64,000 bases of DNA from a bacterium (GTDB lineage: Bacteria > Electryoneota > Electryoneia > Electryoneales > Electryoneaceae). The stretch lies in NCBI GenBank assembly GCA_963669175.1, contig OY769902.1:3424001-3488000 (forward strand), read 5' to 3'. Positions 1 through 64,000 of this stretch are shown in pieces. Each line of letters begins with the position of its first letter. Positions within the stretch are counted from its first letter, which is position 1. The position numbers and the translations under genes were made by a program. Below the pieces are notes generated by a model. It worked only from the letters and a program-made list of their open reading frames with translations, was not told the origin of the DNA and did not search any database.

Positions 1-314
1 GTCTATTGTATCCGTGGCCTGTACGACATCGCCCTGTTACTGAACCGTCACGCAGACACTCTGGACTGGACGCGCATCGTCCACTTCGCCCAAAAGCACC
101 ACCTCGAGCATCCTGTCGCACTACCGTTGCTGTTGGCGAAAATTCTGTACCGAGCGCCACTCGATGACATCATACCGTCCCGCCTGACCGTCCGATCCAT
201 GCGTCAACGCGCGCTAGGCATCGCCCTGAAACTGACCCTGGCATCTGATCACGACTACAAACGGATTCCACCACCGGGGAGGGAAATGCTATGGAATCAT
301 TCATATACTAATTT

Positions 315-1828
315 GTCGTCTCTGAAGAAATATGTAACGAGTTGGTAATAAAGGTATTTACAAGGAGAATGTGAGGTATTATATTGCAGGAAAAGTACGC
401 GAAACCGTTCATTTTCCGGTGAATTATGCATCCGAAAAAGCAGCTTTCCGATGTGGACATATTCCGGAGTCGTCTCGATCAGATGATTGATATGCGACGT
501 CCGTTGGTATTGCTTGCCGACCGCATGGATTGGTCGGCGTTCGAGTCAGAATTTGGCGCCTTGTACTTTGAAAAACGAGGTCGTCCGGGGCTTCCGATCC
601 GTCTGCTGGTGGGCTTGAGCTACTTGTCCCGCATGTACAATCTCAGCGATGAGGCGGTGGTGGAAGCGTGGGTGGACAACCCGTACTGGCAGTATTTCTG
701 CGGGTTTGACCATTTTCAGCACGAGTTTCCACTTCACCCGAGCAGCCTGGTTCGCTGGCGGAAACGGATTGGCGAAAAAGGCATGGAATTTCTTCTTCAA
801 CAGACGCTTCATTCTGCCCGTACGATGAAAGCCTTGACCATGGGTGATCTTTCCCGTGTGAATGTTGACACGACCGTACAGGAGAAGGCGATCCGTTTTC
901 CGACAGATGCCCGTCTCTATCACCGCATGCGTGAATGCCTTGTCAGGCTTGCGAAACGTGACGGTATTCATCTTCGTCAAAGTTACGCACAGGTTGGTAA
1001 AAAGACCCTGTTGATGCAACATCGCTACGGTCATGCCCGCCAGATGAAACGCGCCGCGAAAGAGACGAAACGCCTGAAGACCCAGTTGGGTTGTGTGTAT
1101 CGGGACATTGGACGAAAGCTTCCGGACACCGCTTCCCAGGCCCTTCGTCGCTTGCTTGTCCTGGCGGAGCGTCTTCTTCAGCAGGCACGTACGGACAAGA
1201 ACAAGCTGTACAGTGTGCATGAACCGGACGTGGAGTGCATCGCCAAGGGTAAAGTGCATAAGAAGTACGAGTTTGGTTGCAAAGCCGGTATTGTCACGAC
1301 CAGTGCAGGCAACTGGGTGGTTGGCGCGTTGGCTTTTCACGGCAATCCCTATGACGGGCATACGCTGGCGCAGTCCCTGGAGCAGATGCAGCGTCTGACC
1401 GGAGTCGTGCCGTCCGCAACATACTGCGACAAAGGCTATCGTGGTCACAACTACACGGGTGAAAGCATGGTTCACGTTGTCAATTGGAAACGCAAAAAGC
1501 TGAGTCGTTCGGAAAAACGCTGGTTCAAACGACGAGCGGCCATCGAACCTGTGATCGGTCACCTGAAGGATGATCACAGGCTAAACAGAAACCGGTTGAA
1601 GGGGAAAGACGGCGATCAGATTAACGTGATGCTGGCCGCGTGCGGCCTGAACCTGCGAAAACTGCTGCGGGTTCTTTTGTCTCTGTTTAAAAAGGGTAGA
1701 AAAGGGGCGGTGCCAGCGCAATCTCAACTGCAATTACTCCTTGAAGCGTTCATTATGCGCTATGCCAATCCATTCCCGACTGAAAAAGGGATACCCGCTG
1801 TTTAAATATTGAATTTATCAGAATCGAC
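315..1828 (+). mobile_element. IS5-family insertion sequence
   Basis: Imperfect terminal IRs (GTCGTCTCTGAAGAAA; right end reverse complement GTCGATTCTGATAAAT). Direct repeat TAATTT at 309-314 and 1829-1834. Encloses a transposase. Confidence 0.9.
426..1805 (+). CDS. IS5-family DDE transposase
   Basis: GRP, LSDE, W.DNPYWQYFCG, VDTTVQEK, KGKVHKKYEFG, DKGYRG and RAAIEPVIGHLK motifs. Confidence 0.95.
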   Translation: MHPKKQLSDVDIFRSRLDQMIDMRRPLVLLADRMDWSAFESEFGALYFEKRGRPGLPIRLLVGLSYLSRMYNLSDEAVVEAWVDNPYWQYFCGFDHFQHEFPLHPSSLVRWRKRIGEKGMEFLLQQTLHSARTMKALTMGDLSRVNVDTTVQEKAIRFPTDARLYHRMRECLVRLAKRDGIHLRQSYAQVGKKTLLMQHRYGHARQMKRAAKETKRLKTQLGCVYRDIGRKLPDTASQALRRLLVLAERLLQQARTDKNKLYSVHEPDVECIAKGKVHKKYEFGCKAGIVTTSAGNWVVGALAFHGNPYDGHTLAQSLEQMQRLTGVVPSATYCDKGYRGHNYTGESMVHVVNWKRKKLSRSEKRWFKRRAAIEPVIGHLKDDHRLNRNRLKGKDGDQINVMLAACGLNLRKLLRVLLSLFKKGRKGAVPAQSQLQLLLEAFIMRYANPFPTEKGIPAV

Positions 1829-2343
1829 TAATTTGGCAAAGATGCTAAGAAGAGAACTCATTCAAAAACGCCTCACAGATTGACGCCATACCAGCTCGAC
1901 AACCTCTTGCAGCCTACAAATACTGTATAATAATCGTATGCTTATGCGTAATGACTCTTTCTGTGTCCCTTTCGGTACTTTGTGTTATTTATTCATCCGG
2001 CAAGATGATTCTAAGCAACATTGCTTTTAGCATTTTAGATAAAATACCAAATAGGTCTTGTATTTAGCGAATAGTATATTATCTTTATTCTATACTTTGA
2101 CATATGATAATAGCCCAACATTTTGAATGACGACATAATATTTTTAGGGCAATATGGCTATTCTGGTATTATTTGCAAAATATTAGCAGGACTGATAATT
2201 CTGGTAACTTGAGAATATCATAAATCAGCATGAAATGTGGAATGATAATGATTTTCTAATAATCATATTCTTGGCAATTCATGTAACAATAGGATGTGAT
2301 GCTATGCACTGGGTACGGTCTAAAGCGTTAAGGAGGAGGAATC

Positions 2344-5300
2344 ATGAAACGACACATTGCTTTGATGTCATTGCTATGTATGGCGTTTTACGCCAAGGCC
2401 CAGTTAACTCTAGAATGGAGCCAAGTATACGGAGGCGACGGCAATGATTATGGACAATCTGTTGTTCTGGCCAATGATGGACATGTTGTTATAGGGGGAT
2501 TTGGATCCTCTTATGGTGATGGTCAGTGGGATGGCGCAATATATAAACTTGATAATTCTACTGGAAATGAACTTTGGTCAACGAGTAATTGGGAAAATGG
2601 TTGGGATCGTTGTTTGAATATTGTATGTAAAAATGATGGCGGATTCGCTGTTGGAGGAGATAGAAATGCTGTAGGGGATTTCTACCTTGCCTTTTTCACT
2701 GCAGAAGGTTCCTTTGCAAATTCATATACTTATAATAACGGAGGTTATGATCATTGTTACTCTATAATTGAGATTGACGAAAGTAGATTTTCTCTCGCTG
2801 GAAAATGCGATGTTACATACTGGGATTTCTGCTTGATGGAAGCAGGGAGCGATGGACAATTCCACTGGATGCAACATTACAATAGCCGTTCAGAATCTGT
2901 TCACAAGCATATTCAGTTGGGTGATGGTGGTTTTCTCATTTTTGGGCATACTGAACCAGTTGTAGATTCCTGGGATATGTGGCTTGTCAGGACAGATTCT
3001 CTTGGCAATTTTCTCTGGGCTGAAGCTTATGGGGGAGAAGGTAATGAATATGGGCGAGACGTAATATCCACAAATGACGGAGATTACATACTTGTTGGAC
3101 GAACGAATTCTGTGGGAAACGGTAATTATGATGCCTATATATTGAAAGTTGACCAAAATGGAAACGTGATATGGGAAGAGACTTTTGGTGGCACTGAAAA
3201 TGAAGAATATATAGCAGTAACGTGTATGGGTGAATATATTATAGCTGTAGGGTATACGGAATCCTTCGGTGCAGGAGGAAAAGATGGTGTTATATCTATA
3301 TATTCTTATTCTGGAAATTTATTGGAATCATTATACGCTGGTGGACAGTACGATGATCAATATAATTCTATTATAACAGATATAGACAATATATATATTG
3401 GAGGAGAAAGAGAGAACGATCAAGATAACAATATGGATATATGGTTAGAAAAGTATTCAGTAGTATACGATCATTATGAGTCTGTAACATGGAATAATAG
3501 CATTATTGATAATGATATTTTTGGAATTAGAGATATTCAAGCTGCTGATGTTGATGGTGATGGAGATCCTGATTTGATCGTAGCTGCAGCAGTAGATGAT
3601 AGTATATATTGGTATGAAAATGATAGTGATGTATTTTTAAAATATTCTATAAGTTATAGTATCAATAATGTACTATCAGTATGTGTGGCAGATGTCAATT
3701 ATGATAATGATTATGATATTGTTTCAGCATCATATGAGGATAATAATATATTATATTTTGAAAATATCAATTCATTAGGTAGCTATAATATATCTTATGA
3801 AGTTAATAACTTTGATTCAGAATATTCATTTGATGCAATAGTATTTGATGTAGATTCTGATAGCGACATGGATATTGTTGCAGCAGGATACAATACTATT
3901 AAATGGATAGAAAATACGGGGAATAACACTTATACAATTAGTCATGATATTATTAATGGTTTTGAAGGTGGCCAGAATATTTATATGAACGATCAGGATT
4001 CGGATGGTGACATGGATATTTTGCGTGTGGGTGAACGCTGGGATGAATTAAGTTGGTTTGAGAATGATGGTAGTGGACAATTCTTGATTCATAATTTACA
4101 ATCTCTTACTGGAGCAACAAATGTCAAAGGCACAGATTTAGATGGGGATGGCGATCAAGATATTGTTGCCTGTGGGGGGCGAGGTCATTGTATTAATTGG
4201 TATGAAAATGATGGAAATCAAAATTTCCAGACGCATACCGTAATTGACGGCTTTTTAAATGCATATAATTCAATAATTGTGGACATAGATAATGATGGAG
4301 ATTTAGACATTGCAGGAGTAAGTGAAAATGGTAATAAAGTATCCTGGTTCGAAAACGATGGGAACCAGAACTTTCAGGAAAGGGATGTAGCATCTTTGGA
4401 TAGACCGTTTGCACTTTGCCCTATTGACTATGATCAGGATGGTGATATGGACCTGGTATCGGCCGAATACTACCAAGGAACATTGCAATTATATGAAAAT
4501 ACAATGAATCCAGATGTAAATACGATTCACTGTACCATCCCTCAAAACCAGTGGACACTCATCGGCATCCCGGTTGAAGTAACCGATGGCTCTTGGTCAA
4601 CGCTGTTCGGGGATGATGTTTCCGGAAGCGCCGGTGTGACCTGGCGGCTGAGCCAGTGGGATGCGGCAAACAACACGTACATCCGTTATGGGGAAGCGGA
4701 TCATCCCACCGACCTGGGGCAGAACCCGCCAGCCTTTGCGCCGGGATTGGGCTACTGGTTTTACCAGACAGAAGCGGCCATGTTAACCCTGGACATCACA
4801 CCGGCCCAGATCAATCGTGCAGTCAGTGAAGGCGCACCCTGCCAGCTAAGCATGAACCAGGGCGCCAATGCTGCGACACAGGTGGCCAATCCGTTCAACT
4901 ATACCTCCGACTGGCGACGCATGCGCATCTATGACGACGCCAATGATCAGCGCTGGTCCATTTTCGCCGCCGCTCAGAACGGCAGCATGAACTCCTACGC
5001 GTATATCTACAACGGCTCGAGCGGGGAATGGGAGAACGTGCAGTGTTACGGCACGAACAACGTCACCCTTGATGCCTGGGAAGGTTTCTTCGTCAAGCAG
5101 ACCGATGGGGATAATAGCTTCCAACTTGAGATGATGCCGGCCAACCTGCTGAGCGGCGAGCCAGAAGGCGCAGATTTTGAGCTGGATGAACCGGGCGGGT
5201 TTATGCTGCCGTTGGAGCTGCGGATGATCAATGGCCCCCGTCGTGACACGCAGAACCGTATCGGCGTCCACAGCAGCGCCAACGACGGCTATGATTGGCT

Positions 5301-5940
5301 CGACGCCTTTGAGTTCACCCCACGCACCCCAGAATTTGCTCAACTCTATTTCGACCACAGCACTCGTGATGAGATGCCGGATGTGTATTCCTATGACTAC
5401 CGTAGCGCAGATTTCAGCGGCGGCTCCAAGACGTGGTACTTCACCGTGCGTACGTGGCAGTTGCCGGGCGAAGAACTGGAGCTGACCTGGCCGGGGATCG
5501 AGATGGTTGATGACGCCTACGAACTGCTGCTCTACACCCCGGACAACACCGAGATCGACCTACGGACAACCGATAGCTTCACCTTCACCAGTAACAACGA
5601 AGCGGACAGCCGTCAGAACTTCATGATCGTCTGCCGTTGTTCGGGTAACGAAATAGCCGAAAGCAGTACACTACCGGTGAAGTTCGGTATCCATGATCTC
5701 TACCCGAACCCGTTCAATGACCAGGTTCGCATCAGCTACGGCCTCCCGGAAGCGGGGGATGTGCGGTTGACCGTGTTCAATATTCTTGGGCAACAGGTGG
5801 CACGGATCGCAGAGGGCAACCGCACCGCTGGCTTGCACCACACCCAGTGGCATGCGAAGAACATGGCCAGTGGGGTGTATATCGTAAAACTGGAAGCGGC
5901 AGGGCAGAGCGTGGTAAGGAAAGTGCAACTGGTTCGATGA
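2344..5940 (+). CDS. Secreted multi-domain protein: N-terminal beta-propeller, FG-GAP/VCBS-like Ca-binding repeats, C-terminal T9SS/FlgD-like sorting domain
   Basis: SD AGGAGG and a signal peptide. Repeated YGG..D.G motifs and repeated D.DGDGD.D...WYENDG units. Ends YPNPFN...ASGVYIV...RKVQLVR. Confidence 0.85.
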   Translation: MKRHIALMSLLCMAFYAKAQLTLEWSQVYGGDGNDYGQSVVLANDGHVVIGGFGSSYGDGQWDGAIYKLDNSTGNELWSTSNWENGWDRCLNIVCKNDGGFAVGGDRNAVGDFYLAFFTAEGSFANSYTYNNGGYDHCYSIIEIDESRFSLAGKCDVTYWDFCLMEAGSDGQFHWMQHYNSRSESVHKHIQLGDGGFLIFGHTEPVVDSWDMWLVRTDSLGNFLWAEAYGGEGNEYGRDVISTNDGDYILVGRTNSVGNGNYDAYILKVDQNGNVIWEETFGGTENEEYIAVTCMGEYIIAVGYTESFGAGGKDGVISIYSYSGNLLESLYAGGQYDDQYNSIITDIDNIYIGGERENDQDNNMDIWLEKYSVVYDHYESVTWNNSIIDNDIFGIRDIQAADVDGDGDPDLIVAAAVDDSIYWYENDSDVFLKYSISYSINNVLSVCVADVNYDNDYDIVSASYEDNNILYFENINSLGSYNISYEVNNFDSEYSFDAIVFDVDSDSDMDIVAAGYNTIKWIENTGNNTYTISHDIINGFEGGQNIYMNDQDSDGDMDILRVGERWDELSWFENDGSGQFLIHNLQSLTGATNVKGTDLDGDGDQDIVACGGRGHCINWYENDGNQNFQTHTVIDGFLNAYNSIIVDIDNDGDLDIAGVSENGNKVSWFENDGNQNFQERDVASLDRPFALCPIDYDQDGDMDLVSAEYYQGTLQLYENTMNPDVNTIHCTIPQNQWTLIGIPVEVTDGSWSTLFGDDVSGSAGVTWRLSQWDAANNTYIRYGEADHPTDLGQNPPAFAPGLGYWFYQTEAAMLTLDITPAQINRAVSEGAPCQLSMNQGANAATQVANPFNYTSDWRRMRIYDDANDQRWSIFAAAQNGSMNSYAYIYNGSSGEWENVQCYGTNNVTLDAWEGFFVKQTDGDNSFQLEMMPANLLSGEPEGADFELDEPGGFMLPLELRMINGPRRDTQNRIGVHSSANDGYDWLDAFEFTPRTPEFAQLYFDHSTRDEMPDVYSYDYRSADFSGGSKTWYFTVRTWQLPGEELELTWPGIEMVDDAYELLLYTPDNTEIDLRTTDSFTFTSNNEADSRQNFMIVCRCSGNEIAESSTLPVKFGIHDLYPNPFNDQVRISYGLPEAGDVRLTVFNILGQQVARIAEGNRTAGLHHTQWHAKNMASGVYIVKLEAAGQSVVRKVQLVR

Positions 5941-5993
5941 TTCGGTGATACAGTTCAGATTGTTCAAAGGTTGGCTTAAGAAAACCGTGGTTA

Positions 5994-6030
5994 AAAAAAC
6001 AGGGACTTGAGATTGCTCTCAAGTCCCTTT
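5994..6030. terminator. Intrinsic terminator between convergent CDS and tRNA-fMet
   Basis: AGGGACTTGAG-attgct-CTCAAGTCCCT hairpin with A-tract on the left and T residues on the right. Confidence 0.75.
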
Positions 6031-6032
6031 CT

Positions 6033-6109
<77 letters not shown>

Positions 6110-6505
6110 ATCAGGCCTTGAGTATAGTAAAATGCAGCGAGATTGTCAAGGGATGATTAGGCCACGCTCCAGGGAATGCCCCACTCTTTTTTCTAATCCC
6201 CCCGAACCAAGTGTACTGATCTGCTCATCACCATTCAGGTAAACTTATGCGTCGGGGCGTGCAATTCCTGAAGCCAACAACACCTCGATCCATCTGAATT
6301 GGCCCATTGGTGTGATCTTTTGCATGCCACCAGCTTTTTCTTCTGCATACCTTGTTAATGGGAGCAGGGGGAACATCCAGTTCTTTGATTCCTTGCCTCT
6401 CAGAAACCACAGGTGTGAATCCTGCCAACGAATTCTGCCTGTCAAGTTTAATACCAACAATATTCATGTTGTGTATTATCATAGATATAACGATGTTTAC
6501 CAGAA

Positions 6506-6522
6506 TTGGCAAAGGCTTTGCA
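6506..6522 (+). promoter_or_regulatory. Putative sigma54 -24/-12 promoter
   Basis: TTGGCAAAGGCTTTGCA matches GG-N10-GC, after an AT-rich tract and upstream of 6692. Confidence 0.5.
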
Positions 6523-6691
6523 AATAGAAATGTCAAAGTAGTTCAGAGGCCTGGAAACAGGCATTCACAAGCGAGAGATGGATTTGCACTGGGAAGCAGG
6601 TAGAATTGCGTTGCCTCCGGTGTTCAGCCTATCTTGAAAGATTAAAGCAAACATTACAGCGAAACGAAAGCTGTTTAGCAGGAGGGGAAGG

Positions 6692-7507
6692 ATGAGAGTC
6701 ATACGTCGAAGCATCGCCGCGACCCTCTGCATACTGGTGTTGGGAACGATTGGACAGGCGCAACAAGCCGTTACGGAAAATGTCGGCGATGGTGTCATTG
6801 ACTGGACCAACCAGACAGTTCGAGCTACCGGCTACGCGATTGATGGAGCCGTAGGTGGGCTGCCTGGGAAAGTTCGCGCCGCCAAGCTGGATGCATTGAG
6901 GAAAATTCTTGAGACGGTTAAAGGCGCACGCCTGAACAGTGAAACAACCGTCCGGAATTTCATGTTGGAATCGGACCAGGTGACCATGCGGGTTCAGGGT
7001 ATGGTACAGAACTTCCGCGAGGTAGGTGATCCGGTCTATACTGCCGAAGGTGACCTGGCCATGACCATTGAAATGGACATGCGTGGGCCGGGACAGCTCT
7101 ACGATGTCGTCTTACCGCAAGTCCACCAGTCGCCTCGTATGGTCGGTGGGACCATCAGCAACAATACTGTGTATACAGGTCTGATCATTGACGCTCGTGG
7201 ATTGGGACTGCGTCCCGCGCTTGCGCCACAGGTGTTTGATGAAACAGGCGAAATCGTATATGGTCAGCGTCAGGTAGATCGTGAGTGGTTGCTGAAGTAC
7301 GGCATGGCATCCTACTCGCGCGATATTGCTGACGCACGTGCGAATGACAGAATCGGTGACAATCCACTGGTGGTGTCTGCGAAAGAGGTTACCGGCGCCA
7401 ACCGTACGGATGTCGTTATCGATGATCAGTCTGCCGCTACTCTGCTGGGAGTCAGTGAAAACCTGACTTTCCTGCAGGACTGTCGAGTCATATTCCTGGT
7501 TGACTAA
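6692..7507 (+). CDS. Exported LPP20-like conserved protein
   Basis: SD GGAGG and a signal peptide. G.IDWT...V.ATG, RAA.LDA.R.ILE.V.G and YTGLIIDARGL..PAL.P motifs. Confidence 0.7.
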   Translation: MRVIRRSIAATLCILVLGTIGQAQQAVTENVGDGVIDWTNQTVRATGYAIDGAVGGLPGKVRAAKLDALRKILETVKGARLNSETTVRNFMLESDQVTMRVQGMVQNFREVGDPVYTAEGDLAMTIEMDMRGPGQLYDVVLPQVHQSPRMVGGTISNNTVYTGLIIDARGLGLRPALAPQVFDETGEIVYGQRQVDREWLLKYGMASYSRDIADARANDRIGDNPLVVSAKEVTGANRTDVVIDDQSAATLLGVSENLTFLQDCRVIFLVD

Positions 7508-7612
7508 TCTGTTTATAGATGATAGCAGGATGGAGGCTGATCTCTGTCCGGATATGACGGTTGAACATGAAAAAGTCGTGAAAACGCGACCTGAACATGT
7601 GGAGAAAACACC

Positions 7613-8785
7613 ATGAAGAGCATACGAGTACTGCTGCCATTGGCCCTCTTATTCGGCCTTGCGCTTGGAACCGGGTGTAGTAAAAAGCTCGTCAAAGAAT
7701 CCGAACTGGACACCCCGCAGTACCACGTCCGTAAAGGCAAGGAACTGATCGAACGTGGTGACCTGGAAGGGGCGCGAATCTCCTTCGAACGTGCACAGGA
7801 TCTGGATGCTGAATTTGCCCAGGCATATGCCGGACTGGCCATCGTAGAAGCGTTGGAAGGCGAATACGGTGTCGCGCATGATCGTGCCGACCAGGCCATC
7901 CGCCGTGACAAAAAAGATCCCTGGTGCCATGTGGCGCGTGCACAGGTCTATTTGATCGAGAAGCGTGGTAAGACTGAAAAATGGCTGGATAACGTAGAAG
8001 ACAATCTCGAAGAAGCAATCAAGCTGAATCCACGAATGGGCGAAGCCTATTACTGGTGGGGAATGGCCTACCGTGATGCGTTGCAATTCACCGAAGCCGG
8101 CAACAAATTCGCTGAAGTCATCGCATTTAAAGATGACTGGTCCGAAAAGGCTGACAAGCAATACGAGATCATTCAGAAGATCCAGCGCGCGGCGCCGGGT
8201 ACCGAGATCGGGAAGCGTATTGCCCTGGTAGAAGCGATTACACGAGCGGACCTGGCCGTCCTGTTTATGGAAGAGCTGAAACTGCGTGAAGTGCTGAAGA
8301 AGAACCGTCCGATTGAAACTGTAGGGCAGACCTTCGTGCCGCCCACGAACCTGAACGAATATGTCCCCAGCGACGATGAAGGATCACAGGGGGGAGGCAT
8401 CAAGCTCCCGCGTGACGTGCAAGACAACTGGGCGCAGCTCTGGATCAAGGACGTTATCGAGCTGGACGTGATGGAAGTAAGCCCGGACAACAAATTCTAT
8501 CCGGATCGTAACGTCACCCGTGCCGAATTCGCCGTTTTCCTGATGAATATCCTGATTGATGCGCTGCACGAACCTGATCTTATAAATGACTATATAGGCG
8601 AGAGATCACGTTTTAAAGATATCCCGGAAGGCACGGCAGCGTACATCGGTGCGGCGATCGTGGTGGACCGTGGTATCATGGACGCGGACCTGGACGGCTT
8701 GTTCCATCCCACGGATACCGTGAGCGGAGCGGACGCCCTGCTGACTATCCGTAAGTTCCAGAACCGGCTCAGAATGGAGTTCTAA
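7613..8785 (+). CDS. Lipoprotein with TPR repeats and S-layer homology (SLH) domains
   Basis: Lipobox LGTGC, TPR-like helices, SLH motifs ITRADLA, FYPDRNVTRAEFA and FHPTDTVSGADA. Confidence 0.8.
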   Translation: MKSIRVLLPLALLFGLALGTGCSKKLVKESELDTPQYHVRKGKELIERGDLEGARISFERAQDLDAEFAQAYAGLAIVEALEGEYGVAHDRADQAIRRDKKDPWCHVARAQVYLIEKRGKTEKWLDNVEDNLEEAIKLNPRMGEAYYWWGMAYRDALQFTEAGNKFAEVIAFKDDWSEKADKQYEIIQKIQRAAPGTEIGKRIALVEAITRADLAVLFMEELKLREVLKKNRPIETVGQTFVPPTNLNEYVPSDDEGSQGGGIKLPRDVQDNWAQLWIKDVIELDVMEVSPDNKFYPDRNVTRAEFAVFLMNILIDALHEPDLINDYIGERSRFKDIPEGTAAYIGAAIVVDRGIMDADLDGLFHPTDTVSGADALLTIRKFQNRLRMEF

Positions 8786-8863
8786 AGACTGATTCAGTCG
8801 CTATATAAAGTATTGACTTCAGCTTCAGACAGTTTTGTTAAGACAACTTTGTAGTGAAAAGAT

Positions 8864-8889
8864 ATCCCCGACTTGTTCGGGGATTTTTT
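8864..8889 (+). terminator. Intrinsic terminator
   Basis: ATCCCCGA-cttgt-TCGGGGAT followed by a T-tract. Confidence 0.7.
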
Positions 8890-8985
8890 GTGCGTGGAAG
8901 GATGATTTCGCATCAATACAATTTGAATATGTCATCACCATTCCAATATACCATTCTCGGTTTATATGTCACAGTGCCAACAACA

Positions 8986-9014
8986 TGTCATCCCCGGCTT
9001 GAACGGGGATCTCG
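8986..9014 (+). repeat. REP-like palindromic unit (copy A)
   Basis: TGTCATCCCCGGCTTGAACGGGGATCTCG is the exact reverse complement of 11832-11860. Confidence 0.85.
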
Positions 9015-9444
9015 AGGTTCTACTTAAAAGCCGACCACGCGCAGTAGAAGACATATTGGAACTGTCCAAAATCCAGGCCGCATTGTGTGTCAGGATACAG
9101 GATTTCCAAATACGGGAGAGTATTAACGAATTCCGGCCAGGCATGGCCGGGCTACGAAAAACCTGCCCAACAAGAACCAATCCACTTCGCAACACAACCT
9201 GAAAAGCAGGCGCGTCCAGACGCGATTCCGTAACCCGAAACAACACCAGCAGAAAGCCAACCCGGCAGGCAGGATGATTTCTTGGCGTCACTATCCACAC
9301 ACTTAACCACACGTGAGTACGAGAGGGGAACCTTCATAACCCAATAACAACCAAATAATTACCACACGCCTTCAATTATACATAATATAGATTATCGGCA
9401 AGACAATACTGACCATCTCTGTAATTGAAATAACCTGCGACGGA

Positions 9445-10641
9445 TCATTCGTTCTTTGCTTCTATACTTAGCGGATGAATGAACAATTCTGGATTGTTCG
9501 CTTGTAATGGAATTAATAATGCTGAATCAAGTTTTGCTTGGTATAGTGTCCCGGCTTGCCCTAGCTGCTCAACGGTAGCATTAATTACGCCCCTGAGATC
9601 AGCACCAATTAGATCTGCCTTTCCTAGTAAAGTACATTCTATGTTGGCACCACTAAGAAAAACCTTCTCAAGATGTGTATGCCTTAGGTCAGCATAACAA
9701 AGGTCTGCACCACCAAGGTAAGCGCCACTAAGATTAGCACACCAGAGTTGCGTTCTGGAAAGATTTGCGCCACCTGTTTTTAGATCTGCACCACCAAGGT
9801 AAGCACCGCTGAGATTAGTGTACCAAAGAATAGAATTTTCTATATTTGCACTCCATAAGTTAGCGTTACTTAGGTCCGCGCTACAGAGGTTGGCATCGCG
9901 AAGATCACTATCCTTAAGATTTATACCGCTAAGGTCTGCATCTCTTATGTCCGCACTATTAAGGTTCGCATCTCTAAGGTTGGAGGCACTAACATTGGCT
10001 TTTCTTAGGATAACGCCGTTGAGATTTGCGCCTCTTAGGATGACGTTACTAAGGTCAGCACTGCTCAAATTGGTTCTGTGAAAATTAGCCTCATATAAAT
10101 TCTGACAACCTGATAAATCAATTCCATCTAGGTTCAAGCTGTCAAGATTTTCTTTCCATATTTCAACAATTTCCTTTGTTTGCTCCACCCCTTCTTCGTA
10201 TCTAGACATATTGCCAAATGCCAAAGCTATTGATATCGGATCAAACAAGTCAGGTTTGGTAGGGCAACTCATCTGTTGGATTGCGGGAATTCGTTCCAAG
10301 GCTTTACCGCGGCTTTCTGGTGATCCAAGTTGGTCCACAACGGAGCTGATCCTGTTTTCTATAATATCTATTCTGTTCTCATAGCGTTGTGAGGCGATAC
10401 CGAACAGGGCGACATAAATTCCGAGAAACCAGATGAAAAATGTTGGTGGTGGTAGTGGTTTGTCCCATTCGCCTGTGTTTGGGTTCTTTGCACGTAGATA
10501 TGATTTATACTTCCAAGGCTCAAATATTCTACTGGCAATTGCTCGTATTCCCAGGAAATCCCAGAATATTAGAGCTGCTATGATTTTCCATCTTTCTTCC
10601 GGACTTCTGTCTTTCAAGATATTGCTGACAAATTGCCGCAT
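9445..10641 (-). CDS. Pentapeptide-repeat protein with N-terminal membrane segments
   Basis: Long A(D/N)L.. repeat run and hydrophobic segments. ATG at 10641 follows SD GGGAGG. Low GC. Confidence 0.85.
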   Translation of the reverse strand: MRQFVSNILKDRSPEERWKIIAALIFWDFLGIRAIASRIFEPWKYKSYLRAKNPNTGEWDKPLPPPTFFIWFLGIYVALFGIASQRYENRIDIIENRISSVVDQLGSPESRGKALERIPAIQQMSCPTKPDLFDPISIALAFGNMSRYEEGVEQTKEIVEIWKENLDSLNLDGIDLSGCQNLYEANFHRTNLSSADLSNVILRGANLNGVILRKANVSASNLRDANLNSADIRDADLSGINLKDSDLRDANLCSADLSNANLWSANIENSILWYTNLSGAYLGGADLKTGGANLSRTQLWCANLSGAYLGGADLCYADLRHTHLEKVFLSGANIECTLLGKADLIGADLRGVINATVEQLGQAGTLYQAKLDSALLIPLQANNPELFIHPLSIEAKNE

Positions 10642-10866
10642 CCATCCTCCCTGGCAAATGTTGAATTGTGCAATATCCCAGTATAAATACATTACTAGCA
10701 AATTGCTAAGCCCCCAGTGGATTTTATCCAAGACAAATAGCTGTGCGTTCTTTTATTAGAGTTGTGTATCTTTGCTCTGTGGGCGTATTTTTTGAAAGGA
10801 TTCAAAAGAAGTGATATGATTGAAACGTGTTTGCCCGGTTCGCGATTACCATTCCCGGAGGGTTCG

Positions 10867-11376
10867 ATGGGGTTCGTACAGCGATGTTTTTCATCAAGTC
10901 ACAATAAGATTCTTATGCTCATTCCAATTGTGATGATATGCTTATTCATGTTTGGTTGTAGTGATGATGATGACGATGACTACGAGAATGAGAATCCATT
11001 TCTGAATGTTGCCGATGATCTGGCAGGTTCCACCTGGGTGAATAGTGCGGATTCGACAGATACGTTGTATTTCCTGCTTGAGCCCTATGAGCAGTCGGAG
11101 ATTCCTGGCGCTTTGGTGAATGCCCGACGAATGATCTACGAGCAATACCATTACGAGTTATTCGTTGAGATAATTGATGAGAACCATATTGATGTGGATT
11201 TTTTGACTGAGGTTATAAGAGGTACTTATGGCTGGTTTTATGGCTATCCTCCTGAAGACCAGGTAATGAATTTTAATATTAACGATTCGCTTGACCAATT
11301 CACCATTTCCGGTTTTACCGGTAGTCTTGGAACTTCGCGTTGGGAGGATATAACCTTCAAGAAAATAGCGAATTAG
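10867..11376 (+). CDS. Hypothetical lipoprotein
   Basis: SD GGAG, lipobox MFGC followed by poly-Asp. Start is uncertain. Confidence 0.65.
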   Translation: MGFVQRCFSSSHNKILMLIPIVMICLFMFGCSDDDDDDYENENPFLNVADDLAGSTWVNSADSTDTLYFLLEPYEQSEIPGALVNARRMIYEQYHYELFVEIIDENHIDVDFLTEVIRGTYGWFYGYPPEDQVMNFNINDSLDQFTISGFTGSLGTSRWEDITFKKIAN

Positions 11377-11396
11377 CGCATATCCCCTGTTTCTAT

Positions 11397-11597
11397 TTAC
11401 TGATCATGTTTCTGCACCGTTTTCATCACGTGCATGCTTCCATCCCGGTGCAGGTCCATGGTTACGATTACATCGTTCGTTTCCGCTTCCACCAGCCAGC
11501 CGTCCGACGAGTCCATCAGCACAAGGACACGTTTCCAGTCCGGATTGGTGTCAAACTCTTTCAACCACTGTTTCAGGGATTTGTGATGTTTGAGCAT
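11397..11597 (-). CDS. Small hypothetical protein (about 66 aa)
   Basis: Host-like codon usage from MLKHHK onward. The longer ORF call reads through a REP element. Confidence 0.5.
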   Translation of the reverse strand: MLKHHKSLKQWLKEFDTNPDWKRVLVLMDSSDGWLVEAETNDVIVTMDLHRDGSMHVMKTVQKHDQ

Positions 11598-11631
11598 GGT
11601 TTCGTAGATATGTTTGAACGTCCTACGGAGC

Positions 11632-11658
11632 AGATCCCCGCCTTCGCTGGGGATGACA
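11632..11658 (-). repeat. REP-like unit, variant copy
   Basis: AGATCCCCGCCTTCGCTGGGGATGACA has the same GATCCCC..GGGGATGACA frame as copies A and B. Confidence 0.75.
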
Positions 11659-11831
11659 TTGCAATATAGTTTGTATAAGACTTTAGGCCTTGGACTCTTT
11701 CTCAGCCCAGGAATCAACGGTGAATATAAGTTCTGAAGTGGAAAGTGAAAAAGGTAAAAGAACAACCGCTCTTCCCTGCTCGCTATTATTTTCTGGCGTT
11801 TCTACAGCTTAGACATTTATTCGTAAAACAA

Positions 11832-11860
11832 CGAGATCCCCGTTCAAGCCGGGGATGACA
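11832..11860 (-). repeat. REP-like palindromic unit (copy B)
   Basis: CGAGATCCCCGTTCAAGCCGGGGATGACA is a perfect inverted copy of 8986-9014. Confidence 0.85.
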
Positions 11861-11981
11861 GAATAGGATAGTTCAGCATGCAGTCGTTTAGTGTACCTAC
11901 AATATACACTGCATCAAGGCATAGCTAATTCCCTTCAACAACTTCAGAACTTTTCAACTTTCAAACTTTACAACTACAGAC

Positions 11982-12016
11982 AGAGAAAGTGACCTCCCTA
12001 TTCAGGAAGGCCACTC
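11982..12016 (-). terminator. Terminator after rplT
   Basis: Reverse complement GAGTGGCCTTCC-tgaata-GGGAGGTCACTTTCTCT. Confidence 0.6.
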
Positions 12017-12052
12017 GCAGCAAACGTGCTGAAAACTTCTCTAGTACCGTAG

Positions 12053-12403
12053 TTAGGCGGCTTTGACCTGTTCGACCAGTGCGCCGAAGGCGGCTTCGTC
12101 GGTGAAGGCCAGGAATGCCAAGGCTTTGCGGTCCAGTTCGATGTTCTTTTCTTTCATCTTGAACATGAACTCGCTATAGCTCATTCCGTGCATGCGGACG
12201 GCTGCGTTGATACGTGTGATCCACAGCTTACGCATTTCACGACGGCGGACGCGACGGTCACGGAAAGAGAATTGACCGGCACGATCATAGGCACGCTTTG
12301 CGGCCCTTACGGTATTCTTCGCGCGTCCGAAGTAGCCCTTGTTGTGCTTGAAGACTTTCTTACGGCGTTGCTTGGACGCTGGATTGTTCGTTGCGCGTGG
12401 CAT
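12053..12403 (-). CDS. rplT: 50S ribosomal protein L20
   Basis: MPRA...KGYFG...DRR..RR.MRKLWITRINAA...LDRKALA. Confidence 0.98.
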   Translation of the reverse strand: MPRATNNPASKQRRKKVFKHNKGYFGRAKNTVRAAKRAYDRAGQFSFRDRRVRRREMRKLWITRINAAVRMHGMSYSEFMFKMKEKNIELDRKALAFLAFTDEAAFGALVEQVKAA

Positions 12404-12418
12404 GAGTACTGCTTCCTG

Positions 12419-12610
12419 TTAAACGATCAACTTCTTGACGCGTGGCACATCAACCTGGGCAACCAGACCGGCTTTGCGCAGTTTGCGCTTACGGCCGCGC
12501 GGCTTCTTGGTCAAAATATGGCTTTTGTAGCTATGGTTGCAGCGAATCTTGCCGGTTCCCGTTTTACGGAAACGCTTCTTTGCTGCACGGTTTGACTTCA
12601 TCTTCGGCAT
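12419..12610 (-). CDS. rpmI: 50S ribosomal protein L35
   Basis: [21 protein letters not shown]...HILTKK. Confidence 0.98.
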
Positions 12611-12628
12611 TTCTATCGACCTTCCCTT

Positions 12629-13171
12629 TTACTTCTTCTGCAGGGTGACCACCATGTTGCGCTGGCCTTCCATCTGCACCTTGCCTTCGACCTTGGCAAC
12701 ATCCGCAGTCGACTCAACAAAGCGGTCAATGACCTCACGACCCAGATCTTTATGAGTGACCATACGGCCCTTGAACAGAACCGTAATTTTCACTTTGTCG
12801 CCGTCGTCAATGAACCCGCGTACCGCTTTGAGTTTAAATTCAAAATCGTGATCATCAATCTTGGGAGTGACACGGATTTTTTTGATCTGTGTCTGATGCC
12901 CTTTTTTACGGCTAATACGCTCCTTTTTCGCCAAATCATACAGGAACTTGCCGTAATCCATTATTCTCGCCACGGGCGGTTCTGCCTTGGGGGCGATTTC
13001 AACCAGATCCAGCTCATGCTCCTGCGCCATTTTTAGCGCTTTGTGCGTATCGGTAATGCCGACCTGATTTCCCTCTGGGTCAATCAGCCGAACCTTTCGC
13101 ACCTGGATCTGTTCATTAACCCGATGTGCTGAAGGGGCGGCAATAGCCCCACCACGTTCCCGTAAAGCGAT
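12629..13171 (-). CDS. infC: Translation initiation factor IF-3 (probable ATC start)
   Basis: HRVNEQI..VRLID...LDLVEIAP...RIMDYGKF. In-frame ATC at 13171 lies 8 nt after SD GGGAG. Confidence 0.95.
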   Translation of the reverse strand: MALRERGGAIAAPSAHRVNEQIQVRKVRLIDPEGNQVGITDTHKALKMAQEHELDLVEIAPKAEPPVARIMDYGKFLYDLAKKERISRKKGHQTQIKKIRVTPKIDDHDFEFKLKAVRGFIDDGDKVKITVLFKGRMVTHKDLGREVIDRFVESTADVAKVEGKVQMEGQRNMVVTLQKK

Positions 13172-13216
13172 GAGCGTTTCTCCCTGTTATTCCTGTTAAG
13201 ATACTTACTGAAAATG

Positions 13217-13291
13217 TGGGCGATACTGGACTCGAACCAGTGACCTCTGCCATGTCAAGACAGCGCTCTAACCAAGCTGAGCTAATCGCCC
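13217..13291 (-). tRNA. tRNA-Val (GAC)
   Basis: Reverse complement GGGCGATTAGCTCAGC...TTGACAT...GGTTCGAGTCC; cloverleaf. Confidence 0.95.
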
Positions 13292-13340
13292 ATGTCCGCG
13301 TTCAGGTGGCTGGCGCTTCACCGTGCCCCCGAAACTTCGG

Positions 13341-13423
13341 TGCCGGGAGCCGGACTCGAACCGGCACGGGGATACCCCCGGGAGATTTTAAGTCTCCTGT
13401 GTCTGCCATTCCACCACCCCGGC
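13341..13423 (-). tRNA. tRNA-Leu (TAA)
   Basis: Reverse complement GCCGGGGTGGTGGAATGGCAGACAC...CTTAAAA...; long variable arm. Confidence 0.95.
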
Positions 13424-13481
13424 GGAAGGTACGACTGTTAAGAACGAATCAGGACGGTTAAACTTCGATCCGTCCCTCTCC

Positions 13482-13557
13482 TGGAGGCGACGGCCGGATT
13501 CGAACCGGCGAATAGTGGTTTTGCAGACCACCGCCTTAGCCACTTGGCTACGTCGCC
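13482..13557 (-). tRNA. tRNA-Cys (GCA)
   Basis: Reverse complement GGCGACGTAGCCAAGTGGCTAAGGC...CTGCAAA...CCA. Confidence 0.95.
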
Positions 13558-13599
13558 CGGCCCACCTGATCAAAGAAAAGGAAACGGTTGTACGGATTC

Positions 13600-13635
13600 A
13601 AAAAACGACTGCCGCAACACTCCCAGCAGTCGTTT
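13600..13635 (-). terminator. Terminator-like hairpin between tRNA-Gly and tRNA-Cys
   Basis: Reverse complement AAACGACTGC...GCAGTCGTTTTTT. Confidence 0.55.
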
Positions 13636-13662
13636 AAAACTTAGGCCGTTTCCTGGCGGTTC

Positions 13663-13738
13663 TGGAGCGAGAGACCGGACTCGAACCGGCGACAACCACG
13701 TTGGCAACGTGGAGCTCTACCAACTGAGCTACTCTCGC
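13663..13738 (-). tRNA. tRNA-Gly (GCC)
   Basis: Reverse complement GCGAGAGTAGCTCAGTTGGTAGAGC...TTGCCAA...CCA. Confidence 0.95.
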
Positions 13739-13832
13739 ATCACCTTACATCACACAAATGTAAAACTTCAAAAAGCCGATGACAACCCACACCGAGACCG
13801 AAAATGGCTCTCAATGGTATCAGACTTGCCCT

Positions 13833-14072
13833 CTACGGTTTTTCCTGCTCGGGATCCGAACCTTCCAAAGAACCGTCTGTCGCTTCTTCCGCTGCCTGCG
13901 ATTCCTCCCCAATGGCCTCAGCGCTGTCCCAGCCATAAAGGGCTTTGTTTCGCACACGCTTGCGCAGCTTACGGTACTTCTGCTGCTGCTGGCGTCCGGC
14001 ACGCATGAAAACGAAGATGATCACACTGCAAAGTGTAATCAGTACCGCTGTCCAAATAACACTGCTCGTCAT
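13833..14072 (-). CDS. Small single-pass membrane protein inside the tRNA cluster
   Basis: One hydrophobic helix, then a basic segment and an acidic tail. Fills the gap between tRNA-Ala and tRNA-Gly. Confidence 0.55.
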   Translation of the reverse strand: MTSSVIWTAVLITLCSVIIFVFMRAGRQQQQKYRKLRKRVRNKALYGWDSAEAIGEESQAAEEATDGSLEGSDPEQEKP

Positions 14073-14092
14073 CGGCTGCTCGAGCTTCTTTG

Positions 14093-14165
14093 TGGAGCCT
14101 AGCGGGATCGAACCGCTGACCTCCTGAATGCCATTCAGGCGCTCTCCCAGCTGAGCTAAGGCCCC
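14093..14165 (-). tRNA. tRNA-Ala (GGC)
   Basis: Reverse complement GGGGCCTTAGCTCAGCTGGGAGAGCG...TGGCA...; G3:U70 pair. Confidence 0.95.
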
Positions 14166-14258
14166 ATCCGCTTTTATCCGCTGGAAACGCGAATATAGCG
14201 GAGATCGTTATCTAAAGTCAAACCCTGTTGAGACAATGGCTCTCGGCCACTCCCACAA

Positions 14259-14696
14259 CTATTTCAACACCAGCACCGGAACTGTTGATACATGTACCAC
14301 ATGTTCCGCAACAGAACCCAGAAACGCTTCCTTCAAGTTGGTGCGCCCCTTGGATTTCATCACGATCACATCCGCGTCAATCTCTTCCGCGACCTGGGTG
14401 ATCCTCTCGCGTGGCGAGCCTTCACGAAGCAAAACTGTACACATCTCACCCGCATTCTCCGCAGTAATCATCTCATCGATGATCTTACGACTGGCAGTTG
14501 CACGCTCCGCCATGTAGTCCTGATACGACTGAGGACTGATCCGCAGGAATTGCATTTCTGACTTATTCAGAAACTCTTCGTGAATGTTCAGAACAGTAAT
14601 CTTTCCGCCATAAGTCTTCGCCAGGTTCACGGCCGCCTGGAAGCCACCGTTGGACATCGCCGAAGTATCTGTAGGAAACAAAATATGTTTAAACAT
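14259..14696 (-). CDS. Universal stress protein (UspA family)
   Basis: ILFPTD.S...G.P...I...ADVIVM...FLGSVAEHVV...PVLV. Confidence 0.93.
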   Translation of the reverse strand: MFKHILFPTDTSAMSNGGFQAAVNLAKTYGGKITVLNIHEEFLNKSEMQFLRISPQSYQDYMAERATASRKIIDEMITAENAGEMCTVLLREGSPRERITQVAEEIDADVIVMKSKGRTNLKEAFLGSVAEHVVHVSTVPVLVLK

Positions 14697-14742
14697 CGTA
14701 GCCTCCTCCCTCCCGTTATCACGGGAAGGTTACAGGTTCATG

Positions 14743-16470
14743 CTACAAATAAAAGACGAATGTAACTGCGATAAACAGTGTTCCAAGAATACCAAGTGAC
14801 CAGAGCATATATCCGAAGAAGCTCGGCATGGTGATCTTGTTTTCTTCAGCAATGCTGCGAACCATGAAGTTCGGAGCATTGCCGATATAAGTCATGGCGC
14901 CAAAGAACACGGCGCCCACGGAAATCGCGGTCAGACGCGCGACAAACATATCCGTATGCGGACCATGCGGAACCTGGTGCGTAAGAATCTTGTTGACCAG
15001 CATATCCTGGTACGTCACACTGCTTAACATACTCATTTCGGGCAACCAGTCCGGCTTGGCCAGTAACCATTCCGGTGGCGCTGCGGTCAGGGCATTCACC
15101 AATTGTCCCTGCGCCTGGTTATAAAATACCAGGTATGTCGGTGCATTATCCAGGAAGGATGACAGTGCGCCTGTGACCCAATAGAACTGCCAGGGCTCCT
15201 TCACAACGGCAACCAGGCTGGCCAGAGCGCCGGTTTCCCCGGCCTTCAAGATGGCCAGTGCAGGGATAATGGTCATGAAGATCCCGGCAAACAGGTAAGC
15301 CACCTCCTGAATCGGGAACCAGGTAAAACCGTTATCGTCACGAATCTTCTTCGACGTTGTCTTCACCGACAGGTAAACCATCATCAGGATAAACAGGTCA
15401 CGTACAATCGAACTGTACTCAATATGTACGCCCAGCAGTGTAACCTGCCCGAAGTGAACCAGGCCGCTGAACAGAACAGCGCCCATCACGCCAAGCAGGA
15501 AAATCAGGTTGTGAAGACCTTCCAGCTTGATCGGTTCGCTTTCGCCATGTTCAGCCAGAGATTTCTCGAGGTTGTCCTTCTCGCGATTATAGAGAACTGT
15601 GTCAACCACAAAGAAAAGGATCAGAAGCCAGACAGCGGCAAATCCCAACTCTGGCAACAAGTGCATGGTCCAGAAGAACGGCACCCCATGCAAGAAGCCC
15701 AGGAACAGCGGCGGATCACCCAATGGCGTCAGGGAACCACCAATATTGCTGACCAGGAAGATAAAAAAGATGATGACGTGCATTTTGCTCTTGCGGGCCT
15801 TGTTGGCGCGAATCACGGGACGGATCAGGAGCATTGATGCGCCGGTTGTTCCCATCCAGGAAGCCAGTACTGTACCGATGATCAGGAACATCAGGTTCGT
15901 AGCCGGCTTCCCGACCAAAGTTCCACGCAACAGGATACCACCGGAAGCGGTGAATAATCCAAGCAGAAGAACAATGAACGGGATATAGTCCGCAAGGTAA
16001 ATGTGGGCAATCTGGTGAACCGCTTCCCCTTTATAGAAAATCAGGAACGGGATCGCAAATACGAGCGCCCAGAACAATGAAATCTTGGGGAAATGATGAT
16101 GCCAGAAATGGGGAGCAAACAGCGGGAAGAGCGCAATGGAAAGCAGGATTCCAGCAAATGGAATCGCACTCCACAGTGGCAGTTCTTCACCAATATTTCG
16201 ATGTCCGCCGCCATGCTCGCCATGTCCCTCACCATGAGCCGCCTCTTCATGCTCCATATGCTCAAGGTCCGCTTCCGGATCAACTTCCACCGGAGAATCC
16301 TGGGCGCCTATATCATGATGCGCGTCCACCCCTTCTTCAGATTGTACCGCTGCCTCATGTCCTTCGTGGTGTTCATCCTGCGCGAATGCAAACTGCACAC
16401 CGAACAACACCAGCCCTACCACCAGCAACATCACTGCTGTGTGCCGTGCTTTCAGCCTGTTCATCAGCAT
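14743..16470 (-). CDS. Putative Na+/H+ antiporter (IT superfamily) with His-rich N-terminal extension
   Basis: GTTGASMLLIRP, SNIGGSLTPLGDPPLFLGF, LSSFLDNAPTY and TYIGNAPNFMV motifs. Start is uncertain. Confidence 0.85.
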   Translation of the reverse strand: MLMNRLKARHTAVMLLVVGLVLFGVQFAFAQDEHHEGHEAAVQSEEGVDAHHDIGAQDSPVEVDPEADLEHMEHEEAAHGEGHGEHGGGHRNIGEELPLWSAIPFAGILLSIALFPLFAPHFWHHHFPKISLFWALVFAIPFLIFYKGEAVHQIAHIYLADYIPFIVLLLGLFTASGGILLRGTLVGKPATNLMFLIIGTVLASWMGTTGASMLLIRPVIRANKARKSKMHVIIFFIFLVSNIGGSLTPLGDPPLFLGFLHGVPFFWTMHLLPELGFAAVWLLILFFVVDTVLYNREKDNLEKSLAEHGESEPIKLEGLHNLIFLLGVMGAVLFSGLVHFGQVTLLGVHIEYSSIVRDLFILMMVYLSVKTTSKKIRDDNGFTWFPIQEVAYLFAGIFMTIIPALAILKAGETGALASLVAVVKEPWQFYWVTGALSSFLDNAPTYLVFYNQAQGQLVNALTAAPPEWLLAKPDWLPEMSMLSSVTYQDMLVNKILTHQVPHGPHTDMFVARLTAISVGAVFFGAMTYIGNAPNFMVRSIAEENKITMPSFFGYMLWSLGILGTLFIAVTFVFYL

Positions 16471-16671
16471 GGGCCATCCCCTTTTGCCGTATTTTCCCAA
16501 CCCGGGTTGCCGCAATATATCGAGAGCTCCCTGTGTTCTTGTCCCGATACATTTACGAATACGTCATGCGAAGTTGAAAGGTACAGCTTAAAAAAAAACA
16601 GGGCAATAAAGTATGCTCGGATGAAGAGAGGATATGTGCATGTTTTCAGGTGGAAATAATTCAAGCAGGAA

Positions 16672-17580
16672 TTAATGCGAATAGGAATCGCCGAATTGTC
16701 GTCTTCTCGATTTTAGTTTGACTACCTGGTCAAGGATACGTTGATCATCCGGGAATTCCCTTTTGATTGTAATCAGTTCCGTTCGTACCCGGCTACCTTT
16801 GAATTGTGCAACCCCCAAGTATCGCGCGTTGCTGCCACATTGTACAACGGGTATCTTTCCTCTACGGTCCATACCCGACTGTTCTCTGTACAGGCTTTGC
16901 GAGTGACCACCAATAATCAAGTCTACCCCTTTCCATTGGTTTGCTTTTTCAGCATCGATGTCTTCACCAGCATGCGACAGGACAATAACCTTGGCGTCAG
17001 CCGGTGCATGTTTCAGTACAGCTTCCAGAGCGCTGTCAGGATCTAGCACGGTTACATAGTTTATCAGTCTTGGCGCCATATACCGCAAGGTCTGTTTATC
17101 CAAAATGGCAGTCACAAAATATTTCTCGCCACCTTTTTCGATTATACGGTACGCATGTTTCGCAACAGGCTTATGCGTATCCGAATAAACCAGGTTGGCA
17201 TTCACAATGGGCAGTTTTTCCATCATTAACGCCATCATTTCCGGCCCCTGGATCAACTCCTGGTCGCCTAATCCGATGGCGTCGTATTCCTGTACTCGCA
17301 TGGCCTCAACGATGAAGGGAGTTGCAACGGTATCATGAAGCGGCGGAACAAAATCACCTGAATCAAGCAGCAGCACGTCCCCAAGCTGACGTCTGCGCAT
17401 GATCTCGCTACTTCGCTTTTCCATCGCCCCAAGAGGATCGTTGGGACAGCCACAGTTTTCCATTACTCCATTCGTACACGCCGTAAACAGTATTTCCGCT
17501 CCACCGGCATAGGCGCCGGTAGCCAATGCCAGCAAGGACAACAGCCCGACAATCAGCAGAAAAAGTGAATAACGACGCAT
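16672..17580 (-). CDS. Exported UshA/5'-nucleotidase-like metallophosphoesterase (N-terminal domain only)
   Basis: Signal peptide, CGC motif, LLDSGD, YDAIGLG, NANL, VLSH, DLIIGGHS. Confidence 0.75.
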   Translation of the reverse strand: MRRYSLFLLIVGLLSLLALATGAYAGGAEILFTACTNGVMENCGCPNDPLGAMEKRSSEIMRRRQLGDVLLLDSGDFVPPLHDTVATPFIVEAMRVQEYDAIGLGDQELIQGPEMMALMMEKLPIVNANLVYSDTHKPVAKHAYRIIEKGGEKYFVTAILDKQTLRYMAPRLINYVTVLDPDSALEAVLKHAPADAKVIVLSHAGEDIDAEKANQWKGVDLIIGGHSQSLYREQSGMDRRGKIPVVQCGSNARYLGVAQFKGSRVRTELITIKREFPDDQRILDQVVKLKSRRRQFGDSYSH

Positions 17581-17613
17581 GCTTACAGCCTCTGTTACGC
17601 CTTTCTGAACTCT

Positions 17614-18123
17614 CTATTCCATCTGGTCTGTAGCTTCATCATCTTGAACTTCTTCATCATCAGAACGGTTCCAGATACCTACACCCGCATCCGCAGCCGC
17701 TTGCTCATATTCCAGGTACTGGCCCATTTGCGGGTGCGTGTGCTCTTCGTTGGCTCGTGCCAGCCCCTTCTCCAACAAGTGCTTACCCAGGTCTGATCCG
17801 TCATGAAGCACCATGTAGGCATGCAAATCGACACTGGAAGAATCCGGCTCAAAACTGCTTTCAAACTCCAGGGTTACTTCATGTGCAGTCACCAGGCTGG
17901 TGATGTCCTGGATGACAGCATCGTAGTCCAAACCTGCCGTTTCAAACTCGTCCTGCGAAGGCGCTTCTATCCCAATAAGATGAACAATCCTGCCTTTGCT
18001 CAGTTGGTACTGGTTAATGGCCAGCGCTTGTTCAACCTTATCATGTGTGCTCAGATACAGGACAACCCCTATCAGGACCACGGTCAGAATCAGGATTAGA
18101 ACGGCAATGAATCGCTGTTTCAT
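17614..18123 (-). CDS. Membrane-anchored thermonuclease (SNase)-like protein
   Basis: N-terminal TM helix; V.LIGIEAP, L.AYM, LLEKGLAR and EQAA....GIW motifs. Catalytic residues look degenerate. Confidence 0.7.
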   Translation of the reverse strand: MKQRFIAVLILILTVVLIGVVLYLSTHDKVEQALAINQYQLSKGRIVHLIGIEAPSQDEFETAGLDYDAVIQDITSLVTAHEVTLEFESSFEPDSSSVDLHAYMVLHDGSDLGKHLLEKGLARANEEHTHPQMGQYLEYEQAAADAGVGIWNRSDDEEVQDDEATDQME

Positions 18124-18124
18124 C

Positions 18125-19486
18125 TCAGGCTCCTTCAGTTTGAGTTGCGCCAGTCGCTTCGTAGGACTGCGCAGCTTCCTGCTCTGCATCGCGGATGATC
18201 GGGTTCAGGCGTGGTAACTGTGTCAGCAATACCAGTGCGATCACGCCGAGAATACCGGCAATCAGGAAGAAGAAACTGGAATGGCTCATCCGATACCAAA
18301 GGTGGCCGATCTGCCCGGATGACATTCCGCCAATGCCGGAAGCTACAAACCAGCCGCCCATCATCATCCCAAGCTTGCTTTTCGGCGCCAGTTTGGACAC
18401 CAGTGACAGCCCCATCGGCGAAAGGCACAACTCGCCCGAAGTCAGCAAGGCATACGATATCACCAGCCACATCACACTGACATGCCCGTTGTTGCCACCC
18501 ATCATGGCCGCAACGCCCATCAGGACAAAAGCACTGACGCTCAACAACATGCCGATGAACATCTTGGCGGCAGTTGTTGGCTCTTTGCCGAATTGACGAA
18601 GCAGCCCCCAGAATGTCACTAACGGGAAGGTCAACAGGAGAATAAACATCGGGTTTACAGATTGGAACATCTCAGGCGCGATTGCGGTATTGGTCGCCTG
18701 CTGTGCCCAGAAAGTCAGAGTCAGCCCCTGCTGTTCAAACGCCATCCAGAAGAAGATGACGATTACAAAAATGATCACGAGGGCGACGATACGATCACGA
18801 TCCTTCTTCGGATCTGATTTGTCCACTTCCTGTGGTTTGTCCAGGTTCATCTTACGGAGCTTGTATCCCGGCGGATGATCCCCTTCCTTTACCAGGCGTT
18901 GCAGACTCCAGAATACAATCATGGAAAAGACCATGCCGATGGCGGCGGCGCCGAATCCATAATGCCAGCCATATTGAATGCGCAGATATCCCGCAACCAG
19001 CGGGGAAATAAATGCGCCGAGGTTGATGCCCATGTAGAAAATATTGTAGCCATCATCGCGTTTTTCCGGAACCTTGCGATAGAGGTTGCCCAGCATGGTT
19101 GAGATGTTCGGCTTGAAAAGGCCATTCCCCAACAGAAGGAAAATTAGGCCAGCAAAGAAGAACGGTAGCGGTCTGAACGCGAGCAACAGGTGCCCGATCA
19201 TAAACAGGATACCGCCAACCGTCACAGAACGCTTGATCCCAAGGTACTGATCAGCCAACCAGCCCCCGATAAAGGGCGTAAAGTACACCAGCCCCACATA
19301 GAGACTGTATATGTTGTTGGTTTTATCGCCGGAGAAACCAAGACCGCCTTCATCAATTGACGAAATCATGTAGAGTGCAAAAATCGCACGCATGCTGTAG
19401 AAACTGAAACGCTCCCACATCTCTGTCATGAAGAGAACAGGCATTCCCTTGGGGTGAGATCTGCTTACTGTGGCCGCTGCACTCAT
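18125..19486 (-). CDS. Proton-dependent oligopeptide (POT/PTR2) MFS transporter
   Basis: EMWERFSFY, GLFKPNIS and IFYMGINLG motifs. Confidence 0.95.
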   Translation of the reverse strand: MSAAATVSRSHPKGMPVLFMTEMWERFSFYSMRAIFALYMISSIDEGGLGFSGDKTNNIYSLYVGLVYFTPFIGGWLADQYLGIKRSVTVGGILFMIGHLLLAFRPLPFFFAGLIFLLLGNGLFKPNISTMLGNLYRKVPEKRDDGYNIFYMGINLGAFISPLVAGYLRIQYGWHYGFGAAAIGMVFSMIVFWSLQRLVKEGDHPPGYKLRKMNLDKPQEVDKSDPKKDRDRIVALVIIFVIVIFFWMAFEQQGLTLTFWAQQATNTAIAPEMFQSVNPMFILLLTFPLVTFWGLLRQFGKEPTTAAKMFIGMLLSVSAFVLMGVAAMMGGNNGHVSVMWLVISYALLTSGELCLSPMGLSLVSKLAPKSKLGMMMGGWFVASGIGGMSSGQIGHLWYRMSHSSFFFLIAGILGVIALVLLTQLPRLNPIIRDAEQEAAQSYEATGATQTEGA

Positions 19487-19650
19487 CCGAATTCCCTTTA
19501 CTGGTTACACGATAAATGCGAAGTAAGAATAGATACGGGAAAAGATGAAGAAATGCAAAGGGTGAAACACGGTTTCAGGGATTTTCCATTCGACAAACCC
19601 GATTCTTGCTCCACCCTGCCTGCCATGATTTCAATTGATTACATTGAAGC

Positions 19651-20793
19651 ATGAGCAAGTGGATACCGAAAGACAACGAAGTCGCTGACCTGCAAACTGA
19701 AGTCCTGGCATGGTACAGCAGGAACGCTCGCGATTTGCCCTGGCGGCATACACGTGAGCCTTATGCCATCCTTGTTTCAGAGATCATGTTGCAGCAGACG
19801 CGCGTAGATACGGTTATCCCCTTTTACAACAGGTTCTTGACGGCCTTTCCTGATCTACAGGCGCTGGCTGAAGCGGATGAACAGAAACTACTGAAACTTT
19901 GGGAAGGACTTGGCTACTATCGCAGAGCCAGAAACCTGCAGAAGGCGGCAATCGAAATTGTCCGAAAGTATAATGGCAACTTCCCGAAAGATGCTGACAG
20001 TATACGAACGCTTCCGGGAATTGGCGCGTACACTTCAGGCGCAATTGCGAGTATCGCTTTCGGAATCACAATTCCGGCAGTGGACGGCAATGTGCTTCGT
20101 GTTTATGCGCGGTTGTTCAGAATCATGGAGTCCATTGATACAACCAGAACGAAACAGTCAATCGAAGGACTTGCCGCCAGACTTGTATCACCGGAACAAC
20201 CGGGTGACTACAACCAGGCTATCATGGAAATCGGCGCCCTGCTATGTCAGAAAAACAGCACAAAATGCCAGCAATGCCCTGTACAAAAGTATTGCCGCGC
20301 GTTCGCAGAAAACCTTCAAAACGACCTTCCCGTTCGCACACCGAAAAGTAAGCCCCCGTTAAAAACAGGGTTGGCGTTCTATATCGAGAATGACCAAGGT
20401 GAAATTCTTCTGGTCAAACGTCCTGACGATATAATGCTGGGCGGTATGTGGGAATTACCAACTATTGTGCTGACTGCCAAAACTGATAAAAATGAAACGT
20501 GTCAAAGGGTTGCAGCTTTTCTGAAGATGTCACCGGAAACCTCGTGTTTACCGGTAGTACAAATCAAACATGCCTACAGCCATTTTTCATTATCACTGAA
20601 CGGATTCAGACTTCTGCGCAATCAGATCAGAATGCCTGAAAACGGTGCTATATTCGAACTGTTTCACTGTGATAAGGTTGCCTGGTGCAATCCTGATAAC
20701 CTCGCAGAGTATCCTGTCCATCAAGCTCAACGCAAATTATTAGAAGCGTTTCGATCTCAAGCAATTACCCCTGATCTGTTCGATCAGAGCTAA
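19651..20793 (+). CDS. mutY: A/G-specific adenine glycosylase
   Basis: RDLPWR, VSEIMLQQT, WEGLGYY, LPGIGAYT, VDGNV, 4Fe-4S Cys cluster and a C-terminal NUDIX-like domain. Confidence 0.95.
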   Translation: MSKWIPKDNEVADLQTEVLAWYSRNARDLPWRHTREPYAILVSEIMLQQTRVDTVIPFYNRFLTAFPDLQALAEADEQKLLKLWEGLGYYRRARNLQKAAIEIVRKYNGNFPKDADSIRTLPGIGAYTSGAIASIAFGITIPAVDGNVLRVYARLFRIMESIDTTRTKQSIEGLAARLVSPEQPGDYNQAIMEIGALLCQKNSTKCQQCPVQKYCRAFAENLQNDLPVRTPKSKPPLKTGLAFYIENDQGEILLVKRPDDIMLGGMWELPTIVLTAKTDKNETCQRVAAFLKMSPETSCLPVVQIKHAYSHFSLSLNGFRLLRNQIRMPENGAIFELFHCDKVAWCNPDNLAEYPVHQAQRKLLEAFRSQAITPDLFDQS

Positions 20794-20849
20794 AAAGCCG
20801 GCCCAAATGGACCGGCTTAAAAATAGATTTCTATCGGGATGAAGCAGTA

Positions 20850-23800
20850 CTAGGCTTTTTCAGCTTCCAACCGCTTGCGTTCGCCTTTGGCTTCCATGGA
20901 CGCAAACAGGACAGGAATCAATACCAGCGCCAGAACTGTCGATACGATCAAACCACCAATCGCCACAATCGCCATCGCACTACGAAAGTCGCCACCCTTA
21001 CCAATCCCCAACGCCAGCGGAAGCATACCGAGTACGGTTGCAACTGTGGACATCAGGATAGGACGCAGCCTTATGGGGCAGGCTTCAAGTATCGCTTCAA
21101 TCAAACCATAGCCGCGTTGGCGCAACTGAGCCGTATAGTCGATCAACAGAATACCGTTGTTTACCACGATACCGACAAGCATGATGATCGCCATCATGGA
21201 AACCATGGAAATCGGCTTGCCTGTCATCACCAGCGACATGGATACACCGATCAACGCCAACGGAAGCGTGGTCATAATAATGAACGGGAACCTGTAACTT
21301 TCAAGGATCGCAGCCAGAAGCATATAGGTCAGGATGACAGCCAGGATCAACGCCTGAAACATACTGGCGAATGATTCGGCCATCATTTCCGACATACCGC
21401 CGAAATAAGCCGTTACACCTGAAGGCAATACAGGGCTTGGTCTGGCGCCAACACTACTTGTACCGCTAAGCATATCACGCATCTGCTGTGAAGGCGGAAT
21501 TTGTTCGAGCTGCAGGTTCTCCTCAATCATCTTCTGCAATTCGCCCATTGTACCAGAAGCAACATTGGCTGAAACGGTAACCATACGCTGTTTGTTCTTA
21601 CGGGTTAGCTGTGTCGGCCCTGTGCCATACTCAATCCGTCCCAGATCTTTTAACGGTACAAAGCCTTTCGCGCTGGGAATCAGGATATCGCCAACACGAT
21701 CAATCTGATTACGGTCCAGTGAATCAAGCTGCACGCGAACGTCGTATTCATCGCCACCTTCACGATAGCGAGTCCCTACGCCACCTTCGTACAGCGTACG
21801 CAGTGTCATGGCAATATCTGTAACCGCAACTCCCACGTCCTGTAACCGTACCCGATCCGGATAAACCACGACTTCCGGTTTACCGATTACCCAGTCACTG
21901 CGAACATCAACAGCACGTCCGGTTGCCTGGACAAGAGCGATTGTCTTCTCGGCAGCTTCAGCCAGATCATCCGAATTACTGCCCTGGAGCTGAAGTTCAA
22001 TATCAGAAGATGATCCACCACCACCCATCATTGAACGCTCGGCCAGAACAATTGATGCTGAAGGAATATCCGCAAGCCTTGGACGAAGTTCCTTCAACAA
22101 ATCTGAAGTTGCCTGGAAAGGTTTGCCGTCCGAGGAAGCATTGGCATCATACAAGTTGACCAGAACGGTGCCATACTGAACACCTGTCGCGCCGCCCATG
22201 CCGCCTGCATTATTAGTTCCCAATGAGGTATAGACCTTTTCTACTTCCGGGAACTTGTTGACTTCTTCTTCGATGCGCTTCAAAACCCTGTTGGTCTCTT
22301 CCAACCTGGTTCCGGCAGGCATCTCAAGAGCCACACTGAACATGCGCTGATCACTGCTTGGGAAAAATTCCGATCCGATGAAACCGAACAGGAATAGCCC
22401 AAACACGAACATAATCCCAACGATCCCCAGCACTATCCACCTGTGCCCTAAAGACCATTTGAGAACATTGCGATAATCGTCCGCCAGTTCATCGTACCAA
22501 CTATCCCATAGCTTGCTGAACTTCTTCACCAGCCCAAGACGTTCTGCTATGACCATAATCAGAACTACAACCGACGTGATGACTGTGGCGATTGTACCCA
22601 GGAAGAAATAAACCGCGCCAACCATGATAATGGCAGCGAAAACGTAGACATTTGCCTTGATCTTGCGCGACGCCATCATCGGGGTCAGGGTGAAACTGAT
22701 CAGCAGGGAGAAAATGGTTGCGAATGCAACCGTAAGCCCGAACTGACGAAAAATCGGCCCGATAATCCCGGCCATAAAGGCCATCGGGGTAAATACTACA
22801 ACATTCGTCAGGGTTGATGCCGCAACTGCAATAGCGACTTCGCTTGTGCCCTGTGAAGCTGCAGTGGCCTGGTCGAGTCCTTCTTTCACTCGCAAGCGTT
22901 CAATATTCTCTAGCACCACAATGGCGTTTACAACAAGAATACCTACTGAAATTGACAATCCCATCAGAGACATCATGTTCAGGGTAAATCCGGCCGCATC
23001 AACCAGTACGAATGTCGAAATAATGGATACAGGCATTGCCACAGCAGCGATAATGGTGCCACGCCAGCTATGGAGAAACATGAACAGAACAATAGCCGTG
23101 AACAGAATACCAAGCACCAGGTTGCTGGAAACGTCCGCAACCGAATTCTTGATAAAGTCGCTGGTATCGTTTGCCACTTCAATCTTTACGCCTTCCGGCA
23201 AAACAGATTTCATCCTTGCCAGAGTAGCATAGACATCGTTGGCAATCTGAACCGTATTCGCGTCACTCTGTTTGACCAGGTCCAGACCGATCGTCTCCAC
23301 ACCGTTGAACCAGGCCATATCGCGACGTTCTTCGAAATCATCAATGATCGTGGCTATGCTGCTCAACGGAATTTCACCTGAAGAGGTCTGAATCCGTGTA
23401 TTGGCAATCTCCTGGACAGATGTGTACTCACCGTCCACTCGCAACGTATACTCTTTGCGGCCGGACAGAATACGCCCTGAAGGAAGTGTCAGGTTTGACT
23501 GGGCTAATGCTGCTGAAATCTGCAACGGGCTGAGTCCATAAGCGCGCAGTTTCTGGTTGGAAACGACAACCTTGATTTCACGCTCTTTGGCGCCAAGCAC
23601 GTCAACACTCGCCAGACCTGATATCTTTGCGAGTTCAGGTTTGATCGTCTTGTCGACGAGAACATACAAGTCTTCCAGCGGATATGGACCTGTTACTGCA
23701 AGACTGATAATGGCTTCCGCGCCCATATCAAACTTCTGAACAACCGGTTCCTCAATATCATCCGGCAAATTCGTACGAATTCCATCAATTTTATCTTTGA

Positions 23801-24122
23801 TATCAATTGCTCGGATATCAACATCTTCTCCCAGTTGCAGCTCGACGATGATCATACCAACGCCTTCCTGGGCAACTGAGAACAGGTTCTTTACACCACT
23901 AACCGCACTGACTTCCTCTTCCATCGGCTTGTTCAGCAGTGTCTCGATTTCCTCCGGTCCTGCACCGGGATAAATCGTCATTACTGTGACGTAAGGCAGG
24001 TCAATCTCGGGCATCAAGTCTATCCCGAGCCGCCCCATGCTGAAGAAACCGATCACAACGAACGTCATGACCACCATCGTCATCATGACTGGTCGTTTGA
24101 TCGAAATATCTGAAAGTACCAT
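20850..24122 (-). CDS. RND efflux permease (AcrB/HAE1 family)
   Basis: SIKRPV, YPGAGPEEIE, GILVVNAIVVLENI, GIVVNNGILLID and RLRPILM motifs. Confidence 0.95.
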   Translation of the reverse strand: MVLSDISIKRPVMMTMVVMTFVVIGFFSMGRLGIDLMPEIDLPYVTVMTIYPGAGPEEIETLLNKPMEEEVSAVSGVKNLFSVAQEGVGMIIVELQLGEDVDIRAIDIKDKIDGIRTNLPDDIEEPVVQKFDMGAEAIISLAVTGPYPLEDLYVLVDKTIKPELAKISGLASVDVLGAKEREIKVVVSNQKLRAYGLSPLQISAALAQSNLTLPSGRILSGRKEYTLRVDGEYTSVQEIANTRIQTSSGEIPLSSIATIIDDFEERRDMAWFNGVETIGLDLVKQSDANTVQIANDVYATLARMKSVLPEGVKIEVANDTSDFIKNSVADVSSNLVLGILFTAIVLFMFLHSWRGTIIAAVAMPVSIISTFVLVDAAGFTLNMMSLMGLSISVGILVVNAIVVLENIERLRVKEGLDQATAASQGTSEVAIAVAASTLTNVVVFTPMAFMAGIIGPIFRQFGLTVAFATIFSLLISFTLTPMMASRKIKANVYVFAAIIMVGAVYFFLGTIATVITSVVVLIMVIAERLGLVKKFSKLWDSWYDELADDYRNVLKWSLGHRWIVLGIVGIMFVFGLFLFGFIGSEFFPSSDQRMFSVALEMPAGTRLEETNRVLKRIEEEVNKFPEVEKVYTSLGTNNAGGMGGATGVQYGTVLVNLYDANASSDGKPFQATSDLLKELRPRLADIPSASIVLAERSMMGGGGSSSDIELQLQGSNSDDLAEAAEKTIALVQATGRAVDVRSDWVIGKPEVVVYPDRVRLQDVGVAVTDIAMTLRTLYEGGVGTRYREGGDEYDVRVQLDSLDRNQIDRVGDILIPSAKGFVPLKDLGRIEYGTGPTQLTRKNKQRMVTVSANVASGTMGELQKMIEENLQLEQIPPSQQMRDMLSGTSSVGARPSPVLPSGVTAYFGGMSEMMAESFASMFQALILAVILTYMLLAAILESYRFPFIIMTTLPLALIGVSMSLVMTGKPISMVSMMAIIMLVGIVVNNGILLIDYTAQLRQRGYGLIEAILEACPIRLRPILMSTVATVLGMLPLALGIGKGGDFRSAMAIVAIGGLIVSTVLALVLIPVLFASMEAKGERKRLEAEKA

Positions 24123-24155
24123 GTAACCGTGTCCTCTTGGGATCGTTCGGAATTA

Positions 24156-25217
24156 TCAGCCCTTGCCGTTCTCGCTGACGATTTTCACCTTGTCGCCTTC
24201 CTGCAAAGTGGCGTGACCATATATCGCAATGGTCTGTCCCTCGTTTAGACCGGCAATTACTTCAACATCCTGGCCGCCACGGAGACCAAGGTTTACATCC
24301 TGGAAAGTTGCATGACCATTGTCAATGACAACCAGGAAAGGGCCGTCACCACGGTCAAGAACAGCTTCCTGGGGAACGGCGATAACATCATCCTTGCTGT
24401 CAACAGTAACATCGACAACAACCAGCATTCCGGAATGGAATCCTTCTGTCGCGGGGATAACAGCCTTCACCGGAAACAACCTGCTACCGGATGCTGTAGA
24501 GATACTCACTTCAGTGATCTTTCCCGCAACCCCACCATGTGCTTCCGAAGAAAGCCGTACCTGAACAGTCTGCCCCACGCGCAGATTCTTACGATCTTCA
24601 CTGGAAACATTGAAGGTCACTTCAAGACGTTGCTGGGTGAGAATAGTAAGTGCCACTTCACCGGGTGCAGGAACTTGACCTTCCTGAATACTCACCAGGG
24701 AGACGCGTCCCGCCTTCGGTGCAGTAGCGCGCACCATACTTTGAGCGCTGCGAAGGTTCTCTGCTGCAATCAACCAGGCCATCTTTGTCTTCTCAAAATT
24801 CTGCTGGCTGATCGCGCCTGATTCCAACAACGCCTTCATACGGTTGTAATCCGCTTCGGCATCGTTGGCGGCAAGACGCTGCTGATATACCGCCGATTGA
24901 CTGGAAGTTGTATCCAGTTCAAAAAGCAGTTGCCCTTCTTCCACCCAGTCACCGGCATCCACGTACAGCTTGACAACTCGGTCACCAAGTTTCGTGGGAA
25001 CTTCTATTTCGCCCATTGAACGAAGATCACCGTAGAAGCTCTGGGTCTGGTAGACATTGGACCGGGTCGCAGGTTCTGCAAGCACCGGAACGCCTTCTTC
25101 ACGCTGGATCTTCTTTATGCTCTTCACTTCTTCGGTCTGTTGCGACCTTAAAACACCCAAGGTCAAAAAAACGATTATAACTGCAACAACACCGATGCCA
25201 AGAAATTTCTTGATCAT
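24156..25217 (-). CDS. RND periplasmic adaptor (MFP)
   Basis: Lipoyl-like V..GD.V..GQ.L motif, helical hairpin and C-terminal V.LG.....VEV..GL. Confidence 0.9.
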   Translation of the reverse strand: MIKKFLGIGVVAVIIVFLTLGVLRSQQTEEVKSIKKIQREEGVPVLAEPATRSNVYQTQSFYGDLRSMGEIEVPTKLGDRVVKLYVDAGDWVEEGQLLFELDTTSSQSAVYQQRLAANDAEADYNRMKALLESGAISQQNFEKTKMAWLIAAENLRSAQSMVRATAPKAGRVSLVSIQEGQVPAPGEVALTILTQQRLEVTFNVSSEDRKNLRVGQTVQVRLSSEAHGGVAGKITEVSISTASGSRLFPVKAVIPATEGFHSGMLVVVDVTVDSKDDVIAVPQEAVLDRGDGPFLVVIDNGHATFQDVNLGLRGGQDVEVIAGLNEGQTIAIYGHATLQEGDKVKIVSENGKG

Positions 25218-25235
25218 GATCTGCCTCTATCCCTG

Positions 25236-26627
25236 CTATTCCGTGTCCGACACAGAAAAATGACGACCCGTTGCACGGTCGAACTCCGCTCTTGCAACAC
25301 GAAGATTGTATTTCGCGTTCAGCACGTTCGCCTTGCTTCCACTTAATGCCTGGTGCGCATCGAGCACTTCCAACTGCGTACCTACTCCCTCTTTATACCT
25401 GACCTGTGCAATATCATAGCCACGTTCGGCCAGGTTGCGGGCATCAAGCGCTGCCTTTAACTGTTCCTGCGCTTTCTCGTATTCACGTTGCGCAGCATAC
25501 ACCTGCAACTGAACACCTCGCTCCAATTGCGATCGTTGCCGCATCGTGTTGCGAACATCAACCTTTGCCTGTTGAGCCTTGTGGTAAGATGAAAGACCAT
25601 CAAACAAAGGAATACTAACTCCTACCAAAGCGCCATAACCACCCAGAAATTCATACTTCGGGAAATTCATGTCTTCGCTCTGTGCGGTTGTCGACCAGGA
25701 CAACTGAGCGAAGAAGTTTGGCCACAACCAACTTCTATTGTAGACCTTCTCCTGGATTTTATACAGGTTGATACTGTGGTCCAGTTGACGAAATTCCACA
25801 CGCTGGCTGGTTGCCAATTGAACCGCATCATCATAAGCCAGCAATAATTCGCCCGAGTCTTCCAGTTCACCTTCAACAACAACTTCTTTGTTCAGGTTGA
25901 TGCCAAGAAGATTCTTCAGAGCCTTGTAAGAGAGATCAACATTTGTCGCGGCTGCCGTGACCTGCGGACGCATGTTGGCAACCATCACTTCCGAACGGAT
26001 CAGGTCGTATTCACTCACCATACCCTGATCATTCATGGATTTGACTTGTTCGAAATATGCTTTACTCTGTTCGAACGATTCCAATGTGACTTCCAAAGCC
26101 TCTTCAGCGAGCACAGTCGCATAGAAAGCTTCTGTCAGGCTCACACGCAAATCTTCACGTGCAACATCAACACTAAGTTCACTCAGGTTTCGGTATTCTT
26201 TCGCCGCTTTCAAGCCCAAACCAACTTTCCCACCGGCCCATAAAGTCTGATTCAATTCAACACTTGTTGTGGCAATATTCTCCATGCCCTGTTGAATTTT
26301 TAAACGTAAAGGTCCAAGGCTTTGCCCGGTTGTCGGGTCAATATTCATCTCTGCGGGCAATACCATGACGGACTTGGGAATCTCGAAGTAATGCTGGAAT
26401 GCCCCGGTCGCAGTGACTGTCGGCAAGGCAGCAGACCACGCTTCTCCTACTTGTTCGTCCGCACGAACCAGCTCATCACGTGCAGTCGCGTAGGATTCGT
26501 TCTTTTCCTGTGCAAGCTCCCATGCCTTGTCCCATGTCAGCACAAGAACATCTTCCTGCGCAATCGCTGAGGTAACAAAAAATAATGTTAAAAACAGCAA
26601 CGGGAGATGCAAAAATCTAACGTGCAT
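25236..26627 (-). CDS. TolC-family outer membrane efflux protein
   Basis: Signal peptide, LP.V, IPLFDG and RY.EGVGTQLEVLDA motifs. Confidence 0.9.
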   Translation of the reverse strand: MHVRFLHLPLLFLTLFFVTSAIAQEDVLVLTWDKAWELAQEKNESYATARDELVRADEQVGEAWSAALPTVTATGAFQHYFEIPKSVMVLPAEMNIDPTTGQSLGPLRLKIQQGMENIATTSVELNQTLWAGGKVGLGLKAAKEYRNLSELSVDVAREDLRVSLTEAFYATVLAEEALEVTLESFEQSKAYFEQVKSMNDQGMVSEYDLIRSEVMVANMRPQVTAAATNVDLSYKALKNLLGINLNKEVVVEGELEDSGELLLAYDDAVQLATSQRVEFRQLDHSINLYKIQEKVYNRSWLWPNFFAQLSWSTTAQSEDMNFPKYEFLGGYGALVGVSIPLFDGLSSYHKAQQAKVDVRNTMRQRSQLERGVQLQVYAAQREYEKAQEQLKAALDARNLAERGYDIAQVRYKEGVGTQLEVLDAHQALSGSKANVLNAKYNLRVARAEFDRATGRHFSVSDTE

Positions 26628-27252
26628 CTATCCTCCCTGAATTATCTCTTTGCTTAACCATGTCTGTCTCTGCATCTTGAATAAAGTAACTTCCGAAAAG
26701 TGCATCCACGATCTCAACGCTTGATGGGAAGCCTCCTTTGTACATATCCTCGAGAAGAATCGTAACATCCGGCTCAACGTCAAAAATGTGCAAAAGCAAA
26801 GCATATGCCTGAACATCTAATGGTTTTAAACGTCCATCAGCTATCGCTTCTGAAAGCTTTTGTTTAACAATTTCTATCCTTGTACGCATATAATCTGCTA
26901 TAATATCTCTGATTACAGGCAAAAAGTCCTTAAGTTCACCCAAAATCACATAATTCGCTTTATGCATGGCCCTGTTATGAGAGATCGCCTGCTCAACATA
27001 ACTCGAAAGACACGTCCTGATATCATCACTGCTATAAAGAGCTGTCTTTCCCATCTCTATACTCTCGGACATATTCCCACCGATCACAGCCCTGAATATG
27101 TCTTCCTTGCTCTGGAAATAGTGATAAAGTGCCGTTTTACCAAGACCCACCTCTTTCGCTACATCGTCAAGAGTGGTTTTCTTATAACCGAATGTCTTGA
27201 ACAACCGCGACGCTACTTCCAGAATTTCCAAACGTCGATCAATCTTTTCCAT
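26617..27252 (-). CDS. TetR/AcrR-family regulator
   Basis: LF...GY.KTTLDDVA..VG..KTALYHYF.SKE. First gene of the efflux operon. Confidence 0.92.
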   Translation of the reverse strand: MEKIDRRLEILEVASRLFKTFGYKKTTLDDVAKEVGLGKTALYHYFQSKEDIFRAVIGGNMSESIEMGKTALYSSDDIRTCLSSYVEQAISHNRAMHKANYVILGELKDFLPVIRDIIADYMRTRIEIVKQKLSEAIADGRLKPLDVQAYALLLHIFDVEPDVTILLEDMYKGGFPSSVEIVDALFGSYFIQDAETDMVKQRDNSGRIDAR

Positions 27253-27420
27253 GCTTCTCCAGACGAATTGAACAAATCGTTAAAAAGTTCGGGCGAAGTA
27301 TACGGTTTTACCATGTGGCTGGCAATAAGTTTCCTCAAATTGGAACTCTGGAGACAATGGAAAAAAGTAGGAATGATCAAGGTTAGCAAGCTTTCTATGT
27401 GGGGAGAAGAACACAGCGTG

Positions 27421-27457
27421 AAAAACAACAACAGCCCCTTGATTGAGGCTGTTGTTG
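27421..27457 (-). terminator. Terminator after tRNA-Leu
   Basis: CAACAACAGCC...GGCTGTTGTTG hairpin with a T-tract on the minus strand. Confidence 0.65.
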
Positions 27458-27542
27458 GTGCCGAAGGAGGGACTCGAACCCTCACGTCCCGAAGGACACT
27501 GGTCCCTGAAACCAGCGCGTCTGCCAATTCCACCACTTCGGC
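27456..27542 (-). tRNA. tRNA-Leu (CAG)
   Basis: Reverse complement GCCGAAGTGGTGGAATTGGCAGACGCGCTGGTTTCAGGGACCAG...CCA. Confidence 0.95.
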
Positions 27543-27667
27543 TCACTACCGTAAGCAGGCGTCAAATGTAGAGCTAACACTTCGTGTTGTCAAGGGATTA
27601 TTTCATCAGGAGACTCCACAGGAAATTTCTTGACATTAATATCCCCAAGCAACAGAATATCTACACC

Positions 27668-28576
27668 TTACAAGACTCCCAGCATTTCTACAAGCTTCTG
27701 TGCATGCACTATGTGCGGCTCATATCTGTCACGCATTTCCTGCAATGCGGCTTTGCCAAAGGTGTTTTGCAACCGATGCGGTAAATGCTCACTCACTTGC
27801 ACAAAAGGCTCTTCCAGAACAAATTCAAATGGAGAAAGCGCGCTGGCGAATTGGAGAATCGCAGAATAGAATGCTAATTCTTCTGCCTGATCCGGCGCGT
27901 GATGAAAACGGATGATCCTGCACAGGTCTTCCGGGATCCCCCAACGATAAAGAAAAAGCGCTCCTACTGCCGAATGATCCATCCCAAGCTGTTCTATTTC
28001 ATACCGAACATCCCATGTGCCCAGTTCTTCTCGAATCTGGAGCATCATGCGCATCTGGTCATGAAACAGAAAATCTATCACAATCCAACCGATATTATGC
28101 AGCAAGCCCGCCAGGAACATATCCAGTCCGGGATTTGCCTGGATCTCTTTTCGTACCTCAAAACTGCGAGCCAGAAAACCTGTTGCGAGCGCATGTCGCC
28201 AAAGTGATGTCCGGTCCAGTTTGTCGCTTTCCCATTCATCCAATGCCCGCATCATTCCCGTGCTGACACAGACCTCAATAACAGAGTTCAGCCCTATCGT
28301 CATAATGGATTGTTCCAATGAACTGGCGGGGTAACGACGCGAATACAAAGCAGAATTGGCCACCCGCATGATCCTGGCAGCCAAGGGAGGGTCTGTCTGA
28401 ATGATCTTCTTCAACTCATTGATGCTGGCGTCAGGCTCTTTTGCCAGCGATACCACTCGCATGGCAACAGCCGGCAAAGTCGGAAGCGTTTCAACTGATT
28501 CAATAGCGTGAATCGTACTCCTGCGTAATGCTTTCAGATCATCCGTATTATTTTGGATTTGAGCATCCATAAACAC
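27668..28576 (-). CDS. HDOD-domain protein
   Basis: LPTLP, DPPLAARIMRVANSA, LWRHA, FLAGLLHNIG, E..LG.DH..VG and W..P motifs. Confidence 0.9.
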   Translation of the reverse strand: MFMDAQIQNNTDDLKALRRSTIHAIESVETLPTLPAVAMRVVSLAKEPDASINELKKIIQTDPPLAARIMRVANSALYSRRYPASSLEQSIMTIGLNSVIEVCVSTGMMRALDEWESDKLDRTSLWRHALATGFLARSFEVRKEIQANPGLDMFLAGLLHNIGWIVIDFLFHDQMRMMLQIREELGTWDVRYEIEQLGMDHSAVGALFLYRWGIPEDLCRIIRFHHAPDQAEELAFYSAILQFASALSPFEFVLEEPFVQVSEHLPHRLQNTFGKAALQEMRDRYEPHIVHAQKLVEMLGVL

Positions 28577-28585
28577 CCGCTACAA

Positions 28586-30259
28586 CTAGTTGTTCAAACA
28601 GCGCTTCATCACAACGTAAAACTCCTCGCCAAGGTCGCTGTTTAAATCGACCTTGCAACGGAAGAGCTCATTGGCAATGTATTGTTTGGCGCGATTCCAG
28701 TCGGGAGCACGAGAGATCTTATCTAAAAATGTTTCCAGCGCCTCCTCATTTCCACCATACATCTCTTCCACAATGCGGTTGTGAGTGTCGCCGCTACGTA
28801 AAGGTGTAAACCGGTCTTTCTTTACAGGTTTTACTGGTGTTTCGGAAACGACTGGCTTTGAGATCGCTGGTTTTACCGGTGGAGGCGTCTGCATTTCCTG
28901 TTTGACTGGATGACGTCTGGCGAAAGATGGTAAAGGTGCCGAAGCAGGAGTTTTTCGTATCGGAGCCGCTTCCTCTTCTTCAGTAAACTCCTCTTGAGGT
29001 TCTGCCGCAGGAATGCCAATCTCGAAATCATCAGCTACTTCTGGCGTGGACTCACGCTGAACGCTCCCGCCAATCTCTATATCACTCCACTCAGTATCTT
29101 CTTCAACAATCTCCTCTTCAGCTTCCTCTTCAACCTCTTCGGCAAAGCTGAATACATCATCACTGTCAAAATCATAGTCATCTTCAGGCGCTTCCGCTTC
29201 GCCTTCCTCTACAACACCGATGGCGAACTCTTCCTCTTCGTCTTCATAAAGGTCAACTTCAGGCGCTTCCGCTTCGATTATTGTGCGTGTATTGGTTTCA
29301 AGATCAACCTTTGGTTCTGGGGATTTATGCTTTTTTATCAAGCGTTCTTCTTCACCGGAACGCTGCATCCCCTGGAAAAGTCTTTCCAGTTTCTCATCAG
29401 GTACTTCCCTTATAGGAGCACTGACAGGCTCAATCATTTCGACCGGTTCAGGTTTTGGAGGTTCTGGCTCTTTTTGTTGAATCGTTTCTGATACCGAAGA
29501 ACGCCCAAGGCGGTCCAGTCCGGCCGATGAGGGCGCACTGGCAGCTTCACGTTTCCGAATCAGCGAATAACGCTTGACGATGCGGATCAGATCATCAGCC
29601 GTAGCCTCAGCAATGCCGACTTCGAGCTCCAGTTCCAGCGACCAGCTAAGTGTCTTTGCGCCTCGCTTGTCCGTCAACGCTTTCACATCCTGGAGAGAGA
29701 TCTTCTTCTTCCTATCCTCTACCCCAAGCGTTTCTACCAGGTCGATAATGGATTCACGAGGATGTGAAGTGGCCCAGGAATCATAGACCCCCTGGAGAAT
29801 TTCCAGGAATGAGCCACGATCCAGCATGGTCTGTGGCGGGATGGCAAGATCATTCACGACTGTCGCGACAATGCCTTTGAGGGATGTCTTGCGCAACACC
29901 GGCTCGATATCAGCCCAAGATGCAGTCACCCTGCGACGGAATACCTTATCGGCAAGCTTCTGGAACTCGCCGCCAGGCGCCGGTGGAAGTTCGTCTATGT
30001 AATCCTCGACAACTCGAATAACCTCAGAGGATTCAATTGTCCAGGCAAGCGCCATGGCATTGACTAGTTGACGCACTGCGTCATGTCTGGATAAATCCAG
30101 CTCACCATCACGTGCAAACACATCAGCACGGCGCACGGCTTCATCACGTGCCAGGTTATCCAGGCGAATACGAAGTTTTTCGGGGAGATCGCCCCAGACC
30201 CTGGGGGATATCCGTGCATCATTCTGATGGGTTTTCAACCAAGCATTCAGCTCGTCCAT
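28586..30259 (-). CDS. Hypothetical protein with long acidic/Pro-rich linker and small helical C-terminal domain
   Basis: SD GGAGG, long ORF with host-like codon usage. Confidence 0.75.
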   Translation of the reverse strand: MDELNAWLKTHQNDARISPRVWGDLPEKLRIRLDNLARDEAVRRADVFARDGELDLSRHDAVRQLVNAMALAWTIESSEVIRVVEDYIDELPPAPGGEFQKLADKVFRRRVTASWADIEPVLRKTSLKGIVATVVNDLAIPPQTMLDRGSFLEILQGVYDSWATSHPRESIIDLVETLGVEDRKKKISLQDVKALTDKRGAKTLSWSLELELEVGIAEATADDLIRIVKRYSLIRKREAASAPSSAGLDRLGRSSVSETIQQKEPEPPKPEPVEMIEPVSAPIREVPDEKLERLFQGMQRSGEEERLIKKHKSPEPKVDLETNTRTIIEAEAPEVDLYEDEEEEFAIGVVEEGEAEAPEDDYDFDSDDVFSFAEEVEEEAEEEIVEEDTEWSDIEIGGSVQRESTPEVADDFEIGIPAAEPQEEFTEEEEAAPIRKTPASAPLPSFARRHPVKQEMQTPPPVKPAISKPVVSETPVKPVKKDRFTPLRSGDTHNRIVEEMYGGNEEALETFLDKISRAPDWNRAKQYIANELFRCKVDLNSDLGEEFYVVMKRCLNN

Positions 30260-30534
30260 CAAACAGCCTCCCTAAGCGGACAAAAGACAGGATTCTACTG
30301 CCGAAACCGAATGTAGCTAACATACCAGTTATTCAACCTCCTTGGCAACCATTTAAGAAGTCCCTTTAAAGGAATCCGTGTCATGGGAGACTGTGCCCAG
30401 ATCAGGTCAACACACGTATTCTCGGGTAAAGATTGCCGTTGCTGGAAGTATTTTTCCTCATTGCCCCAAACGAATTGCCTCCGGTTGCCAGCGTATATAT
30501 AAGTAAAATAAAGAACAAGATTAATCAAGGTATG

Positions 30535-30551
30535 TTGGCATAATAATTGTC
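30535..30551 (+). promoter_or_regulatory. Possible sigma54 promoter (variant -12)
   Basis: TTGGCATAATAATTGTC is GG-N10-GT, preceded by an AT-rich tract. Confidence 0.4.
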
Positions 30552-30561
30552 ATTTCTTCAC

Positions 30562-30656
30562 GCAGACGGGGGCCTGCGCAACCGTCTACACATACTCCTT
30601 TCTATGATGAAAGGACCCCTTGCTACGACACACCTTGCCGGGTGTGTCGTTTTTTT
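30562..30656 (+). ncRNA. Candidate small regulatory RNA (three hairpins, last is an intrinsic terminator)
   Basis: AGACGG/CCGTCT, CCTTTC/GAAAGG and ACGACACACC/GGTGTGTCGT plus T7. Lies between divergent genes, so no CDS needs this terminator. Confidence 0.5.
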
Positions 30657-30862
30657 CTCCGGGAGTCAGTTATTACAGCTTCCCCCACATCCCCCCTTTA
30701 TCCTCTTATAAGCATTACTATGTCGAGCAATGTTGGATAGAAAAAATCAGAGCATTCACCTATTCCGGGGGACAAATCGAGAAATCAGTTGCTCCCATAG
30801 CGGATGTGAATTACATTGTCCAATTAGTTTCGGCAGACGCTTGGGTCAGAATAGGCAGGGGC

Positions 30863-32092
30863 ATGCCGCAGAATCTACGCTCATACATTCTTACGTTTAC
30901 ACTGGTCGCGATCGTCCTGGTGACGTTTGCGTTTCCTGTAAGTGCGCAGCGCAAAGAACTCGAGCAGCAATACGAGGAAATTCTTCGTATGCCGGCGGGT
31001 GAAGCGCAGACACGTGCATTCGAGAACCTCGTCTTCAGTATTGACCGGCGTGGGCGCTTGGGGCCTGCTCCGGTTGAAGATCTTGCATGGATATACCTGA
31101 ACAACGAGCAACTGGATCGTGCTATCGGCCTTTTAAATACACTGGAAAGCCGCAACAGCACCGACTACCTACTCATGTTTACCATGGCAAAGCGGATATG
31201 GGAGCAGCGACAGGATTTCGCGACTACCCAACGCCTGTTGAACAAGGCTGTGACCAATGTTCAACTTGGACGTCGTGTGCCACCGAAAGAAGCGTATGAC
31301 GCTGCATACTATGCTGAAACGTATGAAATCCTGGGCATGATCGAGTATTATTTCGCTTCTTTGTACATGTCACAAAACGACTATAGGAAAGCGGACGAGC
31401 ACATCTCACGCGCCATCAGTTACCGTACAGATCCACGCGACTACACGCTTCTGAGCGGCATTCTGCTGCAAAAGGGACGTATCAAGGCGCGCGAATGCCT
31501 CGGCACTGCCATGTTCGCCATTTATCGTGGTGAAATCCCGGAAGCACGTCAGACCTTCAAGTCAGCATATGACAGTCTCGAATGGGACGTGCATAAACTG
31601 GATGATTATATCGAGGAATTCCAGAATCTTTACATTTCCAACGATGCCAACATCATTCTTCGCGCCCCGGAACGTACGCCGGTTCGAGAGCTTCCGACTC
31701 TCGACCTGTCGCTGGCGATGGGCATGGATGGTATGGCGCTGGTTTTCTGGGATGAGAATATGGCTCCGTGGGATCTGAAGGGAGCTCAGTCATTATTCGA
31801 CCTGATGCGCCAGAAGAACATCCCCAACATGTTTGTCTATGCAGGGGATGATTACGGTGAAGGTGCTGCAAAGCTGCGTCAACAACGCTATTCCTTCATG
31901 GGAATTGATGTCGCTGACCTTGAAGTATTACGTGCATTCCAGGTAGTTAAAACTCCAACTGTGCTGGTGATAGGCCCCGAAGGAAGAATCCTGTATCGTA
32001 TGGAAGGCCCGAACCAACATATGGATAAACTCTTCGACAAGGTTTGGGAAGCTCACATTAAGTCCGTATCCGGAAGTTACAAGGGCAGATAA
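30863..32092 (+). CDS. Exported TPR-repeat protein with C-terminal thioredoxin-like fold lacking CxxC
   Basis: Signal peptide, TPR-like helices, LVFW...F.V..TPTVLVIGPEGRI. Confidence 0.65.
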   Translation: MPQNLRSYILTFTLVAIVLVTFAFPVSAQRKELEQQYEEILRMPAGEAQTRAFENLVFSIDRRGRLGPAPVEDLAWIYLNNEQLDRAIGLLNTLESRNSTDYLLMFTMAKRIWEQRQDFATTQRLLNKAVTNVQLGRRVPPKEAYDAAYYAETYEILGMIEYYFASLYMSQNDYRKADEHISRAISYRTDPRDYTLLSGILLQKGRIKARECLGTAMFAIYRGEIPEARQTFKSAYDSLEWDVHKLDDYIEEFQNLYISNDANIILRAPERTPVRELPTLDLSLAMGMDGMALVFWDENMAPWDLKGAQSLFDLMRQKNIPNMFVYAGDDYGEGAAKLRQQRYSFMGIDVADLEVLRAFQVVKTPTVLVIGPEGRILYRMEGPNQHMDKLFDKVWEAHIKSVSGSYKGR

Positions 32093-32838
32093 TGCCAACC
32101 CCGAGAACCTACCAGCTTGAAAACCTGTTGTGGCGTGAAGTGCGTGATCTTGTCGATCAAGGCATCACTCGCATCTTGATCCCATGTGGAGCAACAGAAG
32201 CTCATGGCGCGGCAGGGTTGGGCACGGACACCATTATTCCGACAGGATTGGCTGAAAAGTTAGCCCCACGTCTGAATGCACTTGTCGCCCCTGCTATTTT
32301 CTATGGTGTGCTCGGTACGCTCCGCATGTATCCCGGCTCTGTCAGTTTGACCCAGGACACCTATGCGAAAATGCTGCTGGAGATCGGTGAAGGATTGGTC
32401 AATACCGGGTTCAAGCAGCTCCTTTTCCTGAACGGACATTCCGGCAATGCTTCCGGCTTAAAATCAGCAGCCTCCACCCTGCACTACAAGCACGGCGTAC
32501 AGGCGCTTGTCTATGAATGGTATGCTGAAGCATTCGCCGATGAAGATGCTATCTATGACCATCCCGGCGGCCACTCTGGCTCTGGTGAAACTGGAATGGT
32601 ACTGGCGATCCGTCCCGAAGCCGCCCCGAATGACGCTTACAAACCGGAAGACGCCAACACGCTGAATCCAGCCGTACGCGCTTATCCCGGTCCCTATTCT
32701 GTGATGCTGTATGAAGCGGACAAAGGACTCCCCGATTACGATCCTGCAAAAGCGGAGAAGCTGCTGGACGTGGTGACCGGTTATGCGGAACGCTCCCTCA
32801 AAGACATCCTCAATCGCTGGGAATCGCTGGATATTTAG
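32092..32838 (+). CDS. Creatininase-family amidohydrolase
   Basis: P.GATEAHG, GTD, PGSVSL, NGHSGN and GH.G..ET motifs. Confidence 0.9.
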   Translation: MPTPRTYQLENLLWREVRDLVDQGITRILIPCGATEAHGAAGLGTDTIIPTGLAEKLAPRLNALVAPAIFYGVLGTLRMYPGSVSLTQDTYAKMLLEIGEGLVNTGFKQLLFLNGHSGNASGLKSAASTLHYKHGVQALVYEWYAEAFADEDAIYDHPGGHSGSGETGMVLAIRPEAAPNDAYKPEDANTLNPAVRAYPGPYSVMLYEADKGLPDYDPAKAEKLLDVVTGYAERSLKDILNRWESLDI

Positions 32839-33029
32839 CGGTTGCCTTATCCACTGAAGTAACAGCGATTTTACCCCTGCGGCTCATGCAGCAAGCAAGT
32901 CATGCATGCTGTTTTTACTTCATCGCTGTTTAGAATGGGTAGACCACTGGTTGACAGCATATGATTAAGCGGAAAAGCTGTCAAATCACCTCGAAGTGGT
33001 GAAACTTGAATAGCGCGGGTGTGTAAACC

Positions 33030-33424
33030 CTGTCTCTTACCCACATCCTCTGAAAGCTTTATCAGCAAAAGGATTGTGGACATCGCATTTTTAGAATCCC
33101 GGCGGGATTCCCTATTTTAGCATAGTGTATAGGCCGTCTGTTTGGCCTGTACACTATGTCAGGATTTCTAACGAACAATCAACCCTGGAAGGGTTGCATA
33201 ATGAGCAGTCAATATTAGTTTATTCAATTATTGCAGGTAATAACGTAATTTATATCCTTTATAAATCAATTGGGTATCAATTATACTTTATGCAACCCTT
33301 TCAGGGTTGATATGAGGTTTGATCTTTAGCGTAGGGTAGGCGCTAAACAGACAGCGCCTACCCTACGCTAAAATATCCCACCCCCACGGGGTGGCAGAAA
33401 CACGAAGATGTGAGCAAGAAACAG
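33030..33424. mobile_element. 395-bp MITE, copy 1 (IS4/IS50-like ends)
   Basis: TIRs CTGTCTCTTACCCACATC and GATGTGAGCAAGAAACAG. 10-bp TSD TGTGTAAACC at 33020-33029 and 33425-33434. Near-identical to 46624-47018. Confidence 0.9.
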
Positions 33425-34865
33425 TGTGTAAACCCCGGGAATACAAGGATTACCACACCAATACCAATCGTCCCCGAAGGGTACGCACATCTGATGAGTC
33501 TATCAGAACCTTCCCGCTACAGATAGGAGGAATATTGTGACTGGGATTCTCTTATCCAGCAAAACAGCGAAGCCCCCATTTTTTCTCCTCATATTCATAC
33601 AATCGGATATCTTTAAGAAAAGTATTGCTTTTCATCAGCAACCTCAGGTAGTTTTCTTTGTAGCAAGAAGAAATAGCGGTCTATTGCATCTACACGTTTC
33701 GCCTGAAACAACTGATATTAACGTATTCTGACAGGCAGATCGATGAAGCTTCCAACTCGCCTGACCCGGTTTTATCGCGTATTCCTGCCGTTACTTATTA
33801 CTCTGCTTTCTGGTGGCACTATACCACTCCCCCTCTTTGCCGAGTGGCTGCCTTCCGGAACGCAGGTAACTCCTTACAACAGCGCGATATACAGTCGCTT
33901 TGGCCTTGTGCCGGACAGTAGCGGTGGGTGTTACCTGGCGTATTTTACCAGTTACGATCCGGATGCTACAGGTGAACCTCGTTGCAAGGTACAGCATATT
34001 AACCGAAACGGCGAGGTGCTGTGGCCGGAAGAGGGCATCTTTGTCGCAGACCCCGACTCGATGTACGCGTTCTATTTTGGCGCTTGTGTTTCCGCACCGG
34101 GCGGGGGGCTCTATGTGGTGTTTGAGGGCAAACGCACCGAAGCAAGAAACAACGCAATCTGGATTCAACAGTTCTCCCCTGAAGGGGAACGTCTCTTCGG
34201 TCCCCGAGGCATTCAACTCACACTGAATGACTCCACAGAATACAATCATATGGATTCGCGATGGTGGCGCGCTACGGTTTCGGATGGAGTTGGTGGTGTT
34301 ATTGTCGGACATTATTACTCCAATGTTGTGAACGGGCAGTCTGTGCGACATATGATGGCGCACCGCGTCACCCCGGATGGTGAAGTGGCCTGGCGCAATG
34401 TCCGGGTGTCTCCTGATCTGGATGCCATGGTGGGAACCTGCCGCGCGGTTACATCGCCCTTCAGTGGTGTGGCTTTTTTTACGGAAATTCATGACAGCCT
34501 GATGGCGCGATTTGTCAATCTTAACGGGCAGGTTTTCTGGGAAAACAATCCGACGATCATTCACAGTGAAATCTATGATGAAGAACATGAGCGTTTTTAC
34601 AGTTGCCATTCTTACAATGTAGTGGCTTTTCCCAATGGCGGGTATTGTATCGGCAATGGAAGCGTGGATGAGCTTCGTTACTTCTATATTGGACCGGACG
34701 GACTGGTCTGGAATGGTCCCCACGGAACCCTCCTTCTCAGCGGACAGTTATCTGATGATCCGTCATTCGATGTACAGTGTTTTACAGGCAATGCTGATAT
34801 CGCAACAGATGGTTTTTTTGTATATATCGTATGTTTGACATTTAATCCTGAAATAACATATTTAA

Positions 34866-36326
34866 CTCGGTTTTGTTGAATTACTCAGGTCTTGCAAAAA
34901 GTAAAAGGCATGGTTCATTTTACAACCAAGAAGACGCCAAATCTCTTCAGTTGTAAAGGAGATAACCATGCCTGTCATAACATCGTCATTTTTTGAGTTA
35001 CTTGCAAGTTTTCGTCCGGTGTTTCGGAAGCCTGTTTATGAGAATTTTGTACTGTTGGCTATCGGCGCTGTATTGAATTTCGGTCGTCAGACAGTCTGTC
35101 AGTTATTACGTGTATTTCCCGGACCGGTAGCGAAGAGTTGGTCTTGTTATCACCATTTTCTTTCGTCTGCCAACTGGTCCGCCCTGAAACTGGCAAAGAT
35201 TCTCTGCTCTTTGATACTTGATCAGATTGCCGAACGTGATCCGATCCTTCTGATCGTGGATGATACCCTGATCCGTCGTTGGGGAAAGCATGTTTACCAG
35301 ATATCCGTTCACCGCGATCCCGTCCGTTCGGGCAAAGCAGGGACAAAAGTCGTTTATGCTCGCGGTCTTCAATGGATGGTGATTTCGATTGGTTTGCGCA
35401 CCCGTTATCGTTCGCAGATCTGGGCGCTTCCTGTATTCGTGTTTCCGGAGATCGCCAAAAAGCGTGTTCCGGAATCGAAGTACCGCAGTCCTGTACACCT
35501 GATCATTCTCGGGGCGCGTCTGCTGCTTCGATGGTTCCCGGACCGCCGTTTCCTTATCCTTGCCGACGGTACGTTGAACTCCCACGAACTTCACCGTTTC
35601 GTGGCGAAAGAGAACCGTCTTGCTATCATCGGGCATTCGCGTATGGATACGGTGCTGCATGATCCGCCGCCTCCACCGAACGGGAAACGTGGACGTCCGC
35701 GCAAAGTCGGTGACCGTTTGCCCGCACCGGGACAAGAGGCGAAAAAGCCGGATGCTGCCTGGGAAAAAGCGTCTTGCCTCTGGTATGGGAACAAGACAAA
35801 AGACCTGTTGCTGCTTTCCGGTGTTGGCTGCTGGTACCGTTCCGGGGAAGATGTTGTCCTGATACGCTGGGTGGTGGCGCGTGATCCCGACGGCAAAAAC
35901 AAGGACATTGTCTTATCTACATCCAAAACAGACTTAACCCCGGCCCAGGTTGTCAGCTCATATGTACGACGATGGGCGTTGGAAACCACGTTTGAAGAGT
36001 CACGGAAACATCTGCGTATCGAAACGACAGAAAACTGGTCAAAAAAATCGATTCAAAGAACAGTGCCCCTGCTGTTTGGCTTGTTCAGTCTGATGGTTGT
36101 TTGGTATAGTCAGCAGCCAGAGCAGAAAGCTGTTGCGCAAACAGAGTGGTACACAAAACTGGAACCCAGTTTCTCAGACGTGCATCAGGCATTGCGTGCT
36201 GAATTGTGGATGCAGGCGATTTTTCCCGAATGCAAGCAGCCACGCGGATTCTTAAAAAAGAAAAGCAATATCCTTAAATTCCTTATTCACAAAGCCGCTT
36301 GATCCGCTAAAATGAGCAAAACCGAG
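34866..36326 (+). mobile_element. IS701-like insertion sequence
   Basis: TIRs CTCGGTTTTG and CAAAACCGAG. Direct repeat TATTTAA at 34859-34865 and 36327-36333 (5-7 bp depending on end placement). Confidence 0.9.
34968..36302 (+). CDS. IS701-family (DDE_5-type) transposase
   Basis: YHHFLS.A.W, IVDDT, HRDPVRS, WALP, LADG, RGRPRK.G and Y.RRW.LE.TFEE motifs. Confidence 0.9.
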   Translation: MPVITSSFFELLASFRPVFRKPVYENFVLLAIGAVLNFGRQTVCQLLRVFPGPVAKSWSCYHHFLSSANWSALKLAKILCSLILDQIAERDPILLIVDDTLIRRWGKHVYQISVHRDPVRSGKAGTKVVYARGLQWMVISIGLRTRYRSQIWALPVFVFPEIAKKRVPESKYRSPVHLIILGARLLLRWFPDRRFLILADGTLNSHELHRFVAKENRLAIIGHSRMDTVLHDPPPPPNGKRGRPRKVGDRLPAPGQEAKKPDAAWEKASCLWYGNKTKDLLLLSGVGCWYRSGEDVVLIRWVVARDPDGKNKDIVLSTSKTDLTPAQVVSSYVRRWALETTFEESRKHLRIETTENWSKKSIQRTVPLLFGLFSLMVVWYSQQPEQKAVAQTEWYTKLEPSFSDVHQALRAELWMQAIFPECKQPRGFLKKKSNILKFLIHKAA

Positions 36327-37301
36327 TATTTAAATCATCTATATATATGTTCCTACGATGGTCAACCGTTATACCCGTCCCCATGGGATGTAGGTGAAGT
36401 TACTTATGCTCATGCAACACAAATGTTTGCCGAACCCTATTATCAGTTATTTACTTTCAGGGACCAGCGTGGTCAAATATTCCCATATGCGCAGATGGTA
36501 TCCCGGGCGGGAGAACTTCCCTGGGGTATTGAAGCGGATTCTTTATGTAATCCCGCTATCTATCCAGCAGACCGATTATGTACAATAAAAAGCGCTCCGG
36601 ATACATTTCTGACGGCTTGGTATTGTGCCTATCAATCTGATGGTAGCTATTTCGGCGCATTCCTGATGACACAAACGGTGGTTTCCGAAGAAGACTACCC
36701 GGTACAAGAGTCACCAAACATAGTTAACTCTCCCAGGGCTTTTTCGATTGTAAATGCCTACCCTGATCCCTTCAACTCATCGGTAACCGTACAGTATGAC
36801 ATTGATGCGCCGGGCCGGTATGAATTCACCGTGTTCAATCTCCTCGGTGAAAGCGTGTACAAAGACACAATACAGGTATCCCAATCCGGCCGGGGAAACT
36901 GGCGCTGGCAGGCGAACGAGTATGCTTCTGGTGTGTACCTGGTTCAACTTCGCAGCCTTGCAACTAAGGCAACCGTAGCAAGAAAAGTAACGCTGGTTCG
37001 ATAGAAGCGTATCCCGATGCGCTCAAGAGTATCGGATAGAATGGAAGATGGACCGGTTGTATCGATGACGTGGTGAGAGTGGAAGCAGCCTCACGTGCGA
37101 ATCGGGCCAGCCGTCATTGCAGGAAAAGTCACGCTGGTTCGATAAACTCGCGCTGCACTTGTTGAGCAAATCGGGAACTGTGTAGATACCTAATAGCTGA
37201 TGTACTGAACATCAAGATCCCAGTTCAACAGGCAGTATCAGAATGCAAATGAAAGTGTAGCCTATTCTGATTTAGTCTGTTAAACCGGTGATGATAAATT
37301 G

Positions 37302-37326
37302 AAACGCCCCACCAAAGCGGGGCGTT
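37302..37326 (-). terminator. Terminator after gdhA
   Basis: AACGCCCC...GGGGCGTT hairpin. Confidence 0.6.
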
Positions 37327-37348
37327 GAAAATTCTCTTCAGGGTAATC

Positions 37349-38698
37349 TTACGCGTACAGGCCACGAAGTTCCGCAGCGCGTGTGACACGACGGATCGCC
37401 ACGATAAAGGCGGCGGTACGAAGCGGCACATTGTACTCGAGCGATGTGTCGAGCACAACCTTGAAACCGTTGTCCATGTAACGCTTCAGGTCTTCATAAA
37501 CACGTTCCGCTGACCAGTAATAGCCCATACGGTTCTGCACCCACTCGAAATAGCTGACTGTCACGCCACCGGCATTGCAAAGGATATCCGGAATGACCAT
37601 GACGCCTTTTTCTTCCAGGATGTCATCCGCTTCCGGGGTACAGGGACCGTTGGCGGCTTCTGCGATGATCTTTGCCTTGATCTTGCCAGCGTTGTCGGCA
37701 GTGATCTGGTTTTCCAGGGCGGCCGGGATCAGGATATCCACATCCTGCTCGAACAACAACTGGGGATCATCCAACTTGCGAACGCCCAGTTCCGGCACGT
37801 TTTCCGCATTGTTCAGGGTCTTGTTCGAAACCACGTAATCGTACGCGGCCGGGACATTGATGCCTTTTTCGGATGTAGCGGCAAATGCGCCATCCACATC
37901 ACTGATGGCCATGACTATTGCGCCCATATCATCCAAGATCTTGGCGGCGTTTGCACCGGCATTGCCGAATCCCTGGATAGCGACTTTCGCACCCTTCAGC
38001 TCGATGCCAAGATGTTTCAATGCACCGATAATGGTTAATACAACACCCTGTGCAGTTGCGGTGGCGCGACCTTCGCTTCCACCCAACTCCAGCGGCTTGC
38101 CTGTCACAACAGCCGGAATCCAGTCGCCACCCTTATGCATGGAATAGGTATCTTCAAACCAGGCCATCACCTGGGGATTGGTATTAACATCCGGTGCGGG
38201 AACATCGCGGTCCGGTCCGAAAATCTCAACCAGTTCCGCGAAATAACGACGGCTCAAGCGTTCCAGTTCACCAAGCGACATTTCACGCGGATCACAAATG
38301 ACGCCACCTTTACCGCCACCCATCGGAATACCAACCGTCGCGCACTTGAAAGTCATCCAGAAAGCGAGCGCTTTGACCTCGTCCAAATCGACATTGTGGT
38401 GGAAGCGAACGCCACCTTTTGCCGGACCACGAGCGATGCTGTGCTGGACACGATAGCCTTTGAAGATCCCGATCTTACCGTCATCCATGCGAACGGGAAG
38501 TTTGACTTCGATGATGCGGCGCGGCTCCTTGATCATAGCGATCTGATCACTGTCCAGCTTCAGGATTTCTGCTGCACGGTCAAACTGTTTTAAAGCATTA
38601 TCGAAAGCGCTGGCATGATTTGTCTGCACCATGCCCTTGAGATGTCGTTCGTAGGCTTGATCGCGAAGCTCACCAGCGATGCCCCTGTTCTTGGTCAT
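37349..38698 (-). CDS. gdhA: Glu/Leu/Phe/Val dehydrogenase (glutamate dehydrogenase)
   Basis: GPAKGGVRF, MTFKC, GGGKGG, DVPAPD, QGFGNAG, EAANGP and NAGGVTVSYFEWVQN motifs. SD AAGGAG. Confidence 0.93.
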   Translation of the reverse strand: MTKNRGIAGELRDQAYERHLKGMVQTNHASAFDNALKQFDRAAEILKLDSDQIAMIKEPRRIIEVKLPVRMDDGKIGIFKGYRVQHSIARGPAKGGVRFHHNVDLDEVKALAFWMTFKCATVGIPMGGGKGGVICDPREMSLGELERLSRRYFAELVEIFGPDRDVPAPDVNTNPQVMAWFEDTYSMHKGGDWIPAVVTGKPLELGGSEGRATATAQGVVLTIIGALKHLGIELKGAKVAIQGFGNAGANAAKILDDMGAIVMAISDVDGAFAATSEKGINVPAAYDYVVSNKTLNNAENVPELGVRKLDDPQLLFEQDVDILIPAALENQITADNAGKIKAKIIAEAANGPCTPEADDILEEKGVMVIPDILCNAGGVTVSYFEWVQNRMGYYWSAERVYEDLKRYMDNGFKVVLDTSLEYNVPLRTAAFIVAIRRVTRAAELRGLYA

Positions 38699-38991
38699 GA
38701 TCTTCTCCTTAACTCCACGTAAAAATAAAGCTACCGGCTCAGGCAGCTTTTCAATGCAAACACCGACAAACAAATGAAACGTATCCCGGCATAGCTTACC
38801 TACCGGAGATTATACCGCGAATATGCCCGATTCAACGAGGCTATGCGAAGTAAGCTTGTGATGAGAGCCCAAGAGCCTTACCCAAGAAAAACCGCGAAGA
38901 ATCATGGCTCGCATTGCACAATTTGACATCCGGTCGCTATACTACTTTGTTATAGATCGGAGCTGATTTCTTTACCATAGCGGAGGCCTAC

Positions 38992-41442
38992 ATGAAGAAG
39001 AAGTTCGTCCTGTTGTTGGCTGTATCCTTGTTATGTTTCGTTGCAGGAAATAGTATTGCTTACGAAGATCTGGTTGCTCCGGTAAAATGCATCGAAACAG
39101 GCGCTCGGAGTGTCGGGGGGGCGCTTCCTGTAAACGAGTTGGATGAAGACTCTACCCTCTTTGAAGACAATTTCGAAGGGGAAAATCTCTGGGAAGCCTA
39201 CGACTACACTACCACTCCAGCAAAGTGGCACATTGATGATTGGAATGCGTACGGCCAGTTAAACTCCTGGTGGTGCGGCGAAGAACGTGTCGTTAATGGC
39301 GAGACCATTTACGGATACAACAACGCCTGGTTGCAATACTTGGAAACGCCGTCGCTGGACTTGAGCAATGCTGATGAATCCACACTGGAACTCGATTTTG
39401 AGATGCAGTACGGTTCTGAAGATGGCGTCCCGCAGAATGAAGATTATGACGGCTGGGATGGCGGCACAGTCTTCTATTCCATGGATGGCGGCACAACCTG
39501 GGAAGTCCTTCCGAATCCCTCCGTTGAGTACAACGCAACATCCCTTTACTCTTTCGGTGGCACTCATGATTTGGGCCCCGGGATCGCAGGCTGGCGCGGC
39601 GAATCCGACGGATGGGAAAACTGCACCTATGATCTTGGCGACTTGGCCGGAGAATCGGATGTACGCTTCCGTTTTGCCTTTGCATCGGACGCAGGTGTCA
39701 ATACGGAAGGCCACCCGGAATGGTTCGGCTTCCAGATTGATGAGATTTCTGTTGTTGATGACAACAACGATTATCTCACCAATGATGCAGATGGCACAGC
39801 AACCCCGGAAGAGTTCACGCCGCTGGATCAGGTTGGCGCGGATGTCAACTTTGAACTTCAGGAAGATGAATACGCCAGCCCGACTCATGCCTGGTGGTGT
39901 GGACCTGGCCATGATCTGTTCTCAGTACTGATCTCACCGGAAGTTGAACTGATTGAAGGCTGGCGGCATTTCATCCAGTTCCAGCTTTATTGCGATCTTC
40001 CCGACAGTGATGGCGACGAGGACAATTCACTGGAAGACTACTACCAGTTGGAAATATCGGATGACGGTGGCAGTCACTGGGAACGTCTCGCCTACGATTA
40101 CGGCTACAACGGTTCGGATGAAGGTTGGGTGCTTCGTGACAGCATGCTGAATAACGAAGCTGCAAGCGTACCAATTGAAATCCCGATTGCTTATGCGGGT
40201 TCTTCCGTGCGTTTCCGGTTCCGCATTATCACGGATGATAACGATGATGGCGGTGTTGGTACAGGTCTCTACATCGATGACTTCACGGTCATCGCCAACT
40301 CCGGTTTTGATCATGATGTGGGTGTTGAACAGGTACGTATTCCGTTCCCTGTCACCCAGGGTGAACTGGTTCCCTGCTGGGCGGAAATCCGTAATTACGG
40401 GAACAATGAAGAGACCTTCAACGCCATGTGGCGTTTGGGTACTCAACCCTATCCCCTGTTGAGCGGACAGACATTGGCTTCACGTGACAGCATAGTGGTG
40501 TGGATGAGCGCTGATGGCGAAGAAGAAGGTTGGACCCCAACCCAGCCTGGTGAATTCACCATTACCGTCCAGACACTATTGGGTGATGATTACGCGGACA
40601 ACAACAACTCTGAAGAATACCCGGTGACAGTGCAACCAGTCGGCACCTATGAGTATGGTTTTGACGACCGTCTCCCCACTCGCACCACCTCTGCATTCCA
40701 GACTGGTGAAGGCCCGGCGACACATTTCAATACGTTTGATTATGATCGCGGTCCTTTCCACAGTTCATTATTCATTGCTGAAGAAGTACATGTTCTCTGG
40801 AATGGTGATCTGGACGAGGGCGAAACTGTGGACGTGCGTCTGCATATCCTGGACGACAGCGGCGATGATGCCCCTGGCGCTGAAATATTCTCTGAGGATT
40901 ATACCGTTGAATCCGGTATCATTAATCCAGAGTGGCATGTAATTGACCTTAGTGGCGAAGACGTGGTCATTTCCGGCAAAGCCTGGGTATGGTTTGAATT
41001 GCTGGAAGAAGGCGATGATCCGAAACCGCATATCGTCTTCTCGCCGGGTGATGTATACCCTGACAACCACTTTGGGTACGATGGCACCGATTTAAGCGCG
41101 CCTTCCGGTGATTGGATGATTCGTATGGTAGGCACCTATGAGTACGGTGTCGATGATGACATCCAATCATCCTTGCCGGGTAGCTTCGCACTTCATGCCG
41201 CTTATCCGAACCCATTCAATCCGACTACACGCCTTGGCTTTGATTTGCCTCAGGCCGCTTCAGTACGGTTGGCCGTGTTCGATGTGCTGGGACGTGAGGT
41301 AGCGTCGTTACTGAGTGGTTCCATGCAGGCCGGACGTCACAATGTGACCTTCGATGGCAGCGGTCTTGCTTCCGGCTTGTACTTCGCACGCCTTGAAGCT
41401 GACGGACACGTATTTACCGAAAAGATCATGTTGGTGAAGTAA
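38992..41442 (+). CDS. Secreted acidic protein with tandem InhA/MAM-like beta-sandwich domains, CARDB-like domain and T9SS/FlgD-like C-terminal domain
   Basis: Signal peptide, repeated S.DGG..W...RFRF..D....G..ID units, YPNPFNP...ASGLYFARL...KIMLVK. Confidence 0.8.
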   Translation: MKKKFVLLLAVSLLCFVAGNSIAYEDLVAPVKCIETGARSVGGALPVNELDEDSTLFEDNFEGENLWEAYDYTTTPAKWHIDDWNAYGQLNSWWCGEERVVNGETIYGYNNAWLQYLETPSLDLSNADESTLELDFEMQYGSEDGVPQNEDYDGWDGGTVFYSMDGGTTWEVLPNPSVEYNATSLYSFGGTHDLGPGIAGWRGESDGWENCTYDLGDLAGESDVRFRFAFASDAGVNTEGHPEWFGFQIDEISVVDDNNDYLTNDADGTATPEEFTPLDQVGADVNFELQEDEYASPTHAWWCGPGHDLFSVLISPEVELIEGWRHFIQFQLYCDLPDSDGDEDNSLEDYYQLEISDDGGSHWERLAYDYGYNGSDEGWVLRDSMLNNEAASVPIEIPIAYAGSSVRFRFRIITDDNDDGGVGTGLYIDDFTVIANSGFDHDVGVEQVRIPFPVTQGELVPCWAEIRNYGNNEETFNAMWRLGTQPYPLLSGQTLASRDSIVVWMSADGEEEGWTPTQPGEFTITVQTLLGDDYADNNNSEEYPVTVQPVGTYEYGFDDRLPTRTTSAFQTGEGPATHFNTFDYDRGPFHSSLFIAEEVHVLWNGDLDEGETVDVRLHILDDSGDDAPGAEIFSEDYTVESGIINPEWHVIDLSGEDVVISGKAWVWFELLEEGDDPKPHIVFSPGDVYPDNHFGYDGTDLSAPSGDWMIRMVGTYEYGVDDDIQSSLPGSFALHAAYPNPFNPTTRLGFDLPQAASVRLAVFDVLGREVASLLSGSMQAGRHNVTFDGSGLASGLYFARLEADGHVFTEKIMLVK

Positions 41443-41463
41443 AGAGAAAGACTTCGAAAATCC

Positions 41464-41495
41464 CGGGACAGGCCTGAACTGGTCTGTCCCTTTTT
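41464..41495 (+). terminator. Intrinsic terminator
   Basis: GGGACAGGCC...GGTCTGTCCC plus T-tract. Confidence 0.7.
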
Positions 41496-41627
41496 CGTTT
41501 CAGGATATGGCAGTTCTCGAAAGAAATATCGCATGTTTATGAAGTCAGATTGAGATAGTCAACGGTTTGATCTCAAACTCACACTTCACTGATGCGACAT
41601 TGTTTCCAATACATGCCCATACATTTG

Positions 41628-41666
41628 AAAAGCGCCGGTGTGGGAAACACCGGCGCTTGTTTTTTC
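41628..41666. terminator. Bidirectional terminator
   Basis: AAGCGCCGGTG...CACCGGCGCTT with A and T tracts. Confidence 0.7.
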
Positions 41667-41728
41667 TGCCTGTTGCTGCTGGAAGGAGTGGTTGGCGCCT
41701 GCGCTGAGCAACAGGACTGGGGAACAGA

Positions 41729-44302
41729 TTACAACGTCACTTTGACCTCAGCCATGTAAAACCGTGTCGCTGCTGGAATGATGTACACGCCCCACGCATC
41801 CGTAGCGCCGGTAAGCTCATACTCGGTGCCGAACAGGTTGCGCACATGCAGATCCAATTCAACTTTCGGCCAGTAAGCACGGCTGAAGAATGCGTCCCTG
41901 CCGGAAACGCCTAGAAGATTGACCCCCATTGAAAAATCAAACCGTGTATATGCGTCAATACGCCTGTCCTGGGACAGTGTTGGCGAACCGGCAATAGAAA
42001 CACCGTTCACTACTGTTTGTCCCTGCAAATCGGACAGATTTTCGGTATTGTCGAGATACTGCTCGCCCACATGGTGTGCGCTGATCCGTGCCCAACCACG
42101 TGTGGTTTTCCAACTCAAACCGATATTGGCAATCAGTTCCGGAGCTTTGATGATGTGATTGTCACTGTTATCAATCGGAACCTCAACACTCCAGCCGCTT
42201 GCCGGATCAACGACAGACGTAGTCGTTGTGTAGTCTACAAAGCGGTTCCTTGCCAGATTTACGTTACCTTCCACCTGCAAGTGCATGGGCAACAGAATCT
42301 TTCCACCCAGTTCAATACCTATCCGGCGCGTTTTAGCGGCATTTTCAATAACAGGCTGGCCCAGGACGTCATATTCGCCGATGTCAACAATCTCATCGGT
42401 CATTTCCATCCAATAGCCTGATATCATCACAGCAGCCTGGTCCGTACGCCAGTCTACACCAGCTTCGACGTCGTTCAACACCTCTGGTTTAATCTGCGGA
42501 TCTTCGAAGTTCACCGGGTCGTCATAGCGAATAACCGGGTAGCCGGTTTCTCCCCAATAATGATCTTTCAACCGTGGCTCCCTGCTGACCAGGCTGTAGC
42601 TGCCCCATACGCGGACAGGATCATTCACCTTGTAAGAGATGCCGAAATGCGGGTTGGAGAACAGGTAGGACTGCGAGAATTCCGTCCCGAAGCGTTTGTT
42701 ATGCAGCACCTCGTATTCAATACTGGAAAGCTGCAATGTCCCCGAAAGCAGCAGCTTTTCCGTGACCTGGAATTGATCACTCAGGTAGCCGGTATAGATA
42801 TGTTTGCGTCCTTCATAGTCATACCAGACATGTTCCGGTTCTGTGTCACTCGGAAGAGCTTCTGCCCATTTGAGTTCACCATAACGACGGCTGCGGTGGC
42901 TGACAATCTGCCCACCGAGTGACAGGTCATGCTTCTCCAACTTCCAGTTCAGACGTGGTTGCCATCCGCCCTGGTGATTGACTGCATGCTGACGTGCAAC
43001 GGCATTGGTGAAATCAACGAAGAACTCACCATCCACATTCTCCGCCAAAGCGCCGGTATCGTCATAACGGTACCAGTGCGACGGATACATGGTGCTGTCG
43101 GATGTAGTCAATCCGGGAAGATCCCAGAAATCCCAGGAATAACCCCAGTAGTCAGGGTAGTACACATCGAAATAGCCTTCACCACGGATGTAGTAGGCTG
43201 TCTGACTCAGCTCCAGGTTGTCCCGGATTTTCCACGAATGATGAAGCTGGTAATGAGGCTGGTAATAATTGTCCGTCTCGTTCTCGTAGGTCAGCGGGTT
43301 GGCTGTTCTGTCCTGTTCCAGAACATCACGAGTAATACCGGAATACGCCATGTGGTTCTTGATCGGGCCACCGAACGCCAACAGACGTGTTACCGTCTTC
43401 TCGCCGATATGAGTACCTGACAGATAATAACTGAAGTAATCCGACCAGGACTGATCACGATATCCATCCGAAGTCAACCGGGAAAATCGTGCGTCAATAT
43501 AGGTATTCCCTTTGATCGGACCGGACTGGAGGTGCACACTGCCACGCTTGGTATTGTAGCTGCCGAAACCATATTCGGCGGATACTTCAGGCTCATCCGA
43601 GTACGTTGCAGTCTGCACACTAATGGTCCCTCCTACAGACGGAAGACCATAGGGCACAACACCGCTGCCACGTTGCACCTGGACATCTTCGATATTCGCA
43701 CCGAAATCCGCCAGGTCAACCCAGTAGACATAAAAGTCTTCCGGATCATTCAGCATCACGCCATTGATGAACACACCGATACGTTTGAAATCGATGCCAC
43801 GCATGGAAACATAGCTGTAACCAAGCGCATTCCCGGCATCTGTGGTGGTGGTCAACGATGGGGAGCCTTCCAACGCAACCGGAAGATCCTGACCGAAGTA
43901 ACGAGTATCCAGCTCGTCCTTGGTGACGTTGGTGAAGGGAACAGTGGATTTTTCGGCTTCAACGCGGTCATACGTGACAATCACACCTTCAGACTTGTAC
44001 ACGGCCGGTTCGAGCTCAATCGCTACTGACAGCTCGGCATCACCAGTCGCTGAAAAATGTACACGAGTCGGCCTGAAGGCGACATGCGATACCAGGAGGA
44101 CATGATCGCCTTCCGGTACCTGTTTCAACATAAAGGAGCCATCATCAAGCGTAATGGTTCCCAACCCGGTACCCTCGATACTGACATTGACCTCGGCCAA
44201 TGGTTGCTCAGTATCCGCGTGGGTAACCGTACCTGACAACTCTGCGGCCCCTGTTATCAAAGGCACACAAAGGAACAACAACACGAATGCGGCGATTCGC
44301 AT
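41729..44302 (-). CDS. TonB-dependent receptor, probably for thiamine or a precursor
   Basis: Carboxypeptidase-regulatory-like N-domain, plug (SMRG...NGV.LND.ED...VQVQRG..GG.I) and beta-barrel. TPP riboswitch upstream. Confidence 0.88.
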   Translation of the reverse strand: MRIAAFVLLFLCVPLITGAAELSGTVTHADTEQPLAEVNVSIEGTGLGTITLDDGSFMLKQVPEGDHVLLVSHVAFRPTRVHFSATGDAELSVAIELEPAVYKSEGVIVTYDRVEAEKSTVPFTNVTKDELDTRYFGQDLPVALEGSPSLTTTTDAGNALGYSYVSMRGIDFKRIGVFINGVMLNDPEDFYVYWVDLADFGANIEDVQVQRGSGVVPYGLPSVGGTISVQTATYSDEPEVSAEYGFGSYNTKRGSVHLQSGPIKGNTYIDARFSRLTSDGYRDQSWSDYFSYYLSGTHIGEKTVTRLLAFGGPIKNHMAYSGITRDVLEQDRTANPLTYENETDNYYQPHYQLHHSWKIRDNLELSQTAYYIRGEGYFDVYYPDYWGYSWDFWDLPGLTTSDSTMYPSHWYRYDDTGALAENVDGEFFVDFTNAVARQHAVNHQGGWQPRLNWKLEKHDLSLGGQIVSHRSRRYGELKWAEALPSDTEPEHVWYDYEGRKHIYTGYLSDQFQVTEKLLLSGTLQLSSIEYEVLHNKRFGTEFSQSYLFSNPHFGISYKVNDPVRVWGSYSLVSREPRLKDHYWGETGYPVIRYDDPVNFEDPQIKPEVLNDVEAGVDWRTDQAAVMISGYWMEMTDEIVDIGEYDVLGQPVIENAAKTRRIGIELGGKILLPMHLQVEGNVNLARNRFVDYTTTTSVVDPASGWSVEVPIDNSDNHIIKAPELIANIGLSWKTTRGWARISAHHVGEQYLDNTENLSDLQGQTVVNGVSIAGSPTLSQDRRIDAYTRFDFSMGVNLLGVSGRDAFFSRAYWPKVELDLHVRNLFGTEYELTGATDAWGVYIIPAATRFYMAEVKVTL

Positions 44303-44386
44303 GGCACACCTCTTGTTAAAAATGGAGTAACCTTGCATGTTCGCCGGGGACACCAGAACAAGTTGGAACGAAGAAGGGATCGGCCG

Positions 44387-44419
44387 AAACAGAAAAACGC
44401 TCACCGATACGATGAGCGC
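44387..44419 (-). terminator. Leader terminator (riboswitch expression platform)
   Basis: Reverse complement GCGCTCATCG-tat-CGGTGAGCGTTTTTCTGTTT. Confidence 0.7.
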
Positions 44420-44463
44420 AGGAATAGTCGACCGTTGTGGAGACGCTGCAAATGCGTGACCAC

Positions 44464-44552
44464 GCCGCCTTCCCTACGCCGGAATTAACCGGATCAGGTT
44501 CCACGGGTCTGATCTCAGGTCCGCTGTCATCTCGGACCACCCCGGAACGGCT
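44464..44552 (-). promoter_or_regulatory. TPP (THI-box) riboswitch
   Basis: Reverse complement GGGGTG...CTGAGA...ACCCGTGGAACCTGATCCGGTTAATTCCGGCGTAGGGAA. Confidence 0.95.
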
Positions 44553-44601
44553 GGACGCAATGTAATATGTAGACTCACAAAACGCAAATGGAGCTAAGTC
44601 A

Positions 44602-45900
44602 CTACTGCGCCGGACTTTCCATATGTTTGACTCCATTTCGGAGCGGACGCATCCCCCCGGCAAAACCGAGAATGTCTTCTCCATACCGGTCACGCACCCG
44701 ATCCAGAGCCGTAAACATCACTTCCCGCCGTTGACGCACAGTTGCCAGGAACAGGTCATCCTGAACACCGCGTTGTTCACTGGGACACATCAGGTGTGAC
44801 ACACTGATCCCGATCAGACGCACACTCTTGTCCCCTTCGCGCCATAATTCACGCAGCAGGCTCTTTGCTGTCTCATAGATGTCAATGGGATCATTTGTAA
44901 AGGTCTTCATCGCTCGCTGGTGAGTTCTCGTGTGAAAATCGAACGTTCTGAGCTTCAGGGTCACCAGGTTTCCCACATACTGCTCTCGGCGCATCCGCCT
45001 GGCTGCCTTGTCGCACAGATGGAGCAGGCAACTTTGCAGGACCGACTCCTTGATCACATTTTCCATGAATGTGTTTTCGTGGCCCATAGATTTGTCATCG
45101 GGACGCTCTTCCAACGCGACAACCTTGTCCCCGCCTTTGCCGCGCATGGTCCGGTGAAGTTGCTCGCCTGCCATCCCCAGTACCGCACGGAGCTTGTAGA
45201 CCGGGCATCGGATCAAATCCTCAATCGTGTGAATATCCAAAGTCAGCAGCGCCTGCTCAGTTGCCTTGCCCACACCCGGTATTTTCCTGACAGACAACGG
45301 CCCAAGTACTTTCAAGGTCTCTTGAGCATCTATGACCAGTAGCCCATCCGGCTTATCCAGGCCCGATGCGATCTTGGCTACAGTGCGTGACGGTCCGATA
45401 CCAACAGAAGCGACAAGGTTCAGCTTCTCCATAATTGTGCGTTTAATCGCCGCGCCGTATTCCCGGGCTCCTCCCCACAACCAGGCACAGCCGCTCGCAT
45501 CTAAAAACGCCTCATCCACACTGTACGGTTCCACCTTCGGGCTGAATTGACGCAGGATGGCCATCATTCGAATGGAAGCGTCCATATACTTCCGTCCGGT
45601 TGTCTTCAAAAAGATGCCGTCCGGACACAGCTTTCCCGCTTCATACAGCGACATCCCGGAATGAACACCATAGCCCCGCGCCACATAATTACAGGTTGTA
45701 ACAACTCCCCTCGTTCCCTTCGGACCGCCAATAATCACCGGATGCCCTTTCAAGGCGGGGTTGTCACGTTCTTCAATCGCCGCAAAGAAAGCGTCCATAT
45801 CCACATGCAGGATCAGCGAAGACTCTTCCGAAGTCCGGTCCTGTGTCTTTCTGCGGTCTGCATCCGCCCGCATCCGTGTGCTGACATGTGGATTCAACAT
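44602..45900 (-). CDS. dinB: DNA polymerase IV (Y family)
   Basis: ILHVDMDAFFAAIE, NY.AR.YGV.SGM, SVDEAFLD, AKIAS..KPDG and VRLIGI motifs. Confidence 0.93.
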   Translation of the reverse strand: MLNPHVSTRMRADADRRKTQDRTSEESSLILHVDMDAFFAAIEERDNPALKGHPVIIGGPKGTRGVVTTCNYVARGYGVHSGMSLYEAGKLCPDGIFLKTTGRKYMDASIRMMAILRQFSPKVEPYSVDEAFLDASGCAWLWGGAREYGAAIKRTIMEKLNLVASVGIGPSRTVAKIASGLDKPDGLLVIDAQETLKVLGPLSVRKIPGVGKATEQALLTLDIHTIEDLIRCPVYKLRAVLGMAGEQLHRTMRGKGGDKVVALEERPDDKSMGHENTFMENVIKESVLQSCLLHLCDKAARRMRREQYVGNLVTLKLRTFDFHTRTHQRAMKTFTNDPIDIYETAKSLLRELWREGDKSVRLIGISVSHLMCPSEQRGVQDDLFLATVRQRREVMFTALDRVRDRYGEDILGFAGGMRPLRNGVKHMESPAQ

Positions 45901-45915
45901 GGCGCAATCCTTTCA

Positions 45916-46170
45916 TCATCCCACAAGACAGACCCGTGACAGCATCCAGACGCGCGATGCCGTGTTCATGGTCATCTCGTATACATCAGGCCCGGAGGTC
46001 ATCACGGAGAAATGGTGAAAACGTGTCTGTCCCTCTTCAGATAACCACTCCCCATTGACACGTTCCACACGATATACCCGTTCTTTCCAGCGAAACTTCA
46101 ACGGCTGTATCTTTCCGCTACGGAACAGCGTGATGACCTCGATCGGGTCGCCGATTTCTTCGTACCTCAC
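45916..46170 (-). CDS. Small DUF6504/ImuB-C-like protein
   Basis: P..FRW....Y.V..V...W......HF.V....YE....W.L pattern. GTG start after SD CAGGAG, 15 nt before dinB. Confidence 0.65.
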   Translation of the reverse strand: MRYEEIGDPIEVITLFRSGKIQPLKFRWKERVYRVERVNGEWLSEEGQTRFHHFSVMTSGPDVYEMTMNTASRVWMLSRVCLVG

Positions 46171-46197
46171 CTGCTCACACTCCTGCGGCTTGCACAA

Positions 46198-46217
46198 TAC
46201 TGATAATTTGTTCAGTA
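46198..46217. promoter_or_regulatory. LexA/SOS-box-like operator
   Basis: TACTG-ATAATTTGTT-CAGTA (CTG-N10-CAG) just downstream of a minus-strand TTGACA...TACTTT promoter. Confidence 0.55.
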
Positions 46218-46623
46218 AAAAGTACAGCAAACTGTGATCAATTGTCAAGAGAGGACAGGGATTTTCAGCAGGAGAACGGGATACGTATCGTTTGAATTAT
46301 CAGGATGTTGGTGGATTGAAGTTGGAAAGTTGGCAAGTTATTTTCTTGGTTCTTCCAGCTTTAAACATGCTGTAGCGACATCATTGGCCCCGCCGGCTTG
46401 AAGTCGCCGTAGCTTGCGAAGGTGGCTGCCCGGCGGTGGTCTATTATAATTGAATAGAGAACTCGTCCTTCTGTTTTCATTCCCGCAGCGTATGCAGTAT
46501 TACAATAAAAATCAGCTACACTTTCATCCCAATGCATTATCTATGAAAATCGATAGATCACCGGAAAGCACGCTCAAGCGCGCTCACAAATTGGGTCGCA
46601 CTCCTGTCACCCCGGCTGAAGCC

Positions 46624-47018
46624 CTGTCTCTTACCCACATCCTCTGAAAGCTTTATCAGCAAAAGGATTGTGGACATCGCATTTTTAGAATCCCGGCGGG
46701 ATTCCCTATTTTAGCATAGTGTACAGGCCGTCTGTTTGGCCTGTACACTATGTCAGGATTTCTAACGAACAATCAACCCTGGAAGGGTTGCATAATGAGC
46801 AGTCAATATTAGTTTATTCAATTATTACAGGTAATAACGTAATTTATATCCTTTATAAATCAATTGGGTATCAATTATACTTTATGCAACCCTTTCAGGG
46901 TTGATATGAGGTTTGATCTTTTTCGTAGGGTAGGCGCTAAACAGACAGCGCCTACCCTACGCTAAAATATCCCACCCCCACGGGGTGGCAGAAACACGAA
47001 GATGTGAGTAAGAGACAG
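46624..47018. mobile_element. 395-bp MITE, copy 2
   Basis: TIRs CTGTCTCTTACCCACATC and GATGTGAGTAAGAGACAG. 10-bp TSD GGCTGAAGCC at 46614-46623 and 47019-47028. Confidence 0.9.
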
Positions 47019-47169
47019 GGCTGAAGCCGGGTGCTAAGAAGAGCAGGCTAAAGCCTGCTAAATCTAGAATTTTGCTTTCAAAATTGAGTTTGAAAGTTAA
47101 TCCTTGCAAGCCTTTCATCCTGGCCATCATTCTGAATCATGTATATCTTGTAAATCCAGCCAATTGAGC

Positions 47170-48729
47170 CTAAAACGCTGCCCCCACCCTCAGTTTCACC
47201 ACCAGGCCTTCATCGGGGAAGCGTGCGCTACGAGACAATTCCACCCTCACCACATCCCGGTACGGCACATGTACGACTAACCCGGCTCCGTAGGCGGCAT
47301 CCCACCCACCAGTATCAAGGCTGTACGGATCATCCGGCGCCCACGTGGAACCGTTGACAGCGCCAATATCCCCGAACAGGATCATGGAGACACCGAACTT
47401 CAGATTCCTGGTGTACTGCCGGAGCATGTCAAAGGCAGGCTGAAATGTGACATAGGTAATCGGCAGGACATCAAACCTCAGCTCACCGGATGCCGCAGCG
47501 CTGTTATCACCTTCGAACGCATCCGGCAGGGTTGTGCGCACCAGATGATTACTGTCGAGCAGGATACGCCGGTACACGGTTGACTCGCCAAAGGTATAGG
47601 CGCCGTATACTTTGCCGGCCCAGATAATATGCGGAAACAGCTCGTAATAGTGCGCCAGTTCAATATTGGGCCGGAAATAGCTGACGTTGGAAGCATTTAC
47701 TGTCTGTGCAGCTTCAAGGAGTAGCTTAAAATAACACCCTTGAGATGCCCAGGGTTTATAATGGCGGGTGTCGATCTGAAAACCAAATTCCTCATCGACC
47801 AACCAGTCATTCTCTTCTCCGGATGCAGTAATGAGACGAGTGGTATCAGTCGCGCCATCCAGATCAAAACTGCGAATTTCCAGACCACCCTTGATCCAGA
47901 AACTGACTTCCTGGTTCAGGCGATGTCCCAGTTTCCCTTCGACAACAGTTTCGCGCGTCATGATCCCATCATTGGAAGAAAGAAACAGCGGTTCCGTTTC
48001 CTGTATGCTCTTCCCCTTGAACTCGGCGAACCAGTCCGGCCCCTCTGCGATATAGGGGATTTTCCAACGGATTTCCGCTCCTTTGGCATTTCCCAGATAA
48101 CCTGCGACGGACAGATCCTCCGCCCTGCCCCGGAAATTCATATGGTTGACGATAATACCGTAACTCACACGACTGGGCACATCTTCATCTACCGCCAGGT
48201 AAATCCCCGGCCAGATATACCAGAGTTCTGTAACAGTAATAACCAGGTTTACGCCATTTGAAGAAGGCGCAGTGCAGATTTCTACACGGCTGAAAAGCCC
48301 CAGTGATTCCAGACGTTTACGGTCTCGTGTGATGCTTTCCAGCGTAATATCCGAGCCAGGACGCAGACTCATTTCATTGACAATCACGCTACGATGTGTA
48401 CTGTTGTTACCGAGGATGATAATCGAATCAACGATTCCTGTAGCCAGTCGTTGCTGCGACTTGCAAGAATCTATTGAAACGGGCAACTGATCTTTGACAA
48501 TATGCTCTGCCTGATCAGGCGCAAGTGCGGGATCTGTAGCGTCCTCGGCTGTGGCAAGTATCGGGGTTATAAGGAATGAAAGCACGGCCAACCAAGCTAC
48601 GAGACAACAGCCTGAACCTCTCTTCCCTTCCTCCTTACCAGAGGTATGAAAGCGAAAAATAAATGGTATCAAGGCTGTATCCTGTACTCCGTTGACTGTC
48701 TTCCACATGAATGAGGCTGCCTTCCACAT
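47170..48729 (-). CDS. Omp85 (BamA/TamA)-family protein with a single POTRA domain
   Basis: I.I.GN..T...VI..E...G......D..RL.SLGLFS.V, NFRGR and a C-terminal Phe. Start is uncertain. Confidence 0.8.
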   Translation of the reverse strand: MWKAASFMWKTVNGVQDTALIPFIFRFHTSGKEEGKRGSGCCLVAWLAVLSFLITPILATAEDATDPALAPDQAEHIVKDQLPVSIDSCKSQQRLATGIVDSIIILGNNSTHRSVIVNEMSLRPGSDITLESITRDRKRLESLGLFSRVEICTAPSSNGVNLVITVTELWYIWPGIYLAVDEDVPSRVSYGIIVNHMNFRGRAEDLSVAGYLGNAKGAEIRWKIPYIAEGPDWFAEFKGKSIQETEPLFLSSNDGIMTRETVVEGKLGHRLNQEVSFWIKGGLEIRSFDLDGATDTTRLITASGEENDWLVDEEFGFQIDTRHYKPWASQGCYFKLLLEAAQTVNASNVSYFRPNIELAHYYELFPHIIWAGKVYGAYTFGESTVYRRILLDSNHLVRTTLPDAFEGDNSAAASGELRFDVLPITYVTFQPAFDMLRQYTRNLKFGVSMILFGDIGAVNGSTWAPDDPYSLDTGGWDAAYGAGLVVHVPYRDVVRVELSRSARFPDEGLVVKLRVGAAF

Positions 48730-50479
48730 ACATCCTGAACCGTCTCGTATCCCGTGTCAAAAGGCGAAATTGTGGACCTGTCGCATAATACGTTCGCGAA
48801 CGAACCTGGTATGTGTCCCCGTCCACATCCTGATCAAACTGGTCTTCAAACCGGTAATGAATCCTGTACCCCGCCATTAATTCGAGCTTATTCCATAATT
48901 TCCGTGTAAAAGCAACTGAATAATAGCGGGACTGCCTTTCCTCAAACAGCTCCTGAGTAAACTCATCCCAGACCAGTCGCCCGACATCTTCCAGATCCAT
49001 ACGTCCGGCAAACTCCATGGACCAGTTATAGGATACCGGCACAACCAGCGTATCTGCGGCCGACCAACGTCTGAAAGCCCGGCTCTGAATATCACCTGAT
49101 TCCGTATCTTCAAAATCGTATACCGTGTAATTGGCAATCACAGTGAATGACGCCGAGTTGCGCCACCCTTGCGCAGGTGTCCAGATGACCGCAGGATTGA
49201 TTCGGAAAACTCTGTTCCAATTATTAGCTGCCGATTTGGCCGAATTCAGATTCACGAGGTGGTCAAGCACCATGGACGCATCGACTGTTATTTTGGTCTG
49301 ATCAGAAAGCCAGGCCAACCCCCGAAGTTTTATATAGTGAATCAGCTCATCTTCATCAGAATATTCTGCTGTATCCGGCGAATCATCCTGTGTTTTTGAT
49401 ATGGAATAGCGGACAGTCACACTATCCTGGCCGAAAGCATGAGAATATATCCCGCCCGTCTCATGTACTTTACGCATGACAAGATAGCCTGTGTCCCTGT
49501 CACGAATTGCATAACGGTAATAGAATTCACCACGTCCATTTTCCGGGTGAAACTGTAGCGCAAAACGGTTATCCAACTGCCATTGCCGTTCCTCTCCCAG
49601 ATCAATATTCCGGTAAGACTTGTTTGTTCTATTGACAGATAGTTCATAAACACCGCTCATTGAGTTCCCGACCGGTGTGGTCAATCCATTATTAACCAGG
49701 ATAGTATTGTCGACACGGCTGAAAATGGTGCCATCACTCTGGTTGAACAGGTCACTATGATACTGTTGCCATTGTGCGCTCAACCGGTTGACCGCTTCAC
49801 CAAACCTGTGATAATGTGATGCTATGATATTGGACACATAATACTGACGGTCGCCATACTGGTTATACTTGCCAATACCTTCAAGGTTTGGATATTCTCC
49901 CGTCGGATCTGTATACTGCAACAGACCTCGTGTTGATATGCCACTTCCCTGGCCTTCCAGCCGTTTATCGTGTGCAATGCCACCGAGTAGCTGCACACTG
50001 AGATTATCGTTGAGCCTGTATTCCATGCCGGAACGTACTGCGCCACTGCTGGTCAACCTGTCCTGGCCACGTTTGTCCGGATCTGATTCAAGTTCCGCAG
50101 AATAACGGGTCGGCGTCAGTGAAAAGGAACCAGCCTCCTTACGCTTCGATACTTCCATGTCTTTGAAATAATACCCCTCAACCTCGGTAATCCATTCCAA
50201 TGAAGAGGTATAATGCTTGTTTGCGTTCAGCGATAAACCCGCTTCCTGCACCCATTGAGGTTTAAAATTCTCCATCTCACGCACAGTCAGATTGCCATAT
50301 ACCCGTGACAGAACCTGTGTTCCAACCAACGAGCGCTGCAAGATATTCTCAAGTTTCAAGCTGCGTGTGTTAAGTTCCTGGGTATAACCGCTGCTGAGAG
50401 AATCCACTGATTGCGCTGCTGCGTTGTAAGGGATACTCAGGCAAAGCAATACTCCCAGACAGAATACAACAGCCCTCAC
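48635..50479 (-). CDS. Hypothetical outer-membrane beta-barrel protein
   Basis: Signal peptide, alternating amphipathic strands, C-terminal YFSLSYLW. GTG start after SD GGGAG. Confidence 0.7.
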   Translation of the reverse strand: MRAVVFCLGVLLCLSIPYNAAAQSVDSLSSGYTQELNTRSLKLENILQRSLVGTQVLSRVYGNLTVREMENFKPQWVQEAGLSLNANKHYTSSLEWITEVEGYYFKDMEVSKRKEAGSFSLTPTRYSAELESDPDKRGQDRLTSSGAVRSGMEYRLNDNLSVQLLGGIAHDKRLEGQGSGISTRGLLQYTDPTGEYPNLEGIGKYNQYGDRQYYVSNIIASHYHRFGEAVNRLSAQWQQYHSDLFNQSDGTIFSRVDNTILVNNGLTTPVGNSMSGVYELSVNRTNKSYRNIDLGEERQWQLDNRFALQFHPENGRGEFYYRYAIRDRDTGYLVMRKVHETGGIYSHAFGQDSVTVRYSISKTQDDSPDTAEYSDEDELIHYIKLRGLAWLSDQTKITVDASMVLDHLVNLNSAKSAANNWNRVFRINPAVIWTPAQGWRNSASFTVIANYTVYDFEDTESGDIQSRAFRRWSAADTLVVPVSYNWSMEFAGRMDLEDVGRLVWDEFTQELFEERQSRYYSVAFTRKLWNKLELMAGYRIHYRFEDQFDQDVDGDTYQVRSRTYYATGPQFRLLTRDTRRFRMYVEGSLIHVEDSQRSTGYSLDTIYFSLSYLW

Positions 50480-50685
50480 GTGAACTCCCAGGTACCGGGC
50501 GGCTTTATGTGGAGGGGGATGCCCCATTGGTAGGTGGTGGCCTCCATGGAACCGCAGTGTCTGCCGAAAAACCGGCAGTCAGGCACGTAAGTATCTTATC
50601 ACCAAAATAAGAACAGAATCGAAGAAAATCACGCCATCCTGTTCACAAATTCACTTTTCTAAGCACTTTTCTTCGTAAAACCCGT

Positions 50686-51939
50686 TTACATCTCGCCTGC
50701 ATCATCCACAACATCCGGATTAATATGGATTTGAGGAGCACGGCCCATGAACGCTTCAAATCCCATCATCGCCATCAATTGTAACTGTTTCAATTTCTCC
50801 GCATCCGGTTCCGGATGGGATTCCTCGTCTGCGATCTGCTGTTTGATACGATTCAAGAACACTGCCTGTGCGCCACCAGACGCATTTTGTGTGATCGCTT
50901 CATCAAGATTAAAAGCTGCGCGAAGCCTGTTGGTACGAATCTCCCAGCCTTCGAGCAATTCTGACAGATCATACTCCGGCCGCCATTGCGCACCGGTCTT
51001 ATAAGCGCCTTCAAGGTAAATACGAACTATATCTTTTCTGCTGTATTCGGACTGCTTCAACGCATTTCGGACACGTTCTTCGGTCACCTCATCCTTGTCC
51101 GATCCGGTCAGATTTACAGAAATATCACCATACTTGCGCTCATCCAACCGGACAAATTCAAAACTGTCCGACACAACTCCCTCTTCTTCTACCTCAAGGA
51201 TAAGTACGCCCTTCGCCCCTTTTTCCTTGAACGAACGACTAAAGGGAGATCCGGCATAAGCGCCACGAATCATGTCATTGTTGTCTTTGATGACGGAATG
51301 GCTATGATAATGCCCCAGCGCGGTATAGGTGAAGTCCTGCGCCAGCAGTTCTTCATCCGTGAATGGCGCTGTCACAAGTTGCTTCCCGCCATAACCACCA
51401 TCACGATATTCTCTGGACCCATGGAATAGCAGCAGGTTGATCGATGCAGCGCTTCTCGGCAATTCCTGTTGCAGCAGGCGATTTGTTTCGGCAACATTCA
51501 CGCCGGTTGCCATCGCCGTAAACGAAACATCTGACCTGTCTGGCATATAAAACTGTTCAAAGGAATGATTCCGAACGATGATCACATTGTCCGGCCAGGC
51601 CAGCGCGCCACGGGAAACGACATCCGGCTGATAAGGACTGCCACTACTCAGAAAATCATGATTCCCCGGAACAATGATGACAGGCACTGGCGCCAAACTG
51701 CCCAGCGTCTCCATGATTGTCCGCACAACCTTTAAATCAATCGCTTCCTGGTCCCATAAATCACCCGGTAGCAGAACCAACTCTATCGATTTTTCACGAA
51801 CCAGGTCAACAATCTTCTTCAATACCTGGCGTTCTTCCTGCTCACGCAACCGTACCAGGTCTTCACCGAAAACACTTCCGGAAGGTAAAACCGGCGCTCC
51901 AAGATGCCAGTCCGAACTCTGAAGGATTCGCAGGCTCAT
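50686..51939 (-). CDS. SbcD/Mre11 (YhaO-like) nuclease
   Basis: SDWHLG, PGDLWD, PGNHD, FHGS, ALGHYH and YAGSP motifs. Confidence 0.9.
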   Translation of the reverse strand: MSLRILQSSDWHLGAPVLPSGSVFGEDLVRLREQEERQVLKKIVDLVREKSIELVLLPGDLWDQEAIDLKVVRTIMETLGSLAPVPVIIVPGNHDFLSSGSPYQPDVVSRGALAWPDNVIIVRNHSFEQFYMPDRSDVSFTAMATGVNVAETNRLLQQELPRSAASINLLLFHGSREYRDGGYGGKQLVTAPFTDEELLAQDFTYTALGHYHSHSVIKDNNDMIRGAYAGSPFSRSFKEKGAKGVLILEVEEEGVVSDSFEFVRLDERKYGDISVNLTGSDKDEVTEERVRNALKQSEYSRKDIVRIYLEGAYKTGAQWRPEYDLSELLEGWEIRTNRLRAAFNLDEAITQNASGGAQAVFLNRIKQQIADEESHPEPDAEKLKQLQLMAMMGFEAFMGRAPQIHINPDVVDDAGEM

Positions 51940-54797
51940 GACAGCGCTCCTTCCAGCTCAACCAGGTTCACATTTGAACGCAATTCCTCATCCAGCTCGT
52001 TCAGCCACTGATCGTGACGACTGGAATGACAAGTCATAACAATCACCTGGTTCCCTGCATGTACACGGTCTATCAGTAGCTTCATTCCGTTGATAAACCT
52101 CGCATCATCCAGATGTGCAAAAGGTTCATCCAATACATAAGGCGCATCCACTGATCCTCCTGCCAAGAAGTCACTTAACGCCATTCTTGCGCCAAGAAAC
52201 AGCGCATCCCTGGCGCCGGTTGAAAGCAACCTTTCAACATCTCCGGAATCCAGTTGTTTGCCTGACTCAGGATCACTGACCTGTAGATGCAACTTATTGT
52301 CAAAAACACTGTTCTTCCATTTTGGGATAACGTCAGCCAGGATCGGCTCAAGGCGTTGATTCAATAATCTGGCAGCGTCTTTAAACACGTCTCTTTCTAC
52401 AGTTGCCAGTTCTTTAATTGTATCGTTCAGGACGTTTGTCTGCAATTCCAGGCTTGCCTTACAACGTCTGAGATAGTGGATTTCTTCCTCGATTTTCCTC
52501 TTTTGCTGCGGTCCTTTATCCGTGAGATTGATCAGGCGCACCCTGTCTTCGCTGATGTCCTGGTACAATTCACGAGACTGTTGTTCCAGGTTCTCAAGCT
52601 TTTCTTTCAGGTCGTCTGCTTCACCTTCAATCGCTTCAACCCCATTCATTCCAAGCAGTAAGCGATTCAGTTCATCGCGCCTGCGTTGAAGCTGAACAAG
52701 CGTTTTCTCGTCTTCAGAATCCCGTTCGAGGTTGCGTATTTCTTTGTCAAGTTCTCGCAATCTCTGAGCTTTTTCCGCCTGACGATGAAACAGTTCCGCC
52801 GAGAGTTCCGCGTCTTCCCCGATATCAATATTCACCTCTGCAAGTATCGATTTCAGGCGATTCCAGTACTCCATTACCCTTTCTTTATCGCGGTTCGCTT
52901 CTTCCCGGTGCGCTTCCACCTTCTGCTCTACACCACGGATTTCTTCCATTTTTCTGCCATAGAGCTGAAGCCTGGACATGAAACCATCGATCACGCCCCT
53001 TGTCGGCTCTTCGCCGATCACATAATAATCCGAGTGCTCAAGATATGGCTTCAAAGCGTCGCTTATTTGCCTGACCTGATCCTGTAAATTCTGATATACT
53101 GCCTGTTTCTCGAAGTATTTATCACCACGGCTACCGTACTTCTTTATATCGTGCAGCAAATCCAGCACAGTTTCAACGCTGTCTTCACCAAGCGCTTCAA
53201 CATATTCCTGCAGCGCGCGCTCCTTTCGTTCCACTTCAACTTGTGCCTGCTGATGGGCTTTGCGGAATTCGTTTGCTTTTTTTCGATGCGGAATATGTTC
53301 CGAAAGCGCCAGGATGATTACCGTAATCATGGCGGCTCCGGAAATAGCCAGCGCCCACAAAGCATTGGCCAGCAATTGCCACTCCAGGGCTGCCCCCAGC
53401 GATGCGAGGATGGAAATCAGGACAATGGTAATCACTTGCGGTGTAAAGCGGAACTTGCGCCCGGGGAGATCATATTCTGCGCGTTTATCTTCGGTTTCTT
53501 TCAGAATGCGTTCCGCGACATTCAAGTTTGTTTGAAGATCTTCAAGGTCCACTGCCGCCTTTTCAGGCCAGCGCTCACGTTTAACCCGAATCTTCTCCAG
53601 CCGTACCGGCGGAATTCCATCCGTTACAAGCTTTTCACGTTCCTTGTCATATTCGGCTTCCTGCTTTTCATATTGTACATGAAGCTTTCGCCATTCATTC
53701 AACAACCCGTTAATCTCTGGTATACTGTCATAGTCAATCGCACGAAGTTCCTCGAACTCGGAAAGCTGTAGACGAAGCCGTTCCAGATCCGCTTCTTCAC
53801 GCTGCAGGTTGTCGCCGACATGCTTGCCCTGTTCATATGCTTCCAGGTATCGCTCGTACTGACTGTCAAATTTCCTGATCAAATCAACCGGGAACCCCTG
53901 GTACACTTCAAGTTTCTTGTGTTCGTCTATCAACTCTTCAAGCTTGTGGCGTGCATGCGAAACATTGTGAATACGTTTTTCCAGAATGCTTACCTGGGCC
54001 AGGTGATACCCTTTATTGACCTTCCGGATATCCTCCCTTACCTGTTCCAGTGTTTGCTGCTTACGGTTGTATTCATCCAGAACATCATTGTGTTCTCTTT
54101 GTTGCCGTTCCATATGCAGAAGTTCATCTTCCAACTCTGCCAACCGATGGGAGATACGATCATGAACTGTCTTTGCTTTTACCGGGTTTGACGCCAGAGG
54201 CGGAAAGGCAACATGGTTAAGTGCATGTTCCAGATGTTCAATGGCATTGCGAACTGTGGAATCTCCCGGCGAAGCGGTCACAACTTCCTGTATCTTTTTC
54301 ACCAGGTCACCCGGTGCGGAAAGAAGCGCTGCCTGTTCCTGGTTGATGACAAAACTGCGTAAATAACCTGATACGCTCAACCCACCGGTTAACGCTTCAC
54401 CTAGTGTATCTCTGTTTTTGGATGTAAGAAATTCAGCGCTGACATCACTGATACCAGCTTCTACGACCTTCAGACTTCTCTCTTCAAGGTTTCTGACTAT
54501 CAGCAAATGCCTGCCGTTGTATTCCATCTCCAGTTCCAGGTCAAACCCGGAACCGAGCCAGGGCAGGTAATCATCCGCAAAAGGTTTGTTTCCGGGAAGC
54601 AAACGCTTGCGTTTATCGTACTGCATGCCGAACAAAGCAGAGGTCAACCCTGCCGTCAGGGTGCTTTTCCCGGCCTCATTGTGTCCGACAATGAGGTTCA
54701 GCTTTCCCGGGTCAAATTCCCACCTCCCTTTCAGACGTCCAAAACCGTGTGTCTGAAAAGAAAGCCATCGAATTTTTTTAGCAAGTGGTTCACTCAT
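51936..54797 (-). CDS. SbcC/Rad50-like (YhaN-like) coiled-coil ATPase with central TM hairpin
   Basis: Walker A GHNEAGKST, signature LSTGA, Walker B VLDEPFAHLD, MTCH. Confidence 0.88.
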   Translation of the reverse strand: MSEPLAKKIRWLSFQTHGFGRLKGRWEFDPGKLNLIVGHNEAGKSTLTAGLTSALFGMQYDKRKRLLPGNKPFADDYLPWLGSGFDLELEMEYNGRHLLIVRNLEERSLKVVEAGISDVSAEFLTSKNRDTLGEALTGGLSVSGYLRSFVINQEQAALLSAPGDLVKKIQEVVTASPGDSTVRNAIEHLEHALNHVAFPPLASNPVKAKTVHDRISHRLAELEDELLHMERQQREHNDVLDEYNRKQQTLEQVREDIRKVNKGYHLAQVSILEKRIHNVSHARHKLEELIDEHKKLEVYQGFPVDLIRKFDSQYERYLEAYEQGKHVGDNLQREEADLERLRLQLSEFEELRAIDYDSIPEINGLLNEWRKLHVQYEKQEAEYDKEREKLVTDGIPPVRLEKIRVKRERWPEKAAVDLEDLQTNLNVAERILKETEDKRAEYDLPGRKFRFTPQVITIVLISILASLGAALEWQLLANALWALAISGAAMITVIILALSEHIPHRKKANEFRKAHQQAQVEVERKERALQEYVEALGEDSVETVLDLLHDIKKYGSRGDKYFEKQAVYQNLQDQVRQISDALKPYLEHSDYYVIGEEPTRGVIDGFMSRLQLYGRKMEEIRGVEQKVEAHREEANRDKERVMEYWNRLKSILAEVNIDIGEDAELSAELFHRQAEKAQRLRELDKEIRNLERDSEDEKTLVQLQRRRDELNRLLLGMNGVEAIEGEADDLKEKLENLEQQSRELYQDISEDRVRLINLTDKGPQQKRKIEEEIHYLRRCKASLELQTNVLNDTIKELATVERDVFKDAARLLNQRLEPILADVIPKWKNSVFDNKLHLQVSDPESGKQLDSGDVERLLSTGARDALFLGARMALSDFLAGGSVDAPYVLDEPFAHLDDARFINGMKLLIDRVHAGNQVIVMTCHSSRHDQWLNELDEELRSNVNLVELEGALS

Positions 54798-54810
54798 TGC
54801 TGTTCAGCTT

Positions 54811-55659
54811 TCATCGCAAGAATTTGAACAGTTCGTTGTCAGGCGGTAAGACTAACGTCGTTTTGTCATCCAGGGTTTTCTTGTACATCTCCATGGTTCT
54901 CATGAATTCGAAGAAAGATGGATCCTGGTTAAACGCGTTGGCATAAATATCAATCGCCTTGGCCTCGGCTTCACCACGTGCAATCTGTGACTTCTTATAA
55001 GCCCCGGCAAGGATTTCTTTTACATCCTTATCCGCCTGTGCGCGAATAGTGCGCGCTTCTCTGTCCCCTGCGCTTCGGTACAGGTTCGCGCTTCGTTGTC
55101 GTTCCGCACGCATCCGTCTGAAGATCGCCTCTTCATTTTCTTCCGGCAGGTCAGTACGTTTGATCCGCACATCCAGAATTTCAATCCCATATTCCGACGC
55201 CTTTTCGCTCGCGCCCAGGGTCACATTCACCATAATTGTGTCACGGTTCGTATTGACAATCTCTTCCAGCGTATGCTGTCCCAGTTCCTTCAACAAGTCA
55301 GAATAGATGATGTCATCCAAACGTGACTGGGCGCCAGCCTCGGTGCGAACAGTCTGTCGGAACATGAGCGGATCAACAATGCGCCAACGCGCATATGAAT
55401 CCACCACCATGTTCTTCTTATCCTGGGTAACCACAATGTTGGGCGGCGTATCATAAACCAGGAGCCGTTTTTCAAAGTACTCGACTGAGTGAAATGGCGG
55501 TGGAAGTTTGAAATGCAATCCCGCTTCATCCGCTCTTCCTACAGGCTTCCCGAATTGCAGGATAATCGCCTGTTGTGTCTCATCCAGTTTGTAGGTTACC
55601 AGGTTGAAAGCGATTAACAGGACAACCAGTCCGATCAGGATCTTGAATGCGTTGCTCAT
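54811..55659 (-). CDS. hflC: FtsH modulator HflC
   Basis: SPFH domain; GLHFKLP, DKKNMVVD.YARWRI.DP, RMRAER and FF.FMR motifs. Confidence 0.92.
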   Translation of the reverse strand: MSNAFKILIGLVVLLIAFNLVTYKLDETQQAIILQFGKPVGRADEAGLHFKLPPPFHSVEYFEKRLLVYDTPPNIVVTQDKKNMVVDSYARWRIVDPLMFRQTVRTEAGAQSRLDDIIYSDLLKELGQHTLEEIVNTNRDTIMVNVTLGASEKASEYGIEILDVRIKRTDLPEENEEAIFRRMRAERQRSANLYRSAGDREARTIRAQADKDVKEILAGAYKKSQIARGEAEAKAIDIYANAFNQDPSFFEFMRTMEMYKKTLDDKTTLVLPPDNELFKFLR

Positions 55660-56651
55660 TTTGACCCTCCACGGTTTGAAGGATCCGGAATGCCGGGTGC
55701 AACCACATTGATCAGGTCGCTTCCCGGATTGGTCTGGAGGATGTACTTGGTCAGGCCGGGCAACACCTCCTCCATCGTTTCAATCAACATCCGTTTTCGA
55801 GTGACTGTAGGCGCTTTTCGATACGCTCGCAACATGGCAACAAACCTGTCCGCATCACCTTCTGCACGTGTCACACGTTCAATCGCAAACGCCTCAGCCT
55901 GCAGGATCATCTCGGCCGCTTCACCTTCCGCCTTGGGAACGATATCGTTGCGATAACTGTGCGCTTCATTGATCAGACGTGCGCTGTCTTCCTTGGCAGA
56001 GGCGACTTCGCGAAACGCATCGGCGACTTCCTGCGGAGGCAACACATCCTGCAACTGCACTTGCGTGACCTGAACACCACAATGATAGTTGTCCAGGATG
56101 TCTTGTAGCTGAGTCAGCGTTTCAACCTGTATAACTTCTTTGCCGGTTGTCAGCACCTCATCGATCTCATGCTGACCGACAACCTGCCGGATAACCGCTT
56201 CTGTCGCCAATCGAATCGTTGTAGGCACATCTCGCACATAGAAGAGGTATTTAACCGGATCGGCAATCTTGTACTGAACGATCAGGTCAATATCTATAAT
56301 GTTCAGCGAACCCGTAAGCATCAGGGATTCTTCGGGAACATCACGTACTCCACGCCGATCCTTCCGATACCCCATCGAGATTCTTTTTACTTCTGTCACT
56401 TTTGGCAGGTAAACAGCTTCCACCGGCCATGGGATACGGTAGTGCAACCCGGAAGAAGTCACCCTGGAAAGTTTCCCGAAGCGAAGAATGACGCCCGCTT
56501 CATCTGGTCCGACGATGTAGAATCCTGTTGCCAGCCATAGAACCAGTGGAATAATCAACAGGTAGAGCGGATTCTGCTTAAACATGCCATTGAAATCAGG
56601 CACTTTGTACGTCTTATCACCAACCGTGTAGTACTTGTACGAAATGGGCAT
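55656..56651 (-). CDS. hflK: FtsH modulator HflK
   Basis: SPFH domain; GVILRFGK, MLTG..NI, PP.EV.DAF.EV and AP.VTR.R..IETMEEV motifs. Confidence 0.92.
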   Translation of the reverse strand: MPISYKYYTVGDKTYKVPDFNGMFKQNPLYLLIIPLVLWLATGFYIVGPDEAGVILRFGKLSRVTSSGLHYRIPWPVEAVYLPKVTEVKRISMGYRKDRRGVRDVPEESLMLTGSLNIIDIDLIVQYKIADPVKYLFYVRDVPTTIRLATEAVIRQVVGQHEIDEVLTTGKEVIQVETLTQLQDILDNYHCGVQVTQVQLQDVLPPQEVADAFREVASAKEDSARLINEAHSYRNDIVPKAEGEAAEMILQAEAFAIERVTRAEGDADRFVAMLRAYRKAPTVTRKRMLIETMEEVLPGLTKYILQTNPGSDLINVVAPGIPDPSNRGGSK

Positions 56652-56683
56652 ATGCCCTCCGTCAGTGTGCAAGTGAAGCCCGG

Positions 56684-57541
56684 TTAACGAATGATATAGC
56701 TGTATTGCAGGTAATGTTCAAATGTCTTTTTATCCGTATGATAGACAATGGCATAATCGACAAATATTCCAGCTTTGGGGGAAGCTACGCCAATACCGGC
56801 AGTATACCATTTATCCTCGTCCCATACAGTGTAGCCGGCCCTGATTGCCATGTCCTTCTGATTTGATATTTCTATTCCCATACGGAACCTATCCCTGAAC
56901 CACACCTTTTCCGGCCAGAAATCGGAAGCTGTCCCTACACTCCAGGTGAACGCACCAAGTTCATACGCTGCGCCATAATCGATATGCCGTTCCATGGTTT
57001 CAAGACGATTCGCGAAAGGCGAAACATTCCTGAGGACAATGCCAATATTGGCGCCGCTGGGGCCAGCGCCCATAAATCCGACATCTATCGGAAGCCCACC
57101 AATCCATTTTCCACTTTCCGTTCTCTCCATTGTCGGCTTGATATCCACTGCCGCCGGCGAATAAGGCGAAAAACTGTATGCGAACGGAAAAGCGAGCATG
57201 GCGTTGCGGCGCATTCCGGATTTGGTCGGCATCAGCCAGCCTTGTGCGAATAATGCAAGCGGAAATCCGAACTCTGTTTTCCTGTTATAGGCTTGCACCC
57301 ACCAGCTCCTGGGGTACCTGTCAAATGCGACAGGCTGCATTCCGGCACAACCACTCAGAACCTGGTAAACCATGCTGGCTGGATTATGATAAATGGATGT
57401 CGGCCCGAAAGTGAGAGCATTGGTAGCCCCACCCATGCCCGCTTCACGCGCTCCGATTGGCTCAAAATAGGGTAAAGGATCTGCTGTGGCAGAAACGGTA
57501 ACCAGCAGAAGTATCATGTAAATCAATGAAAAACGTGCCAC
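56684..57541 (-). CDS. PorV/FadL-like outer-membrane barrel
   Basis: Signal peptide, IGAREAGMGGA......SIYHNPA.M N-terminal motif, RAGY and DYA motifs. Confidence 0.65.
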   Translation of the reverse strand: MARFSLIYMILLLVTVSATADPLPYFEPIGAREAGMGGATNALTFGPTSIYHNPASMVYQVLSGCAGMQPVAFDRYPRSWWVQAYNRKTEFGFPLALFAQGWLMPTKSGMRRNAMLAFPFAYSFSPYSPAAVDIKPTMERTESGKWIGGLPIDVGFMGAGPSGANIGIVLRNVSPFANRLETMERHIDYGAAYELGAFTWSVGTASDFWPEKVWFRDRFRMGIEISNQKDMAIRAGYTVWDEDKWYTAGIGVASPKAGIFVDYAIVYHTDKKTFEHYLQYSYIIR

Positions 57542-57716
57542 CTTTTCCTCAAGCGTTAGTTGAACTGATAAGCTAGCTCCGATAATGGAACCGGGCAAGT
57601 GGTGCAACAAGATATCATTTTTCGGACACTATTTCGAGTCACCGGGTGAACTTGCCCTTGCAAGGGTTGTTCCTCTATCTTATTACAGGTGAAACGGTTC
57701 AACAGGAGAGGCTGAC

Positions 57717-60068
57717 ATGAAAAAGGGTATCGCACTGCTTGCCCTGATTATGCTACTGACAAGCATTAGCTACGCAACTTTTCCGGAAGGTTATCACAAC
57801 CCGGATCAGGTCGAAGAATTCATCTTTGCGTTGCAGGATTCCGCGAACGTGCTAGGTGTTGGAAACCGTATGGCAATCGATACCATTGGTTATTCCCAAC
57901 AGAACCAGTGGCCGATTTACGCGATTAAAGTATCCGACGACGCTACGATTGAACGGGATTGTACAGTCGTTGTTATGTTTGGCCCTTTACATGCAGAAGA
58001 AGTCAGCGGGGTTGAGCTGGTTCTCAGCATGCTGGAAGAAACTGTCCTGGGACAACGCTCCGCGGTTCGCTATCGCAGGGAAAGCCTGGATATGTATTTC
58101 ATTCCGTCCATGAACCCGGAAGGAATGGGAATCGTATATGGCACTCACCCCTACTGTAATGATGGTATCGGAACCGATGGGCCGGATGTCAGCTTCCGTA
58201 AAAACTGCCGTCTGAACCCGGACGATGGCTATTTCCGTTATGATAACGATCATTACTGGGGATACGATTCCTCGGGCATAGACCTGAACCGGAATTTCGA
58301 CATCAACTGGTTCCACGGTGACACGTTATATCACTTCCTGGCAACCCAACGTGAGCGTTTTGACTACCTGGCAGGATCAACGCCTTTCAGTGAAGCCGAA
58401 ATGCAATATGTCAGGGATTTTATCCAGGAAAAGAAACCGTACATGAGCGCTACATTTCACACTTCTCGTACAGGTAACTTTTCTCTGAAGGTTATGTACC
58501 CCTGGGACTGGGGCCTTGATCACGACAAGCAGGCGCCGGATTCTCTCCTCTTCAAAGATGTAGCGCTTCGTTTTGCTGAATTATGCAGTGGCAACTCTAT
58601 TCCACCCTTTGCGCCCGCTCCTTCCGGTGGACGTAATGGAAAGATGCACGACTGGATGTACGCGGAAGGTGGCTGGCTCAACATGCAGACTGAATTGCGA
58701 TCCATTCAACCACCACGCGACTCACTGGATAATTGGATTGAAGAATACAAACAAGGCACCTATTACCTGATGGATCGTGCCTATGGTAGCTATGATATCC
58801 AGGGTTCTACCGGTCAACTGAAGCTGCTTGTCGTCGATGAGCAAGGAAATCCACTGGAAGCTGAGGTCATCGTTCCCACTCGTCAATGCGGCTATTTCAA
58901 ACCACGCATGACTCGGCCGGAAACAGGCACCTATCGTCGTCCCTTCCTGCAGGGCAATTATGAAGTCGTGGTCAGTGCCTTCGGGTATGTGTCCGACACA
59001 ACCACCTACGCCGTCCCGGAACAGGGAATCGCCGGGTACACGGTCACACTTGAACGTATGCCTCATCACCTGGTGCACCTCGGCCTGTTTGACGGCAACG
59101 ACCCCGACAACATGTCACACCTGTCCGGAACGATGGTCGTCCACCATGACTGGGGCATTGACACGCTAGAAGTCAACGACGGCTACATGCTGCGTCGCTG
59201 GCCAGCTGGTGATTATACGATTGAAGCCTGGGCGGATGGTTACATCCCCTATCGTGAAACTGTTACCGTATCCGATACAACCGTATTCCGCGCCAACCTG
59301 GTTTCAGCCAACGATATCTGGCGGGATGGTTTCGAAGATCACACCCTTCCCGACCGCTGGACCTACGATGGTGATTTCGTCTGGGCGCATGCCGGGTACG
59401 ATAAAAAGGAAGGTGTCGCATCGCTCAAGAGTGGTGGCCCCAGCCTGATGCTTTCAAACGATGTTGCCGGGACACTGTATCTCGACATCGACATGCCGGA
59501 GACGGATGAATCTGTCGCCTTGACCGGCTGGCGTTGTTTTGAACTTGAACCGGATTACGATTTCTGCACGGTGGAAATCAGTGTCGATGGCGATGACTGG
59601 GAAGAACTGGAAGTCCTGAATGGATTCTCACGCTGGCAACCGTTCTTCTACGACCTGCGGCCCTACCTGGATGCGAACAGTGTCGAGATCCGCTGGACCT
59701 TGGCGATGGATCATTCCAACGATGACCGTGGCCTCTTCCTCGATGAAGTCGCCCTGGTGTCAAACGCGGTATTCGAAGCGCCGGAGATTGACGCAAAGCT
59801 TCCCGGAACCTTTGCACTGGAAAACGCCTATCCGAACCCGTTCAATCCAACCACCATGCTGACCTATTCTGTCGCGGCGAATGCGCCAGTCACACTGAAG
59901 GTCTATGATGTGCTGGGGCGTGAAGTGATGACTGCGTTTGACGGCATCCGTAACGCCGGACAGTACCGTCTGGAACTGGACATGAGCAGCTTCGCCACCG
60001 GTATCTACTTCGTCCGCATGGATGCGCCGAGTTTCCAGCAGGCACAAAAACTGGTACTGGTCAAGTAA
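57717..60068 (+). CDS. Secreted M14 zinc carboxypeptidase with T9SS/FlgD-like C-terminal domain (paralog 1)
   Basis: HAEE, NPEG, RKN, GIDLNRNF, TFH, YPW and TEL motifs; ends YPNPFNP...KLVLVK. Confidence 0.85.
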   Translation: MKKGIALLALIMLLTSISYATFPEGYHNPDQVEEFIFALQDSANVLGVGNRMAIDTIGYSQQNQWPIYAIKVSDDATIERDCTVVVMFGPLHAEEVSGVELVLSMLEETVLGQRSAVRYRRESLDMYFIPSMNPEGMGIVYGTHPYCNDGIGTDGPDVSFRKNCRLNPDDGYFRYDNDHYWGYDSSGIDLNRNFDINWFHGDTLYHFLATQRERFDYLAGSTPFSEAEMQYVRDFIQEKKPYMSATFHTSRTGNFSLKVMYPWDWGLDHDKQAPDSLLFKDVALRFAELCSGNSIPPFAPAPSGGRNGKMHDWMYAEGGWLNMQTELRSIQPPRDSLDNWIEEYKQGTYYLMDRAYGSYDIQGSTGQLKLLVVDEQGNPLEAEVIVPTRQCGYFKPRMTRPETGTYRRPFLQGNYEVVVSAFGYVSDTTTYAVPEQGIAGYTVTLERMPHHLVHLGLFDGNDPDNMSHLSGTMVVHHDWGIDTLEVNDGYMLRRWPAGDYTIEAWADGYIPYRETVTVSDTTVFRANLVSANDIWRDGFEDHTLPDRWTYDGDFVWAHAGYDKKEGVASLKSGGPSLMLSNDVAGTLYLDIDMPETDESVALTGWRCFELEPDYDFCTVEISVDGDDWEELEVLNGFSRWQPFFYDLRPYLDANSVEIRWTLAMDHSNDDRGLFLDEVALVSNAVFEAPEIDAKLPGTFALENAYPNPFNPTTMLTYSVAANAPVTLKVYDVLGREVMTAFDGIRNAGQYRLELDMSSFATGIYFVRMDAPSFQQAQKLVLVK

Positions 60069-60090
60069 CTTTTTTACTGCAGATGATTTC

Positions 60091-60121
60091 AACCCCATCC
60101 GAATTATTTAGATGGGGTTTT
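60091..60121 (+). terminator. Intrinsic terminator
   Basis: AACCCCATC...GATGGGGTT plus T-tract. Confidence 0.7.
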
Positions 60122-60266
60122 CTTTGTTTGTAGCATGCCGAACAATGAACCATCATATTCATTGATGCTACTCTGAAAAATTAAAAAAAAGAAATCAACC
60201 AACTTGATCAATGGAAAAAACGATCATTACCTTAATTACAGCACTGCTTAACCTTTGGAGGCTGGC

Positions 60267-62615
60267 ATGAATAAAAGCATCGTTCTGGTACTCGTATTGT
60301 TGTTATTCGCGTCGATTTCGCTCGCCGACTGGCCGGAAGGCTACCACAATCCCCAACAAATCGAAGACTTCATTTTCGCGTTACAGGATTCCGCCAATGA
60401 GCTGGGAATCGGCAACCGCATGCAGATTGACACCATCGGTTACAGCCAGCAGAACCAGTGGCCGATTTACGCGGTGAAGGTTGCGGATGACGCTACGATT
60501 GAACGTGATTGTACTGCTGTTCTCTTCATAGGTCAGGTTCACGCGGAGGAAGTCAGTGGAGTTGAATTAGTTCTGAACATGATTGAAAACTGCATTTTTA
60601 ACCAGCGGTATGCGTATCGCAATCGACGTGAATACTTGGACATGTACTTCATCCCGACAGCTAATCCCGAAGGCATGGGGATTGTTTTTGGCACCCATCC
60701 TTATTGTAATGATGGAATTGGTACTGAAGGATATGATAGAACTTTCAGAAAAAACTGTCGAATTAATCCTTTGGAAGAATATTTCCGGTACTGCATTTCC
60801 GTGGATGGCGATGACTCTTCCGGTGTAGATATCAATCGCAATTTCAACCTCAACTTCTTCAGAAGTGACACTCTTTACGACACTCTCATGCACAGGGGAG
60901 AAATATTTGATTATTATCGAGGACCATCCCCTTGTAGTGAAGCAGAAACACAAGCCATCGTTGATTATATATCATCGTTAAAACCCCAATATAGCGCAAC
61001 GTACCACACATCAAGGAGTACATTATTTTCTATGCATATCATGTATCCTTGGGATTGGGGGTTGGAGCACGATAAGCAAGCTCCGGATTCACTCTTGCTT
61101 AAAGATACTGCTATTCGATTTGCTGAACTTTGTAGCGGAAACTTGATACTGCCTTTCAGACCTGCGCCTTCAGGCAGACGCGACAGTAAAATGCACGACT
61201 GGATGTATGCGGAAGGCGGTTGGATCAACATGCAGACTGAATTGCGTTGCATTCAACCCCCGATTGATTCGCTGCGCCGCTGGATAGAAGAATACAAACA
61301 AGGCGCGTATTACCTGATGGACCGTGCCTACGGCAGTTATGACATTGAAGGTTCTACCGGTCAGTTAAAACTGTTGGTTCAGGATGAAGCCGGTAATCCG
61401 ATTCATGCTGAGGTCATGGTACCGTCTCTTCATTGCGGTTATTTCAAGCCACGCATGACCAAACCGGAAACAGGCACCTATCGTCGTCCCTTCCTGCAGG
61501 GCAATTATGAAGTCGTGGTCAGTGCCTTCGGGTATGTGTCCGACACAACCACCTACGCCGTCCCGGAACAGGGAATCGCCGGGTACACGGTCACACTTGA
61601 ACGTATGCCTCATCACCTGGTGCACCTCGGCCTGTTTGACGGCAACGACCCCGACAACATGTCACACCTGTCCGGAACGATGGTCGTCCACCATGACTGG
61701 GGCATTGACACGCTAGAAGTCAACGACGGCTACATGCTGCGTCGCTGGCCAGCTGGTGATTATACGATTGAAGCCTGGGCGGATGGTTACATCCCCTATC
61801 GTGAAACTGTTACCGTATCCGATACAACCGTATTCCGCGCCAACCTGGTTTCAGCCAACGATATCTGGCGTGACGGTTTTGAAGAACATACTCTTCCCGA
61901 CCGCTGGACATACGATGGTGACTTTGTCTGGGCGCATGCCGGGTACGACAAGAAGGAAGGTGTCGCCTCGCTCAAGAGTGGTGGCCCCAGCCTGATGCTT
62001 CTGAATAATGTGACCGGGACACTGTATCTCGACATCGACATGCCGGAGACGGATGAATCTGTCGCGCTGACCGGCTGGCGTTGTTTTGAACTTGAACCGG
62101 ATTACGATTTCTGCACAGTGGAAATCAGTGTTGACGATGGTGACTGGGAAGAGCTGGAAATCCTGAATGGTTTCTCACGCTGGCAACCGTTCTTCTACGA
62201 CCTGCGGCCCTACCTGGATGCGAACAGTGTAGAGATCCGCTGGACCATCGCGATGGATCATTCCAACGATGACCGTGGCCTCTTCCTCGATGAAGTCGCC
62301 CTGGTGTCAAACGCGGTATTCGAAGCGCCGGAGATTGACGCAAAGCTTCCCGGAACCTTTGCACTGGAAAACGCCTATCCGAACCCGTTCAATCCAACCA
62401 CCATGCTGACCTATTCTGTCGCGGCGAATGTGCCGGTCACGCTGAAGGTCTTTGATGTACTGGGACGTGAAGTGATGACTGCGTTTGACGGCATCCGTAA
62501 CGCGGGACAGTACCGTCTGGAACTGGACATGAGCAGCTTCGCCACCGGTATCTACTTCGTCCGCATGGATGCGCCAGGGTTTCAACAGGTTAAGAAACTT
62601 GTACTGGTGAAATAA
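60267..62615 (+). CDS. Secreted M14 zinc carboxypeptidase with T9SS/FlgD-like C-terminal domain (paralog 2)
   Basis: Same motifs (HAEE, GVDINRNF, TYH, TEL). SD GGAGG. Confidence 0.85.
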   Translation: MNKSIVLVLVLLLFASISLADWPEGYHNPQQIEDFIFALQDSANELGIGNRMQIDTIGYSQQNQWPIYAVKVADDATIERDCTAVLFIGQVHAEEVSGVELVLNMIENCIFNQRYAYRNRREYLDMYFIPTANPEGMGIVFGTHPYCNDGIGTEGYDRTFRKNCRINPLEEYFRYCISVDGDDSSGVDINRNFNLNFFRSDTLYDTLMHRGEIFDYYRGPSPCSEAETQAIVDYISSLKPQYSATYHTSRSTLFSMHIMYPWDWGLEHDKQAPDSLLLKDTAIRFAELCSGNLILPFRPAPSGRRDSKMHDWMYAEGGWINMQTELRCIQPPIDSLRRWIEEYKQGAYYLMDRAYGSYDIEGSTGQLKLLVQDEAGNPIHAEVMVPSLHCGYFKPRMTKPETGTYRRPFLQGNYEVVVSAFGYVSDTTTYAVPEQGIAGYTVTLERMPHHLVHLGLFDGNDPDNMSHLSGTMVVHHDWGIDTLEVNDGYMLRRWPAGDYTIEAWADGYIPYRETVTVSDTTVFRANLVSANDIWRDGFEEHTLPDRWTYDGDFVWAHAGYDKKEGVASLKSGGPSLMLLNNVTGTLYLDIDMPETDESVALTGWRCFELEPDYDFCTVEISVDDGDWEELEILNGFSRWQPFFYDLRPYLDANSVEIRWTIAMDHSNDDRGLFLDEVALVSNAVFEAPEIDAKLPGTFALENAYPNPFNPTTMLTYSVAANVPVTLKVFDVLGREVMTAFDGIRNAGQYRLELDMSSFATGIYFVRMDAPGFQQVKKLVLVK

Positions 62616-62632
62616 GGATTTTTTTCACCGTC

Positions 62633-62670
62633 ACAACCCCGTTCGGATATCTGAACGGGGTTGTTCGTTT
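62633..62670 (+). terminator. Intrinsic terminator
   Basis: ACAACCCCGTTC...GAACGGGGTTGT hairpin. Confidence 0.6.
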
Positions 62671-62753
62671 CATGGCTGCTCCGCTTTTCATTTACACTAA
62701 AATGATGTATTTTCCATACGTTCTTTTTACTTTGACCTGATCCGGGATAGGTT

Positions 62754-64000
62754 ATGTCCAGCACACCGCAGAAGCCTCTCAGCATTCCTTCTTCCAAACC
62801 TGATTTCTGGAAAAGTCTTGGCCCGGGGTTATTATGGGCAGGCGCTGCAATCGGAGTATCTCACCTTGTACAGTCTACACGTGCCGGAGCCAGTTATGGT
62901 TATGCCCTGGTCTGGGCGGTTGTCCTTGTAAACCTGTTTAAGTACCCGTTTTTTGAATTCGGCCCACGTTATGCCGCTGCGACCGGTGAAACACTGATCG
63001 AAGGCTATCAGAGACTGGGGAAATGGGCCATTTATGCCTACCTGGCTGTAACCTTCGCAACCATGTTTTCCGTTCAGGCAGCCGTTACAATCGTCACTGC
63101 CGGATTGGCGATGCAACTTTTCAATATCGGTGTCGGGATATTCCCCTGGTGTGGTATCATTATCGCCATTTGCATACTTCTTTTGCTTCTGGGACGTTAT
63201 CCCCTGCTGGACAGCATGATGAAAATCATCATCATCATCCTGACTCTGTCCACCCTGTTTGCTGTCGGGTTGGCCGTCTCGCATGGATCAAGCTGCCCAC
63301 CGGACTTTGAACCGCCAAGTGTATGGAATCTTGCCGGTGTGACATTCCTGGTCGCTTTGATGGGCTGGATGCCAGCGCCGATAGATGTCGCCGTGTGGCA
63401 TTCGGTATGGACCAGGGAACGCTTCAAACAGACCAGTCATCGTCCTTCAGTAAAAGAAGCGATTCTTGATTTCAAGATCGGCTTTTTCGGCACTGCGATC
63501 CTGGCATTCGGCTTCCTTTTGCTTGGCGCTCTGGTTATGTATGGCACTGGTGAGACCTTCAGTGAGAAAGGGATTGTATTTGCCGGGCAGTTGGTGTCGC
63601 TCTATACCAAATCCCTGGGCGCCTGGAGCAGACCGTTTATCCTGATTGCTGCCTTTACTACCCTGTTCAGTACAACATTGACAGTAACCGATGCTTTCCC
63701 GCGCGTCCTACTACGTTCCACACATGTCCTTTTCCCGAAAATCCAGGGAAAGAAACCGGATTTTATCATCTATTTCGGCTGGATGGCCTTGATATGTAGC
63801 GGAGCGCTGTTACTGCTCTCCTGGTTGTCAGGCAGCCTGACATTCATGGTAGACCTGGCGACAATCATTTCATTTGTGACAGCGCCGCTGCTGGGATATA
63901 TGAATTACAAGGTGATCCTTGGGAAGAATGTTCCGGAAGAAGACAAACCCGGCAAGGGATTGCGTATTTTGAGCTGGGCCGGTTTGGCTTTTCTGATCCT
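62754..64000 (+). CDS. NRAMP-family divalent cation transporter-like protein (3' end outside window)
   Basis: Translated by hand: LGPGLLWAGAAIGVSHLVQSTRAGASYG...KYPFFEFGPRYAAATGE...ALMGWMPAP.D. Frame is open to the window end. Confidence 0.85.
   Translation, partial: MSSTPQKPLSIPSSKPDFWKSLGPGLLWAGAAIGVSHLVQSTRAGASYGYALVWAVVLVNLFKYPFFEFGPRYAAATGETLIEGYQRLGKWAIYAYLAVTFATMFSVQAAVTIVTAGLAMQLFNIGVGIFPWCGIIIAICILLLLLGRYPLLDSMMKIIIIILTLSTLFAVGLAVSHGSSCPPDFEPPSVWNLAGVTFLVALMGWMPAPIDVAVWHSVWTRERFKQTSHRPSVKEAILDFKIGFFGTAILAFGFLLLGALVMYGTGETFSEKGIVFAGQLVSLYTKSLGAWSRPFILIAAFTTLFSTTLTVTDAFPRVLLRSTHVLFPKIQGKKPDFIIYFGWMALICSGALLLLSWLSGSLTFMVDLATIISFVTAPLLGYMNYKVILGKNVPEEDKPGKGLRILSWAGLAFLI

Follow-up and report, generated by a model that had tools for sequence, protein, structure and literature searches.

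A family of transposase-free elements with IS50/Tn5-type ends that favours REP hairpin tips and carries a REPIN-like cassette

Targeting of REPs by DDE insertion sequences, including ISRm22 of the IS4 family, was described in 2006 (Tobes and Pareja, PMC1525189). In the passages of that paper used here, ISRm22 of Sinorhizobium meliloti is an autonomous element with 6-bp repeats that enters the symmetry axis of REP palindromes, has every copy in REPs, and shows non-identical direct repeats at some copies. For the IS50 subgroup of the IS4 family, to which IS50/Tn5 belongs, the published end consensus is CW------Y---CA-A--W- and target duplications of 8-9 bp are given (De Palmenaer et al. 2008, PMC2266710). 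REPIN-RAYT systems, according to the excerpts used here, consist of two-armed inverted hairpin units, and the same arms flank diverged, single-copy Y1 HUH transposase genes (Bertels and Rainey 2011, PMC3116915; Nunvar et al. 2010, PMC2817692; Ton-Hoang et al. 2012, PMC3333891). The GTAG-tagged REP superfamily, with 24 published families, comprises, in the sections of its description used here, palindromic repeats that have one end marked by a short unpaired tag, often form inverted dimers, and in some cases flank tyrosine transposase genes (Di Nocera et al. 2013, PMC3733652).

The window analysed here is the whole stretch of 64,000 nucleotides, taken from the 5.45-Mb chromosome of a marine bacterium. 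Two 395-bp copies of an element with Tn5-like ends had been predicted in it, and both their coordinates (Table 1) and their 6 differing positions (columns 131, 234, 329, 330, 416, and 421 of alignment A1) were reproduced. The element was also expected to lack a transposase gene, and none was found inside copy 1, where the longest wholly internal ORF is 61 aa. A genome-wide BLAST search of the unit revealed a family of 395/396 bp with 42 full-length copies in the chromosome, in addition to 2 interrupted copies, 1 truncated copy, 1 divergent copy, and 1 solo end. The larger subfamily has 29 members with a mean pairwise divergence of 0.53%, and the subfamily of the window copies has 13 members with a mean of 2.05%; the two subfamilies differ by 10.1%. 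Perfect 10-bp target duplications flank 34 of the 42 full-length copies, a repeat pattern that far exceeds chance. Each window copy has its own duplication, as had been noted; that of copy 2 (46614-23 and 47019-28) is exactly 10 bp, and at copy 1 one further base per side is shared, so the boundary is ambiguous within 12 bp. Both window copies are members of this gene-less MITE family with IS50/Tn5-type ends.

Table 1. Positions of the two MITE copies, their ends, cargo, and target repeats in the window.
Feature	Position	Strand	Details
Class-2 REP unit struck by copy 1	32987..33019	+	Right half resumes at 33435-33439
Parts of the class-2 unit			Small hairpin CACCTCGAAGTGGTG 32987-33001; GAATAGC tag 33008-33014; left half of main hairpin 33015-33019
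Left target duplication, copy 1	33020..33029		TGTGTAAACC; tip of main hairpin, class-2 REP unit
MITE copy 1	33030..33424	+	395 bp; in the 13-copy subfamily
Left terminal inverted repeat, copy 1	33030..33047	+	CTGTCTCTTACCCACATC; IS50-subgroup type (consensus: PMC2266710 Table 1)
Left cargo arm, copy 1	33094..33196	+	BLAST matches upstream of Y1 gene at 2672106
Parts of the left arm			Small hairpins 33094-33110 and 33180-33196; between them TTAGC tag, then long hairpin 33121-33158 (15-bp stem, loop GTCTGTTT)
Right cargo arm, inverted, copy 1	33293..33394	-	Self-match 84-172 to 259-346, 66-74% identity
Parts of the right arm			Small hairpins 33293-33309 and 33378-33394; long hairpin 33330-33367, loop AAACAGAC (+ strand)
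Right terminal inverted repeat, copy 1	33407..33424	-	Reads CTGTTTCTTGCTCACATC inward
Right target duplication, copy 1	33425..33434		Second copy of TGTGTAAACC
Left target duplication, copy 2	46614..46623		GGCTGAAGCC; tip of main hairpin B, REPIN-1 arm
MITE copy 2	46624..47018	+	395 bp; shares the subfamily of copy 1
Outer REPIN-1 arm at copy 2	47019..47057	+	Right duplication (47019-47028), remaining hairpin B, GCTAAGAAGAG linker, small hairpin A
Small hairpin A of the outer REPIN-1 arm at copy 2	47044-47057		CAGGCTAAAGCCTG

The left end CTGTCTCTTACCCACATC is common to both window copies. They differ at the right end, which in the inward direction reads CTGTCTCTTACTCACATC in copy 2 but CTGTTTCTTGCTCACATC in copy 1. 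The end formula of the original prediction is exact for copy 2, but copy 1 has 2 more mismatches. In the window's subfamily the left end departs from the IS50-subgroup consensus at position 19; otherwise the MITE ends satisfy all 7 conserved positions. Agreement with the subgroup consensus (PMC2266710) and a palindromic target are thus shared with IS50/Tn5. In contrast to IS50/Tn5, the MITE has a duplication of 10 bp instead of the 8-9 bp given for the subgroup (PMC2266710), is 395 bp long without a transposase gene, strongly favours hairpin tips between CC and GG, and has a foreign hairpin cassette as its interior.

The target consensus is GGCTWWAGCC, preceded by cc and followed by gg; position counts over the MITE targets give GGCTTAAGCC between ccccc and ggggg. 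REP-like hairpin tips of two REPIN-like families hold 28 of the 42 copies. Assigned by hand, 19 copies lie in hairpin B of REPIN-1, 3 in its hairpin A, 6 in class-2 REP hairpins, and 14 elsewhere; the tips of REPIN-1 cover 2.5e-5 of the genome's positions. A centred hairpin of at least 5 bp is present at 32 of 42 reconstructed MITE sites, versus 312 of 2000 random sites, and 8 of the 42 copies occupy non-hairpin sites by reading of the site listing. The same 10-mer core is occupied at 21 of 136 sites if REP flanks surround it and at 1 of 65 if the flanks are different (Fisher p = 0.003), a preference confounded by selection, as many other-flank sites may be in genes and insertions there lost. 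The window's subfamily provides a pair (3457030 and 1983091 in the genome) that occupies the same position in paralogous repeats in opposite orientation. The hairpins named in the original prediction beside the insertions are present: CACCTCGAAGTGGTG and CAGGCTAAAGCCTG (Table 1) and a further one, GTCCCCGAAGGGTAC, near 33474 beside copy 1. An empty site had also been proposed as a check, and a contig from an independent marine metagenome run, which joins 33018 to 33424 and skips 405 bp (the element and one duplication), looks like one. The MITE resembles ISRm22 in entering the symmetry axis of REP palindromes as a DDE element and in having non-identical direct repeats at some copies; unlike ISRm22 as described in those passages, it is non-autonomous, has 10-bp repeats, has two thirds of its copies in REPs, and carries REP-type DNA (PMC1525189).

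The target repeats are Y1-associated. REPIN-1 is approximately 210 bp long, with 24 two-armed unoccupied copies found in the chromosome, and its arms lie around two Y1 genes sharing 60% identity. The chromosome has 10 Y1_Tnp (PF01797) matches, and four Y1 genes (genome positions 2672106, 5013755, 1503039, and 5361186) are open frames with HUH and tyrosine motifs by reading. The proposed search for a RAYT or IS200-type TnpA gave a divided answer. Scores place the associated Y1 proteins with IS200/IS605 TnpA, which also provides their closest solved structures, and the NCBIfam RAYT model gave 21 bits (cut-off 80) for one of two Y1 proteins and no hit for the other. Targets and cargo share with REPIN-RAYT systems the two-armed inverted hairpin build and the flanking of diverged, single-copy Y1 genes (PMC3116915, PMC2817692, PMC3333891). 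Against the excerpts of those accounts, the differences are that the Y1 proteins are of the TnpA and not the RAYT type, that the tag adjoining the hairpin is TTAGC or ATAGC, and that cargo-type hairpins are mostly copied as parts of DDE MITEs and not as free-standing units. The features cited above for GTAG-tagged REPs (PMC3733652) likewise recur, but the tag here reads (T/A/G)TAGC.

The cargo has the order hp1, TTAGC, hp2, hp3, spacer, hp3', hp2', hp1'. Arm-length matches of 74.8-81.4% identity connect it to the region upstream of the Y1 gene at 2672106, which has both matching modules upstream and none downstream. The same architecture flanks the Y1 gene at 5013755 on both sides, and likewise its ortholog in the same-genus relative G001, in which no MITE copies were found. 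More distant Y1 genes in G003, G005, G013, and G014 share the arm grammar with shorter hairpins. Hairpins of the hp2 family number 155, versus 1 in a displaced control, and 12 of the 15 pairs of the stem have changes on both sides; the set was chosen for pairing, so its percent-paired figure is circular. A second MITE family of 470 bp, with 46 near-full-length copies, has related hairpins inside, and the two families contain 132 of the 155 long hp2-type hairpins. No full-length two-armed interior without MITE ends was found. Judged from its sequence, the cargo looks like a gene-less Y1 element within a Tn5-type shell, and the predicted REPIN-like character is borne out by the hairpin order shared with Y1-gene arms here and in the same-genus relative. 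Cargo hairpins and target hairpins belong to different REP families.

No Tn5-like transposase is encoded in this chromosome (one contig searched), and none of the data searched contained an autonomous element that matches the MITE exactly at both ends. The plasmid collection gave zero matches, and one metagenome hit carries the MITE end without a transposase. Like-ended elements do occur elsewhere. A 1557-bp IS (L114) has the 18-nt left end of the MITE exactly and a right end with 2 mismatches, and its 482-aa protein has the three Tn5 domains Tnp_DNA_bind, DDE_Tnp_1, and Dimer_Tnp_Tn5 and matches the Tn5 transposase in the PDB (E 3e-41), a further likeness to IS50/Tn5. Ktedonobacter has like-ended ISs of 1437 bp and 1486 bp, plus a 137-bp MITE. 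The cognate IS4/IS50-type element called for by the original prediction is present in three relatives of the same bacterial family, though absent here, and these genomes are fragmented MAGs with a completeness of 80-96%. In G003, the left end of an NF033590-positive IS (387 bits) adjoins cacCCGGCTTCAGCC, the same REP doublet as here. In G009, two 1476-bp IS copies each have a 10-bp duplication inside a CCCGG..CCGGG hairpin. In G015, an IS end equals the MITE right end over 21/21 nt, with the transposase present as fragments only. The MITE and the ISs of the relatives cease to resemble each other after approximately 21 nt (z at most 1.8).

How the target is recognized can be read in more than one way. 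The transposase may read an extruded hairpin or cruciform, that is, any CCC..GGG stem-loop tip, and not the duplex sequence. The inner stem bases vary across phyla yet stay palindromic (GGCT/AGCC, GACT/AGTC, GCCT/AGGC, CCCT/AGGG), ccc lies 13-15 nt before the element in 17 of the 21 insertions listed, the hairpins around the two G009 copies differ by a compensated stem change, and the sole occupied site with non-standard flanks here is still paired (CT..AG). However, the 8 sites without a centred hairpin keep the T-A-W-A core and the G-rich right flank, and Tn5-type enzymes are known for symmetric sequence preferences, according to the passages used of PMC1525189. REP hairpins are the main source of such palindromes, so that the two readings are confounded; we consider structure-specific choice possible but rather doubtful. 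Part of the copy number may reflect duplication of whole MITE-holding REPIN-1 units by a Y1 transposase or by recombination between REPINs. A rare end mutation, the duplication, and the orientation are common to the copies at 4233277 and 4482758, whose REPIN flanks are 95.7% identical and diverge outside the REPIN (the all-pairs median is only 72%); 2747524 and 4207394 form a similar pair. Some spread may therefore be passive. On the other side, the hairpin-B copies include each of the four pairings of arm type with orientation (7, 5, 3, and 2, with 2 of 19 left unassigned by the script), hence many insertion events are independent; moreover, 20 of the 42 copies are not in REPIN-1, and unoccupied REPIN-1 copies with the same arm sequence type are listed, making repeated independent hits plausible. 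An origin of part of the copy number by passive copying is considered unlikely.

Two further alternatives concern the origin of the cargo and the enzyme that moves the unit. If the cassette were native MITE stuffer, the Y1-adjoining matches would be remnants of MITE insertions and the cargo would not be Y1-derived. The concentration of hp2-type hairpins in the two MITE families and the one-sided modules at 2672106 are consistent with this, but in the MITE-free G001 the Y1 ortholog is enclosed by arms, the distant Y1 genes share the grammar with shorter hairpins, and both arms are present at 5013755, which makes it quite improbable. Under the other alternative, a Y1 transposase (RAYT or IS200-type) would mobilize the 395-bp unit as a REPIN, with Tn5-like ends incidental to the palindrome. 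In its build the interior matches the arms of Y1 elements, and the chromosome combines its 10 Y1_Tnp matches, the four examined with open frames, with the lack of a Tn5-like transposase. Single-strand transposition by IS200/IS605 Y1 enzymes is not known to make direct duplications of the kind seen at 34 of the 42 copies, and through these the idea is already close to refutation. The inverted repeats also mark the exact limits of the copies, in relatives they delimit ISs that carry a transposase, and no full-length two-armed interior was found without them. Movement by a Y1 enzyme is accordingly highly improbable.

The explanation we favour, and hold to be likely as a whole, is an orphaned family of Tn5-type MITEs with REP-tip targets and a Y1-derived REPIN-like cargo. 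A Tn5-like DDE transposase supplied in trans would bind the ~19-bp MITE ends and excise the element, and reinsertion would proceed with 10-bp staggered cuts, symmetric about the short palindrome of the target consensus. Target choice would depend mainly on symmetric duplex sequence read by a dimeric transpososome and not on an extruded hairpin. REPIN-like families would take two thirds of the insertions because this target is found mainly at the main-hairpin tips of TTAGC-tagged REP units. The interior is probably not residual IS sequence; it is a two-armed hairpin cassette built like an IS200-type Y1 element that appears to have lost its gene; REP-type DNA would thereby be copied as cargo of a DDE shell. 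The family is probably immobile at present, yet the larger subfamily (0.5% divergence) appears to have spread recently.

The original prediction of a DDE-mobilised MITE that both carries and targets REP-type DNA is therefore supported. Random insertion, missing target duplications, and the lack of a cognate element in this or related genomes were each tested, and the data showed none of them. Its claim that two normally separate mobility systems are linked here was overstated: the part of the 2006 paper used here already describes targeting of REPs by DDE insertion sequences including ISRm22 (PMC1525189). A MITE that lands in REPs and carries REP-type DNA is a well-supported variant of known behaviour. 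Two kinds of selfish DNA feed on each other in this chromosome: the MITE lands in the tips of REP hairpins and carries such hairpins itself.

The observation behind the original prediction is real, and its inference holds in substance. Both window copies of the MITE, a 395-bp gene-less element with Tn5/IS50-like ends, are intergenic and differ from each other at 6 positions, and each has its own 10-bp target duplication, as first described. Copy 1 is situated downstream of a creatininase-family gene, and copy 2 has an Omp85/POTRA gene on one side and a DUF6504/IMS-polymerase gene pair on the other. The terminal inverted repeats are 18 nt long. The left end CTGTCTCTTACCCACATC is common to the two copies, while the right ends, read inward, are CTGTTTCTTGCTCACATC in copy 1 and CTGTCTCTTACTCACATC in copy 2; the subfamily consensus pairs a left end CTGTCTCTTACCCACATC with a right end CTGTCTCTTGCTCACATC or CTGTCTCTTACTCACATC. 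Of the ORFs contained entirely in copy 1, the longest encodes 61 aa, so the element holds no transposase ORF, which agrees with the prediction.

The source chromosome (G000) is a single contig of 5,447,365 bp with 50.1% G+C, of which the window covers G000:C1:3424001-3488000 and in which BLAST detected 42 full-length copies of 395-398 bp besides several damaged ones. The full-length copies form two subfamilies, one of 29 copies with a mean pairwise divergence of 0.53% and one of 13 copies, including both from the window, with 2.05%. The distance between the subfamilies (10.1%) lies chiefly in the central A+T-rich spacer. Perfect 10-bp target duplications flank 34 of the 42 copies; the other eight comprise five with a flipped loop, two near-matches, and one decayed case. 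The IS4-type character proposed for the ends is borne out by the IS50-subgroup consensus, CW------Y---CA-A--W-, as given in Table 1 of De Palmenaer et al. 2008 (PMC2266710). Three of the four MITE end types match all seven conserved positions, and the left end of the window's subfamily matches six, with C at position 19. The same table gives direct repeats of 8-9 bp for this subgroup, for which the 10-bp stagger of the MITE is atypical.

Coordinates of window copies, damaged copies, and a nested insertion
Feature	Position	Remark
MITE copy 1	window 33030-33424	395 bp; direct repeat TGTGTAAACC, 10 bp
MITE copy 2	window 46624-47018	395 bp; direct repeat GGCTGAAGCC, 10 bp
Interrupted MITE copy	G000:C1:847595-848464	split by 470-bp element
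Interrupted MITE copy	G000:C1:4494613-4496329	split by 1312-bp IS
Truncated MITE copy	G000:C1:1392844-1393018	
Divergent MITE copy	G000:C1 about 517742-518137	right end only kept
Solo MITE right end	G000:C1:2154928-2154945	
Copy of the second MITE family (470 bp)	G000:C1:847912-848380	nested in 395-bp MITE copy 847595-848464

Insertion into REP-like hairpins, which was predicted from the two window copies, is seen in most of the family. A centred hairpin of at least 5 bp is present at 32 of the 42 sites versus 312 of 2000 random sites, and the median folding energy of the sites is -7.4 kcal/mol versus a random mean of -2.2. The reconstructed sites have the consensus ccccc/GGCTTAAGCC/ggggg, with the strongest columns at G, G, C, T and A, G, C, C. 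Sorting by hand (3926219 counted as hairpin A, 1373592 not as class 2) assigned 19 insertions to hairpin B and 3 to hairpin A of REPIN-1, 6 to class-2 REPs, and 14 to other sites; the truncated copy also lies in a class-2 REP. Inside REP units, which hold 28 of the 42 copies, the element sits at a hairpin tip every time. The 14 remaining sites include four or five other strong hairpin tips and about eight that are not hairpins. REPIN-1 tips make up 2.5e-5 of genome positions, yet they have received 22 of the 42 insertions. Hairpin B is entered in both orientations and in both arm types (7, 5, 3, and 2, with 2 of the 19 left unassigned by the script), and copy 1 and the copy at 1983091 entered paralogous repeats at an identical position and in opposite orientations. 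With REP flanks, 21 of 136 sites that have the core GGCTNNAGCC are occupied; with other flanks the count is 1 of 65 (p = 0.003), a contrast that may in part reflect loss of insertions in genes. At the sole occupied site with other flanks, pairing is kept by a compensated change.

REPIN-1 spans about 210 bp and is built of two inverted arms, each of which consists of TTAGC, the small hairpin A in one of two stem-swapped forms, CTCTTCTTAGC, and the main hairpin B (CCGGCTNNAGCCGG). Unoccupied hairpins number 73 for B and 42 for A. Taking the two stem variants together, there are 96 A-type hairpins, and in 24 two-armed copies both B hairpins are empty, with 128-133 bp between them. Class-2 REPs have the form of a small hairpin CCACCTCGAAGAGGTGG, GAATAGC, and a hairpin GCGG-TGCGTAAGCG-CCGGG, and their units stand in inverted pairs separated by about 160 bp. 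Short tandem repeats of the CGAATCAGCAA type adjoin REPIN-1 copies as well.

Left and right REPIN-1 arms flank two Y1_Tnp genes, that is, IS200-type tyrosine (HUH) transposase genes, at 1503039-1503494 and 5361186-5361680. Their products are 60% identical and carry, by reading, the HUH and tyrosine motifs. A MITE copy (1502572-1502967) sits in an arm of the former gene. The 2.5 kb around class-2 units gave no Y1 match; Y1 genes in genomes G003, G005, G013, and G014 have arms of class-2 grammar (small hairpin, (GA)ATAGC, hairpin). The Y1 proteins P0001 (gene 2672106) and P0002 (from the REPIN-1-flanked pair) both pass the IS200 model NF033573, and their closest solved structures are the ISDra2 and IS608 TnpA proteins. 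With the RAYT model NF047646, P0002 scored 21 bits against a cut-off of 80 bits and P0001 gave no match. Because the IS200 model was passed and the RAYT model failed, the repeats are called REPIN-like and the genes Y1 rather than RAYT. Of the RAYT/IS200-type TnpA that the original prediction proposed to look for, IS200-type genes flanked by REPIN-1 are present, and membership of the RAYT clade is not upheld.

The REPIN-like reading of the cargo is likewise supported, with two inverted hairpin modules. The interior begins with a small hairpin, CCTATTTTAGC, a hairpin with a 15-bp stem (hp2, loop GTCTGTTT), a small hairpin CAACCC..GGGTTG, and the A+T-rich spacer, after which the same three hairpins follow inverted with other stem sequences. 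The internal inverted match joins 84-172 to 259-346, and the fold has a z-score of -13. The cargo arms are 74.8-81.4% identical to two modules upstream of Y1 gene 2672106. The same hairpin order flanks Y1 gene 5013755 (locus L190) on both sides and is also found around the Y1 gene of locus L184. The ortholog of Y1 5013755 in the same-genus genome G001, which is without the MITE, is 50% identical and again has this order on both sides. Matches of the MITE to Rfam were miRNA hairpins only, all below threshold. A minisatellite lies directly beside the hairpin modules next to a Y1 gene (L183:790-1360, G000:C1:2671395-2671965), and others stand beside solitary modules (G000:C1:3743400-3743510 and 4460260-4460330); their units are about 19-21 bp long and occur in tens of copies.

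Counting as members those in which 13 or more of the 15 pairs form around the loop motif, G000 contains 155 hp2-type hairpins, against 1 in a control shifted by 200 nt. When 23 diverse members were aligned (A2), 12 of the 15 stem pairs proved to have changed on both sides, a count that includes the misaligned and probably false member g147155; the figure of 92% paired positions is not independent, since pairing was the basis on which members were picked. The 5' tag region was not used for the selection and is conserved. Columns 32/53 hold an unpaired A/C stem position in 13 of 23 members, which looks like a conserved mismatch. Of the 155 hairpins, the 395-bp family holds 91 and a second MITE family 41, which leaves 23 at other places, and no full free copy of the cassette without Tn5-type ends was seen.

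The second MITE family consists of 46 near-full-length copies of 470 bp with ends CCCGAATATTTCA and a 4-bp YTAR-like duplication (CTAG, TTAG, CTAA, and others). Its right half shares 86-87% identity with each flank of Y1 5013755, and at this locus the right terminus of the 470-bp element falls at CTAA within the Y1 arm. Two unrelated shells, one Tn5-type (42 copies) and one IS5-like (46 copies), jointly carry 132 of the 155 long hairpins, and the Tn5-type shell inserts at hairpin tips in other REPINs, including an arm that belongs to a Y1 gene. A tentative reading, which we consider possible but somewhat doubtful, is that the Y1 hairpin cassettes of this lineage multiply mainly as cargo of DDE MITE shells and not via their own transposase, in a two-way parasitic network of HUH and DDE elements. 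Such a network may be general beyond the lineage, because hairpin-tip-targeting Tn5-type MITEs occur in other phyla.

Insertion history was also examined through empty sites, which the original prediction suggested looking for in related genomes. No contiguous orthologous empty site was found in G001 or in the same-family genomes G003, G009, and G015, where the flank genes are 64-79% identical and lie on separate small contigs. A contig from an independent marine metagenome run (X1) joins 33018 to 33424 and skips 405 bp, which corresponds to the element plus one duplication; 12 letters fit either side. Beyond the joint it continues into the unique right flank with 14 of 330 letters different, and it looks like the unoccupied orthologous site of copy 1, although only 25 letters lie to the left of the joint. 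The comparison was made with contigs, leaving out uncovered stretches and variant joints at 33030-33463, which come from paralogous repeats. The contigs of the two runs that cover the stretch best stop at the left end of the element, as expected for a repeat.

In the five copies with a flipped loop (271929, 1183775, 2144036, 1750582, and 3926219), the 4-nt loop of one duplication copy is reverse-complemented. Inversion between MITE copies would also yield mismatched duplications; it was rejected, because in all five cases a single REP unit supplies both flanks and nothing but the 4-nt loop is reversed. Our guess is a putative template switching within the long quasi-palindrome, and in three of the five the flanks extend the inverted repeat, perfectly or nearly so. 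Transposition may also not account for every copy: two pairs that lie in near-identical REPIN-1 units may have been duplicated along with the host repeat. Copies 4233277-4233672 and 4482758-4483153 have a rare end mutation in common (CTGTCTCTTTCC...), and the REPIN-1 units around them, at unrelated loci, are 95.7% identical.

The expected IS4/IS50-group transposase was absent from G000 itself and was encountered with like-ended elements in relatives. Profile and protein searches of G000 gave zero matches to PF14706, NF033590, and P0003, a Tn5-like protein from an IS with matching ends. No autonomous partner with the MITE's ends was found there, nor any other pair of similar ends (up to 4 mismatches), hence no second element type; the four resident DDE_Tnp_1-positive IS types examined have different ends. 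Among 79 species genomes of the same phylum, including G000, NF033590 matches (E <=1e-10) occur in 4, of which 3 belong to the same bacterial family. G009 carries two 1476-bp IS copies with 10-bp duplications GGTTCCATCC within CCCGG..CCGGG hairpins. In G003, the left end of an IS adjoins agcaagctttagcttgctcctcttcgcacCCGGCTTCAGCC, which equals the two-hairpin REP unit of G000 at the same position. In G015, an end identical to the MITE right end over 21 of 21 nt lies next to transposase fragments. Subterminal similarity, used to look for a parent, revealed no significant likeness between the MITE and the relatives' ISs past about 21 nt (z <=1.8).

A scan of the genome collection with the 18-nt end pattern (16 fixed and 2 degenerate positions) gave at least 76 loci, of which only those with a paired end were used, because by our estimate about 280 matches are expected by chance. 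An IS of 1557 bp in a Chloroflexia MAG (L114) has a left end identical to the 18 nt of the MITE, a right end with 2 differences, and a 9-bp direct repeat. Its 482-aa protein combines Tnp_DNA_bind, DDE_Tnp_1, and Dimer_Tnp_Tn5 domains, scores 316 bits with NF033590, and matches the PDB Tn5 transposase with E 3e-41. A second Chloroflexia IS (1539 bp) has exact ends and a frameshifted gene. Ktedonobacter sp. SOSP1-85 contains a 137-bp MITE with ends of the scanned type together with ISs of 1437 bp and 1486 bp with related ends and intact Tn5-like genes; the IS copies have 9- or 10-bp direct repeats. Like-ended MITEs are also present in haloarchaeal MAGs (259-293 bp), a Calditrichaeota MAG (365-366 bp), and an uncultured bacterium (232 bp). 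Judged by their sequences, ISs of other genomes whose ends match or nearly match those of the MITE encode predicted Tn5-type three-domain transposases. In other organisms, 17 of 21 listed insertions have ccc 13-15 nt before the element and ggg mirrored after it, with 9- or 10-bp duplications. The MITE itself was not found in the plasmid collection or in 40 relatives, whose fragmented assemblies make its absence there weak evidence, and its interior matched none of 77 external loci (L051-L127) except for 54 nt in the same-genus MAG G001. A metagenome scan with the 21-nt end gave one locus, without a transposase or partner end.

Several other elements were noticed. A 1463-bp IS at window 34866-36328, between copies 1 and 2 and unrelated to the MITE, has 7 genome copies, ends CTCGGTTTTG, and a 444-aa DDE_5 (IS701-type) transposase. 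Another IS of 1523 bp at window 309-1831 has 2 genome copies, a 460-aa DDE_Tnp_1 protein, and ends unlike those of the MITE. The 1312-bp IS at L035:1307-2618 (G000:C1:4494776-4496087) encodes a 413-aa DDE_Tnp_1 protein between ends CAGAACTGTCCGG; it is inserted in the tip of the MITE small hairpin CAACCCTGGAAGGGTTG with a 9-bp duplication CCTGGAAGG and is a second hairpin-tip-landing element. At window 57783-58778 and 60333-61325, two stretches, of 255 nt and 300 nt, are repeated at a distance of 2547-2550 bp with 75% identity, which suggests a putative diverged tandem gene duplication. A 47-nt direct repeat occurs six times at window 9686-10008, with spacings in multiples of 15, and looks like a coding pentapeptide-type repeat.

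The element is a variant of two kinds already known, the IS50-type MITE and the REP-targeting IS. Tobes and Pareja 2006 (PMC1525189) describe REPs as IS targets, including for the IS4-family ISRm22, which has 6-bp repeats at the palindrome axis, some of them imperfect and ascribed to recombination. The MITE fails the "type 1 association" of REP-targeting ISs as set out there, with 28 of 42 copies in REPs and 14 elsewhere. GTAG-tagged REPs have been linked to tyrosine transposases by Di Nocera et al. 2013 (PMC3733652). By word search, a 2024 review of prokaryotic MITEs does not contain 'REPIN' or 'IS4' and names IS50 only in a Tn5 figure legend. Full-text searches of literature outside subscription journals brought up no paper on IS50-type MITEs that carry REPs or on hairpin-tip targeting by the IS50 group. 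The cargo design and its recurrence in the second MITE family are worth follow-up.

The usual view is that REPs and REPINs spread, if they spread at all, via their own tyrosine transposases, and to our knowledge IS elements have been known only to land in them. Here, a mini-transposon of the cut-and-paste kind uses REP hairpins as landing sites and also has a REPIN-like cassette as cargo. If true, this would provide a second route for the multiplication of REP-type DNA and would explain the nested mosaics of REP clusters. It would also define a Tn5 relative with a long, symmetric, and easily engineered target, namely cc-N10-gg hairpin tips cut with a 10-bp stagger.
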